A stretch of DNA of 64,000 nt from Marsupella aquatica (taxonomy: Eukaryota > Plantae > Marchantiophyta), in the NCBI GenBank assembly GCA_973895155.1, contig OZ316891.1, forward strand, positions 26,163,899 through 26,227,898, in the 5' to 3' direction. The notes beneath the pieces were generated by a model, which was not told where the DNA came from, did no database searches, and saw only the letters and a program-made list of their open reading frames with translations. A program made the position numbers and the translations under genes. Of this stretch, positions 1-64,000 are shown one piece after another. Each line of letters opens with the position of its first letter. Positions within the stretch are counted from its first letter, which is position 1.

Positions 1-243
1 CTCTTTTGGCAGATACAGTCAGGGATATATGGAACACAAATACCACCATTAGGCATCCTTGTTTCCTGCTGTCCATGACTGCAGAGCTCCCAGCCTGTTA
101 CAATGCACCCTGGTCACCACCCTCCCCAGACCCAGCCTAGGGCACAAGCACTGCCTTTGCATCATCCCACAAGGATATCACGCCATGATGATAAGCTTTG
201 GCAGCGTGAAAGGTTACAAACCAGACTTTCAGGAGCCAGTAGG

Positions 244-566
244 ATGAGATGTCCTTGTGCAATCTGCCAAGGATCCCGTACCAGAGGTCTGAATGAGGTT
301 TGGCGGCATATCGCGGTTCATGGAAGAGATCCACGACATCGAGTTTGGAATGATCCTACAGAGGAAGATTCTTCCGACGAGGAGTGGAGGTTAGAATTTG
401 ATGCTACCAATGCTGCAAGACGGGCAAGTGAGGTTCTGCCTGGTGCATTTGAAAATGTTGTAGCTGGTCTCTGTGGGTTGTCAGCTCTCCAACGGGATGG
501 TGCTCAGGCAGCACCACGTGACGAAGGAATTCATGTGGAAGAGATGTGAGAGACATCTTCCAAGAC
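244..566 (+). pseudogene. 5' part of the element A transposase: transposase-associated Cys/His domain
   Basis: MRCPCAICQGSRTRGLNEVWRHIAVHG fits the CPCxxC...V..H...G motif at the N-terminus of CACTA Tnp2 proteins. After a 1-nt frameshift near 546 it reads RDIFQD and continues as LDAFHNG at 4406 once the 567-4400 insertion and one TSD copy are removed. Confidence 0.8.
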
Positions 567-871
567 TGTGACGGGGTCCCCGTCTCAAAAGGTCACCATT
601 AGGTGTTATTGGCAAGATGCATGTAAATAAATAAGCCAATATACACAATAGTTTTTCAAAAAAAAATTAAGTTAATCATCCCGGTGTGTGTTCATGTTGC
701 TTTGGAGGGCCGGGGCTATTTGAACCCGGGAGGAACTATTTTTTTTAATTGACCCTTTTCTCCCTTGGGTCTTGTCGTTGTGGGAGAAGAAAATTAGGCA
801 TCTTAAGGGGATACCACCCATTAATATTTGGAGACCCCGGCAGTTTTTCTTGGCCCCGGTATAATATGGCA

Positions 872-1075
872 GAGGAGCCCGCGAGCCATGGGGCGCGAGA
901 TGGAGGGTCGCCCTGCGAGTAGGCGGAGCCCCGAAAGGGTTTGCCGGGGCGTAAGTGAGGGGCAGCCGGGGAGGAGGAGCCCGCGAGCCATGGGGCGCGA
1001 GACGGAGGGTCGCCCCGCGAGTAGGCGGAGCCCCGAAAGGGTCTGCCGGGGCGTAAGTGAGGGGCAACCGGGGAG
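872..1075. repeat. GC-rich tandem duplication, 102-bp unit x2
   Basis: GAGGAGCCCGCGAGCCATGGGGCGCGAGA...GGGCGTAAGTGAGGGGCA starts at 872 and again at 974, near-identical. Confidence 0.9.
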
Positions 1076-1430
1076 GGAAAATTAGCAAAGGAGCCACGGG
1101 GTTTCTTTATTTTTTCCTTCCTATTTTCTCACTTCCTCTCTTTTGCAAGACCAACTCATTGCCAAAAGCAAAAACTCGGGCTCTCTCTCAACTCTTGCCG
1201 AAAGCTCTCTCCACATTTTGCAATTATTCTGAAAGCCCTTTCTCATGGTCAATTGTTGGGGCTTGTTGGCATGATTCTTCCGAGCATTAGCGGCAGCAGC
1301 ACGGAGTGGCTTCTGAGGGAATTGAGGGTAATTGATTGATCGGGATACGGGGGCCATTTCGGGCCAGGGGATTGACATTGCTACGGGTGACGGGATTTGG
1401 TGATTGAGGATTTGATTTCTGGATGCATGG

Positions 1431-3293
1431 ATGCTAGATCAACCGGAGTTTAGTGCGGCACGCGTTCGGAGATACAAGGCTGCTTACCGTGACTACATTG
1501 AGACATTGATTGCAAGAGAGAGAGAAGAGAGAAAAGCTACGATGAGTATTGGGCTGGCGGCAAGTTCCACACCAGTGAGTAGGAGCGTTTTTCGTCGAAT
1601 TTATCCCAAAACCTCCACCAAGGTGATGGAGGATTGTAGGAATATTTTTCAAGCCACCGGGCTCACGGAGTTCATGAAGGTGGAGATTACAATCCCTTCG
1701 GGGAAGAGTTGGAACATTGAGGCCGGGATGGAGTTACGTACGGAAGGAATCTACTTTTAATGTCTCTAGCGGGTAGTGCCCCATGTGGAGTTAGCTAAGC
1801 TTCTATTCCTGGAGAACCAGCAATTCTCATTCACACCTCGGAACATAAGGGGAGAGCTCACGTTGACAATGGTGGCCGGTTGGGTGATTAATCCCACCTC
1901 CACTACTTCCATTCCTCTTTCCGCCGTAAAGGATGCTGAGCACAAGGGATTTCTGGCCAAGGTTCATGAACGGGTCCTTGGTAACGTGCAATCTGGGGTG
2001 GTGAATGGAGAGCATTTCGTGGTAGCTATGGACATCAAGAACTATCCAGCCCATGTGTACGGATGGTGGTACTATGGGTTGAAGAAGCTATTGGACGCCA
2101 ATCCCGAGAGTGTGAAACCAGGTGGGGCTGTACATTTGATGGGGTCATTTTTGCTAGCCAGAGCAGAAGGGTGGATTGTTTCCCCGGGACAGGAAGACAC
2201 TGGATCATCCCTTACCACGGAAATCAGGAGTATTGCAACTACCATCTTGGGAAAACTAACAGAGGGATCATCGTCGGCAGTTGGGGATGATAATAGAGAG
2301 AAAGAAAACCAGGATGAGGACTCCACAATGGAGTGGCTTGAATCACTTGTGGGAAATATGGAGGAGCCCCTGGTCTACGACATTTCTGATGTCTACCTGG
2401 CGGAGTTACGGGATTTCTGGGAGGGAGTCCATGAGGGACTCAAGCTAGTCCACGCATTGAGAGATTCTCTCAAGCAGGCCACCGCCAGAGTAGAGACTTT
2501 GGAGCAGAGTGCCCTGTCTATGAAGGAGGTGATCAAGGCCAAGGAGGAGGCCATTCATGAGAAGGTTAAACTTCTCCAAGCAGCTCACGTAGAGATCTCC
2601 AACTTGAAGGGAGCCTTGTCCACCAAGGCCAAGGAAGCGGAAGAGGTTGGAGTATTGAAACAGGCATTGGCCAAAGAGAAGCAGAATTCTGGAGAAGTGG
2701 TGGAGTTAAGAGCCCAGGTGGGAACACTACGGGGTCAAATGGTGATCTTCGAGACAAGAGCTAAGAGGCGTGAGGCCTTGAGTCTGGGGAAACGGAAGAG
2801 CCCCTGCACACCTAGCTCCACACTTTCCCCGGATTTGGTCTCCAGGGCCATTGAGATGGTGGTGAAGGAAGTCAGTGGGAAGTATGGACCCCTGTTGGAT
2901 GCAGCCAAGAAGAGTCAAGAGAAGAGCAAGAGCTTAGAGAAGAAGCTCAGGGGGGTACGTAAATCGTTACGAGAAGCTCAGGTCAACACGGGGACCTCGG
3001 GGATGCCACCCCGATCTGTCACCCCTGGGACTCCCATGGCCACCGGGCAGGTCTTACCATTGGAGTTGCGGTCCGGTGAAGAGGCGGCCCTATGGAAGGA
3101 CACCATTGGTGAGGGGTACATTAAGGCGTGGCAGGCCTTGGCCAATTTGAGGAAGCAGGGGAGCACTAGCACAAAGACTACCCCGGTGAAGAAGAAGAGG
3201 AGTGAAGTGGCACTCACTCCAGTGGAGAGTGATGAGGAGGCCCACTCACGGGGCTCAAGCCAGGGCACCGTGAGTGAAGAGGAGGAGGATTAG
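1431..3293 (+). pseudogene. ~620-codon ORF of unknown function with a long C-terminal coiled coil and a basic/acidic tail; two in-frame stops
   Basis: ORFs 1431-1760 and 1776-3293 are in the same frame, separated by TAA TGT CTC TAG, which is compatible with CAA->TAA and CAG->TAG changes. Heptad-rich E/K/L/A region (LKQATARVETLEQ...LRAQVGTLRGQM) and an NLS-like PVKKKRS. Confidence 0.65.
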
Positions 3294-4405
3294 AGTGGTC
3301 GTACGGACGTGGTTGTACAGACCCTGGACTTTCCAACTTTCTTGTGAGGGGACACTCATGGGCTTGTTGGAAAGAGCTTGCGGAGCTGATTCCAACAAGG
3401 GGCGGCGCTCCTCAAACGGAGCCAGGATGAGCAGGTTATGGCCCGACGAAGTTGTGTTTACGGGATATAAAAACGGCCATAACTTGGTCGTCCGATGTCC
3501 GTTTTGAGAGCGGTTGAGTGATTCGTGATCAGGAGGAGGAGGGCTATCCAGGGGTGAACTCAGAAGTGCGAGTGGAAGGGCACCTAGTTTCAGCCATTGT
3601 GGGGTTCCTTGCAATTTCACGGTTCACGGAGTAATGTTGGGGCGCCGTCGAAGGCACCATCGGCCCCATTGTTAGTTTAGGGTTTAGAGTTTTAGAAGCA
3701 TGTGTGTGCCGCATGCTTTTAGTTTAGGGGTTTCTTAGTGAAGGGTTTAGCGGCGCCGCTAGGGTAAGCCGCCATCGTTGTGGCCCCATGAGGGGTACTT
3801 TGGTGTGTTTTTTGGTATTTAGGGGGAGAGCCCCATAATAGTGAGGGGGGGACTCAGTCTAGTGTTTGCTTAGGGAAGATAGCTCATAGCCAGAAGGGGG
3901 AATCAAGCCAGAGTAGTGAGGTAGATGTGTAGCACTTGCCCCAGTGAGGCAGTAGTTGGGCAGACGGCAGGAGGCCGGGTTGTCCTTGCAATGTGTTACG
4001 ACATTTTGCCAAAAGATATGGATTTGGTTTGATTCCTCAAGTTTTGGTGTGGTGTTACCTTTTCTGGTTCACGATTGTGTTCTTTCCCCAAGAAACGTCT
4101 AAGGAATCCTTGCACGGTTTGGTCAACCATGTGAGTAGGGAGGGGTGGTGACAACACTCCACCGACGACCAGTAGGAATGTGTGTGTGTGGCGTAGTCCA
4201 TGGGACTTGATCAAAAGCAAAGCGGCTAGTCGGTAGACTTGATCAAAAATTACATTTTCGGGAGCAGAAATAAACATACTCATCCTACATGCAATAGAAT
4301 CCTAATAGCGTCCCTCCACGTTCCAATCATACGATAACAAACGATTTTAGTAGGAGTAAATACGTATTTGTCGTGTAAATCGTTTGATAAGCAGGTGACA
4401 AAGAC

Positions 4406-7400
4406 TTGGATGCATTTCACAATGGGCTGGACAACGAAGAGGATACGACTGCAGATGCAAGTGTGCCCCCTGTCGAAGAGCCTCTTGATGAGTTTGAGAT
4501 AGGGCAGGAAACCCCTGGGCATGATGGGATGTTTGGCTCTCCCCTGCAAATACAGGAAGGCAGGAAGTCTTTGTACCCCGGTAGCAAATGTTCTAAACTG
4601 GGATTTGTCATCATGTTTATGAACATTTGCGGCAACCACAATGTCCTCAACGTTTGGTTTCTGAGTTGTTGGCATTCTTGCGAACAACTGTGCTACCAGA
4701 TGGTAATATTTTGCCCAAGAACATGTACGAGGCAAAAAGATGCATATCTAATCTTGGATTGAACTATGATTCCATCCATGCCTGTCCCGATGGGCATGTT
4801 CTTTTCAAAAAGGAGTATGCAGAATCGTTGTCATGCCCTAAGTGTGGGAAGCACAGGTATCGGAACTCAAGAAAGTCTATGGTCCCCGCCAAGGTGCTTC
4901 ATCATTTCCCACTCATTCCCAAACTTCAGCAGATGTTCAGAAGCCGTGCAATCTCGGAGATGATGACTTGGGCAATTGACAAGAAAAGTGATGATGGGCT
5001 ACAACGACATGCTGCAGATTCAAGGCAGTGGAAACTCATAGATGAGATGTATCCCGAATTTGCTGCTGAGCCGAGGAATGTCAGACTTGGGCTGTCATTG
5101 GATGGGGTAAACCCATTTGGAGACAAGAACAACAAATTTTTGTGTTGGCCTGTAACTATTTTGAATTATAACCTTCCTACTTGGATGACTACCAAGTGAT
5201 TTTTTGTTCTGATGGTCCTATTGATACTAGGGCCAGACAGTGTTGTATCTGCCAACATAGATGTGTTTCTGGCTCCCCTAGTGGAGGAATTGAGAAAGAT
5301 TTGGGAGGAAGGAGTCCTCACATATGATGTCCTACAGAGGCTTGGGAGGTTAAACCCATTCATCCTTAGAGCCATCGTCATTCTGACTATAGCTGACTAC
5401 CCAGCCCATGGGATGATATCAGGCCAAACAACAAAAGGATATTGTGCTTGTACTATCTGTGGGCGCAATGTCACCAGTGAGTACTCCAGAGCCTTGCAAA
5501 AAATGATATACATGGGCCATCATCATTTTTTGAAGGCAGATCACCCTTACAAAGAAAGACAGGCACTGATTGCACACTTTGGCAATGAGATTGAGCAACG
5601 TGGACCCCCGGCACGAGTGACCAAAGAGGAGATCAGGCAGTGGGGAGCACTGAGGGATGACTATATCAAACGAGGGGGCAGGGAAGATGGAGTGAGTGAT
5701 CCAATAAAGCGATGTGGTGTAAAAAGACTAAGCATATTGGACTTGGAGCTCCAGTATTGGAGGGTAAGCCTCTTGGAGTTGATGCTAATTGGGATACTTG
5801 TTTTGATTCAGAGCATGTGCATTCATTTTGAAGAGAGAGACTAAACTTGAGGCATTTGCTGACGCTTTTGCATTGCAACGGTGCAGGAGTTTGAGCCAAG
5901 CAAACATAACATTGATGTTATGCACATTGAGAAGAATATTTGTGAGAGTCTACTCAGATTCTTGTGTGGAGAGAAAGACACTAGTTCAGTGAGATTGGAT
6001 TTGAACAAAGGGGAATGAAACCCCATCTTTGGTTGAGGCCACATGCCCACAGAGCTGATGTGCTCTTGAAGTACCAAGCGCCCTATGTTCTGACAGACAC
6101 AGAGTGGCAACTATTTGTGCAGAGGTTGAGTTCTTTGAAGGTTCCTTCAAACTATGGCAGTGCTTTCAAGAAGCATATCATGACTAGAAAGCTTGGTAGT
6201 ATGAAAAGCCATGACTACCATATGTTGATGCAACAGGTGTTGCCTTTATGTCTGAGGGGCTTGTTGCAGAAGCCTGTTCGTAATGTGATCATGCGACTCA
6301 GTGATGTGTTTTGTCGTATTTGTGTGAAGGTTTGGGATGAAACACACTTCCCACAACTGACAGAAGATGTCGCTCAGGTGCTGTGTGACCTGGAGATTTA
6401 TTTTCCTCCCGCATTTTTTGATGTCATGACCCACCTACTTGTCCATGTTGTGGAATAGCTACACCAATTTGGGCCTGTGAGTGCTCGTTGGTTGTACCCT
6501 TTGGAACGGTACATGAAGCTACTCAAAGGTCACGTGAGAACATATTACAAACCTGAAGCAAGCCTGGCTAAAGGTTACATCAAGGATGAGACTCTGGGAT
6601 TTCTGACCGAATACATAGCACAATATGAGCATGTGAAGACCAGGGTGTGGAATTCTGATGAGGAGGAAGGGGTGATAGGTGAAGTACTGGAAGGAGCTGC
6701 AACCACAAAGAACCTGACCACATCTATGAGAGACTTGGCACATGACTTTGTATTGCACAACACTGTGGTGATGGAACCCTGGATACAGTGAGTGCATCCA
6801 TGGGGAATCACTCGTTGGATTATTAGAACGGGGTGCGAACAAATGAAGGTTCTTTTTAATCTTGTTGGTGTAATAATTATAATCAAAAATTTGTACTAAA
6901 GGCATTTAAAAATCCAATTTTGGTAAAAATATTAGTTTTTATATTCAGCAAGGTATTTAAAAATTTGTCAAAGCCATATAATCAAGGGTACAAGGGTATT
7001 TTTAATTGAATTTATTTTTTAATATATTTTTTCAAATTTCATTGGTTTGTTCTCATGTGTTTTAGGGGTTTTACTCCAAGTGATTCCCCAGGGGAGTGCA
7101 TACATGTGCTATAATCCAGTTCATGAGCTTAAATGTTGTGTGCGTGTGATTTTCTCCTTCAGCCTGTTCATATTTACCCAAGCTAATGCTGTGTGGTTGT
7201 TTGTTCAGGGAGTATGAGTCATTGAAGGCGGCCCATCCCACTGCAGGAACAACTTTTCCAGGTTTCATGGAGTGGATTAGAGTGGCAATTAGAGAGCATC
7301 ACGAGACCCACCCAGACATGGATGCAGACATTTACCTACTGTCTAATGCCCCTAGCCTAAAAGTGAAAACTTACAAACGGATGAGAGCATATGGGAATCA

Positions 7401-7974
7401 CTTTCGAGTGAAGGATGGTGACAGTGCCTACAGGGTGACAAATGACTGTGGGCTCATCACTGTATTTGAGCAACATAGCCACAATCACGACAGGGCCTGG
7501 ATGGAGATGGGATATGTGGGAGAATTAGTTGACATATGGGCTCTGGACTATGGGGCGGTGTCCAGTCCTGTGATTCTTATGAAAGGTTCATGGGTGCGGC
7601 AGGATTGGCTTGGTAACAGGGCTACCATGAAGAGAGACAACGACGGTTTCTTGCTGGCCAATTTTAGAGGGAAATTGCCCCAATGGTCTGAGCCATTTGT
7701 GTTTCCTAGTCAGGTGGAGCAAGCTTTCTTCCTGGATGTGGAAGACTCCCTAGGTTGGTGTGTAGTGTGTCATAAACAGGCCAGGCAACGTCGGATGGAA
7801 GGATCAAACCTTGAGTTTCATTTACACTCTCATAGTGCCTTTGATCGTCGGCGTTCAGACCAAGTGCCTGTAGTTCATGATAGCGGGGACTTCATTCCTG
7901 TGACAAGGGTACATGCATTTGCTGAAGGAGGCGAATTCAGAGATGCAGATGCCAACAGTGTGCCTGTGCCATGA
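4406..7974 (+). pseudogene. Element A Tnp2/TnpD transposase (Transposase_21, DUF4218-like and DUF4216-like regions), disrupted
   Basis: Motifs IHACPDGH, RNVRLGLSLDGVNPF, WPVTILNYNLP, ADYPAHGMISG, IDVMHIEKN, MKSHDYH, FFDVMTHLLVH, WLYPLERY, EPFVFPSQVEQ. Introns at ~5764-5887 and ~6789-7208. Frameshifts near 4645 and 6010; stops at 5197 (TGA) and 6456 (TAG). Confidence 0.92.
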
Positions 7975-8093
7975 GTAATGTGAATTGTTTGCATGGACAT
8001 TAGTGAGGGGAAGGATGTGTAATAAAGTAATTCTGAAGCAACACAGATGTATGGATGGATGCCTGGTGATTGTGGTTGCATTGTGTTATACAG

Positions 8094-11000
8094 GGTGACC
8101 ATAGATGACATGTTTTTGTGGTCCAGTAGGATGGAACAGAGTGACACAGAGATGTGTGAGTATGAAAGGAAAGCTATGGAACAACGAGCATACGTGAAAG
8201 CCAAAATTGCAGAACTGGATCTGGAAAAGGATGTGGCTGAATTGTAAGGACGATTCTCAACTACACCACTCCGCTGAGTTTGTGTGACATGAATAGTTCA
8301 ATGTGGCACTAAAATTGTGACTGTATGCTCATATTGGAACGTCACAGAGCCACAGCATTTTCAAAGAAACAAAAGGAGTACGCAAGAAGGGTGACCAACA
8401 CTATCTCTGGGCCTGTGCGTCGGAGTGACAGGTTGAGCAAGAAGGTCGTACCTACAATGGCAGAATGTGAAGATGACATTGATGCTGCACAGGTGGGTAC
8501 AGACACTAGACAAGAAGATGCAGATGATGAGTACTTTCCAGAGGAAATGGATGAGGATGGGGGTTATGAAGATGAATACATTGCAGAGCAACCCCAAAAG
8601 AAACATGTAAGTAGTTTTCCCAACAAGGTTTTGAGTTAAAAACTCTTGTTTAGAGGTTTCATATGTTCAGTACTACACATATGTACCTTGCTTAGTTCCT
8701 GACATTGTAGTTGGTGATGTGATGCAGCGTCCTGCCAGTTTTGTTTTGCCTTCAAAGCCTGTGCATGCACCATACCAGTAGGGGGGCTGACCTCTGATCA
8801 AGGTTGGCGAGGTGGTAGTAGTGGTAGATCCCAAGCTGGTGCCCAATACTATGGCAGGGGGCAAGCTCCCGGTTATGCCCATGGTAGAGGCAGAGCAGGT
8901 CCAAACCCACAGTCTCATGGGTATGGACATCCACCTCAACCATGGGGATGTGAGTATATATCTATATGCCAGTTCTTTGTGAAGGCATGGCACTCCTGAA
9001 TTTCAGACTGCATATCAATTTTTGACATTGTTTGGGATGTATTGGATTTAGACAACATGAAATTCTGTCCACCTGCCATTGCATGCAGATTCTGCCCAAC
9101 CTGATTGGGCAAATGCTGGTAATGATCAGTTCCAATGTCCACAAGGACAGACATGGGTTGAACCAGGTTGGGAGGATGGTGGTGGGTCGTGGAATGAACA
9201 AGGTTGGGAAGGTGGTGAAGGTAATTGGCAGGGATATCAAAATACAGTACCTACAAACGCTGGAAGAGGGGCAGGTAATGTCTGATATTGTCAGCAATGG
9301 AAGAACTCATTATACCTGGAGTCCATTCACGTGGGGGGGATTCTACACATGTATAATGAACGAAAATGTATGTGTGCAGGTTGGACAGTGGAACCATCAA
9401 CTCAAGTATTCACTAATGCCCCTATGCAGATGCAGCACAGAAGGGGGCCAGGTATGTCGGTGAATGTTCACTTGTTTTCCTACAGTTTGTACTTAGTTTT
9501 CAGTATATATGTTTGCACACACATACCTAGAAAGTGACACCATCCGGCCCCTGTACTAGGCTGGACAGGTGGTCCAGGGTCGCAACAATTCCAAAGTGCA
9601 GTCCCTGCACAGGCATCTACAGACAGAGCTACAGGTATGTATGTTTGAAGAATTTTTCTTGAAGTGAAGCATTGAATGTTGTCGTCATCCATTCTGCTGT
9701 ATGTAGTTCTCAAGCATGAATGGCATTGTATTTTCCCAAGTGGCTTCAGAACCCCAGGTAAGGTGAATGAAGGGGTGGCCAATACAATGCCCAATACTAC
9801 CGAGAGCAGTGCACGAGGGGAGGTGACAAGAAAGGGAACGTAAAGTTGAATGAGAGACAATGGGTGGATGCTGAGTGTCCTCGCAAGAACCGATGGCATG
9901 CTGATTTGAAAGCTGAAGTATTGTGTTGGTTAGATGTGAGTGTTATTAATTTTAAAAAACAGCATCCAAAAGATTGGAAGACTGTATGTGAAAATGTTGC
10001 TGCCAAATGGAATTATGTGGGCAGTGATGATGGCGTGGACATAGGTTGCCTAGAGAGTACAGCAGGTAAAATCATCAAGCAAGAGAGGTGGAGAATGCAT
10101 AAGGCTTGGAAGGAAGGTGGGAAGAAGCCAGATATGCCTCCACCAGCCAGTTGTGATGATAAAGTGTGGGCAAGGTTAGTAGCTTATTTTGTAACAGATG
10201 CTTCAAAAAAGAAGAGTTCACAGATGACCGAGGCCAGGTTGAGTGTTCAGAACCCTAATCTGACAGGAAGGACCGGCACTGCACCGACAGCAAAACGTTT
10301 GGTAAGAATCAATGGCCTAGGTATGTAATTTATGCTACACTATGTATTGTTCACTTTGTTTTTTAGTGTACGTGCCCTGAATAATAATGATAACTTGTGT
10401 TTGCCATGCATGTGCAGAAAACCCAATTGGGGCAAAGCCCTTCAAAAGAAGAGTTGAGGGCTGAAATTGTGAACACCCGGGCTCAAGAGGGTGCATCTGA
10501 ATCCTCCAAGCATGTAAGTTATATGAGTTCTGATTGGTAATTGAATGACTTGCGTTAAATTTCAGGTGTACACTGTATATAACATTGATTGTGCATATAT
10601 TGCCCAACATTTCATATGGAGTGATCGAACCTATACCCCTGTGTCATGTAGGGAGGTGGATCTTCACTTACAGAGATAAGTGGTCGTTTGAAGGCTGTCG
10701 AAACATGTCTTCCAGAGATCAATGAACGTTTGAATTCATTGACTGACTTGTTCCATGTGAACTTCAAGACATTAATGGAAGCTGTTGTGTCGGTGAGAGA
10801 TAAAATTGATTCCAATTTTGCAGGAGTTCCACCATCACCACTTGAGGTGGCAAAGTCGATGCACTCTTCTGGCATGCCAACGACATGTAGGCTTGAAGGT
10901 AAGGCCTTTACAACTGTGTGGGATATGATTAGTAAATGTATAGTTTGAATTGACATAGTTTGTTGAATGTGTTATTTTTAGTAACATATATTGTGGTTGT

Positions 11001-11526
11001 TGTGTCCATAGAGAATAAGATAGGTGCTGCAGAGAAGAAGTATGAGAACCTGGCAAATACTCGCTGTAATTTAGAGGCAACAAAGTTGCAGTCTGTACAA
11101 GCAACTTGTTTGACAGAGGGCAGTCAACCATGTTTGGATGAGGATGACATTGGCAAGGGAGTGGATGATATCAATGTTGGGGCAAATGAGGATATCAGTA
11201 AGCATGACAATGATATCATTGAGCCAGATTCATGCTATGTAGATCTTGACTCCATTGCAGAGATAAATGATTTGCAGAATGTATCATTCTCAATGACAGG
11301 TGTGCCTCTTGTTGAGATAAATCCAACCAAAGAGTTAGTTGGTATGACACTCCCAGGTGCTGAACCTGCTGCTGTGACAGTCCTAATAGAGGAACCTACT
11401 GAGCCTAGCTTCACTACTGTGAAGAGAGGAAGCATGCGCACACGAAGCAAGTCTGCTGGTGGGAGCAGAGCCACGTCAAAGGTTTCATACAAACCTCCAA
11501 GAACGGTGCTGGCAGAAAGATCTAAG
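8094..11526 (+). pseudogene. Element A second gene (TnpA/PTTA-like), many short exons, cut by element B
   Basis: Run of GT-AG bounded exons. The exon around 9846-10301 reads RWRMHKAWK...PPPASCDDKVWARLVAYF...KKSSQMTEAR...TGRTG, which resembles the Transposase_24/PTTA pattern. The reading frame ...AERSK runs into the element B TIR. Exon boundaries are approximate. Confidence 0.7.
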
Positions 11527-12022
11527 CACTACAACATATTTGACACTTTTGCGAAGGTATTTTTGTCGACGCTCTTGTATTTCCGATGGGCGGCGCTTTG
11601 CATATTTTGCGAATCAACCCGCATCGCAATTTGCGATTCTATCCCTATCGCAAATATAATAGCTGAAGCGCATTATATCGCTAATAAATTGCGAAGTAAG
11701 TGGTTTTGCAATTTTTACCGAAATGCGTCGAATGGAAAGGCACCTTCCGAAGACGGAAAAATCGCTCGCCGACTCCGAAACTAACTCATGTAAATATTTG
11801 CGAAGAATATTGGATTGAAAATGTTTTGCGATAGTAGTTGGTTGACAAGTTTAAGAATGTTGGAGGATGGAAGATTTGCGAAACGCTGAAAATATGAAAT
11901 TTGTGATTGATTTTGCATCACAAGTTTGCGAAGAGTGTAGTATGGAAATATTGAGAAACGAGAAGCTTCATATAAATTGCGAGTCCGGTGAGAGTTTGTG
12001 AGCTTCACAAATTGTTCGCAAA
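11527..12022. repeat. Element B left TIR and subterminal TTGCGAA/TTCGCAA motif array
   Basis: Many TTGCGA(A)/(T)TCGCAA copies in both orientations directly inside CACTACAACA. Confidence 0.88.
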
Positions 12023-12487
12023 CTAAAAATTAAGGTTATTGTGAGGTGAGACAATGAAGAGGGTGGATGGTCCAATATATGGATGGGGCAGGAGGGAAGA
12101 GGAAGGGAGGATGGAGGGAGGTACAATGAAGGATGGAAAAGGGAGGGAGTACAATGGAAGAGGAAGGAGGGAGGAGAAAGAGGAAGGGAGGAGGAGGGAC
12201 AGACGTACCACGGAGGAGGGAAACACGAGGGTGAGAATGAAAATTATGGAATAAGTAGGAAATAAAGTTATATTGAGCAACAGAGGTTAGATAGAAAGTT
12301 GCATGTAAAATTCACAAGTGATCACAATAAAACAATACAATACATATGTCATGAGTATGACTCATTCAAAAGTGAATGGCAAATAAAAATATAGACAATC
12401 CTTTTTTTTATATCACCAAACATGAATAAATCAAATATAACATGAACAAATGTCTAGGCTGGACCCAAGTGCATATAAATATGTCCC

Positions 12488-15400
12488 TCACACTTGGTCC
12501 TCATCGGCCTCAAGGTCATCTAGGTCTGATACAATAACATCTGGCTTCTCAGAAACAATGGAACGAGAACGTGGCACATAGGTGATGACAATTGACCACT
12601 CGGTGTCTAAGGGGTATGGAATGTAGAAACATTGCTCCAAGTGTGATGGGAAAGCAAATGGTTCTGACGTTTGCCAATGAGATGCTTGAACACTAGTGGC
12701 ACTTGTCTTCAACCGTGTAAACCCACTCTCATCTTGAAGTACAGTGCAATTTTGACCAACAAGGTTCACTTTGAACCACTTGCACTTGAAGACATATTCC
12801 TCAAACTTTGAATGGTTGTCATATGATACCACCAAGATCTCCTCTATCTTCCCATAGTGTGGCACAACATCTCTAACAATGTTCCTGTCATGGCGGCTGC
12901 TTCTGGAGTCTTGAGAAAATTCCCCTTGAACTCCACAATCAAAAGTACGACCCCTCTTCTCATCAAGGGAAGAAACCCTAAAATTAACAAAACCCACAAA
13001 TTTTTATTACACTATAAAAGATACCATTAATGTAATAATCATCAAAATATGACACCCATCCCTAAATAGCCAAAACCCACATGGCCTATGGCATAAATAT
13101 AGAAGCCAACATTACAGTTATGGATGTCATTAATGATAATAGAAAGTTTTTAAACAATAGAAATAACTAATCAAAATAAGGTCTACATGAATTAATAGAG
13201 GAAGAAAGGTTAGGTACTAGTGGACCTGAAGTGTCTCCCTTGTGTCCACATAGCCGTCTTGGATGTCACCACTCTCAAAGGGCCATGAACAATGGTCCGA
13301 ACGTCATCTGTGATGGTAGGAAAGTGGGACACATCTCCTCCTTGTGTCACCATGTCATCCAACTCAAGCAACTTTGGCTTCATATACTCATGCATCTTAG
13401 GAAAAATTCTTGCTCTTTGACTTGTTCTCTTGGCATTCTCATAAAACTCTCTCCATTTCTCCATGATATTACTATTACTCAACATAAATGTTGTCAACTG
13501 TGACCACTCTGTTGATGTCAACATACGTGTTTTTGTGGCACCTGTTAAACGGTCCTCCTCCTCTTCTCTTTCCTCCATCCAAGTACGTGGACAAGTAGGA
13601 TCAATGGTGGCCAAGATGTTACTACAATAAAACATACTCTCTGCTGCCAAGTATCCTGTAGCTATGCTTCCCTCCACCCGTGCACGGTTACGTACATAAG
13701 CCTTCAACACCGCCATGTAACGCTCAAGCCAATACATCCATCTACAATGCACTGGACCTGCAATGGCAACCTCCCGCACAAGATGCACAAGTAAATGAAC
13801 CTGACAATCAAAGAAGGAAGGAGGAAGGGCTTTCTCCAACTTGCATACCACCTCAGCTGCCAATACCTCCATCCCAGGGATCTCTTCTACATATATCTCC
13901 TTTGAGCATATCCATCTCAACAAACGACCCAATGACCAGATGGCATCTTGCACTTCTTCACTCCCTATACCTATAATTGCCACTGGCAATATATGCTGCA
14001 ATAGGCGATGATAGTCATGTGTCTTCAGATATCGTGGCCACTTGTGATTGTCCTCCATCCCAAAAGCTTTTCGAAGGTTGGCACCATAGCCTGTAGGAAA
14101 CCGCATCTCTCCTATACGGTTCCGAAATTCACGTCTTTGGCCAACACTCAACACCCAAGGAGCAGAAGGACGATTCTCCACACCTGTGATAGGATCAATT
14201 GTCACCCAAACATCTGGATGCATTTCCATCTCCTCGCATGCCTCCCTAAAATTAGTGTCCTTCTCCCCATAAAAATGCTTTATCAAAGCCTTCCCCACAT
14301 TTCCCTCTATGTGCATGGGGTCTAAAAGATGGCGGATCTTCAACTCAGACCAATAGGGCAAAGTGGCTAGTATACTCCACCTGGTCAAACCTGTCCTATC
14401 AAAGGTGAAGGAATCATTTGGGTCTGCCACCCTATTAGCTAGTGACTTCCAATGTGCAAAACTTGTTGCATCAGGAATTTCACGCTCATCACCAAATGGC
14501 ATGTCAAAGGAGGAGAATAGAAGTGGGTCAAACCTCATCTCATGCCCCATGGGAAGAAACTTTGTTTGCCCAATATAAACAATCTTTCTAATCCATGAAC
14601 GATATGTGGCCATGTCCTCTAAGCTTGGGCCACAAGTAGAGCAAGCTTTGTACCCCTGAGTTTGCAATCCAGAGACAAAACCAAACCCTGCTTACATAGA
14701 AGAAATCAAACCATGCAAACTTTATGTTAGGGTTGTCACATGAGAAACATCAATAGGAACTACACATTATTGAAGGGTTGCAAATGGCATGGAAGTCATC
14801 TTACCAGGATAGTCATGCATTGTCCAACAAATGATCCCTCTCAATTGAAAGACACGTGGAAAACCTCCTGTAATTTTCCTGCCATCATATGCCCACACTC
14901 CATTCCATAATTTTTGAAGTTCTCCAACCAATAGTGCCAAGTAAGTGTCAAAGTTCTTCACCTTTTTTGGACCTGGGATAATCAAAGACAATAAAAGGAA
15001 CCCCTTCTTCATGGATAGCCATGGTGGGAGGTTATAATTCATGACAACCACAGGCCAAACTGATGTAGGTTGCCCCTTTCCTCCAAGTGAATGAGGGCTA
15101 ATTCCATCAGATGCCAATCCTAGCCTCACATGGCGAGGATCATGTGCAAAGTCTGGCCATGTTGCCTCAATATGTTTGTGAGCAGGGGAGTCAACTGGCA
15201 ACCGCATGACACCAGACTCTGATCGATGAGTCTTATGCCATACCATCAACTCTGCCAAGTCAGAACACCGATACATGTGCAACAACCGAGGAATGATGGG
15301 AAACCAACGAACAGCCTTCCTTGGCACCTTCTTTGTTAGCATGTTGGGGTCATAGCGAGGCTCATCACATGTTGTACATTGTGTCATGTTTGCATTGGCC

Positions 15401-17306
15401 CCATGAAATAACATGCAATCATTCACACATGCATGAACAATATGATATTCCATGCCAATAGATGAGAGAACACTCTTTGCCTCCTTCCAAGTTGCTGGCA
15501 ACACATTCTCAGTGGGCAACATAAGGTCATGGCAAAGTGCAAACATATCAGATAACAAGGCATTGCTTGCCTTGTGTTTGGCCTGTAGGTTCATCAACCC
15601 CAAGATGGCTGAAAGACGACTCAAACGAGCACCCTCATAGATAGGTGTTCGGGCATGTTCCTCTGCTTCTTCCCATTGGCGTTGTCCCTCAGGGGTATGC
15701 CTTGGGCGTGGATCATTGGGGGGCACCTGCCCTTCATTGGGAAGGTCATCACCAAGGTTGTCGGCACCAAACCAATCAACCATAAAGTCATCCATGGCTC
15801 TATCCTGGTCATCAGTTACTTGTTCATCCGTCCGAGGTACCTCTTCATCAGGGTTACTGCTTCCACTAGCACTTGATGAGGAGTGTGACTCTGATCCATG
15901 TCCTTCTTCTGGCATACCCATTTCTCGATATGTTGCTCTCAATCTCCGTGGTAACATATTTGGAGAGGGTCGCACATTCTAAAAACAAAGCAAACAATTG
16001 AAAGTTATATTGCAAAGAGAACACACACAAAAATGGGCTAGGGGTGTGCAAAAATGAAATAATATTGGTTGTGGTGCAAATACAAAATGTGGCCAAAGGC
16101 CATATGTAGTGCCCTTTGATATGCAACATACCACCTATGACCCTTAACTTAACCCTAATCCCACTCATAGTGAGTAAATAACTCATCCCCTGAGTTAATG
16201 GTCCTTGTTGCTACAACTAGGCAATGGTCATGATGATATGTCTGGCCATAAGGTGCTGGCGGAGGACCCTCAATGAAAACCCACTCACAATTTTGCCTAC
16301 GCTTAGGGCGAGTCCCCACGGTACTGTTTATGAAACCAGCAATATTCCCAGTCCGTATGGGGTCCCCATCTATGACACGCTGCTCACTATACCTTCTAGT
16401 GTTTCCATCAAAGTATCCATGTCCAATGCATAAGTCTTCCACTCAGGGTGTTGTGCAAGGATCATGTTCCAATGTCTTCTCTTGTAGATGGGTCCACCAT
16501 AAGGAAACAAAGTAGGCCCCTCTCGGCCGCGTCCACCTCTACCACTCTCGGCGTCCACAATGATGTCCTCACAGGCAAAAACTCCATAGCCATGTCTATC
16601 CCCAAGTGTGGAAGGTTTGATAACCCAACGTCTACCCCAAACCTCTACCTCCACACCGTAGGAAAGCTGTTGTGGCAAACCAAGAGTCTCAGGATCCCAG
16701 TCCTTGATGATAGGGACACATCTGCCAGTGAACTCACAATCACCCCACCGACCCGTAACCACTGCCTTGTACAAATCAGTATCCCCTCGGGCCCGCCTCT
16801 TGGAACGCTTTCTCCCTCTTGGGACAATAGCCTCAACCCCAACTTCCCTAGGACTGGTCGGCCTTGCCGCTAGACCCAAGGCTTTTGAGAATGCATTGCC
16901 TATAGCATCTAGAACACCTTGTGATGGGACATAGGGTGCTTGTGCCGCAGGTCTAGGCCTATTGGATACCTATTCCACCGAAACCAAAACAAACAAAAGT
17001 AGGTGTGAAATTGCAAACCTTCAACCATTGAGTAATGGGAATAGGGTAGGAAAACTAAGGCATAACACTTACCATATGAGATGAAGAAGCCCCTGCCGTA
17101 TGACGTCCACAACGCCCATATCTCTCAATATGTTGGGCACATATGTAAGATTTTTGGGAAACCTGACCCACACATCTGGAACATTCACAAAGTTGACGGG
17201 GTGGACCGCGAGGAGGAGGTGCGGTCGTGTGATGTTGAGGTGGAGGTGGTGTATCTTCATCAGAGGAGGACGAGTCTGTGGTGGAGATTTCAGAAGATGA
17301 AGACAT
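12488..17306 (-). CDS. Element B Tnp2/TnpD transposase, 4 exons, predicted 1119 aa, no disabling lesion seen
   Basis: Predicted exons 17306-17073 (CECSRC...HIERYG domain; donor GTAAGT), 15978-14805, 14687-13226 and 12977-12488 total 3360 nt, with GT-AG introns and consistent phases. Junction peptides: SHM/NVRP, DYPG/FGFVSG, HFR/VSSLD. Motifs VHACVNDC, RHVRLGLASDG, LDPMHIEGN, LKTHDYH, WMYWLERY, EPFAFPSH. Confidence 0.9.
16155..16969 (-). CDS. SET-domain (lysine methyltransferase-like) alternative exon in intron 1 of the element B transposase; one 1-nt frameshift at ~16410-16412
   Basis: All four SET motifs occur in order: IKPSTLGDRHGYGVFACEDI, LFPYGG, IDGDPIRTGNIAGFINS...N, VVATRTINSGDELFTHY. 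The acceptor AATAG|GTATCC at 16969 is phase 0 and in frame with ORF 16370-16879. Adding one T to ACTTTGAT joins ORFs 16370-16879 and 16155-16442 (ALDMDT-FDGNTRRY). Confidence 0.85.
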
Positions 17307-17311
17307 ATCCC

Positions 17312-18605
17312 CTGTAACAAGATATAATTAAAATGGGCATGTTATGACCAAAACATACCACAAAATGATATAAATCAAAGTTCCCAAATAATGATGACAA
17401 GAAACCCAAACCAAAATGACCATAGCAATAAAAAAGGTACCTTTATGAGACCCGGGCTCAGCAGTGCCAATAGCTCTTGTGGCTCTAAGATAATTAATGA
17501 ACCCAATCTGAAAGTATGAGGGAAAAGCTGCAACCATTCCATGTATATGTAAGCACAATAATCTGGACCAGACAAGAACAAAAAACCCTACATACATGTC
17601 CCCTTTATACATAGTGGCAACAGTAAGTGTTAAGTACATGAAAGGAACACTTTAGCCGATCATGCAATGTTTACCTTTCAGATGCCCGGGCTCTCACAAT
17701 GCATATGCATTAGTATCAAATCATCAAAAAGTGCCGCACCCTGCAAGCTATCATATATTCCCCTCCTTTGTTAGCAAAACCCATGCCAATCCCCTTTTGA
17801 TTCATAAACCCAATGAACCTCTCTTAAACCCAAAAGGCTGCAATATAAATCTCATGAAACCTTGCTTTGTCTTATCCAAACCTTCAACCCCAAACCGCAT
17901 CCTACCTATTAAACCTAAATCTGACTTACACACAAACCCAAACCTTTCTTCAACCCTAGAGACCTTTCTATTTAAAAACCCCAAACCCTAAAACCCTAAA
18001 CCCAAACCTTACTTATTTCTTGTAAACCAAATCCCACACCTTTATTATTTCTTCTAAACTAATGTAAACCCAAACCTTAGCCTAAACCAACACCATACAT
18101 AACCCATTAACCTGAAATCTGCCTAACCCTTCAAACCCGCCTTCAACTATTATCTAACACCCAAAACATGGCCAAAAAGCATTCCAAATATGAGTATAGA
18201 GGGGTCCACTTCACCTTTGAAAAAAACCCTTTCAAATGAAACCAACATTCCCCCAGGACGAGTTGCCAATGTCTTGCGAAGCCGCTTCCTTCGCAAATAC
18301 CATCACAAATTAGAATTGAAGTTTGCGAAGCTACTGCTTTCGCAAGACCTTCAGAAAAACAGAGCCCGAGAGCATTTTTGCGAGAGAGCGAAGGTGTTGC
18401 GAAGCCTTTCACGTCGCAATGGTTTCGCAAAATTGAGAAACTATATGCGAAACAAGAAGAATCGCAACTTGCGAAACGGGTTGCTTCGCAAGTCTTTCCC
18501 GCTTGTACTTTTGCACTCGGCCGCGGCGTACTCAGCGGCATTTGACAAATTTCAAGCGTAGGGAGGGAGAAGGGAGCTCGCGCGCGCTCGGGGGGTGGCT
18601 TGGCT
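17312..18605. promoter_or_regulatory. Intergenic (bidirectional promoter / 5' UTR) region of element B with AAACCCTA-like tracts and a TTCGCAA array
   Basis: Lies between two divergent ATGs (17306 minus, 18606 plus). AAACCC(TA) repeats at ~17800-18140; TTGCGAA/TTCGCAA cluster at ~18270-18495; splice acceptor at 17312, 5 nt before the transposase ATG. Confidence 0.6.
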
Positions 18606-20570
18606 ATGGATTCCAGTGGAGCAAATGGAGGTGATAGGGCAGGGGTGAGTGAGAGTGGCAATGGGTATGAAGGCAATGGGGAGCAGGAGAGGAATCGATG
18701 GACCAATTTGATGGCTGAGCACCTCAATGCAGCACAGTTGAGCCACTTAGATTTGACTACACCAGCAGGGATTGCTTCTTTGAGTGCAATCCTTGGGCAA
18801 GCCTTGCAAACGGGAGTAGATGCAGGGAACATTGCAAGGGAGGAGGAGCAAAGGAGTGCAGCTCAACAGAAGGCAAGAGAGAAGAAGCGTAAGAAGGAGG
18901 AGAGGGCCAAGGCAGGAGTAGTCTCACCTGTTGCCCTAGAAAAGAAGAGGAGGAGAGAGGAACGAGATGAGATAAGAGCACAACGGGAGGAGCAGCGAAA
19001 GAAGGAGGAAGAGAGGAAGAAGCTGCCTATGATTGCCTTGATCGAAGGCATTCCTACTGAACTGGCCTACACCGGGGCAAAGAGCACTATCAGGCTTATG
19101 GTGCGCTCCAATTTTGCACGAGGAGTTGAGTGGGGGAAACTCAGCAAGGCAGACCAGAAGAAAGTAATGAGTCAAATCAAAGATTCATTTCGAAATGGAG
19201 CAGAGATTGATGAACAGTGGCTTGCAGATAGAATTTCCAATTCAATGTCTCAAGCACGGTACCATGATAGGAAGAAGGTAAGGGCCTACCTGGCAAACTT
19301 GGAGGAGTACAGAAACGTGAGGAGGCCACTACAATTCACTGAGGACGTGTGGAATGCCTTTTACAAAGTGGAGGTGCAGATGAGAGCTGCCAGGAACCTT
19401 CTCTTCTGGAAGGAGATGGAAGCCAAGGCACAGAAGGCCGGGAAGTCCGACCGAGAGCTCAAGGCAATGGCTGAGAAAGTGTCTCACATGCAGCACATTG
19501 TGGATGAAGTGGGTGCACCACCCCAAAAATTCATCCTTGCAGCTGAGCGAGTCAGCAAACGGCCCAAGACCACGCACAAGATGGGCCAAGGTGGACTTCC
19601 CGGCCTCAAAGCACACTTTGTGAGTGGGCCCTCTCCTCTCCTCCCCTGCTTCTGTTTCCTTGCTTTCAATTGCTATCCAAACCTGCAATGCCCCCCCTGC
19701 ATACCTCTTGTTTCTTTCTTACGGCCTGCCTTGTACTTTAGGTCACCCTGACACATTGCGTGCCTTAGAGATTTCTCGGAATTTTTTAAAAACAGAGTTT
19801 GCGAAGCTTTTGCGATGCGGGTTGCTTCGCAAATGTTTCGCAAACTCTATCATGGCATTTTTTAAAGTTGTAAATGCGAAGCTATTGCGAAATAACTCGC
19901 TTCGCAAACTACTTCGCAAACAGCCAATTTATTTGAATTTGCGAAGTGGGGAGTTTCGCAAGTGTGTATTATGTTTTAAAAAAACCGCTAAGGGTTATTG
20001 AGCCCAGTTTTGTGTTAGGGGGCACCCTAGTAGCACCTCCATGCATTTTTCTTGGGTTTATAGCATATTAACCTCGATCTATTTTGGTTTTGGAATGTTT
20101 GGTTGTGGTAGTATAAGAGGTACCGCAGGAAGATAACAGCAAAAGAGATGGAGATAGGAGCTGCGCATGGAGCCAAACATCTCTTTGACTTGGTTGACGC
20201 AGAGTTGGCGACTGTAAGTGCATGTATCCCCTTCAGTTTTTCCCACCCAATCCACTTATCTTTTCATTCCGTAAACCTAAACCAATTTGGCGTTGTGCTG
20301 TGCAAACAGGATAATGAGGATGCCAGTGATACCAGCAGCACCGATGAGAACAATGAGGGGACCACGACAAAGGGGCCCAAGGTAGGAGGGAGTAGTGGAT
20401 CTGGACCAGTAGGAGGAGTTTCCCAGCAGGAGGGGGAGGAAGAGGACGAGGACGAGGAGGAACCAGATGTGGAGGAGCAGCCAGCACCACCTCCTGTGCC
20501 ACGTCCGGATCGTCGCAAGAGGGACAAGGGGAAGAGGCCGGCGACAAGGAGTAGGAGGACCCCATTCTAG
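18606..20570 (+). CDS. Element B TnpA/PTTA-like protein, 3 exons, apparently intact
   Basis: Predicted exons 18606-19619 (donor GTGAGT), 20112-20213 (donor GTAAGT) and 20310-20570, all phase 0. Charged coiled coil, then W-containing helices (EWGKLSKADQKKV, PLQFTEDVWNAF) and THKMGQGG, as in CACTA second ORFs. Acidic/basic tail. Confidence 0.78.
19797..19962. repeat. Intronic TTGCGAA/TTCGCAA motif array in the element B TnpA-like gene
   Basis: About ten copies of the terminal motif packed into intron 1. Confidence 0.85.
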
Positions 20571-20822
20571 AGCTTGGTGGTGTAGTGCCTATGGGATGCC
20601 CATTTACTTAGTGTAGTATATAGTTTTGATATGGGTAGTCTTATAGGGACCTAGCTTGTCATATGACACCCATCTAGGGTTTAGGGTTTAGGAAACCCTA
20701 ATTTTTGTGTACCTATCAATTTTCTATAAAGCAATTTTGATTCAGACCTCATTCTCCGTGTTGGACGACAAGACCCCAACCATAATTCAAAACTCTAAAT
20801 CTAAACCCTAGCCTCAAGACAT

Positions 20823-21253
20823 CTTGCGAAACCTATGCGAACAACCCAATTCGCATATTTACCATATTGAAGGTATCGCAAACATTATGCAAACCACATA
20901 CGTTCACAAAAATGCGAAGCCATGTTCATGGCATAACTACCATTAACTTAATATCGCAAACCGATTACCAAACGTCTGGGATTGCAAATATTTAACTGCT
21001 TGATTATTATCGCAAGCCTCTCGCGACGCCCACGGAGTCGCTTAAATGTGAGTCCTTTGCGATTCTATTAGTGTCGCAAGTTGCGAAGGCGTTGCGAAGG
21101 TCTTGCGAAAGACCGGATGCGAACCTTTGGGCTTCGTAGTTTGCGATTCTATTGCGATGCGCGATACTTCGCAAAGGCGAGTTTTGTTTTTTGATTTCCT
21201 TTGTTGTTTGCGATGCTTTCAAGTTCGCAAAAGGTGTGGGTAGTGTTGTAGTG
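20823..21253. repeat. Element B right subterminal TTGCGAA/TTCGCAA array and TIR
   Basis: Dense motif copies ending in TGTTGTAGTG. Confidence 0.88.
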
Positions 21254-21538
21254 AAGGTGGAAGTAGGGAAAGCACCTAATGCTGAGGGACAAAGTGGCTT
21301 GTTAGCTGTTGGTGAGAGTGGAACACGAGTAGGATTTGGCAGAGTGCAGGTTGGTTCCACATCGTTCCATGGCAAGAGGATTCCCCCAGGTTATTCAGTA
21401 GTGTTAGTCACATTACTAGTGAAACCTAAAGCTGTCCTTCCCATTCCAAACACAAATGATGATCCTCCTCAAAAGACACTTGGAGATGCTACAGGTTCTT
21501 TGGTATTATGGCCAAGCAAGTTCATAGAGGATCCATAA
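21254..21538 (+). pseudogene. C-terminal end of the element A TnpA-like gene (Tnp1/En/Spm C-terminal-like domain)
   Basis: VGFGRVQVGSTSFHGKRIPPGYSVVLV...AVLPIP...TLGDATGSLVLWP matches the typical C-terminal domain of CACTA second ORFs. In frame with the exon interrupted at 11526. Confidence 0.8.
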
Positions 21539-22512
21539 CTGTAGTATTGTACTAAGGACATAAATCAGCATTTAATGTCCAAAACTCGGTATTCGATCCC
21601 ATGGAAGAACAAGAAAGGAATGATTTTCTATCATTTAACACTTATGAATGACTAAGGTGTCGAAAACACAAAGGTGAGCCTTTTACTATGGTTGCTCAGC
21701 AAGGCATAGATTTGAATGTTTGCTTAACATTGTAAATGCAATTAATAAAATGGAAACAAATAACAAAACACAATGAAATCTTGAGGTATGATGAGAGAGT
21801 CTGGAAAACACCAAGGTAACTTCTCATCAATACTTCATTTGATGTGATTTGGGTGGTAAATCCGTAAGAACATTTCTGGAAGGGATTACTGTACTAGGAT
21901 GATTACTAAAATGCCGTCAACACGTCTCAACTTTTCCTTCCAAAGGTACTCAAAAGAAACTAGTAATCAATCACTTCGATATCCAGTCGGTACTCTGAGT
22001 CACGAATAATAAACACCATCATGATCAAATTGAAGTCACAGGTAATTGGTGAGTAACAATCTTTGCATCCGTGCACAAGCAATGTCATGCCAAAAAAACT
22101 ATGCATCAAGAACTCAAGAAGATGGGTTGTCACCACTTAAGGAATCTGTTCCCTCATACTTCTGAGATTCAACTTCATACAAGTAATTTTACTTCAATGA
22201 TCTAAACTCTCAATCATTCAGACCAAGGAAGGGAGAAGAATTCCTTTGCATTTGCAAGCTCCATACCATACGAAGACACACGGAAGCTTTGCAAAGGTGA
22301 TTACAGTGCTGCAGCACATGCCACAGGCACTACTTTATTTCTTCACACTTGAAAATGACACAAATTCTACTTCATATAGGCTAGCAGGAACGCAAGGAGA
22401 CTGAGAGACTGAGAGACCATGCCCTTTCATATCTAAAGGGTCTTGAATAAACTTAATGACGGTCATCCTTGAAAAGTGAATGGACACTGCTGAAAGTGTC
22501 AAAAATGCAGGA

Positions 22513-23103
22513 GACGCTTCTCAAAGCATCGGTGTTTTTTCGGTAAAACTAATAAACAGTGATCTTAATCTAATTTTAATTTCTAAACTAAAAGTCGGAA
22601 TGAGTTGAAACGTTTCTAGGGTACTCTACTACATATAATTTCTATGCTGACAAAGTTTTAGACTTTTCTGAGATCTCTAAGTGCCTCAAATAAATCGGTA
22701 AAAGTGGCGCGGTGTTATAAAAGTGCGAAAACTGAAAATTTTTCTAAGTGTCGGGAACATAGTGGACGCTTCAGAAAGCGGCGGAGTCAGGGGTGGACGC
22801 TTTTCAAAGCGTCCAAAAATACAAAGGACTTTTGTGGACGCTTTAGAAAGCGTCAGCTGAATTTCGAGGTTTTGGTCACAGCGTCCATCTTCTGGTCTTC
22901 GGGCGGGACGCTTCAGTGGGCGTCGCAATGTCGATGTCGCCTTCGGGGTAGCAGATGCTTCTGTGGGCATCGCTCCTCATGTGGATTGCAGAGCATCGGA
23001 GTACAACTGGTTGGGTGGCGGACGCTTCAGAAAGCGTCGTGGTCTTGGGTGGACGCTTTTCAAAGCGTCCAAAAATACAAAGGACTTTTCTCAAAGCGTC
23101 GGC
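22513..23103. repeat. Element A subterminal palindromic repeats GGACGCTT(N)AAGCGTC
   Basis: Several copies, e.g. GGACGCTTTTCAAAGCGTCC at ~22795 and ~23051, the latter two within a longer duplicated segment. Confidence 0.82.
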
Positions 23104-24559
23104 GAAGTCGCGGTTATGTAAAAAATAGCTAAACTAAAATAATTTTAACTTTCAAACCACATGTCGGTTTGAGATGAAACTTTTAGGGATGATTCTACTA
23201 TGTAACTACTAACTCCTGAAAAAGTATGAGACTTTTATGACTACTTTAGCTATTTAACTAAAATAGCAGAGATTGGCTGATTGTCATAATTGCACAGAGA
23301 GCTCATTCTTGCTGAAGAAGTGTTTTGGAGTCCGGTTCTTGAATCTTCTAGTCTGCATTGTTTCTCCAATGATGTCCAGTCTTCTTTCTTGGTAGCATGT
23401 AAAGAGCAAGGATTTATATTGGCGATCCTTGTCCAATATAGGCAATAGCCTCCGATGAAGCATAACATTAGGTAAAGTGTTCAATTGATCTAAATTGCTA
23501 CAAAAGGTAACTAGAATGCACCTTTGAGTTAGAAAAAGTTTAAAATTTATAAAATTTTCATCATTTCTAACTAATGTACAGCATTACAATAACAATGTCA
23601 AAGCATTATTTGTTCGTAGTGTGAGTCATGTTATGTAGATTTTAGATGTCAAGGAGTACAAGAATCATGTCCTCTTGGAGATTCATAGTATCATGCATGT
23701 GCTTTCAGTTATCTCATCCTGCAGTCATCAATTATGAGTTCCTGTTTTGTCTGAATTACATTGATCACATTGTAAACTATTCCATTGGAATTCAAATGAT
23801 CTACATTTTTGAGCAAGATTGTGATTCTGTTTAATTCTTATTTATGTTTTGTGTAGGATCTCCTTATATGATGCTTTGTTTCATGTGAATGTCATTCATG
23901 CTATGTTCATTTCTTGTATTCAATGTGTTATATTTCTAAAGTTAGAACATCAGGTTTCTATGTATTGTAATGTGGAGTGCTCTCTCTCCTTATGAACTGT
24001 CCCTCTGTGTTCATTAGTCATGGTTACAACTTGCATGTGAACCTTATTAGTTATAAACATGAGTATATAGGGTCCCAAATGGTTCTGTTGTGTGACCCGG
24101 GCCAGGGTCTCCATTGGTCTCTCCTGTGACACTAAATGGTCACACGCTAGTCGTTGTTGAATGCGGGTAAGTCATGTGTGTGACTTACCATGTGACTCGT
24201 CAAAGTCATATTGCAGTCACGTAGAAACAAGGCTAGACTCCACAATAAAGTCACAGACCAGTCACAAATGGGTATCAAGCAAGTCACAAAGCCCAGTATC
24301 AATAGTGACTTCCATTTTTTGGTCTCAACTTTTGCAACTCCAAGGGTCACAGCGTGGGTCAAGTCACGTTGAGTCACAATTAAGTCACATGAGCCAAAAT
24401 GAGTCACATATTGCGATCTCAGTTCACCTCGGATTCTTCTGGTGGGTAGACTACAGCATGTCCCAAATTAATGTTGGATGCATTAAAAATCACTCTTGTG
24501 CAAGGTGGTTGTACTCTTGCGGGTACTTTTGGTAACTCTATTCTCTTTCAGAAATAATG

Positions 24560-25360
24560 GTAGTTGGGGACATCGATCATTTTGTTACGTCCAAAACCCT
24601 GGGCCCTCACTCCGTGTAAAAGAAGTGGATCCCCTGCAATTGGGCCCTCTTCTTGTTTACCCCTTGTTATTTCCATTTTACTAAAAAAGTTCTCTTATTA
24701 CCGGTAATAATTAGAATTATTAGAAGTTCAAAATGAATAAAAACTACCCTTCGAGCATTGCACATCCTCCACGTATTAGTTCAGACTGAGGGCCCAGGGG
24801 TCCAAAAGGGTTTTGGGACATTCAATATTGGTTTCTGCCGCAACTTTTGTTTTAGGACAGAGGTACATTGTTTGCAAGCTACAGTAGTGACTTTGCCAGG
24901 CACTTCAGCAAGTTATGTGAACTCCACACACACACACCAACCCTGCAGTCCCCGCTCTCACCCCACGCACACTAAGAGCGGGGACTTGTGTGTGAGCTGT
25001 GGCTGGTCCTGATTATTGACAACTCCGTGGCCACTTGAGCTAGACCCCAGCCCTAGGCCCTCAGCCTATGTAATGTGGAGAGAGCGTGCAAACAACTTAC
25101 GGAAGGGTATTTTAACTTCATTTTGAAGTTATTGTATTACTTTTAATGATACTTACAGTTAAATACAGGGAAACAATTAACAAGGGGTGAAAAGGGGAAG
25201 CTTACAATAGGGGTCTATTGACAGATATGTTTCATTAGTTTACACATAGTGTTGGCCGTGGGGAACAAGACCACTTTTGGTGCAACGTTTTTCAACAGTG
25301 CAACAAGTGAAGGGAAAGAGGGTCGACGTACTATGAACAAAGATGGCGATGTCTTCAAAG
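24560..25360. mobile_element. Degenerate foldback/MITE-like element with long imperfect inverted arms
   Basis: TTGCACATCCTCCAC...GACTGAGGGCCCAGGGG (~24758-24800) mirrors CCCTAGGCCCTCAGCC...GTGGAGAGAGCGTGCAA (~25050-25091). GACATCGATCATTTTGTT (~24569) mirrors AACAAAGATGGCGATGTC (~25336). Ends not resolved. Confidence 0.5.
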
Positions 25361-26099
25361 TGGTTTAAAGTGGTAAGAATTGAAAGATACCTAAATTATA
25401 AAACTCTTGGTCTAAAGTGATATGAATGAACCTGTGCTTGATAATGTAACAGAGCCTGTCAGAAGTCTTTTAGTACCATATAAGGTCTACTGGTTTAACA
25501 TCCAAGCTTTCAGCAACATGCCTTTATTCCGCAACTTGGAAAAGGTTCTTTCAATTAAAAGATTCTAAATTCAGATCCCAAAAAATATCCTTGGTGGAAA
25601 ATAGGTATTGGCAAACACCAGTTCAATCTTTGTCATGTCAAGCACAAGTTTCTCACAGATATGCTAGAAAATATTAATATCAATGACTATGACTAAATAT
25701 CGATCATCTACTTGAGCAAGCTAATGTACCATATCCACCATGTTGATATAGCATAACACCAGGTGTGAAAGAATTATAGTTACGACAACACTTCCTCCAT
25801 CAAGTCAGGTCAAACCCAATCAAAATTTAAACCCCATGAGTTGCTCTGGCATGCCTGATATCATTTCCCAATTGTCTATTCAAGCCTATTGCAAGCTCAA
25901 GAAACTTAAGCCTTACAAAGTCCAAGACAGTCTAGCTCTTGTGGAAACATATCATGTGATCATTGACTAAGTTGTTCAGTAAATATTGAGGAGGCTGGAT
26001 GGTTGGATGATGTGGCAGCCGGCCCGGTGAAAAATCTATAAAAAGTACCCCGTCAAGAAAGTTGTTTAGTAAATATTGGAAAACACATTGCCACGTGGA

Positions 26100-26455
26100 A
26101 CTTGTGTACAACAAGCAATTGATTGACATTGACACACAAATATGTGGTTCACCCCATCTTGGCTATGTACACGGCTAAGAGAAGAAATCTCTATGCACTA
26201 GCACTACATGCACATCCACCATAACCTAGCAAGCTAACAATTTTCTCTATGATTGTTCCTCTTCCATCTCTATCTCCAATCTCTTGAATACTTATATCAG
26301 TCTAGTATGAACACAATGAAGTGCTCATCTAGCTAGGTACACAAGTTCTTCAAGTCTAGCCTTAGTCTAGCCTGAGCAGACCCTAACTGTGCTTAAGCTG
26401 TGCTCCTCTTAAGCTAATGAGGGGCTAGAGTTAATTTACCAACAAATTCCCCTTA
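26100..26455 (-). mobile_element. Degenerate Copia-type LTR with adjacent polypurine tract
   Basis: Minus strand reads AAGGGGAATT|TGTTGG at ~26443 and contains GTGTACATAGCC...GAACCACATA, a variant of the GTGGACGTAG...GAACCACGT motif common in plant Copia LTRs. Confidence 0.45.
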
Positions 26456-28789
26456 ACTCTAACTAGTCTAGGTTAATGCGGGGGTTAATGATTGAGGGTG
26501 CAATTTACTTCTATTCCCCACAATAGGATATTCTTGGGCCAGTAGTACCAAAATCAGCAGTTGATTTGACATGACTGTCAACCTATGTAGACTTCAGTTA
26601 GCTTATAATGATCTCTTGAATGTTTCTCCTCCATCACAATAAACCCAAAACCAACAGTTACTATTTTGGTACTATTGGTACTACTGCCAAAAACGATGGT
26701 ACATGAGCATGCACTTTGCGTTCAATGCAATTCCAATCGGAAACCATAGTCCATTTCAAAAACAATAGGAGGCACATTCCATAGTTCATGCATAGCAAAT
26801 TTCCATCCCATCTTCAACCAATCATATATAAGTGTTTGATTCATAGGACATTGGAAAGTGCTATCAATTATGTTTGCAACGAAAATACACTTCCATTTGG
26901 TATTGAATTGCTCACAAACATATCCAATTTAACGTGAATGGCAATGTGCAATCTATGCCGAATCACAACTTACAATTACAAATTGATCAAAACTAACAAC
27001 TCATGTTTATCTTTGTAAAGAGTCTCCAATTCATTGTGAATGGGACAACAATCAGACTGATCAGTCCATTTCCAGTCAACACAGAATGGAATTCTCATAG
27101 TTTGTGAATTGAAAATCTTTTCCAATTGTGGTTGGGTTGGAGCTTATGTTTTTCTGATAGTAGTGGAATGGCAATGTTCGATTTGCATTGGATCGGAAAG
27201 TAAACTCGCCAATGCGTTTTGAATGAAATTGGAAAGCTTCACATTGTCGGAAAGTGAGAATCGGACTAGGCCCCAAAATGTACTAGTGACTAGTGCACAG
27301 TGCAAAATCATCATCGGTGGAAAGCAAGATTGAGGGTACCAAAAATGTTCTCTATAGTCTCCACCAAAGTGCAGAAATTGGGGGTGTTACATGCAAGATT
27401 GAGGAGTACCAAAAAGGTTCTCTACAGTCTCCACCAATGTGCAATAAATAGGGGGTGTTACATGCACTCAAGTGTTGTGATCTTATTTTGGCATATCAAA
27501 GGCTATATTTGAATCCAGATCTTGGAAGTCTGTCCTATCTTTGAGGAAGTGTATCAAACTCTGCGGAAGTGCATCCAAGTTTGAGGAAGTGTGTCCAACC
27601 TTTGAAGAAGGGTGTCAACCTTTAATGTAATCCCTTTTCTCTGAATCTCCATTTTTAATGAAAAGTATGAGGGCTAATCCACAATCCTTTTTGCACCTTT
27701 TGGTACCCTTCATTTTTGCTTTCCACCCATCATTATAAGATATAGCTACTGTAGCCGATTTATGATTGACACTATTATTTGTACAATGTTGCTTAATGTA
27801 TTCATTCTCATCAAATTTTCAACACTTTACGATTCTCAAATCCCTAGAAAATTCATGCATTGCAATATACTTGGTCCTACAACATTATTTCACCTATCTC
27901 TAACTAGTAACCACTAGAGCACACCCAAATCGGGACTAAGAACTTTAAGTATCATGAATATTCTTCCACATTCGATATGATAGCAAAGTAACAGTAACTC
28001 TTGTCTCATCAAACAAAACTGTATAATTTTAACCATACAAATTGTCAATTTCAAATGCTCATGAGACCTAGGTAGGGTTTTCTTCTGGTCTTGTACCTTT
28101 TTCTTGGGGTTCTCACTACATAGTGGCCCCCACATCACCTGCAACATTTAACCACAACTTGCCCTATATAAGGGGAAGTGTCCAAGGCCTCCCCCTTTTT
28201 CCACATTTTAATCACTCTTCTCCTCTAGCATTCCAGTTTGCTCCACAATTTCAGGAAATAACTACGGGTAACCCGTAGCTTTTGAAGGGCAGTTGTGGTT
28301 TAAGCCCTGCACCCCCAAAAATTTAAGAATTTGTTTTATTTTAGAAACCCTATAAAGTTGGATTTTGATTAAAACGACACTAATGTTCTTACAAGACTCC
28401 AAATTGGACTTAAAGACACTAAAGTTTTTCCACAAAAATTTCTAAGTCTTCCCTATAAATCAATAAAACTACCGTATTTTTCATCACATGTGATGTACCA
28501 ATTCTGTGGAAGTGAAACTTTCAAGACCTTTTTTTTTAAACTTGCTAACTGTGCAAGGATTATGGAAATCTTGGGTCCTCACACTAAATTAAGTAAAATA
28601 AGTGAACTCCTTGTAATCCTAAGTGATGCCTTCCCTTTTACCCTTGTTATTACTATTGACTTGAAAAAGTTCACTTGTTATAATTAGCTCAAAATAAATG
28701 AAAATGGCATTCAAGCATCTTCACATCTTACGCATATTAACTAAAGGTGGGGGCCCATGGAACTAAGAGTATCAATGTGCTCATGCAAA

Positions 28790-29150
28790 TCTTACCTTCA
28801 GCCATTCTGAAATTCATTGACTCACTTTAAAATTGTATACAATTTTGTTGTCAATGATGTCTTCTCATACATCACCTTTACCCCGCCCTACAATTTTGTA
28901 ACTACATCATTTGTCATCACCTAAAGTAGCACTTCAGAAGATAGATGTAACTTGGGATGGAAGCTGTTCACGTTCAGAGTACAAGAACAAATGTCATCCC
29001 AGTCCCCGGTTGTTGGTGTCACCTTGAATGCCAAATCTAGACCTTGAGAAACAAGGACATCTTTAATCCGGATCATTCTAGCTTATAGTGCAAGAAATCA
29101 GTTCTTTTGATGAACTTCTCTGCCTCATAGCTTATCTCGCACTGGTAACT
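28790..29150 (-). pseudogene. Degenerate Ty1/Copia gag N-terminal fragment
   Basis: Minus strand encodes SYEAEKF...IRIKDVLVSQGLDLA, which resembles the Tnt1-type gag start (YEVAKF...MRDLLIQQGL). Frameshifted. Confidence 0.5.
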
Positions 29151-30265
29151 TTTGTTGGTTCAACTGTTGTGAACCCTCATAGCCCTCATGTGCAATACTT
29201 CCTCGATCTAGAACTTATCAGTGGCAACTAGACAATGTCCCTTGGAAGTGTATCCACAGAAAGTTTCTCACCACCAAGCAACCATGAAAGGACTGTGTCC
29301 CGTGGGAGTGTACCCACACAATTGTCCTTAATTTTCCTCCGACCACATGTGCAATAGGATGGTGTCCCATGGCAGCATATCCACGCAAACTTCTTCACCA
29401 TCAAGGGGGTTGAATGGTTCACTGGTAGGATGTTTCAATAAAACCTCTGATGTCCAAACAAGAAGGTATAAGACGATCCATTCCAAGGAACGCAGGGGGA
29501 TGCCTATTTTTGACTCAGTCTGACCCTGAGTCTATCCCACAAGTGCCTCTTGGGCTAACCCATTTCTGTTTGTTGGGTGTTTTTGGAACCGGCGGGAGTC
29601 CACTTACTCAAAGGTGGCTTGCGAGTGAGAAGACTATGACACAATGCATACATGATGTGGTGATAGCCATTGCCTTGAGCTTGGATTGTCATGGAGCAGT
29701 AACATTTTCTTCCACCGTAGGATGGTGCAAACATTAATGACTTTCCTGACACTCAGGATGCAGGCTTATCTGGTCTTCACTAGTGCAGGAGTTTGTGTCC
29801 TTGGGGATGTGGTCGATCATTGCCAGGGTCATTGCAGATCCCACTCACGGGAACATTGTTGCGGGTTGCTATCCATGTATGGGGCCATGCAACAGCCAAC
29901 GCAGCCTGGCTCGAAAAGAAAATATATGCTGGTTGCGTTAGCCTCGGGTCATCTTCTACCCGCTTGCTTTATAGATCTTTGGGGCTCAACATACACTCTA
30001 GCTATAGTTTTGACTGTTTTCTATGGGCGTAAGCAGTCTTTCGTGAAGAGCATGGGCCTGATGCGCCCGTTTTGTCCTTGTTGTCTTCTTTAGACAGCAG
30101 GTGTCTACAGCCAACAGGGGGCTCAAGGCTCAAGTATATATACTATTCTTTGTAGGGCCAAGGCAGGTGATCCTAGGGTCTCTAGACAAATTCCTTTATG
30201 TGACCCTCTTATATAATTATGTACTAGTTTAGCCCGAGCTTTACCAGGCTTTTCAGTATGTCTGG

Positions 30266-30637
30266 TGTTGAGTAGGAATTTGGTTTGCCAATCTGGGGAC
30301 TCATGTGTTAAGGATTGCTCTTAGTCTTGTGACTCATAGGTTACGGCACTTAGGCTAACCACAGTTAGGATCTTAGCTGAGGTTAGGTTAGTCGTGTGTG
30401 ACCTTGTATATACCAGGGCTAGTGTAAGCCGCTGGTGAGTGGTGCTTACTCATGGTAACGGAGCAACTTGAGGAAGAGGGAGAGCATGTGTGTCCGTTTA
30501 CTCTTGAAGTAAAGCTTGAGTGTTCGTGTGGACGTAGCCTTGGAGAAGAGATGAACCACGTAGAGATTGTGTCGACTACGTGTGCATGGAATGAGTCATG
30601 GTTGTATGGTCGTTACGAATGACGTCTTAGTTCAACA
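30266..30637 (+). mobile_element. Copia-type solo LTR
   Basis: TGTTGA...TCAACA termini; internal GTGGACGTAGCC...GAACCACGTA motif; TATA-like tract at ~30407. Flanks TCTGG/TCATG match only 3/5. Confidence 0.6.
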
Positions 30638-31027
30638 TCATGTAGGGGCATCTCAAGCTTCTTTCTTTTTTGCCTCGAAACAACCAAAAGAATTCCATCT
30701 CAATCTTTTTGAATCTTTGGTTTTCCCTGTTTTCTTTGCTTTATTGGGTCTCCTACCTTTCATTGGGATCCTATTTTCCCAATTGGCACTTTTTGTTCTC
30801 CTAACTTTGAGATCCTATCTGCCCATTTGGCACTTTTGGTTCTTTTGCAAAACATAAGTGTGATGTGTACAGTATTACAAACCCATAGAACTGGGGTGCT
30901 AGAGCTACACTTAGGTCAGGAGGGTTGCTAGAGCTTTACCCCTAAACCTTGGTGTGCAGTGATCCAAGCACCATTCTGACTGTCCTTTCCTAGTCTATGA
31001 AATTTGGGAAACGAGGAAAAGTGTAAA

Positions 31028-31360
31028 AGCAAACACACTTGATTGACCTTCATTATAGCAAATGGAATAGTAAAGTTGATACATCTTCGATCAGATCAAA
31101 TGGAAACAGGAAACACCCTCGATTGATCTTCACAGCAAACAGAACAGTGAACTCACTTGATTGATCTTCAGAGCACATGGAACAGTAAACACCCTCTATT
31201 GATCTTCAGAACAAATGGAACAGATCTTCAGAGCACATGGAATAGTAAACACCCTTGATTGATCTCCAACAAACTCTCCACTAAACACCCTTGATTAATC
31301 TGAATGAATGGCATGGAACAACAAACACCGTTGATTGATCTTCTTCATAGCAACTGGAAC
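31028..31360. repeat. Degenerate tandem repeat, ~38-40 bp unit
   Basis: Recurring GATTGATCTTCA(GAGCAC)ATGGAACAGTAAACACCC, about 8 copies. Confidence 0.8.
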
Positions 31361-34038
31361 AGCCAAGACCATTGATCAGCGCACCACACAACAGCGCACC
31401 ACACAGGTTCATTTCCTGTGCCCCAATTGACCACCGCAACAATGGCAGAAAATTGCCAATTGCTTTAAACGTTCTGACCAGCAAACCACGACCAAAGCGC
31501 ACTGCTCAATGACAAACAATTGCTCTTGCTCTGATATTTTAGCCTGGGACCTAAAAAGCGATCAGCACACGATTTTTAGTTCAACGAGTTCGATCACGCA
31601 GAGCTATTCAATCCTGATACTACTACTTAGCGTAGATCTGAGATGCATTACCAGACCAGGGTACTCTTGGCAACACAGAAGAAGATCTTTTCTGTTGTTG
31701 ACGGTCTGCAAAGCTAGTGGTAGGGGCTCCCACCTTCTTCAAATTGGGCAAGCCACCTAAAAGAGATCGAGACTTTGAGCAATTCTTAAATACATACCAC
31801 CACACTATTAGGAGTCACTCTGGAATTCATTGATCGAGCTAATATTATAACGTCAGACTGAAGGATCCAAAAATCCATGTATACCGAATTGACAGCATGG
31901 ATCTGGCAGTAAAGCTGCTGCGCGCAAAGATCACTCGGGTCTCAAGGCTAATAACAATTCAGATGGGTCTGACTCGCCGGTGCCTGAGATCAGAGGAGTT
32001 GCATGTACCGCTTGGAATGGTGTGTACACAAGTGGGGATCACAACAATCAAACACCCGAGACTCTTGCCTGGTCTAGGTACTAGCACCCTCCAGCCTGGG
32101 GTCGTCATTTCTTTTCTTGCCATCTATCATGCGCAAATTAGTATAAGTTTTTTTATTGGGTTTAGTAAAATATTTTTAAAATTTTTATTGAAGAATATTA
32201 AGGTTATTTTAATATAATTTAAAAATATTAGGAATACTTTTTTAAAATCAAAATTGTAAATAATTATAAATAATTTTATTAACTTAAATATTTTAGTGTG
32301 TTTATTTCTCCCAAAACTTAGTACTTTATATGGAATACCCTTGGATTGAACCCCAAACCCCTCGGGAGTGTACATGATTCGAATATCCATGCCAATTTCT
32401 CCACATGCGATTCACACAAATTAAAAATCTGGACCAGTACCGAGTACTCGTCGGGGCTTCGTGCCTCTGGCAATGACGTCTCTGATTCCCTTCGCTTCAA
32501 ACGTATTTTTTTAGTAATGTCCAACGGCATGGAGCCATGACCATCTGTTTCATAGGTACAATTCCGAGTTTGTAATTGGGACGAATCTGGATGTATCAAC
32601 GTGTGCTTCTTAAGACTACACCAGACCTCGATCGATCAGTAGCAGTCCTTGATTTCAACCCGCACCTTCCTTTCGATAATGCAAATCGGACGATGAAGGT
32701 CAAGACGAATCCGCGGATATCCATTCTCTGCGTGCTTTGATCGTTCTAGTATCGAAGAGAGGCCTCTCAGGTCGAACACGAGACTCACAGAATCGCCAGA
32801 GACACCGGGCGACAGTACGTAGTAGCCTCTCACACTCATAAATAATCACTCCTGAAGGTTTGCAATAACCTCTGAAATCCGACCAGAAGATCGAGTTTAA
32901 ATGCTGACTTATCTTTATTTCTAGACAAGGAACATACACGTACATAAGATTTTAGTTCCAATAAGGAAGACAAAGAGACCAAACAAACGTGCAGACTGAT
33001 CGATCTTAGTGGGATCCTCGATCGCCAACTGCCCGGCATTATGAGTTACAATATAAGGATACAAATCGTGAAACCTGTTTCTAAGCATTAACAATGAAGG
33101 ATACGGTCAACCTAAACTCATGTAGAAGAGTATACGAGTCAAAATCATCGATCAATGTTGTCCACTATCAACCACAAAGTCATCTGATTACTACGTTGCC
33201 ATTGGTGAACTAATTGATGCGATGTTCGTGACATATTCACATAAGATGTATGTATAGACTATTTGGAAACTAATATCGCCGCTGAACTCTAGTAGGTTCT
33301 AAATTAAAGATATAGAGGTACACATGGAAAGTTATCCCTTGATCGATCGATCAATCCATCCATCCTACACGAAACGTGGGCAATGATTGAAGCTCCATAT
33401 GTGGGACATTCGATGCTCGATGTGTCCATCGACCTGTTAGATTGAGTGGCCCTGCGTGCTAAATTCCCGGTCCAGAGGACTACTTCCAACGAGTTGAAAA
33501 TTCCTTGAACTCTGAAAAGTTCACCCGCGAACGCAGAGAGCTCTTACAACTCCGCGAGAATGGCACATGGTTGATTATCTAACCACCTTATCAGGAAGAG
33601 CCGCTTATTATCTGCTGCACCTTAGTGAAAATAAAGTTTAAAAAGTGCTGACAAGTACAGTTGCATTGGGTGGTACTATGAACTGAGAGATTGCATTTTG
33701 CAAGCGCAATTTGATCCAGATCGCGAAGTCAGCAAATTGAGTAAATATTATTCGATCGGAGCCAACCAGAGCAAGTTTCTTCACGTACTGGCGGGACGAG
33801 GAAACGAGTCCCCTCCTCAACTATAACTGGAAGCCTCTCACGCCTCTTCAAAACTGTCAATTCGTCCGTAAGCTAGAGACTCGCATACGCTTTTCAGTAA
33901 TTAACGAAGAAAAACTTCTCCAGCAGAACAAGGCTTCAGGATATCGAGAAAATGATCGATTGTAAGTGACAGCGGGCGAAATGACTGCAAGTTCGAACGA
34001 TATGGTTACTTTTCGCTTGTCATCGATCTCCATCGATC

Positions 34039-37000
34039 TCACCTCCTTATCAGCATCTCGACAACCTTGCTCTTGAAGGTGTCCCAAGACTGCTCTCCGA
34101 GAAGCATAACATCTCCTCCCTTGTCCTTGTAAACAATATCCAGGCCCTGGGTGTACTCTTGTTGAGTAAATTGTAGAAGCTCCCGCTTGAGCCCTTCCGT
34201 CGATGTAAATTTGGAAAGGTCGGTGGAGAGGCACTTCTCCGGCGACCATTGCATGTAGCATTTGACATGAGGTCCAGCCGAGTTCACCCCGTCAGCGCGT
34301 GGTGCTGCATCCGAGGACGACATGGTGGTTGTGTTGGCCGCCGGAGATACGCGCTCTCCTGAGCCTTGAACCGGAGAGCAATGCCTCTTCGGAGACTTTT
34401 GCTCCTGGTCCTCTGAAGAAGACGTACTCCTGCTACCCTGTGTACTACTCGTCAAATGCGTGGAATCCGTGGCGAAAGGAAGGTGTGCAATTCGTGTGAG
34501 ATCAGAATGTTGTGCAAGGCTGAGCGAGGTGTCTGGCGCGCCATCACTCCCGTACACATCTGCCACACCTGAGATTTTCAAGATATCTAGGTTTCCCACC
34601 TTCCGCTTCCTACTATCTCCTCCCATTTGACCTGATATGCTCGACAAAACACTTCTCGGATCTCTTCCTTGGCTCAAGTCGTGCTCGGGCCCGGCTTCGA
34701 GAGAAGTGGTAGAAGCTGCACTGCTCGATATTCCATTTGTGGCAAGCCGAAGAGATGGTGTCAAGGGTGGGAATTGTTCCCCAGTCCTTGCTGTCGTTAG
34801 GCCTAGGAAGGAAGTTGCCACTTGATCGCCTGGCTTTGTAATCTGGATGGGCTTCATTGATCCAGGGAAGGATACTGGTCTGGCACCTGCAGACACAGGT
34901 GAAGAAGCTACGAGCTGCGTAATGCCATTATTGCGACCTTCTTCTGTTGTGCAATACCGACTCGCAAACGTCTGCAGACGCTGTGCATAAGCTTGCTCCG
35001 CAGGAACTGGCGATGGCCATAGCTGATGACTCAGACTCGAGGCAACAGCCGTGGATTCCAGTTGAGCACTTTTCTTCTCCAGGTCCACGCCGAACAACCT
35101 TGTGCCGCTCGCTGCAATGGCATTCGCAGCTCCTGCTACAGCTGTAGCTTCATTTCGCTCGATGGACTTCGCTGCTGCAGCAGTCTTGGCGCCAGCATAG
35201 ACTAACGCTTTATTGCTGGAAACTCCCTCACTTCGCCTCCCAAGCTCCAATAGCGAGAAAAAGTCGGACTCCCCGCTTCTGGGATGAGCGGATCTAATAA
35301 GCAGAGACTGCGAAGATCCTACAGGGGGGAAGGGTATGTTTTCCATGTGTCGGTTTGGGTGCTGCGGGAGGTTGGGGAAACTGGATAGCTGCAAGTTCTG
35401 CGGAAGCGTATGTCCTCCGTAAATGGACTGAAATTGATGCCACGGTGCACCTGAAGAGGTCAGGGGCCCGTGACCTGGCATACCAAACTGAGACGGTAGC
35501 CGAGGCACCCAGGGTCCTCTGTAGTTGTTCCTCGAATCAGCAGAAGGGCCTGGGAGCATTTGAGCAACCTGATTGCTGATTCTTCTCCGAAAGTCGATGT
35601 AGAGCTCTTTTCCAGGTCCTCGTTCGAAGGAAACGGTATCACCTGCGTCAAGCTTTTTCTCCTTGACGAAACGACTCCAGCCTTTGGTGAAGACATAGCT
35701 TTGAGAGCTGTTCCAGTAAGAATACCGAAACCTCCAGTGCTTCCCGGATATATCTTCAAAGGACAGTGTCTGACAGGGAGCATTCAAAGCCAAGTCTAAG
35801 GGAAAACATCTCTCGGCATGCTGCTTGGGAATCACTAGCCTATTGAGTTTGCCTACATCACTTGGAGTGACAGCCTTTTCGAACAAATGCTCTCGTTGCA
35901 GAGTGGGTCTGGGGGGTATTGCAGGCGTAGTACTGTCGTTTTCTTGGGCAGGAGGAACTGCGACCATCCCAGTAGAGGTTTGCTCGGATGTGGAGCGCTT
36001 GCTGGCAAGCCTCTTGCTTTGATCCAGCTCCTCCTCGTAAGTGTGTCTGCGAAGCATTTCAACAATTTGTTCTTTGGAATACTGCCGGAGGAACACTGCT
36101 TCAGGATCGGTTTCCTGCACGGGACGGAAATTTGTCATGGCGTCTCTGCCCCGAAATTTCATTGCCGCTCTATCGTAAGCTCGAGCAGCATCCTCCTCTC
36201 TGTTGAACGTACCCAGCCATACTCTCTGATGTTTCTCGTAAATCTGAGCTCCCCACCTGCCGTTGGGCTGTGGAACCACTCCCCGGTACTGGGAAGAAGG
36301 CAGCTTGTTTGCTCCTTCCTTCAGAACTCGGCTGTCTTCACCTCCGTCCGAGCTCTCATCCGGGGCACCGTGAGTTGTTTGTGCATCGCCCTGAGACATC
36401 TGATCGGAGCTACTCCGTTGGGACTCACCTTGACCATTCCCAGCTTCCCCTGGACCTTCAAGTCTTCGCAGGGAGTTCGTAACAACCGTGTTAGGACCCG
36501 GCCATGACGAGCTAAGCCATGAGGGAGTCCGTGCTGCCTGCTCAGTCCGACCCTGGACCTCCTGGACCTCAGCAGTGGAGATCTCCATGTTCGCTCTCTC
36601 CCTGGATGCGATGTCTGCACTAGAGCACGGAGAGCTGGAGCTTCCATCTGAGACAGCTGCACGTTCATCTCTGCGTCTAACATCGGAAGTCACCTCTCGC
36701 GTCTCTTGCGATCTAACGAATGCGGTATTGTTATCCTGGATGGAAGTTGTTTCTGGACGGCCGTCGAGGGTCAAACGTTCGAGCTTGATCCCTGAACCAC
36801 GATCCGCCCATTCTACTTTGATGGGCCGCCCAATCGGTGTCTGATCATCAGGCTCTATGATGTCGAGCCTTGCTGTTTTTGCCTCTACGGTCAACAATTC
36901 CTTATCCTGAGAATTGTTGCCTGCAGCCCACGATGGTGCGGAATTCTCAGGGCTGTGCGGAGGACTTAATCTGTTCCTCTCGGGAATGGAAGGGGCTAAC

Positions 37001-37731
37001 CCTTCCATTCCTGAGAGACTGAGTGTTTGGGAGTGTCTTGGACTGGCCACCTGCTGCACGTCGACAGCAGACGTAGTATTCGCAGTGGGAGATTGAAGAT
37101 CCCACACTGCTCTCAGCCTCAAAGTAACATCTGGCCCACTCTTTCCTGGAGTGGAAATAGGCGAGCGCGCAGGCCAGGTTACGGCATTGGACCATAAGTC
37201 TGATATTTCCTTCGGATCCTGAATCAAATCAAAGCAAACCAAACGAAACCATCAACATTCAATTGTGTATGCATCGATCATTGTAAAGGCTACCCAGACT
37301 GTATTGTAAATCGCAACCTGGAGTTTGGAGAAGCTCACTACACTCCAATCACGCAAACTTCAATCGATTGAGACATATACCACTGATCGATTCATTCCAA
37401 GACAGACTTCGACCAGAGCTCATGATGTGTTCTCGATACCAGTTCGCGTTCGGCATGATCTAGCCTATTGTTATTGATGAAATTATGTTCCTTGTAGAGC
37501 TCTATTGAAATGTCCTGGCCTCGTTTACACACGTCTGACTGTACAAGTTCCCCAGTTGACGCCTACGCACGATACATTAAAACTGCTGAAGATTGATGCG
37601 ACTGAGGTAGCCATTCGACATTGCTAGACAAAAGATTGAAGCACAAATGATGGCTAGAGTTCCCGAGCGCTTACTGAGCGTTTCACCCGAAGATAGCTCA
37701 CACGGGAGGTAGCAGTCGCCGCAGCCATCAT
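34039..37731 (-). CDS. RAV: RAV-family AP2/B3 transcription factor with RLFGV repression motif and a C-terminal Aux/IAA-ARF-type PB1 domain
   Basis: AP2 ([31 protein letters not shown]), B3 ([25 protein letters not shown]), RLFGV, and PB1 (VKCYM...[21 protein letters not shown]). Large exon 37218-34039 follows the acceptor TTCAG|GAT. A predicted small first exon 37731-37675 ([19 protein letters not shown], donor GTAAGC, phase 0) is less certain. Confidence 0.95.
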
Positions 37732-38312
37732 GTTTGGTTTGGTTGAGGAGGCCCCTAAAGTGAGCAGACAAGAAGGCCTCAATTGCTGTTCAATTACAAA
37801 CCGTCACCTCTCATCCCTGGCTTCAGTGATCCTCCACATTGATCGATCTCCTTTTACATCACCGACTGTACAATATCGGATTCTTCTGTGGCTGTCCCAA
37901 AACGGTTCAACTCCGAGAAAGCGAGATGTGGGTGACAGTGATTGAAATCCGTTCACGCCATTAGGCCACCCCGGCGCATGCGCAGTTACTGCCCCTACTC
38001 TAAGTACCGCGTCTACACGAAAGAGAGAGGACATCAACTATGTAGCTAGCTTGCTTGTATGGGAGAAAACCTTCGCCTCCGTCCGTTTCGCGTACACAAA
38101 CCTCTCTCAGTGATACCAATCAGACCGAGAGACAAGAACGAGAGAACCCCCGACTCTCAGAGAGAGAAATCTGTAGAGCTTGCGGGCGGCGGGGCTCTAA
38201 TGAGAACCGCAAATGCTATCTTGATTGACTACTACTGCTTGTACTACTGACTGATTGCTTCATTGCTTGAAACGACTGGATGTGGGAGCGAGGCTCTCCG
38301 AAACTGATATAG

Positions 38313-38365
38313 CAGCCTAGCCTAGCCTAGCCTAGCCTAGCCCAGCCCAGCCCAGCCCAGCCCAG
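38313..38365. repeat. (AGCCT)n-(AGCCC)n pentanucleotide microsatellite in the RAV proximal promoter
   Basis: Directly visible. Adjacent to a minus-strand CTATATC TATA-like site at ~38306-38312. Confidence 0.8.
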
Positions 38366-41300
38366 CTGCCAACCAGAATGATCCTCTCGCGGGACAACGA
38401 CAGAAAGATTGCAGCCTGGGCTCTGCTGCTGCTCATATCACATCCCTGGCCTACTACTACAACTTAGTGCTGCCGCTCCCTGCATCCAGCTCCTGCTCCT
38501 GGGCTCCTGTCGTAAGGATCCCCCGTCAAAATGACAAAAGCAGAAGTCCGTCCCGATCATGCAGTCTATTCATTGCTTGCGATCAAACCTACTATGGTCT
38601 CCGCTGGTGGGTTTCATGAATGCTGGGGGCCGGGCCAGGTGCTGCTGCAGACTGATGCCGGTGGTCGTCGTAAGTTAGAAAGTAGCTGGATCACAAGGCT
38701 GGGATGTTGTTGGTGGGGGCCGCAGAGAGCACGCAAGCTACAGTCGCCAGCCAGCCAGCAGCTCAGCTGACTGGCGACGTTTCTTTTAGCCTCCAGAAGA
38801 AGTTGCATGACTGCTTGACGACTTTGATGATCTCACCATTTCGTCTCAGATGAGATGAGGTGGAGAGGAGACAAACTCGAGACATGAAAAGCAGATGACA
38901 TGAGATGAGTTGGACGCTCTCCCAGTAAAGTTGGAAGCAATCAAGCATTCTCCTGTACAACAGTACAGAAAACCACAGTGCTAATCTCCAATCAAAATTC
39001 CGTAATCTCCCGTGATCACTTGGTCAGCTGTAATCATCCCTGACAATTGCTCTACCTCGACTGCATCTAAGCAATAATGCAACGAATTAAAAACAGGACT
39101 TATGCACGAATTGTAAAATTTGACCCCCCGGTGGTCTACCCTCGCCAATCATCCACAGATAGAAATCTTATTTTAGGCCGTCTCTGTTCTCATTTCAAAT
39201 CGACGTCTGCTTTTCCAGGAGTCCGGGAATTAATTTCCTCTCAACACGATCAGGTGCAGCACCTCATTCCAGATACTTGATCTGGCATTACACTGAGTCC
39301 AACACCGTGCAGTAATACGTTTTAAACACTTACTCCAATTATGATCTGAGCTTGTTAAGTCACTTTGTTTAGTAGTTTGCTCCACGATAGTATAAAAATA
39401 TTGCTTTTCCCTACCGACCCAGAAAGTGAATTCGTAAACCCGGTTGAGCTATCCATCCATGAAACATATAAATGGATGCATATCTGATCCACAGCACTAC
39501 ATGAGTACAGAAGCCTGAGAAATCGATCTCGACCAAATTTGGGCAAACTCATTCATGCACAAACAGTCGACAGCGGTAGTCAAGTCAAATCGGGAAAGGG
39601 ACCTACTTGATCACGAGAGTGGGAGGCAGGCCCGATTCGTGCCGGATGATACGCCGAGATGTAATCAACACCCGGGAAGTGGGCACGTTATATTCCATTC
39701 ATCAATCAATTAATCCTCGATCAAAACGCATAAAATAATCGTCTCAGCACGCGACCGAGGCTGCGCTGTTGAGCACAGCGGTATTTAATTAAAAATAGAA
39801 AAACCAGAGAATGGGAGAGAGTGGATAACAGACGCCATGTCGGCAGGAACCCCGACGGGAGGCAGGATAATTATTGGGGATGATTGCCTGATTGGGTTCC
39901 GGTGCCGTTTGTTAAGTTTGTTTCTTTCCTAGATCGATCGATTGATTGATGAGGGCGAGAGAAGAAACCGGCGAGAGTTATCCGGGTTTTCTGTTGTCGG
40001 TACTGTAGTCTTTACCGTCCCAAAGGCTTGCCTTCGCTCCGGGCAGACAGAGGACGGCAGGGCCGGGCAGCGCAAGGGCAGGGTTAGCCCTCTGACGTCA
40101 CGCTGCCCGGTCCCTTTATCTCAGCTGCCCCGCTCCCCCCCCCCCCGCGTCGCTCCATTGCCCTGCCCTGCCCGGCCCAGGATACTGCCCGGATGCAATG
40201 ATGGTACGACGGCGACGGGGCAGCTACGGTCGTTGTATGATCCATCTACAGTCGGTAGGCAACAAGGGTGGCGGTGACGGGGACGGGGGCGGATACCGTA
40301 GATGGGGACGGGGGTGAGGGGTCAACACCTGAATGTTTGACCGACGAGGACCTGACCTGATCTAACCTGAACCTCACTCCGAATCACACTGGGATTGTGT
40401 TTGCCTACTACCTGCCCTGCCCTGCCCTGCCCAATTGTCCCACCTCCCATGCCACACTCTTCATTTTACTTTCCTTGCCTGCCCCAAAAAATCCACCGCA
40501 CAGGATGGATGAATGGACGGATGTAACATGTAGAAAGTACAGCTAAACTCATTGGGAAATATGAAATGTATAGTGTACCACATCCCTCCATACTATGATA
40601 CGTCTAGTTAGTTTTATTTTCTTTATATCAATGAATACACACCTTATTGGGAAATATGACATCGATGGTGTACAATATTCTTATTGGGAAATATGACATA
40701 AAGGGTGCACAATATCCCTTCATACTATGATAAATTTAATTGTTTTCTTCAAAATTAATAAATACATATTATATATTGTCACATTTTGATACTAAAAGAG
40801 CATGTTCACCTTCTTCCCCCACTATTCTGGATGAGGGTTCCAAGTATCCCATTTTTTTCCTGAAAGGAGTACTTTATTCATTAGACAAGTAGGACTCACT
40901 AATAACGATGGAGTAAAAAGGCCAGACCATATGCGGTCAAGGACCAAAAATCACCCATACAGTAAACACATTCAAACCTGGGGACAGGGGGAAAACCAGA
41001 ATAGAAAGCCAAAAGTAATCAATGTGTTACTCATGCAATAAAAACTACCAAAGGAAACAGCAAATTTTGAGGGCTGCCTCAACCCAAAAAACCACAGCCA
41101 GAGAATCAGCAAAAGCAAGGAACTGTACAGTTGGGAACTAGGCAAAAATCCAAAAGGATTTAACCATCTGCAAAAGCAGGAACAACAGCTAAACCTCGAG
41201 CTAAACCTACATCACAAGGCTAACACCACAAATGAACGTGAAGCCAGGTGTACCCAGTCAACCCTCCTCACGGTGAATCAAATGTTGACAGAGGTTGATA

Positions 41301-42659
41301 GTCCACATTTAGTGGGGGAGATGTACTTGATCGACCCCAAAAATGATAAGTGTTGCTAGATGAACCCCAACATCTTTGATGGACCTTAAATCAATGTACC
41401 AAATGAGGTCCATCAAATAACACTTTCCAATTTAAGGGTATCTAGTATATCTCTTCATGTATTCACATGGATTGGGCCTGCTACTGGTGTTGCCCGGCAT
41501 CTCTTGCCTCCCCCTCCCCCCTTTCAGACAGAAGCTGGAATGTGAGGATGGGAGTCTTCACATTTCCAAATGGTACCATGGTACACAAATCCAGATCAGT
41601 GGAGAGTTTGCTTGACTTTAGTCACCCCATAAACCCAATGGCAGTACTCTTCATGGCAGCAATTGAGATTCAAACTTAAAGCTTCATTAATGGACAGGCT
41701 TTTGCACCCTGTTTTGCACACATGCCTATTGTGGGGTTCAAACAAAGCCTTTTGCAAATAACTCATTTTTGGCTACCCATTGCGTCCCACTGTTTGACGT
41801 TGCCCAATATTTCTTCCTGCCCATCAATCATAGGTTGTCACGATTCTGAATGCAAAATAAGGTATGTGAATCCAGATAAATGGACAGTTTTCTTAGTTGA
41901 CATTAGTGACCCCAGAAACTTTAACTATCTTCTTGGCCGCGAGTGGGGTTCCAACTAAATCTTTATTAATTGACCAGATTTTGCACCAAACCCTCCTCCC
42001 AAAGTGATTTTCAAATAGGCTGACAATTTGGCATACATGATTTCAAATATTATGGGGGCCATATTCTCTCTAGTACAGTTTCCAACTATGCATCCTGGGT
42101 ATTTTTCAGGCCCCATCACTTGAGTTCAGCCAAATGCAAAATATGGAAAAACATGGAAAAGTGATGCTTGTGGGTTTATTTTTTGTGAATTTAGGTTTTA
42201 TTGTTTATGCCAAAATTTGCGGACAACATTATCTCTGTAATATTGATGTTATTGTATCTATCAATAGTGGGAAACAACTTATTTTGAAAAATTGACCAGA
42301 ATGAATTGAACTTGAGATCACCCATTTGTTACTAGCACTTTAAATTAAAAGGGAAAATCTCTATTATGAAAAACTTACTTAGTGCCATTTTGAACTCAAT
42401 GTCAAGTTTGTTAAAATTAATGTTTATCACGCTAATTTTGGCATAACACTATTTATTGTGGAATAGTTTAACATATGAGATCATAAAATTATTGTAAACT
42501 ACCTTAACTAGTGATGACTCATGCATGTTTGTGTCAAAATACACACAAGAAAAAGATCAAGCACTAAAACCTTTCATTTGATCAAAGTTGCAAGAAAGTT
42601 TGCAAACGTTTCTATGATTCTAATTGGGTCCCTTAAAAGTTTGATTGCCTTTCTAATTT

Positions 42660-44340
42660 TTTATTTTTTATTTTATTTTATTATTATTTTTGTGTGAAAA
42701 GGCAACAGTGCGCAAACTGACATTCAAAAGAACCGCAGCAAAAAGAACAACAAACCCTCAAGGCCATCACGCACAACACCAGAACCCAAGGGGCAGACGC
42801 CCATGACCACACGCCGCCACAGCCAGACCCCAGGAGTCATCTAAACATCTTGATCCTAGAGTGTGTCAGAATTAACCAGCATTGCTCAGGCATGGCATGA
42901 TCCCAAAACCTGGTCAAATTACTAAGACGAGTGGTCATGTGACCCCCACTGTATCTATATCTATCTCTATGATCCTGTAAAGTCTCGAGCTGAAGAAGAG
43001 AGATGTTAATCTCCTGCTCAAAAAGGGTAGCAAAGTGAGTTCTGTGTTGGATGTGACGACGGCTGTGATTGAGTAGGAGCATAGCAATACTACTGTACAG
43101 TTTGTGGGCCTCGAAGCAAAAGCTATAGACTTGGCAAGGATAAGAACGACTCTCAAGCATTAACATTGATAGAGTTAGACGGACGATTTCTCCTTGCGGA
43201 TCTGGCAGTCATCACAGTAAGTTCAGTAAGTGATCTCTGTAGTCGTCTGGCCTTTGTAGTGCTTCGGGTACGTTATAGACCCAGGTTATAGAGTAGCATG
43301 CACGCTCACAGCAGTCCCATGCAGAATGAGTTGAAGGGAAAATCTTGTGGCGTTGGCATGGTAGGCGCGCTGATTTCTTTCCAGCCAAATACTGCAGATT
43401 ATCTGGTGGATGAGAAGGAGGTGACCTGGGTTATGCTTATGTGAGCGGATTGTAGTGTCCACCTTGCCAAAGAAGGAGCATCCAATGGCCTTGTGCAGTC
43501 CAGTGCCCTCAGTAATGTGTTCAAATTGACTCCATCTAGGTCTCAATCTGGGACATTCAAAGAACATGTGTTCAATGGTCTCAATGTGCTCATGGCATGC
43601 AGTGCACTTCCCATCACCAACCTCCCACTTAAGAGCACTAAAATTGGTAAAAAACCCAGCATTGAGAATTTTCCAAAAATCAAGTTTGACGCTGTGAGAA
43701 GCCCAGCCACTCCAGAGATGAATCCACCGTCGTTTCGAGATCTGTTGTGTATCTGCAGCATCAGAGCCCAAGTTTTGGTCGGAAGGTCCAATCCATTTTT
43801 CTCTCCTTGTACCAAGCCCATCCCCCAGCGTTGATGAGCTTGTTGGTAATATGCCCTCTAGATGAGTGCAGAAGCTCCAATACCTGTGTTGGCAGCATCA
43901 AGTCATAACTTCTGGTAATTCTTGTGGCACCGTGGATCTGCTCCAAAGTTTTGCAGGCTTGATCAGGGTTGACAAGGTCAGCAACAGTGAGAATGTTTCT
44001 GGTAGCATAGAAACTTCTGTACTAGCACATCTCATGGTCAGTTATATTCAGTTGTCTATTCAAGAGAATACATAGCTGGTCAACGGAGAGGTAGGTAGGA
44101 ATTTTTCCAGTAACAATGTCAAAATGGAGGTGTCTGTGTGTGGATTCCCATCCCCTAAGCATGCAGTTGAGAACAGGTGCCGAAGCTATCCTCAGGTCTG
44201 GGGCGAGCAGGAGCAGATCGCTAGGATCCCAGAATTTGCGCTCCTTCTTGTGAGGTCCCTTCCTGGAGTTCGTTCTGATCAAAGATCTAGCCATGTGAAC
44301 CCAAGCAGTGTCAAAACAAGTGAACAAATTGGGCCTTTCT
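42660..44340 (-). mobile_element. 5'-truncated L1-like LINE (ORF2 3' end with zf-RVT) and A-rich tail
   Basis: KLDFWKIL...CTACHEHIETIEHMFFEC...W...IWLERNQR is the CCHC zf-RVT signature. A T-rich tract on the plus strand at ~42656-42690 forms the A-rich tail. Several frameshifts. Confidence 0.8.
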
Positions 44341-44433
44341 AAATCTTGACCTAGGTTCAGTCATGAGTGAGGATGTACTTCTCAGAACTACTCTTCAGTG
44401 ACAAAGGGGGCATTGGGTCCAACTCCCATGGAA

Positions 44434-45557
44434 GGGACCCTTGCCAAAACAAATTTACGTGACAGGCCTCTACTAAACCTTTGCTACAAACTAGCCACCC
44501 CACACAAATGTTCTTACCAACTAGACCCCCTACATAGGTTTATGCTTGATGGGACGCTTGCCAAAACAAATTCACATGACAGACCTCTACTAAACCTTTG
44601 TTACAAACTAGGCCCCCCCACAAATATGTTGTTACCAACTAGACCCCCTACATAGGTTCCGTACACAAGGTTCTTATGTGGTGCCTAAATGCATGATTAA
44701 CCATATAGTTCCCACTGCAATCCATCACACTATGCGTCACTTTCCACCACGTGTACATCTATGCTTGAAGACATAATGGATTATGTCTTCACATGATTAT
44801 AGAATATGTCTGTACTTGATGACATAATGCATTATGTCCTCACGTGATGATAGAGTTTTAAGGGATCCACCCTTAGAGGATAGTGGGTTTCCAGGACAAC
44901 ATTAAGTCTAGTCCTTGAACGCTAGCAAAATTTTCTGGTTATGATTGACTCCATGGCAGGCTCCATAGTGTCTTTGTTTTCACACTTACATAATTTTTGA
45001 AAGTTACAACAATGAAAAACAGCCTCCAATAGAGTAAACGATCCTTGATTCCTTCCATACTTAGATAAATTTGGGGTCTAGATGTGAAAAGACAACATCC
45101 ATGTTGTCTTCATTCCACACTTGGACTATTTTAAAACATTGCAGTAGGGACCAATGGCCAAAAGTAGAGGATTGATTGCATACTCAGACAAATGAACAAA
45201 AATAAATGTCAAAACATCATACAAACCTTGTGTATAGGATTTGTGAAGCAACCTAAAGACAGAATTCAAACCTGAAGACATGATTGAACCATATTATTTT
45301 CACTTAGGAACTCACAATTTGCGCAACCGACAGTAGTCTGTGGTTCCCCCAATGGTGTAGTTTGTCATTGAGCATTGTTTGACTCTAAACTTTACTGTAA
45401 TTCTTATTGGTGATAATATCAAGCTAAAACTCTTTATAGGAACTTTACAAGAACAGCTGACACAAAACTGTTAGAAGGGGCCTAGTTTGTAGCAAAAGTT
45501 TCATAAGAGCCTATCACCTAAATTTCTTTTGGTAGGGGTCCCATCGAGCATATACCT
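44434..45557. mobile_element. Non-autonomous TIR-type element: ~117-bp unit in tandem on the left, inverted copy on the right
   Basis: GGGACCCTTGCCAAAACAAATT...CTTTGCTACAAACTAG at 44434 and 44551; reverse-complement copy at ~45475-45557. Confidence 0.55.
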
Positions 45558-45609
45558 CACTTTCATTGCTAGTACACTTCCAAAACATTTTACACTGTTG
45601 ACTGCAGCT

Positions 45610-46560
45610 AGCATTACTGCAAAAATAGTGTGCGTAACACTAATATGTGAATAGAGGGGGTTTGGAGCTTAAATGACACTAATTATGGATAATAGTACAT
45701 AACACTAAAACCAGTGATTCCTGTGAAAACACATAGCAGAAAAATTTATGAATAAATTACTAAATTTGAATGTAGTGGTTTAGTTTACAAGATTTTGATT
45801 TAATGTATTCTTTGCCTATGCTACTGTCCAACATTGGTGTTTCCCATAATATTTTCAGCTCACATTTTTCATACCCAAGTAGTGTGAATACACCTGACAA
45901 GAAGATTTGAGGTTTCATGGAACAATTTGGTCTCCATACTCACACCACAATTACTAATGTGAGCTGACTTCCATAATCAATGTCACTCACAATTGAATCA
46001 CTCACAACTGTTAATACAAAGTTAGTCTTAGTAAGACTATTTCAAGAGGGATTCCATTTTTTTTGCAAGCTACACAATTAGTGTTAGTCCACTAACTACG
46101 GCAAAACAATGCAGATTGTTTTACGTCAAAGTTGCACAAAACTAGTTTCAAAGAAAACATCAGTATATGCGTAGATTTCATGAAACAAATACACTGTTGA
46201 CCTTGATCAATGTTACTCACACTAATTCAAGAGTAGGCATTTGGGGCCCAACCCATGAATTTATGTTACTCACACTAGTTATGTTATGACATTAATTCTC
46301 TGCACATGAATTCGTGTCACCTTGGTCTCATGAGTGAAAATTAGTGTAAGTATACTATTCTCAAAATTGACAAGAATTAGTATTACTTTGGGCTCGACAT
46401 CACCCATTTTTAACTAGCACATTAAGCAAAATTGGGGGAAAAAACTATATTGAAAAGTAGACAAAGAATTACTGTTCATTTGGATTGAAGATCACTTCTA
46501 CCAAGCTTAGTGTTAACAATACTAACGGTAATGGTAATTCTTCTGTAGCACTAATTGTAG
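45610..46560. repeat. Degenerate region rich in CACTAAT/ATTAGTG motifs, possible non-autonomous TIR element
   Basis: Recurring (A)CACTAAT / TTAGTGT motifs. 46350-46460 resembles 42280-42375 (ATCACCCATTT...ACTAGCAC). Confidence 0.35.
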
Positions 46561-48137
46561 TAAACAGGGCAGATATGGAGAAAATAAGGGTGGAACGAAA
46601 TTTCAACGTCGTCTACCATTAAAAAATGAAGCATAGCCACGTCACCAATCAAAAGACCGTTCGTCGTCAGCAAAACACACTCTATATAAAGTTACTGCAG
46701 GGAAGGTAACTTTGTACTGTTGCACTTCTGCCCATCCACTGAACCCTGCCCGAATGTTGTCACTTTTCTGTACCAATATCCTGTACTGGAACTTGCTCCT
46801 TTCATTGCGGGCAGGGCAGCTCCGTGTTGGTCTCCTCGAGTTCCACGAGTGGTGCCCCAAATTGTCCAGTACCGTATTCATTTCTCGAAGGGTATACATA
46901 GGACAACGCGAGATACAAAATACAGTATATTTTACTCGATTTGGGAACCAAGAAAAATCAAAACTAAAAACAAGAATCGAAAAAAGAAATGAAATATCGA
47001 AGATTTTATTTTTTCGGATAAACTCCAGTAACGGATTTCTCTCTATTTTATTCTTGTGAAAATACTTGATTTTTCAATAGAATGCTCCCGTGTATCACAT
47101 TTTGGTGGTCCATGGGAGTTAGTGACCATAACTTGATGATTTCGAATCTCAAAATAATTTCAAATTTTTGCTCTGCAAGGAAAAAAACCCACATATATAT
47201 ATATATATATATAGTTAAGACAATGAAAATTATTCCAGAAAAACTTACCTTTCCATGTTGTGATGGAAACCTCAAGAAAAATAATCAAAAATTGAGTTTC
47301 ACTTTGAATAATGTATAGTTGACTATTCCTCTAGTGCTAAATTAAATTTTTGATAAAAAAAATGTGATACATGGTCATTTCTAATTGGATTTTTCTTCGT
47401 CATTAGATTAATGCTCCGGAACAGTGAGGTAATAATTGTTTTCCCGAAGAGAAGGAATCTTAAGACGGGCAACGCGAGTGGGGGAAGACTGGAAGAGACC
47501 ACGAAAAATTAAACTCTATTTATAAATCCGAGTTGTCTGCAACTGACCTGCCCTGCCCCTGCCCTGCCCCGAAATACGTGTTCTGCTCTCTAAACACGAC
47601 TTTTTCGATCGTGGGAAACGATTCATCTTGCTTTTCCTTTCTGTGTTTTGGGGAAAGCACTCATTGTTGCGGACATTTGCCTTATCGGTGTTTCCCAAGA
47701 TTTAGTAAAATCTTCCTAGATCTTGACAATAAATGCTCCATTGCATGAAAGCTTTTTTTGCACCGTTCGTCCCGTTATAATCGTGCTGCGGTACCACGGG
47801 CACTTCATTAGGTGAGTGCATTGTAAGCTAAGTGAATACTTTCTACAACAAGTTGAAAAGGTTGAAAGAAAACTTCCCAGCCATTCGTTTTTGTGGAAAG
47901 AAAACTTCGCAGCCATTCATTTTGTGCATTAACGAATGGTTATTTTAGGCCTGATATGTATATTTGATGGACCCCAAGCGATGGACCGCAAAACAAAGAG
48001 TGCTATTTCTGGGATGTCGTGAGAGATTCAAATGGTTGATAGACCTTAAATAAACACACACAAAATCGTGAGAGATTCAAATAGTTGATAGACCTTAGTT
48101 AAATAAACGCACCCAAAATCTCATGGGGATTCATAGG

Positions 48138-48484
48138 TGTTGAGCAAAGACTAGATCTACAACCACAAGCCCATGAACATCCGACGAACACGTAGTAGAA
48201 ATAGAGAGATATGTGATTTATCTCAGCTTGAGGTTAAATCCACGGGAACACACAAGAGCTTAATGCACTATAGGCCCGTCCGTTATATCAAGTCTTTGCA
48301 ATACAAGATCTCTCCATCTCTTAACTTGATCTGTAACAATGAGCTTGAGTTATTTATATCCAGGCAAGCAAACACCGCTTGAGATATAGTGTGCAACCTA
48401 GTTAACCTAACCTAGTTTGCAACTATGGTCAGCCCTGATTGCGGTTATATTTGTAACCCTAGATGTAAGAGTAGATGCCTAACA
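48138..48484 (-). mobile_element. Probable Copia-type solo LTR
   Basis: TGTTG...TAACA termini, ~350 bp, minus-strand TATAAATA. Layout resembles the 30266-30637 LTR. Flanks match only 3/5. Confidence 0.45.
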
Positions 48485-49324
48485 ATGTGATCCAATTTTG
48501 GGGTCCTTGAAATATATCTGTCCATTTTAGGAACTAAAATATATGTATCACATTTTGAAGATCTAATTAGAAAGTTGTCTAAGGTTGAAAAAAAACTTTG
48601 CGGCCTTGTTGGTTGTTTAGGAAAGGAGTTTATATCAGTTTTGTTTTAAAGTATTTCTAAATTTTTTGGTGACTAATGTCACCTTGCGTGAGAAGAAGAT
48701 GCTAAGACTAACCCTTATCTAATTTTCTTAGACAAATGTTTAACCATTATCTCCCTAGTTTAAATGATAAGCGTCAAATTCTGGCCAGGGATCGGTGGAA
48801 AATTGGCTAAAATTTTGAAGACAAAAATGCTACCTGTTATTGTCAAATGTGGCAAAGACTCGATCCGGTGGACTCCTGCAAACATTTGCCACTCCAAAGC
48901 ACCTGTTCATGGATACCTGGTTTCTTGGCTTGTGAATTTCATTTATTCGAATAGTTTTATTTTATGGGGAAAACATGTACAACTATGATGCTCCCATGGA
49001 CAGAGCACTTCAACCATGCATACCCATGGACTGTGACACATTTTACACCTTAAATCATTGACACCCTTCTACTTTCAAAAACAGTTCCAAGAACACAGAT
49101 ATCTCCCTTAGTACCAATGGAACCAACCTATCACACAATCATCTCATTATTGAAGGATGTCAAATATTTTTTTTAAGAGGGACAGGGGGGGGGGGGCATG
49201 AAGGGAAACCCCGCCAACTCCTGAAAAATGATGGATGAGAGATGTTTCATGTCCAAATGCCTTCCAACTTATATATTGCTTTTAGGAAATAATAAAGTTA
49301 TAGTTCAGGGGCAAAGAATGAGTT

Positions 49325-49690
49325 CTTTTTGTATAAAGTCTCGGTCAGTATGTTGAAGAAGTCAATCTTGATTTTAGAAAACAATTGCAAAAGAGCAAAA
49401 GGCACCATACTGGGAGACAGGATCCAAAAGGCGAGAAACCCAATAAGAGGGGAAAACAAAGGAAACCCTTAGAGACCACAGAGACGCGCAAAAGCATACT
49501 GGGTGACAGGATCCAAATGGCGAGAAACCCGATAAGAGGAGAAAACAAAGGAAAACCCAAGAGACCATAGAGACACCCAAAAGCCAACACGCCAGAGAAT
49601 CCGGAACAACAACAAAAGAATCAAAGCCCTATTGAGCTACGAGCTGAAAAGCCTGGTAGAGCTCTGGAGTCGGGTGGGTCTCAAAGTCAC
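49325..49690 (-). mobile_element. Probable LINE 3'-end remnant with an internal tandem duplication
   Basis: CATACTGGG.GACAGGATCCAAA.GGCGAGAAACCC.ATAAGAGG.GAAAACAAAGGAAA occurs twice. Similar to 57700-57918. Confidence 0.4.
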
Positions 49691-51030
49691 CAAGCAAAAG
49701 CAGCAATATCCAAAGTTGCATCCTTGATTGTACTGTTTGACAATGGAAACTTGTGCATGCAAAGTATTTAGTGTCTACATATGCACAGGCGCCCTGGCAA
49801 ATCACAGTCAATGACTGTCTTTTTGCAGAATTCTTAATGAGTGCTTTATTATGGTGATAGTTCAGCAAACAATCAGCTAAGCTAATACTGGAAAAATTCA
49901 CGGCTGAGAATGGAATTGCAAAGTTGTCACTGGTCAGGTGGGTCATGAGCTCATTCAAAGACAAGAGAGACACTTGGGGGGTCAACCACAAAAACATGTT
50001 TGAACAACATGGATCCAAATAATTATTTTTAATATTATCTGACCAAAATTTCATAAAGAGTAGGAAACAACAAGGGATATAATTAATAGACCTCTTCCTG
50101 GAGATAGTTTGCTTGATCAGTCCCCTCAAAACTTGTATACCCCAATAGACCCCCTCTTTATGATCTGTACTTAATGTTCCTCTGAAAGGCAAAATTGTCT
50201 TAGTTATCGTGTCCATGCACACGGTTGTCTCCTGTACTTCCGCATGTCGTAGGGCCGCGATAACGCAGTATCCTGTTCTCGCACCGGCATCGTTCTTTAG
50301 GAATTGAAGACATTGAGGTTTGTGAATTCAAATTTTTCTGTTTTAGGGTGCACAAAGTCGGGATGCGCTTTAAGGTGAAGCGCAAGTGTCATCTTTTGCA
50401 AGGGGGTAGGATTGACATTTCTTCCGTGGGTTTTACACAGGTTTTGGGCAGAGGCATCGTTTACTGTTGGTGGCGGGCAGAAAATTAGCAGGGTTTAGAC
50501 GAAATGCCTTCAGGTTGCACTTGCTCATCTTGTTCACCAAGAGTTGTGCATTTTTTAAGACAATGTGGTCATTGTCTTCGTGCCACACTACACACCGAAT
50601 GAGAATGTATAATTGACCTTCCCTCCTCCTCGCTTGGGCAGGATAAATGGCCAAAAGTGGTGCTTTTCAGAAGAAAATGTGGTTATTGTCTTCGTGTCAT
50701 ATTACAAAGGAAATCCTTCTGGAGACATAATTAGGGTAATCTCATGCTCAAAGAATTGCCAACATCAGTCCACAGTGGGCATTGTGTTTAGGAGGTTGTA
50801 ACCTGCTGCAATATGGACATGAATTGTTGGTTAATGTGAAAATGAAGGTGGAGGTTTATCCTTAACCCTTTCCACAATTCCATTTTAGTCCAAGAAATGC
50901 TATACTATTAAGAGTAACCCATCCATCCAGGGTCATGGTCATGTAATTGTTAAGTTAAGTATGTGTTCCCTGCTGCTATTACCATGCACCTATAATTGTT
51001 TGCTAATAAGGCAGATCTATTTGCACAGAT

Positions 51031-53591
51031 TTGCCAAGTGAGGGGGATCAGGTCCGGAGGGGCTCGCATCCCTATTGCGATAGGGACAGGCACCAGTTGG
51101 AAAATCATTGGATCACACAGGAAAGGGAAATGTATGCAGTGAGCTACGCGTTGAAGAAGTGGGAGATTTACCTTAAGAACGGTCCCAAAGTGGTAATACA
51201 CACAAACAGCTCGCCGGCTGGGTACTTTAGTTCTAAGCCAAGCTGTACCCCAAGGAAATGCGCTGGTAGATGTTGGCGGATTTTGATTTCAAAGTCCGTC
51301 ACGTTCCGGGGAAGACAAACACGTCAGTTGACGCGTTATCGTGTAGGGACCATCATCGTGTCAATGGGATCACGATGCTCAAGTCCGAGTGGCCAAAGGT
51401 TCTGGCCGAGGCGTATGGGGATGACAGATTAGCTAGGAATGGCAAAGCAATGGGGGTAGCCAGGGCAAGATAAGGCAAGTTTCATTGGGGTTGGATACCA
51501 CCATAATGTCCAGTTATGGCGATACAAGCAGAGGCGTGTGTACATCCCAGAGTCTCTAAGGTTAGAGGTTCTACAAAAGTACCATGACTCGCCCTGGGGA
51601 GGGCATGGCAGACAAACTGCTACGTATCGCAGCATGTCGCAAGATGTGTATTGGCCGGACATGAAGCAATCGGTTCTTTGCCACGTGCAAAGTTCGTGCC
51701 AAAAGAACTGAACGGTCTATAGGGCAAAAGAAGGACTTTTGCAACCCTTACCAGTAGTTGTAGCTCCATGGGAGTCCATCTCCATGGACTTCATTGTTGG
51801 GTTACCTGAGTTCCACGACAATAACTCCATCTTAACAATCATGGATAATTTTTCCAAGATGACGTATTTCTTGCCGACTAAAAAAATGGTTTCGTCCCGA
51901 GAGGTTGTCGGTCTAGTGTTTGACAATGTCTTCAGACAATGGGGATTGTCGTTGCATATCTTGTCCGACCGCGATACCAAGTTCACGGGCCATTTCTGGA
52001 AGGCATTATTCCGGTTATCCGGAATGGAAGCTTGGCAAACAAAAAGCAAGGTTCCTTTTGCGGGAAATTTTATTCGAGAGCAACGCCTAGTTGTGGAAGC
52101 GGCTACCAAGGGTATGACCCTTGCCCAAAGTCGGTACAAGGAGCAAGGGGATAAACATTGACGCCAGGTAAGCTTTGAAATTGGGGAGAGCGTCTGGTTG
52201 CAGTTGAGACCTAAACAATACCATGGGAACATAAGTAGGAAGCTGGCTCCCAGATATGCGGGACCCTATTGCATCATACGATGCGCCCACAAGGATAATC
52301 CAATTTTGGTGATGTGGGAGACACCCAAGGAAATGGGCGTGGGCAAAAGCTACCATGTTAGTAGGCTCAAGAAATTTATCAAAGACAATGATCCCAACCG
52401 GGATCAGGTCTTGCGTCCGGATGCCATGCTGGTGGAGGACGCTGAGGAGTTTGAGGTGGAGGCAATTGTGAACCACCATTACAAACGCAAGTTGGGAAGG
52501 CAAATCTTAGAGTATTTGGTGAAGTGGGCTGGCTATGATCAGGCCAAGAGTACTTGGGAACGAGCTTGGGAACCGGAAGAAAATTTGGGTAATGCCCCAG
52601 AGATCCTTGGAATCATAAGCGAAGCGGCCTACCACCGTTGTGAACTGGTACAGGTAGTTGTAGCTACCTTTGTGAGTTGTATCCTAGTTTCACTCCTATT
52701 GGCCTCTTGAGGATAAAGTTGGATTGCGTGGGTGCTGGAGGTTGTTGGGCGGCCGATTTGCTTTTTGTGAGTGGAAGTTGATGGTGTCCGCCTTACATCT
52801 GTGGGCGGGCTGGTTCGAACCAAAGGGGAGTACCCCAAGGGTACCCAAAGGGGAGAACAATGGGTCCGACAAGTTTGGAGTTAGCTTACTCGCTTGGACT
52901 GCCATCCTACTTGGATAAGTGGAATAGGTTGGAATTTCCTAAGTCTGGAATGTGCATACCAACCGGGTTTGCATCAGCCTTATGGGAAAACCAGTTGTTA
53001 CCTCATAAAATTTTTAAGACCTAAAGTGGTCTAGGCGTGCTAGAACAGTTACTGAGGTCACGCGAACGTGACCATTTTTAAGGGGGGGTGCAAGTCGCCG
53101 AAATTGACTACCTTAACTTTTAGCTCCAGCGTCGCTAACTCTGACGCCGAGCTCCCTTATGGTCCATGCCCGAATAGGCCACCAGGGGAGGACTTAGCAT
53201 GGGGAGACTTGTGAGCAGTGAGACATGGCACTAGCGAAGGCAAGGCGCCAAGCTAGTGACACACACTAAAGACTAAGACTAGATGAGAGTTGGTCGGGTC
53301 AAGGGGAAAAGGGCCGGGCTCAAGGTCGACCGTCCGGACCCTCAAACGAACTTTGAGTTCTGAGGACTTGAATGAGAGCTCCTCTTGGACCCAAAGCCAA
53401 TGGAGTCGACGCCATGCCGTTTAGGGTAAGGAGACGGTCCCTACCCCTTATCACTAAATGTTGCCCAAACCCCTAAGCCGCATGCAACGCCTGTAAACCC
53501 TACATAAGTGTAAACCATTCCTCTAATGGCGCATTAATGGCATGGATATTAAGAATTGCTGTGAATCATTGATTGAAAGGATCCTGGTGTA
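51031..53591 (+). mobile_element. 5'-truncated Ty3/Gypsy chromovirus: RNase H, integrase, chromodomain, PPT and probable 3' LTR
   Basis: EREMYAVSYALKKW (RNase H), HVPGKTN, LQPLPVVVAPWESISMDFI and ILSDRDTKF (integrase), KLAPRYAGPY (GPY/F), EFEVEAIVNH...YLVKWAGY...WEPEENL (chromodomain). PPT AAGGGGGGG at ~53080 is followed by TG at 53089. Stops, frameshifts and an internal integrase deletion; the LTR end is approximate. Confidence 0.88.
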
Positions 53592-56500
53592 CAACAATTA
53601 ATGAGTTTCCCATAGATTGCAAAATCTATCAATGGCCTCCTCTAGACATCCTTACGGACAGATATATGCTTGTCTATTACTCCGACACGAACCATCGTGT
53701 AAACTGACGTGTAAAGTGTAAACGTAAGGGGGGAGAAAAGATTCCACACAGTCATGTCTTTTCCGCAGATTCTCGTCTTTGCCGACGTACTTTTCGCCGA
53801 CCTGCCCGTCCCACCAAGTATTTCGGTGCGGTCTATCAAATATCATTATTTGAACGAGAACCCGGGAAATCCCGGGCACCGTATGTTTGTGACACGATGC
53901 GTAAGTTTTTGACGTGAGCACGCGGTGTCAGAGAACAGGATTCGGGTCATTAATTAAAATACGCAGAACGTGAGGAACATGATGGTGGACCGACACGGGC
54001 ACGGGCACGGTCAGGTGGCCGGGCAGACCGGTGGCTCCTGCTGAATCGAGAGTCGCTCCGTCCATGGGCTCCGGGCAGTCTGCCCGACGGACACAGAAAG
54101 AGAGCCTGTCCTGACGTCATAATACCAATAAAGTATTTTCTGGATCGTATGAGCACACAGACCGCCGTTTTGTGAAACTAAAGCCAGGATAGTACACCAT
54201 GTTGGACATTGAGCTCCCGTGCACCGCATTTTGATGGCCCGAAACTCCCGTGTAATTTACGATTTTTGTTAATTTACGATTACTATAACAACTTAAAGTT
54301 CACCTGTAAGGAGAAAATAGAGAAAGAGACGGAAACAACAGGCCGCATTATTGCTTATTTGCAAAATTTCAGGGGCATACAAAATGGGGAAATTGAAACC
54401 TCAATGTACCACATTTACCAAAAGTTGAGTCTAATTGTAATACTTGATATTCATCAAGTAAAATATTCTGTACTTCTAGGGATATGCTAGAAGAATAGGT
54501 AACCTATACTTCCATCCAACTTACATTGAATTTGGCTGAGTTTTTTAATCATAACATGCTGATGGGTGAAATTCCATTTCATTAGTTTTCATTGAATTAA
54601 AATGAAATATTTGGTTTGTTGACCTACCCCAAAAATTGCAAGGCAGAAAGGAAGGAAATGCGCTTTTGTGGGTTCAACTTGGAATCTGGGGGGACTTGTA
54701 GAGGCCGGTAGCAGAGATTTGCAAGGGATTTATTTACTCCCTTTTTCTCTTTTCAACGGAAAATTTTAATGAAAGTAGACAAAGAAAGGTACAGGGGAGG
54801 CCCACTAAATAAGAGTCTACCAACAAAAAATTAAAATATGAATGAGTATTGTTGGTAAACTCATCTATTGGTGCTCATTGGGTCCCCCCATTGTATTGTG
54901 CCCTGCCCAAAAGGTGAAATCATCAAAAATGCATATTTCATGTTCCCAAAGTAGAATGTCTATCCTCTGTTGTTTGGGCCATAATTCCAAAATAGAATCT
55001 CTATCTTCTGTTGGTTGAATGTGTCCACTTCAGGTTTTCAAGGCCAAAAACAAATGTCTTCATGTTTTTTTCTTCTTTTGCCTTGAAACATCCAAAAGGT
55101 CTTCATGTTTCCAAGTCTACCCAGAGTGCACTGATCAAGAGAGTTTCTCAACTTTAATTATACAAGCAAGGATAACCCAATCTTCTTTAGGGCAAGTGAT
55201 ATTTCAAGCTTAAGCTTCATAAATAATCTGGCTTCACCAATAAGCCCCATTCCAAATTGGGGTTGTACCAGCAAGCATAACCCCATCTTCTTTAGGGCAA
55301 GTGCCTTTACAAGCCGCATCGTAAAGTAAGGTTGATTAAACATAAGGTCATTTTATGTTTTAATTTTTTGGTTGCCTTTTCCTCTTTTATGTTTGGTATT
55401 TGGCCTCTTTAGACCTCCTTTGCTTTCTCACCATTGTACTTTGTCTATTCCACTTCTGTAGAATTTTGGGTTTATTAAATTTTTTATTGAAAAAAAGAAT
55501 TTTTTATTGATTCCAAATAAAGACTTTTAATATTTGGAAGAATATTACAGTGTTTTTAGCACAGAAGCTACATTTATTGTCAAATAAATTTCTGAAATGT
55601 TCAACAAATAAGGCTAATATAAATGTTAAAACACGTTTTTAAAGTTTTAGGGTGGTCTAGACTGCTAAAGTTTGTAGGTGATTGGGGGCACCATATAACG
55701 AGATCCTGAGACAGATGTTAAGTTCCGATGCTTAGTATAATACAGTAGTTTGGGTCTGTAGTAGTAGACTACATGTATGGTATGTCATTCAGAAACATAA
55801 TAAAATGATCCCATTGAATACCAATCCCAAATTATTTCAATCCTGGAATTGGCGGTAGGATTTACAAAAAAACAAATTGTGGGGAAACCAAGGAAAAACA
55901 TTGGCCGTAACTCAAATCAAGCCACAAATGTTAGACCAGTGTGTCCTCCAACCCCATGGCACAGGTGCTGAATTCCAATAGCGAGCCATGGGGTGCATAA
56001 TTCAAATGGAGCACCTTAGCCATTGTGTTTGAGGTTTAAAGAGTCCATTAATTTGAGTTTTGAAGACATGATGCTATGTTCAAAACTTCAAGGCATTTAC
56101 TCTTGATTCTAAAATTACTATGTAACCACAGAACTTAGTCAAATCCTAGTCAAACCTTGATCAAGTTTAAATATGCTGTTTATTATATGCACAAGTAGGA
56201 ATTAGTTTGTGTATGGATCTTAGGCTCATTGTTACGGAGCTCTCTAAAAGATATGGAGAGCTTGTGTTGATGAGACTTGGTATGGCCAACAGATCTAGAC
56301 TACTGTAAAGATAGACTCTTGTGTTTCTAGTAAAATTAGCTTTTGCAGAAGTGAACTACATATCTGTTGTGTTGACTATTTCTTTGTTGGATGTGCATGT
56401 TGTCTATGAAGTGCCCATTGCTTAGCACAAAGAAACTTGTTTGAGATGGAAGAGCTATTATGTGATTGTTCCTTCTCCAGCTTTATCTCCAATTTGCTCA

Positions 56501-57699
56501 AATTTAGGTGAGTTTTGTCTGTCACATCAATTCTGCTCAAGTTGAACACCAACTTTCAAACAAAATCCCGAATTCAAACACTTGCATAAAGCTCTCCCTA
56601 GCTAGGAGTCTAGGACATTGTGTTTGGAAGTTGCAAAAAACTATTATTCAAGCAAAAGATACCGTTTTCTTTAAGCACAGCGCATAATTTTGAATAAAGC
56701 CCCCCTGAAAGATGGTAGGCTTGGTTGCTGATGGCATAAGCCCTTACTCCCTCCCTCGATTGTAAGGCAAACCTATACACTCAATGATTGTCCTTATCTT
56801 GGGTCACATGTGAGCTATTAACTATATGTGCCACTGTCCCTATATAGAAAATTTCGTTTTACGTAGATGAATGTTAGACAACCCCCATGAATTCCGTATG
56901 TATAGGAGTTTGATAGGCATTAGATTCTATCACGTCATCAAAGAGGGGTCGTTTTAGTTATTTAAGGTGATTATATCTACTAAAGCCCTGGTGAAGTTAT
57001 ATCTCCCCTTTAAGTAATATGGAACTTATAAAGTATGGAGCTTAACAAGTATCTCCCCATTGCCTCCTGACATATGGAAATGTGCCCAAGCACTTGATGC
57101 CGTGAACGTTTTTGGATTATTAGCCCCTAACTTGCCTTCATTGCTACTCAAATCACTCACTATTGTTATAGACATCCGTTAGTTCTCTTAATCAAGGAAA
57201 GTTGGAAGTGACCCCTTATGATTGGACTACTTCCAACTTTCCACCATGATGTCCACTAAGATGTCCATCCCTGTTAGTAACCACGCATCAAAATGGTGAG
57301 ATGGGAAGTGAGTGAGTGCTTAATGTGAAATGAGTATTATGCCTTACCGGGAATATTTTCTATGGAAATTTATGGTACATATGAATAAGGGAAAGAACCC
57401 CACCCAGGACAAGTACAGAAGCTGTGCAAAGAAGGGATTCGGATGTTAATTACTTCCTGTCTAAAATAACCTATTTGAAAAAATGCACAAATGGGCTTTG
57501 AGTATTGAGTTAGTGGTTGAGTGTAAAAGTTACGGGTTAGTAGGGGTTCTCGTCGGTGACGATAAAAAACTCATAAAGGGTTAAAAATAAAACTGACAAG
57601 GGGCCCACCTCATGTGTTCATCACGAAGGGAATCAACTTTTGGACAATGTCAGATCTTCCAGGTGTATTTTGTTGTTCTTTACCCAAAGCTATAATACT

Positions 57700-57918
57700 A
57701 TATGTAATATGTGATAATTAATTAATTTAATGTAACTATAATATACTATCACACTGCAAAAAAACAAAAGGCGCCCAGCCAGGAGACACGATCTCACAAA
57801 ACAGAGAACCAATAAAGGGGGGCCAACAAGGGAAACCCGGGAGACCAAAGATCCAAAAAGCACGAGAGACTTCGGCAAAAGCTAACCACAACAACTACAA
57901 GGAACAAAAGCCCTAAAA
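57700..57918 (-). mobile_element. Short retroposed fragment (truncated LINE/SINE-like) flanked by a long imperfect direct repeat
   Basis: GTTGTTCTTTACCCAAAGCTATAATACT (~57672-57699) recurs as GTTGTTTTTACCCAAGGCTATCATACT (~57919-57945). The insert resembles 49380-49620. Confidence 0.5.
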
Positions 57919-60900
57919 GTTGTTTTTACCCAAGGCTATCATACTCGAATAGAAAAGCATGTTATTTATAAATATAGGCTTTTGTTACTTTTGGTTAGTG
58001 AATGTTTTCCAATCTGGGGGAGCCATAAATTGGTTTCAACCCGTTTGTCATGACGGAAGTTATTTAACCATGGTCAAAGAGAGCGAGTGTCAAACTGTTA
58101 AACATCATTGAAGGTAGACAGTGGCAGACTATTAAAGCTTCATCATTCAAGTTTTCATGGTTGCCTTGCATCCACAACCTACAGTATGTGAAAGATTGTG
58201 GACTGGCAAACTTTATGATTGCAATAAGTGGTGTTGCTAATTCAAAGATGACCCTCTTACTAGACCGATTGCCGTAGGCTTTTTGATTGGTTAAAGCGCA
58301 ACTCTTGCTTATTAGACCTGGATCAGCCAGGTCATACCACTTGTTGGAGATAGGTTATTCCTGAACCTTGGAGGAGCCTATCGTAGAAGGCTGCAATGTA
58401 AAAAAGGGGAAGTTTGATTCACTTCCCGGCCCTATATTGTGCCAAGAGTCATTTAAGTCTACTGGACTAATTTTGTTTAGGGGTCTCCAAGGATATTGTG
58501 AGGATATGTTCTTTTTTGCTCACAAAAAATTGACTACATTGTTCATCTGGACCCACTACATACCACCGTACAACCTGGAACATCCTGTCCCCACTTGTCA
58601 AATATATGGTATCAAATAAGGAGATGGTTAGCTCCCGCAATTTCTATTCTGAGTTTTTTATTACTTGGCAAGCTATCTGGTTGGACCTTGTGTCCACACT
58701 TCCATGACTTAGGGTGGCTTTACAAGATGTCGGGCCCATTGTATTCTTATTATTCTCTATGAGATTAACTCTCAACTATATAAAAATGAAATGGCTGCAT
58801 TCAGGTATGGGCCTGAAGGCAGCCGAGTTGGTCTTGCCAGAACTGGGTGGGCCATTCAAGTATGATGTCTACCAATCACACATGGCAAAGAGTGGGTCCA
58901 AGTACATGCATATGTGGACTGCTTAGGCTTTTTTAGAATTTTAGATCACCTAGTATAGAGGTGGTCCAAACATTTGCAAAATTTGGCTTCTTCATTAAAG
59001 GAATTTGCATTTATTGAAGTTCATTTCACAAGATTTTTGGGGTGGAGTCTCTCCTTAGTAGAAGTGGCCCCCAGTTTGCTTTGGTGAAAAACAATCACAA
59101 GTGCCCCAGGGCTTTGTAAACTACCACCCTGAGGGCATTAAGTTTGAAATTTATTGCTAGTTTGAATTTTGTTTACCATAAGTATTGATAGTACAACCAA
59201 ACTATTCCTTGCATGATCACCAGTTCTCTAGTGGCCATATTATAGGCAAGGTCCAAATAACAACAACTGTGGATTTCTCTTTACAAAAAATCTTTACCTT
59301 TGGGGGTCTTTGAGCAAACCATGCTACACATAAGATAGCATGCACATGTCCAATGTTCACCATACACAGAAGTAGTCAATACACAAGATAAGTATTTCAT
59401 CTCTCGAGAGGTTATGTCCACATGAACACAAAAGAGAGCTTTACTAAACTCTAAGCCTGTCGACCATACAAAATCTCAAGAGACCAAGCCCTTCGCATCC
59501 CTCAAGTGGCCTCGTAACAATGAACCTAAGTTACTAACTTGATCACTAACTAAGTCATGCTAGTGCCTATAGTAGTGGCACATCTAACCTTAACTAAACA
59601 CAGGACTTTGATTAGACCAACTATGGTTACTTAATAGCTCTAGACCTACGAGTAAAATAATGCCAGACAATCTTCCTCTCCTCTTTCCTTCCCCTTTGAA
59701 ACCACTGAACTTTTCTGGTGTTCCTCCTGTTATTTATGACATCTTTGCCCTCGTGCACCCCCCCAAATAATAATAGTAATTGTAATAGAGGAACCCATTA
59801 ATAATTTTTTGTTACAATTTTTAAGTACATTGCCATTAAAGATTTTTTAATTTATAATACTGTCATTATTCTTGTTATATTTACAAAAATGCCACAGTTT
59901 TTGTATACAGTTTCCCTGGTTACCTTTGTGAACTTATCATCCATATCTAAACTGTGATATTTTTATAAATACACACAAAATTATGGCAGTATTGTCAATT
60001 AGAACATCTTAAGTGACAAATTACTTAAAAAAAAATTCTTGTTATTATTTTGAGTGATTTGTTTTCTTGGAAATAAAAAAGGTTTGAGTAAATTTTTGGT
60101 TTGAGCAAATGTTTGGTTTGAAGGCACTCTAAGAGACTATTGACCTAAGAGTTTGTGCACTAGTTTTCGGGCTCCATGTTGCTATTGTGACAATTATGAG
60201 GGGCCAATGCAGGCTAGTTATGTCACACCCTCCCACAAATAAAAAGGGATTTGTACTGATGGCTGCCATTTAGCCTAACATTTGTGTGCAAATCATGTCA
60301 CAAAGCCCGAGAGAAAGCAGGGGAATGTGAAGACAGTACTGTGAATAGATTGTGAACTTATGGCAATGCACACAATGTAGATCTGTTTAGCCAAGTCAGG
60401 GCAGATGTGTGTCACAACTAGGAAGAACCCCTAAACCCTAAATGCCAGTCCACATTTAGAGCTGGGCCTGTTCCCGGAAGAAATCAGAATACCCTCAGGG
60501 GAGTCACTTCCATAGTAGGCACATCAGATAAGTAGACAAGTATAGGCCCATTTAAATGGGTGTGACAAAATATTTCCAGAGTTTTGTGGAAAACAAATAG
60601 GATATGTCTTATTGATTGGTCAACTTTAAGGAAGAAATAAGTCTATAAATTGTGAAAATAAAAAATAATAAAATTTAAAGAAAAAAATTATTGATTTTTT
60701 TTTTTAAAATTAATTATAAATCCAAACCCTAAAATGCTGCACACCAAGTATGGCCGTTCATACAGTGAACACCGTCCGCCCCCAAGAGAATACCATCGAC
60801 CAGTGCAAGCCATAAATGCCCCTCCGTCACATGAGTAAAGCCATTCCAAGAAAAAAAAATGCCCTTCCGCAACCCTAGACTACTTCATACTTCGATGCCA

Positions 60901-60999
60901 CTTTGCCAGTATGGGCCCGACGGGGAGGTACTGGTGCGGAACTGCAGATACTCTTAGCAGGTGTTCAGCTCTGTAGACCCATCTTCCAACCTACCAGGA

Positions 61000-63900
61000 G
61001 TAGACACGTAGTAGTATTGTATTGAATGGGGACAATGCCCATCAAACAGCACAAAGACTGGTACAGTGTGATTGTGATAGACTTTCAGAATATTTTAATT
61101 TAGATAAAATAGTATACAAATCAGTCATGCACATACGGGGCTCAAAGCAACCAATCTTCGAGGAGTCATTAATAGAGGCCATATCCAACAGTAGTAGAAG
61201 TGTATTAATCCAGAGATCGTCCTCCTGGAGACATCAATGGTATCTCCAGGGATTCTTTCTTCCAAGTGGGTGGTCAAACTTCACCTTTGACTTGTTTCCC
61301 ATAATTATCAAGTGAATGGACTAGGGTGCTCTCTATCAACACAAGTTACATGTTGAATAATATTCACCGGAAGTTCATGACTTTTATCTAGAGTTTTCTT
61401 TTGCCCCCTGTAAGTCTCAGGTTATCTGTATCTAACAGGCCTCTGGAGATCCTAAACCCACGTCCACCCCCTTGACCTCTCACTATGTGGCTCTCTATGT
61501 CCTTCACTTATGTTCATGGAAGATGAAAGGAAAAAAAGAAAATGGAAACTGTACTCCTAAAACTATGTAGCCCACAGGAATATCCTAGGGCTACTGCCCT
61601 CGAGGTTTTGGGTTTTATGTCACCAGGCTGAGTTACTGGTTTAATGGCCAGGGCAGATTGAACCCACGACGTTTCTTATACATAAATGCTACAAGGCCCT
61701 TCTCATACAATTGTCCATACACCCAAACTGTCCCACTGTGTATGGCCTCGATTTACACAAGGTCCTATAATTGAGTAGGGAATATATTATTTGAAGGACC
61801 CACTAAATAGTATCATAGTCTCCACATATCACTGATGAAATGCCCAAAGTCAGAGGCCAACACTGTGGATAAATGGTTGGACACTTGGATGTTTGGGGGA
61901 CTCTGATGTGAATGTGAGGGAGTTGACATCAATATGGGAGGGTGAAGTATCCAGGGGTCCTCATTAATATTTCTGACCCATCACACATGGATAAGTACAG
62001 TGAACTCTGGATAAACTCACCCTCTCGGGAAGAAGGATTTGGCGTACAGTAAAGCAGGTGTTGCATGACTTGATAAGCGCACATCCCACTAAAAGTAGTG
62101 TAGATAAGTGTGCTTAATTTGGGATCCTTTGTTAAATGTGTAATTATCCAGGGTTTCCAGGGGTTTGAGACCAAGTTGTGTGGGCGATGGCAGATTGAGC
62201 ACTACCAAGTGAATGAACAATGATATGGACTCCAAAACTCACCATGCACATTGTGAATACTACTATATACCCAGATCACACCAACATTCCGTGAAATCAA
62301 ACTTTATCTCAAAATGACAACATTTTGTGTCCAATGTGTAGTAAAAAAAAAGTGGACTACAGTTCCTATATTGGGCCTACACAACTTCTTCAGTACCGAC
62401 GGCAGTATGGAGTGAGCAGTCCCCTTCAACTAAGGAGCTTCCTGCTGGTCTACTTTGCCCTCCACTGCCTCAGCATTGTATTTCCCTTCAATATAGGTCC
62501 ATCTGCCATCTGGACTAAAAGACCCCACAGTCAGCCTCGTACCTTGATCCCTGCCCTAATTCTTTGCCCAAACTCTTTAAGTGCATGATGTACTCTACTA
62601 ATAATGGGCATGCCTTTATCTGTAAATGACATTTCTGAAGTTTATGCATTTACATATCCAGAGTAAGTGCTTTGAAAGTTGTCGTCTAGCAGAATGATTA
62701 TAGCCCTATGTGCGCTTAGAAAATGCTTAAATACCGCTTAACCCATGTAAAAAAAAGGGAAGAACAAGATGGCATGCAATAATCCAGGGTAAGCGTTTAT
62801 GGAGTGTGCGCTTATCCAGAGTTCACTGTATAGAGATTTTTATGAGTTAATGTATTTAATACTTATGAAATTTTGTGGAAGGATAGTAAAGGTTTTTTAA
62901 ATTCCATTTCAGCAGTTTAAGAAAAGGCATTATAGTTTAAAACCAAAATTGATAGTATTCCTAGCCTATTCCAAGATGGGGATGAATCCTTGGGATGAAA
63001 TGGGACCCCCTTAGAGTGAGGCCCTCAAGGTGAAAATTAGTGGAGGAGTGGATGCCAAGATTGACGATACTTTGATAGTTTTTTGGGTTCCCTACAGGCA
63101 CCATATCATAGATCATCAAGATATATGATAGTTCCTCTAGATACTGGAGGAGTTGAAATCTATACATGTATACTACCCTGAACCCACACCTTGGACGAAG
63201 GGAAACCTCCTTCACTGTCAATTACCTATCCCTGACCTTGATCTCCACATGGTTAGGGATCTCATGAGGTAGATAGAAAATGACAGGATTCCAGTTGTCC
63301 TTCACAACTTTGGGAGATTTAGTAGTTACCTGCTTGTAAGTGTTGGCCAAATGAAAAAGCAAGACAGGTGAGTGATGTATCATTTGTGATTTGAACTTTT
63401 CATTGTTTAAAGAATTTTCTTCTTTCCATGGGGTGAAGGTATGTAGGGAAAACTGATTGAAGTAACTCAATTGCTGTACTTTTTTCATAGGGTCGTGTAA
63501 AGATTTTCATTTTTTTGCACTAGTTTCTACAGTGACTTAAATATTGCCAGGGCATATCATTGTTCATTAGAGCAAAAAGTTATGGGGTGCAAATTTGGTA
63601 GACCATAACTTTCTCTGTAAGTTACTTACCTATAGTTAAGGTACATCAAGTTTTGAGATTTGAGGACCCCTACTAACTGCTTACAAATGAAAGGGTTCAT
63701 ATCCAGAACAATGCAGTCAATCCACACGAGCTTCTTTTTTGCTGTGATATCTGTGTGCAGGAGTGTTTGGCGCTTCTGCAACCACTCCGAGACTTTGTGT
63801 TCAATTAACCTGTAAGTTGTTAAAGTATGTAAACATGGATGAGTTGTGCAGCTTTCAGAAACTTTTGAAGAGCATCTTGGGTCTGACTTGGTGAGGAAAA
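61000..63900 (-). mobile_element. Possible highly degenerate LINE ORF2 remnant
   Basis: Only weak peptide hints (KDNWNPV, compare the NWRPI motif of LINE RT; W-rich fragments). No continuous frame. Confidence 0.25.
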
Positions 63901-64000
63901 ATTAACTTTAGGAGAGCCTTTAGGACTTGATTTTTTTGCTGCAGCTTAGCTTTCTGATTACGGCACAGCATTTTGTAAACAAAGCTGCTTCACTCCTGTG

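Follow-up and report, generated by a model that had tools for sequence, protein, structure and literature searches.

The window analysed here, 64,000 nucleotides of contig OZ316891.1 from the liverwort Marsupella aquatica, contains a CACTA element of 9,727 bp (11527..21253, read from the sequence). Its terminal inverted repeats are 10 bp long and perfect (CACTACAACA, at 11527 and 21253), and the same terminal start, CACTACAAC, was found in four loci of Sphagnum type. The 3-bp target site duplication AAG lies at 11524-11526 and 21254-21256, and a contig of run X2 that joins 11525 to 21257 represents the empty site. The element thus has the CACTA...TAGTG termini with short inverted repeats and the 3-bp duplication on both flanks that characterize CACTA/EnSpm elements, as well as the subterminal repeats of this class in the form of TTGCGA/TCGCAA clusters at both ends (11549-12016 and 20824-21225). 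The same repeats form a cluster between two divergent genes (18274..18486) and recur in the first intron of the second gene (19799-19956), with 47 copies inside the 9,727-bp element versus 13 in the remaining 54,273 bp of the window. The empty site and the intact transposase frame point to a recent movement of the element.

The first of the two divergent genes is on the - strand. Coding exon 1 (17073..17306, 234 nt, 78 codons) has a Ser/Pro-rich start followed by a C-x-C-x2-C-x12-H-x4-G domain (LCECSRC...HIERYG) and ends in ATG|GTAAGT, a phase-0 donor. Two acceptors, both also in phase 0, lie downstream at 16969 and 15978. The nearer one closes a predicted intron of 103 nt (16970..17072) and opens the SET exon (16155..16969, - strand, 815 nt), which comprises a variable Pro/Arg-rich linker, a conserved pre-SET segment, a SET domain and its own stop codon (TAG, 16157-16155), giving a SET isoform of 349 aa with one X where the frame breaks. 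The farther one, beyond a spacer of 176 nt (15979..16154, - strand), opens transposase exon 2 (14805..15978), which starts with a leader N-V-R-P-S, has its first Met at 15957 and encodes the start of Tnp2 (PF02992, E 6e-38). Exon 3 (13226..14687) encodes the end of Tnp2 and DUF4218, and exon 4 (12488..12977) DUF4216 and the stop, all on the - strand. When exons 17306-17073, 15978-14805, 14687-13226 and 12977-12488 are joined, an open transposase model of 1119 aa results. An earlier note on this DNA had proposed the exon 1 boundaries and donor, both acceptors, the SET stop, the two product lengths and the single frameshift, and all of these were recovered in the sequence and the exon models.

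The transposase is of the TnpD type, with Pfam scores for PF02992, DUF4218 and DUF4216 above the cut-off. It contains the motifs ASDG, HDYP, CSTC, HLLVH and MYWLER, which we take to carry the catalytic residues. With them, the model has the DDE, C(2)C and H(3-4)H motifs of such transposases as defined in the accessible text of PMC12730594. In Sphagnum-type elements, transposase exon 3 is split by an additional intron of ~150 nt (2627-2774 in locus L001), which is absent from the window element (about 14090).

Upstream of exon 1, the segment 17307..17693 (- strand) probably represents non-coding leader exons of the transposase/SET gene. A motif repeated within it ends in AAAG|GTA at 17693 and at 17459 and is also present in loci L003 and L004; an acceptor lies 5 nt ahead of the exon 1 start codon, with equal spacing in L034; and diverged contigs of run X1 align to this segment only at the leader-exon spots. 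The second gene (18606..20570, + strand) has predicted exons at 18606-19619, about 20112-20213 and 20310-20570 and gives an open model of about 450-460 aa. Relatives with 42-62% identity occupy the same position in nine loci. We found no Pfam match below E 1, and hence none to Transposase_24 or related families, and the best Atlas score was 0.77. We regard this conserved, divergent gene as a putative TnpA-like accessory gene.

The element has inserted into an older, degenerate ordinary CACTA element (79-about 23100, + strand), one reading frame of which is split by the insertion. The outer element retains Transpos_assoc (79-546), Tnp2 (4597-5841), DUF4218, DUF4216 and Transposase_24 (9771-10325) domains, all on the + strand. 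Its transposase is interrupted at 567-4400 by a TG...CA insertion of 3,834 bp, which is flanked by a 5-bp AAGAC duplication and holds a 507-codon coiled-coil frame (1770-3293) without a clear Pfam family. We considered whether the flanking CACTA element carries a further cargo gene in the equivalent slot, and rejected this because the frame is part of an LTR-type insertion, which has a 5-bp duplication of its own. Elsewhere in the window are a 1070-codon open frame (34039-37251, - strand) whose product has AP2 and B3 domains and, at the C-terminus, a weak match of AUX/IAA type (E 0.024), i.e. a RAV-like host gene, and fragments of a chromodomain-bearing LTR retrotransposon integrase together with a zf-RVT fragment (51712-52710, + strand, and 43286-43897, - strand).

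The SET exon of the window copy is one base short of whole codons, with a one-base frameshift near 16409-16412. Contigs of all four runs have an extra base at 16409 (by depth, X1 1623/1660, X2 6114/25068, X3 16333/43437 and X5 46/253), so it is the window copy, or its assembly, that deviates. Either the frame break is specific to this copy, or a short T run was misassembled. All four runs behave as DNA, and the joints listed for them include no splice joint. The sequences flanking the SET exon are little conserved: the 103-nt intron is 0.59 identical to the Sphagnum-type intron (shuffles: mean 0.51, maximum 0.57), while the spacer does not exceed shuffles (0.52 versus a mean of 0.48 and a maximum of 0.53) and no donor in it is kept in relatives. 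Lacking a conserved donor, the SET exon fits an alternative last exon better than a cassette exon, and the spacer is probably the 3' end of the SET mRNA together with the branch and pyrimidine tract of the long intron.

The SET exon is not confined to one copy, a point on which the earlier note had made its proposal depend; it is present in many copies and in several bryophyte lineages. A search with its 5' half returned 40 proteins from 264 candidates, the named ones being from Sphagnum and Calypogeia. One cluster has 360 members, including predicted gene models of 343 aa that join exon 1 to SET. Public gene models with this junction come from Calypogeia and six Sphagnum species (S. jensenii, troendelagicum, balticum, fallax, compactum and tenellum), and the Logan protein P0122 has exon 1 and SET within one called frame. 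When 1.84 billion representatives were searched with a profile, 111 clusters (at 50% identity) were recovered, with identities down to about 25-30%; among the 20 looked up, four were from Riccia sorocarpa and two from Calypogeia fissa. No flowering-plant protein was among the named matches of this search. Transposase-exon sequence is present within the same gene model in 8 of the 111 clusters and an exon-1-like domain in 11, six of which went into the profile; most other members are single-exon calls, which cannot reveal exon 1 or a transposase exon. Some remote members, e.g. P0170 and P0173 from Calypogeia, are about 30% identical and come without evidence of a transposon context; in P0170, a Cys motif weakly resembling DUF5763 (E 0.09) stands where the exon-1 domain would be.

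A scan of metagenomes added 40 loci. Since 39 of them are 80-97% identical to a Sphagnum protein, look like one Sphagnum-type family and are not independent, and L003 represents a third family, the evidence at the DNA level spans three families. Exon 1 lies upstream of SET in 18 of the 22 loci with room for it, and Tnp2 lies downstream in 24/26. The phase-0 GT donor of exon 1 is kept in 18/18 loci. The AG of the SET acceptor is exact in 21/26 (one is in phase 6 nt upstream, three are AG>AA and one is replaced) and that of the transposase acceptor in 22/24 (one more is in phase and one is AA), and the SET stop directly follows HY[E/G]Wx in 27/27. Unlike these splice sites, the intron and the spacer barely exceed the shuffle level across loci, if at all. 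Full-span SET exons are intact in only 5/17 metagenome loci. Among viral contigs, 19 matched the search pattern and none of these was a relative of the SET family. Judged by sequence, the order exon 1 - SET - Tnp2 is a recurrent feature of a bryophyte CACTA clade of mosses and liverworts.

The earlier note had described exon 1 as a Cys/His transposase-associated domain. The Cys/His motif is there, and the exon-1 core has a dN/dS of 0.18-0.21 against relatives (four loci). Exon 1 of the window has no Pfam match at E<=1, so that the label leans on weaker and indirect matches. The exon-1 domain of the relative P0153 matches PF13963 at E 0.031. A profile of the domain aligns gap-free to the N-terminal Cys/His domain of the adjoining ordinary CACTA transposase (E 1e-5 in a two-sequence search), which itself matches PF13963 at E 4e-5. 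An hhalign comparison of exon 1 with two angiosperm domains gave a gap-free alignment at a probability of 15%.

The assignment of the downstream exon to the SET family, also made in the earlier note, held at the level of both profile and structure. The 3' half of the window's SET exon matches PF00856 at E 1.2e-5 and 26.1 bits (curated cut-off 22.4), and 58 of the family's 75 members do so at E<=0.1. For structure prediction, the intact relative P0009, which is 72% and 87% identical to the two halves of the window's exon, stands in for the broken window copy. With an alignment of 75 sequences its model reached a pLDDT of 93.5, compared to 42.5 with 18 sequences. In Foldseek, SET8, LegAS4 and MLL1 rank first (E 1e-7), and in VIA-align SET1 (Z 12.1, rmsd 2.7 over 124 residues), EZH2 (11.8), SET7/9 (11.7) and SET8 (11.5) are tied; viral SET proteins fit no better than other SET families. 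Single-sequence and shallow-profile searches of the PDB gave no SET match, and the best sequence match among solved structures is LegAS4 of Legionella (E 1.2e-6). Thus, as judged from the model of the intact relative, the domain is a SET fold. No single host SET family is structurally nearest to it and, with activating and repressive families scoring within 1 Z of each other, the fold does not single out a substrate.

We suggest, with a probability of about 0.5, that a clade of bryophyte CACTA elements carries a SET gene in intron 1 of the transposase gene, likely under a shared promoter, and that the SET isoform is likely a lysine methyltransferase acting on the element's own chromatin. In this model, transcription would start from one promoter and exon 1 would be spliced to either of the two acceptors, giving two proteins. 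Splicing to the acceptor at 16969 would generate the 349-aa protein with the Cys/His and SET domains from an mRNA that ends in, or reads through, the spacer. Splicing to the acceptor at 15978 would remove the SET exon within an intron of 1,094 nt and generate the 1119-aa transposase, so that the two products would be mutually exclusive for each transcript. The SET domain would bind SAM and methylate lysine, the common Cys/His domain would recruit the methyltransferase to the element's DNA or to the complex formed by the transposase, and a histone mark written there would preserve the element's capacity for expression. As the SET frame of the window copy is broken by one base, the protein would have to come from sister copies. 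Targeting by the Cys/His domain combined with histone writing in the element's own interest is the weakest step, and we hold it to be possible, with the odds leaning slightly against it. The full proposition, in which the clade encodes its own histone methyltransferase, self-addressed through the transposase's zinc-binding module, with the splice choice switching between chromatin writing and jumping, is accordingly more tentative still.

With the same anatomy, an active enzyme might instead restrain the element or have a target other than histones: it would write a repressive mark, or methylate the transposase, the product of the second gene or a host silencing protein, with the splice choice serving as a brake. 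The viral protein vSET writes a repressive mark on H3K27, and EZH2, SUVH6 and SET7/9 are among the structural matches of the family (Z 10-12). The predicted, mutually exclusive isoforms and the position of the SET acceptor as the nearer one also accord with a brake, and splicing as a brake on the P and Ac transposases is discussed in the part of PMC4158355 available to us. On the other hand, none of our tests favours this reading, and that deeply separated families have kept the SET exon accords with a benefit to the element, of whichever sign. We regard restraint or a non-histone target as rather unlikely.

Both a self-serving mark and a brake presuppose catalysis, for which the residues are informative. 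Using the motif names GxG, YxG and asparagine motif, and residue roles that we assume to apply to this family, we find these motifs and the final Tyr across the 75 sequences: G68 is conserved in 68/68, G92 in 69/70, Y113 in 70/75, N148 in 69/75, N160 in 73/73 and the final Tyr in 59/63. In other SET enzymes, a small residue two positions before the final Tyr permits multiple methylation, and the residue at this position is small here as well. The NHS motif of SET domains carries a canonical His, in place of which 73/75 sequences have Ser (N148-S149), and the Cys-rich post-SET region is absent from the SET proteins of the family. These two departures would be compatible with a module that is conserved without being catalytic and instead binds histone tails or acts as a decoy for host chromatin factors; several PR domains are weak or inactive, and PR domains match the model at Z 8-10.8. 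Such an inert module appears improbable, because few sequences depart from the glycines of the SAM site, the Asn or the final Tyr and because LegAS4, which was crystallised with a histone H3 peptide, also lacks the canonical His (YINFS). From the model and these residues, the SET domain of the preferred reading probably binds SAM and methylates lysine.

The sharing of exon 1, on which the proposed switch depends, competes with an arrangement of two separate genes, in which exon 1 would serve SET only and the transposase would be made from its own Met at 15957 via an internal promoter or a two-gene mRNA. The public gene models join exon 1 to SET, whereas weak searches for annotated proteins of >600 aa that join exon 1 straight to the transposase found none, and in the window and in Sphagnum-type copies an in-frame Met lies seven codons into the transposase exon. 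Yet the phase-0 acceptor is conserved and the sequence upstream of this Met is conserved in the manner of coding sequence: the seven codons keep their length and the pattern N-x-R-P-S, and the changes in them are synonymous. A Riccia gene model has NVPDIEMLPRRL at the leader position, and some other families, as read from predicted proteins, lack a Met at that spot; the conserved leader codons and the missing Met support exon sharing. In addition, a Cys/His domain of this kind opens ordinary CACTA transposases, as in P0245, P0246 and the flanking element. In all six elements scored, the exon-1 donor was the best-scoring one between exon 1 and the transposase acceptor, and with the approximate donor weights used no conserved in-phase donor followed it. 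Several gene models present a triple fusion of exon 1, SET and transposase. Their exits from SET differ while the acceptor is the same and, given that no conserved in-phase donor was found, we read these fusions as prediction artefacts. The earlier note's claim of a shared exon is thus backed by acceptor phase, leader codons, families without the Met and the Cys/His alignments, while the searches found no annotated protein with the exon 1-transposase junction. In our assessment, an anatomy in which the SET isoform and the transposase share exon 1 is very likely, and two separate genes are as improbable as an inert module.

Pairwise dN/dS values (Nei-Gojobori, window versus seven loci) indicate how the exons have evolved. 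Between families, dN/dS is 0.15-0.26 for the SET core, 0.15-0.32 for the whole SET exon and 0.13-0.20 for the transposase exons, and L003 gave 0.30 and 0.40 against two Sphagnum-type copies. Within the Sphagnum-type family, the SET values are 0.75-0.99 and one transposase exon has 0.60; this is the pattern expected of copies decaying after insertion and lends no support to selection. Neutral evolution of the SET exon, which the earlier note had named as a sign of passive capture, is therefore not borne out between families, where the sequence comparisons speak for purifying selection on the SET core in the lineages that spread. CACTA elements do carry fragments of host genes. A soybean case is cited in the accessible text of PMC4158355. 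That the SET exon is such a passively captured, functionless fragment, as the broken frame of the window copy might suggest, is largely refuted, because its core is under purifying selection between families, its fold is equidistant from host SET families, the 111 diverged clusters include no ordinary host SET gene at E 0.001 or better among 1.84 billion representatives, and the frame break is absent from most X1 copies.

The synonymous divergence between the SET exon of the window and those of Sphagnum-type elements (L001-L040) is only 0.7-1.5, and over 91 core residues a copy from the liverwort Calypogeia (P0011) is 73% identical to Sphagnum proteins (P0003, P0009), while the Riccia families are 36-44% identical. 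This low divergence hints at horizontal transfer among bryophytes. For the same element pairs, dS in the SET core (window 16155-16762) is about 0.7, below the 1.0-1.5 of the transposase exons, which may reflect extra constraint on silent sites or module exchange between families.

Maize En/Spm makes TnpA and TnpD, a DNA-binding protein and a transposase, from one alternatively spliced unit on one strand. The bryophyte element is similar in being a CACTA element for which several proteins per spliced unit are predicted; it differs in that the alternative product has an enzyme fold and that the second gene points the other way. CACTA transposase splicing is discussed in the accessible text of PMC4158355, which cites that TnpA and TnpD are both required. 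The earlier note did not recall SET as a CACTA module, but this has a published precedent: in the parts of bioRxiv 10.1101/2025.02.11.637652 available to us, Plavaka elements of red algae, which belong to the EnSpm superfamily, are described with a methylase-SET gene, PAG2, and SET is also reported in Helitrons. Compared by published description, PAG2 and the bryophyte gene share an EnSpm/CACTA-superfamily carrier, a PF00856 SET domain, long retention and a proposed modulation of chromatin. However, in Plavaka PAG1-3 SET is fused to a DNA adenine methylase, whereas the SET isoform and its relatives have no methylase domain. The bryophyte SET is a free-standing domain of land-plant elements, placed within the first intron of a Tnp2/DUF4218/DUF4216 gene, with which it likely has exon 1 in common. 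SET genes are also described in HarbingerS and MuDR families of Phytophthora (PMC12730594, accessible text). These and the SET Helitrons are likewise transposon-borne SET genes of proposed function; they differ in superfamily and host, and their available descriptions mention no shared exon.

As described in the sources available to us, VANC of Arabidopsis VANDAL elements is a possible functional analogue, i.e. an element-encoded factor acting on the element's own silencing. However, VANDAL elements belong to the MuDR superfamily and lack SET, and the function of VANC was shown by experiment while that of the bryophyte SET is only predicted. LegAS4, SET8 and viral SET proteins have the same fold, and LegAS4 shares the loss of the His in the asparagine motif. 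With only 17-29% identity, LegAS4 and the minimal SET enzymes give no sign of direct descent, and their substrate cannot be carried over. Our literature search, which had Repbase Reports outside its scope and worked from partial texts, found no land-plant SET transposon and no case of a shared exon, and supplements of the preprint may list more EnSpm cases; by term search, neither the Riccia nor the Apopellia genome paper mentions SET domain, CACTA or EnSpm in its main text. Thus, transposon-borne SET genes were already known, and what is new here is probably the nested, exon-sharing design in land plants.

In the available accounts, the transposon SET genes of oomycetes and red algae are noted without a functional test. 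The family described here occurs in mosses and liverworts, groups with transformable models, and the idea that a transposon writes its own histone marks thereby becomes testable. The shared exon would offer a concrete mechanism for both targeting and switching. The finding also bears on bryophyte genome annotation: hundreds of models labelled "SET domain-containing" in Sphagnum, Calypogeia and Riccia are likely parts of transposons and, if so, would inflate counts of host chromatin regulators.

Follow-up and report, generated by a model that had tools for sequence, protein, structure and literature searches.

A CACTA element nested in a second CACTA element

The window analyzed here is a 64,000-nt stretch of the genome of the liverwort Marsupella aquatica (assembly GCA_973895155.1, contig OZ316891.1, forward-strand positions 26,163,899 to 26,227,898), and all positions below are counted from its first letter. 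It contains a CACTA (En/Spm) element whose termini and target duplication could be read directly (Table 1). This 9727-bp element sits within the open frame of a second, outer CACTA element and disrupts that frame. Transposase_21 was matched in both elements, and the Pfam domains of the CACTA class (Transposase_21, DUF4218 and DUF4216) were all found. The transposase gene lies on the minus strand, and its second exon begins at a phase-0 acceptor seven codons ahead of the first Met. The divergent accessory ORF on the opposite strand returned no significant Pfam or PDB match; it is a candidate TnpA-like gene, judged by eye from a motif.

Sixty TCGCAA motifs were observed in the window against 18 expected, and 47 of the 60 fall inside the inner element, where they form subterminal and internal clusters. 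Twelve inverted pairs have an 11-nt spacer, and this paired spacing suggests a dimeric binder.

Table 1. Features of the inner CACTA element, with positions counted from the start of the window
Feature	Position	Strand	Evidence and remarks
CACTA (En/Spm) element, 9727 bp, 10-bp TIRs CACTACAACA, 3-bp target duplication AAG	11527..21253	.	termini and duplication
TCGCAA cluster, left subterminal, 12 motifs	11549..12021	.	
Transposase last exon, open frame	12488..13003	-	PF13952 E 2.7e-8; ends approximate
Transposase exon 3, open frame	13210..14691	-	PF13960 E 2.3e-34, PF02992 E 2.7e-6; ends approximate
Transposase (TnpD-like) exon 2, open frame	14767..15978	-	PF02992 E 6.1e-39; lower end approximate
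SET exon: linker, conserved N-flanking module, SET domain to YEWD-stop	16155..16969	-	two frames in window copy
Motif IV, ELFTHY	16167..16184	-	terminal Tyr 3 residues ahead of stop
Motif III, FINS	16323..16334	-	Asn retained, Ser for His across family
Frameshift site	16410..16412	-	AAA (plus strand) vs. four A in other copies
Intron 1, predicted, 103 nt, GT-AG	16970..17072	-	phase 0 in 12/12 loci
Exon 1, 78 codons	17073..17306	-	Ser/acidic start, zinc-finger-like C-x-C-x2-C-x12-H, phase-0 donor ATG|GTAAGT
TCGCAA cluster, internal, between two divergent genes, 11 motifs	18274..18491	.	includes four TTGCGA-N11-TCGCAA pairs
Divergent accessory ORF	18606..19751	+	conserved in related elements: 53-60% identity in 9 loci
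TCGCAA clusters, internal and right subterminal, 24 motifs	19799..21230	.	

The SET exon is frameshifted in the window copy

An earlier, sequence-only reading of this DNA had described a minimal SET active site. Its motifs are all present where it placed them on the minus strand, with GYG at 16583-16591, YGG at 16493-16501, and EWD followed by a stop (16155-16157) after ELFTHY, but two frames are involved, an ORF at 16370-16969 for motifs I and II and another at 16155-16442 for motifs III and IV, the exon being one base short at 16410-16412. The C-terminal half matches the Pfam SET domain (PF00856) with 26 bits (E 1.3e-5), which is above chance since the score exceeds the curated cut-off of 22.4. 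As written, the SET product of the window copy would end at a stop at 16370-16372 and lack both the Asn and the terminal Tyr.

Among 40 metagenome loci that we fetched, 29 span the frameshift site and all 29 are continuous in frame there, several of them carrying stops elsewhere. In the public run X1, contigs with an extra A behind 16409 account for a depth of 1622.8 out of 1660.4, a contig depth that does not give copy number. The extra A is present also in X2, X3, X4, X6, and X7, but does not appear in X12 or X13, which barely cover the site. Because all 29 loci are in frame and the extra A recurs in the runs that cover the site, we regard the SET family as intact and the window copy as broken as assembled. 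Either a genuine mutation or an assembly error within the short A run may account for the missing base; the nearest X1 contigs show ~0.3-0.8% substitutions relative to the window, a divergence that fits an aged copy. We ruled out that an intron causes the frame break, as relatives have exactly the missing codon at this position. The acidic/RG-rich insert DAESGRGGRGRE that the sequence-only reading had pointed out does occur in the window copy, but comparison with homologs ruled it out as a family feature: it is a variable loop, shorter or different in most of them.

Exon 1 is predicted to splice to either the SET exon or the transposase

Exon 1 carries a zinc-finger-like motif of the transposase-associated type. 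It aligns at 33% over 36 aa with an exon of the outer element that is PF13963-like, and a distant relative, P0208, matches PF13963 weakly (E 0.031); exon 1 itself gave no Pfam match, and its zinc finger gave none in the Atlas. The arrangement of the gene is the same in the related elements. Exon 1 lies upstream of the SET exon in 14/14 loci, its donor is GT in all 14, the SET acceptor is phase 0 in 12/12, and the SET exon is followed by a CACTA transposase in each of the 23 loci with enough flank. An AG stands at the exact start of transposase similarity in 22 of 23 loci, and the residues ahead of the transposase's first Met are conserved while the DNA further upstream has diverged. Within the SET exon, we saw no strong phase-0 donor common to the window and the loci L001 and L008.

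The donor of exon 1 and both acceptors, at 16969 for SET and at 15978 for the transposase, are in phase 0. Since these three sites share a phase and are conserved, exon 1 is probably spliced alternatively on its 3′ side, to SET or to the transposase. We infer from the splice sites that one transcription unit would yield two products, one joining the zinc finger to SET (~349 residues if intact) and the other joining the zinc finger to the transposase. Gene models of Sphagnum, Calypogeia, and Riccia connect the zinc-finger exon to SET, and those of Sphagnum and Calypogeia are 343-351 residues long. Among the five of ten queried proteins present in the cluster collection, no model with exon 1 on the transposase was found; two named Sphagnum transposase models begin at an internal Met, and in some models (P0076, P0215, P0243, and P0244) a truncated SET is fused to the transposase. 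The contigs of eight runs of unspecified type showed no clean exon 1-SET or exon 1-transposase joint. In X1, the joint at 16938-17067 has undetermined letters between its sides.

The SET family occurs in moss and liverwort elements and is under purifying selection between lineages

Word-based searches returned 40 and 30 homologs, and the named ones were all from Sphagnum or Calypogeia; the closest homolog of the window's C-terminal half, at 93%, is from Calypogeia. A family profile searched against 1.84 billion representatives gave 110 matches, each a cluster at 50% identity, and no host gene was among them. Motif III could be read in 71 of the 110 and was N-S in 61 and the canonical NH in none. 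CACTA transposase sequence occurs within six of the 110 gene models, and the zinc-finger motif or its end is visible in five or six. Ten distant members that we looked up included two from Riccia and one from Calypogeia. By these assignments, the family spans a moss (Sphagnum) and liverworts (Calypogeia and Riccia), with the same position in their elements. The Pfam SET domain scored above its cut-off in five of seven homologs scanned and just below it in one, and was not matched in the truncated P0008; it was the sole Pfam match in the 343- and 351-aa models. The sequence-only reading had proposed a possible distinct, transposon-borne SET clade, and the 110-match profile family, together with the transposase that follows SET in 23/23 loci, supports this. 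That reading had missed the frameshift, the zinc-finger exon, and the predicted sharing of exon 1.

We estimated dN/dS by Nei-Gojobori counting on local alignments. Between the window and other loci, the SET core gave 0.13-0.22 in 11 loci, the transposase 0.10-0.16 in seven, and exon 1 0.09-0.28 in six. Since dN/dS between lineages is low and resembles that of the transposase, the SET exon is kept by selection on the element. Comparisons of L001 with Sphagnum-type copies gave 0.30-0.48 over the whole exon, and Sphagnum-type copies among themselves gave 0.24-1.38 over 28 pairs at a dS of 0.04-0.09. The latter range among young copies would reflect decay after insertion, as expected for a transposon gene. 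Because the 40 loci belong mostly to one young Sphagnum-type family, they amount, with the window and L001, to about three independent lineages.

These values bear on whether the exon might be a functionless fragment of a host gene, carried passively as in many CACTA captures. The frameshift in the window copy, the stops in several loci, and dN/dS near 1 among young copies are what such cargo would look like, but decay after insertion is expected of any transposon gene, and cargo would not account for a between-lineage SET dN/dS equal to that of the transposase, which largely refutes it, or for the same position in moss and liverwort elements across 110 clusters with no host gene matched. We consider passive carriage very improbable.

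The family tree was built from 73 of 80 alignment rows with no outgroup and is silent on origin. Scans sensitive to close relatives only confirmed 0 of 26 pattern matches in prokaryote genomes and 0 of 27 in viral contigs. Atlas SET clusters in Basidiomycota (0.96) and Haptophyta (0.95) are candidate leads.

The active site is conserved in the family, with Ser in place of His

We aligned 80 sequences, comprising 16 close members and 64 representatives chosen for coverage, that are 24-81% identical to the homolog P0009. The motif I glycines are conserved (G66 in 68/73, G68 in 71/74), position 90 is Tyr or Phe in 77/77, and the aromatic residues Y95 (76/77) and Y113 (72/80) are retained. In motif III, N148 is present in 70/78 and is followed by Ser in 75, Asn in two, Arg in one, and His in none of the 78, so that the Ser that the sequence-only reading saw in place of the NH histidine is the family rule. 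The terminal catalytic Y201, out of frame in the window copy, is conserved in 59/66. Loss of the Asn or the terminal Tyr across copies had been flagged earlier as a possible weak point of a functional SET, and neither is generally lost. The residue two before the terminal Tyr is most commonly Thr (17 of 66), Ala (14), Val (12), or Cys (8). The tail past this Tyr is three residues long in 17/59 and no longer than eight in 41/59; the stop three residues after the Tyr in the window agrees with the earlier statement that there is no Cys-rich post-SET.

Structure prediction, which had been suggested as a check, gave a confident SET fold. The AlphaFold model of P0009 from the 80-sequence alignment has a mean pLDDT of 93.3 and a pTM of 0.88, compared with a pLDDT of 41 in an earlier fold from 29 close sequences. 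Ahead of motif I, the model places an N-flanking module of a hairpin and helices (P0009 residues 11-50, pLDDT 93-97), which by this model makes the domain less minimal than had been held. The sequence-only reading was correct that no Cys-rich pre-SET is present, but the ~45 residues ahead of motif I are conserved and confidently modeled. We conclude that the family is predicted to fold as a SET domain with no nearest clade.

PRDM9 has NC in place of NH. It had been cited as an active SET, and a review passage agrees (PMC6943651). LegAS4, for which activity as an H3K14 methyltransferase is described in the available text of a recent preprint (bioRxiv 10.64898/2026.05.29.728679), has N-F in motif III and Ile two before the terminal Tyr; because this enzyme is active, the His and Thr substitutions seen here are compatible with activity. 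The C terminus raises more doubt. In other SETs the post-SET region lines the substrate groove, according to the same review passage (PMC6943651), and the C-terminal region is likewise involved in the cSET switch of LegAS4 (bioRxiv 10.64898/2026.05.29.728679). Because the protein ends three residues after the Tyr, the SET domain may be incomplete alone, and by analogy the missing C-terminal lid argues against stand-alone activity.

Loss of the His in all 78 aligned members and the short tails could also mean that the domain is catalytically dead and serves as a binder, whether a histone-mark reader, a decoy, or a scaffold, that guides insertion or blocks silencing. PR domains and MLL5, several of which are inactive, match the P0009 model at Z 9-11. 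A dead domain would not be expected to retain the SAM-side Gly, Gly, and Asn jointly with the channel Tyr across members as divergent as 24-81% identity to P0009, and the active LegAS4 is likewise without the His. We consider a dead binder unlikely; a family member is probably an active SAM-dependent lysine methyltransferase. By the Phe/Tyr switch rule, multiple methylation is favored when the residue two positions ahead of the terminal Tyr is small. As this residue is small in the family, we infer di- or trimethylation as the predicted product state.

Structural matches do not single out a substrate

All structure matches of the P0009 model were SET domains tied at the top, and Foldseek agreed. 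The match to SET1 had Z 12.2 and an rmsd of 2.5 over 124 aligned residues, followed by fungal EZH2 (12.1), SET8 (11.7), SET7/9 (11.7), another EZH2 chain (11.1), LegAS4 (10.9), and ATXR5 (9.9). SET1, EZH2, SET8, and SET7/9 were matched about equally well (Z 11.7-12.2) at 16-23% identity, and identity to solved host SETs was 16-24%. The modeled fold therefore names no substrate, as H3K4, H3K27, and H4K20 enzymes tie. The best PDB sequence match of the family profile was LegAS4 (E 2.5e-6); searches of the PDB with a 25-sequence profile or with the window's C-terminal half found no match, and P0014 gave five unrelated weak ones.

Plant SUVH, ASHH, ATX, and E(z) proteins are marked by a Cys-rich pre-SET, AWS, CXC, or post-SET and by class-specific reader domains. 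We found no such Cys-rich flanks or reader domains in the 343- and 351-aa models. The proposal that this is not a recent copy of a plant SUVH, ATX, ASHH, or E(z) gene is supported by the lack of a canonical NH in any of the 110 profile matches and by the structural ties at 16-23% identity. ATXR5/6 are H3K27me1 enzymes that carry a PHD finger. ATXR5 was a weak profile match (E 0.056), its structural score lies under those of SET1, EZH2, and SET8, and the two models have no PHD finger match. An ATXR5/6 origin, suggested by the weak match and a motif, found no further support in sequence or structure.

The family shares with the LegAS4/RomA SET (PDB 8swi, 5czy) a non-His residue after the Asn and an aliphatic residue (Ile in LegAS4) two before the Tyr. 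LegAS4 differs in being bacterial and in having a cSET helix and ankyrin repeats through which it binds H3, and the 24-29% identity implies no kinship. The chlorovirus protein vSET is an active minimal SET that trimethylates H3K27 as a homodimer. The family resembles it as a small SET without Cys-rich flanks but has the extra N-flanking module and an even shorter tail, that of vSET being longer. The likeness to vSET that the sequence-only reading implied received no special support: viral SETs are no closer than others (best E ~1e-6, 20-22% identity), and vSET shows no special similarity among the viral structures. PDB 3bo5, which we take to be the SET of SETMAR/Metnase, was matched at Z 8.2. 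SETMAR, a host gene, acquired a mariner transposase by capture, and Cys-rich pre- and post-SET regions flank its SET. Splicing, predicted in the bryophyte case, links SET to a transposase gene in both, but the bryophyte SET belongs to a multicopy mobile element and ends ahead of the transposase exons.

The product might instead modify a protein that is not a histone, either the element's transposase or TnpA-like protein, whereby transposition would be tuned, or a silencing factor of the host. Several observations would fit: the shared zinc-finger exon would place the SET product beside the transposase, SET7/9, an enzyme with non-histone substrates, is among the tied best structural matches, and no reader domain was found. 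The top structural matches are mostly histone enzymes, and published transposon-borne SETs are interpreted, by inference and as far as the available texts go, as chromatin modifiers. We give the non-histone reading a small chance, and a histone substrate is mildly favored on these indications.

An active histone methyltransferase might also write a repressive mark of the H3K27 or H3K9 type and so restrain the element itself or silence competing elements or genes of the host. vSET offers a model for a writer of the repressive H3K27 type, EZH2 chains are among the tied structures, and ATXR5 matches weakly in sequence. In Chlorella, CACTA elements bear H3K27me3 (PMC11982613); the accessible part of that paper contains nothing on transposon-borne SETs. 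H3K4 and H4K20 enzymes score equally, the viral SETs are no closer, and the plant transposon accessory regulators known so far, as described in the texts available, activate their own copies. We consider a repressive writer distinctly unlikely.

Proposed role of the SET product in the element

We favor a reading in which a conserved SET-fold accessory exon resides in the transposase gene of a bryophyte-type CACTA transposon and would be spliced to the transposase's own zinc-finger first exon, giving a protein of ~349 residues. This product, a predicted SAM-dependent lysine methyltransferase, would methylate histone tails at the element's own copies, marking their chromatin in the element's favor and keeping them usable. 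Its targeting could fall to the zinc finger that both products would share or to a TnpA-like protein sitting on the TTGCGA-N11-TCGCAA clusters. For the chain as a whole, from a lysine methyltransferase that is active and serves the element to its likely action on the histones of cognate copies, our confidence falls slightly short of an even chance. The pro-element effect with either route of targeting is tentatively proposed and somewhat harder to credit.

A bolder form is doubtful: bryophyte CACTAs may have a histone-mark writer of their own, made by splicing as an alternative to the transposase, with the zinc finger addressing both products to the element. The transposase, the TnpA-like protein, or a second subunit would provide the lid in trans, restricting the enzyme's firing to cognate copies, and the cassette may have moved between mosses and liverworts. 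If the splice-alternative writer is real, a plant transposon would be changing its histone state by means of an enzyme that it encodes itself.

Comparison with transposons that carry SET genes or chromatin regulators

SET genes are carried by HarbingerS and oomycete MuDR elements (PMC12730594), and Helitrons with SET genes have been described as well (bioRxiv 10.1101/2025.02.11.637652). In each, as here, a DNA transposon carries a SET methyltransferase gene, but the superfamilies and hosts are different and, by the descriptions available, the SETs are accessory genes and not an alternative exon of the transposase. A case from the same superfamily is PAG2 of red-algal Plavaka elements (EnSpm/CACTA superfamily), in which SET is fused to an N6-adenine methylase in a three-gene cassette (bioRxiv 10.1101/2025.02.11.637652). 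It shares with the bryophyte element a PF00856 SET in the CACTA superfamily and a proposed chromatin role. Judged by the layout given there, PAG2 is a separate gene, while the bryophyte SET forms part of the transposase gene, as an exon connected to a zinc-finger exon. The N6-adenine methylase domain (PF01555) had no match in the bryophyte SET proteins scanned. In full-text searches of mainly open literature, we found no description of a SET exon in a land-plant CACTA. Transposon-borne SETs are already known, and within that literature a SET exon in the transposase gene of a land-plant CACTA appears to be new.

Plant Spm elements partition domains among products by alternative splicing, and the Arabidopsis protein TnpA(Spm1) binds clusters of CCVTCGCAAA and activates its own copies through host DNA demethylases, H3K9me staying in place (bioRxiv 10.64898/2026.08.24.746577). 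Because TnpA(Spm1) works by DNA demethylation with H3K9me remaining, Spm anti-silencing needs no SET, and the accessible main text of that preprint does not mention a SET domain. Maize En/Spm and Arabidopsis Spm, with their TnpA and TnpD, share with the bryophyte element the superfamily and a TCGCAA core in clustered motifs. They split products by alternative splicing, which is only predicted for the bryophyte element, and TnpA, as described, is a helix-turn-helix binder without an enzyme domain, whereas the bryophyte element carries a catalytic fold. VANC of VANDAL elements resembles the proposed SET role in that an accessory protein alters the chromatin of its own family; in the accounts available, VANC is Mutator-borne and apparently non-enzymatic with a demonstrated effect, whereas the bryophyte SET has a catalytic fold and an inferred effect. 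VANC and TnpA bind DNA, and TnpA borrows host enzymes, so a CACTA with its own lysine methyltransferase, if true, would follow a different strategy from those described in these sources.

The window copy matters less because it is broken. The SET exon is under selection as strong as that on the transposase, and intact natural copies would be testable in moss and liverwort models. The 110 clusters, whose SETs lack the His and nearly all of a C-terminal lid, offer a natural test of the minimum size of an active SET. Many Sphagnum and liverwort gene models labeled "SET domain-containing" belong to transposons and would inflate counts of host chromatin enzymes.

Divergence from Sphagnum-type elements

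We compared synonymous distances between positions 12488–17306 of the window and the Sphagnum-type elements (loci L008–L029). The SET core differed by 0.63–0.76 and the transposase by 1.03–1.19 at the six loci that gave long alignments. For a liverwort host, distances of this size are low and would suggest horizontal transfer. The lower distance of SET than of the transposase may reflect either exchange of the SET cassette or additional constraint on it.

Five Sphagnum-type loci (L011, L012, L025, L029, and L030) carry ~150 additional bases in transposase exon 3, at the point matching residue 200 of this exon in the window. The extra bases are probably an intron or an insertion absent from the window's element. 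Sphagnum-type elements are likewise rich in the TCGCAA motif, with 17–29 copies per locus in L003, L005, L029, L039, and L040; these loci contain 0–6 of the inverted pairs with 11-nt spacing (TTGCGA-N11-TCGCAA).

The wider SET family

P0237 of Calypogeia fissa (503 aa), a distant SET-family protein on a long branch, has a different N-terminus with weak matches to DUF5763-type zinc motifs (E 0.092); SET may have been transferred to other elements. When the family member P0009 was used to query the ESM Atlas, the next neighbors were two sets of SET clusters, one from Basidiomycota (0.96) and one from Haptophyta (0.95), which could represent further transposon-borne SETs.

The outer CACTA element and other features of the window

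The SET element splits an open frame of the outer CACTA element, with the flanks at 11293–11526 and 21257–21538 belonging to the same frame. Since the order of zinc-finger exon, extra ORF, and transposase is identical in the two elements, the outer element may carry a different alternative exon.

Features of the window outside the SET element
Feature	Position	Strand
Outer CACTA element	1–11526 and 21254–about 23100	
PF13963-like exon, outer element	103–546	
Coiled-coil ORF (474 aa), outer element	1869–3293	
Transposase exons, outer element	4723–7974	
Outer element's own repeats, GGACGCTT core	22754–23089	
Short tandem array (38–80 nt spacing) and several inverted-repeat pairs (~350–1100 nt apart)	31007–31366; 27307–27736; 24713–25141; 44431–45557	
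Intronless ORF (989 aa), AP2 and B3 domains	34039–37008	minus

The tandem array and inverted-repeat pairs are possibly small non-autonomous elements. Judged by its domain matches, the 989-aa ORF is a predicted RAV-type factor with a PB1-like tail, the match at its end being a weak one to AUX/IAA (PB1-like; E 0.022). This architecture occurs in algae and bryophytes.
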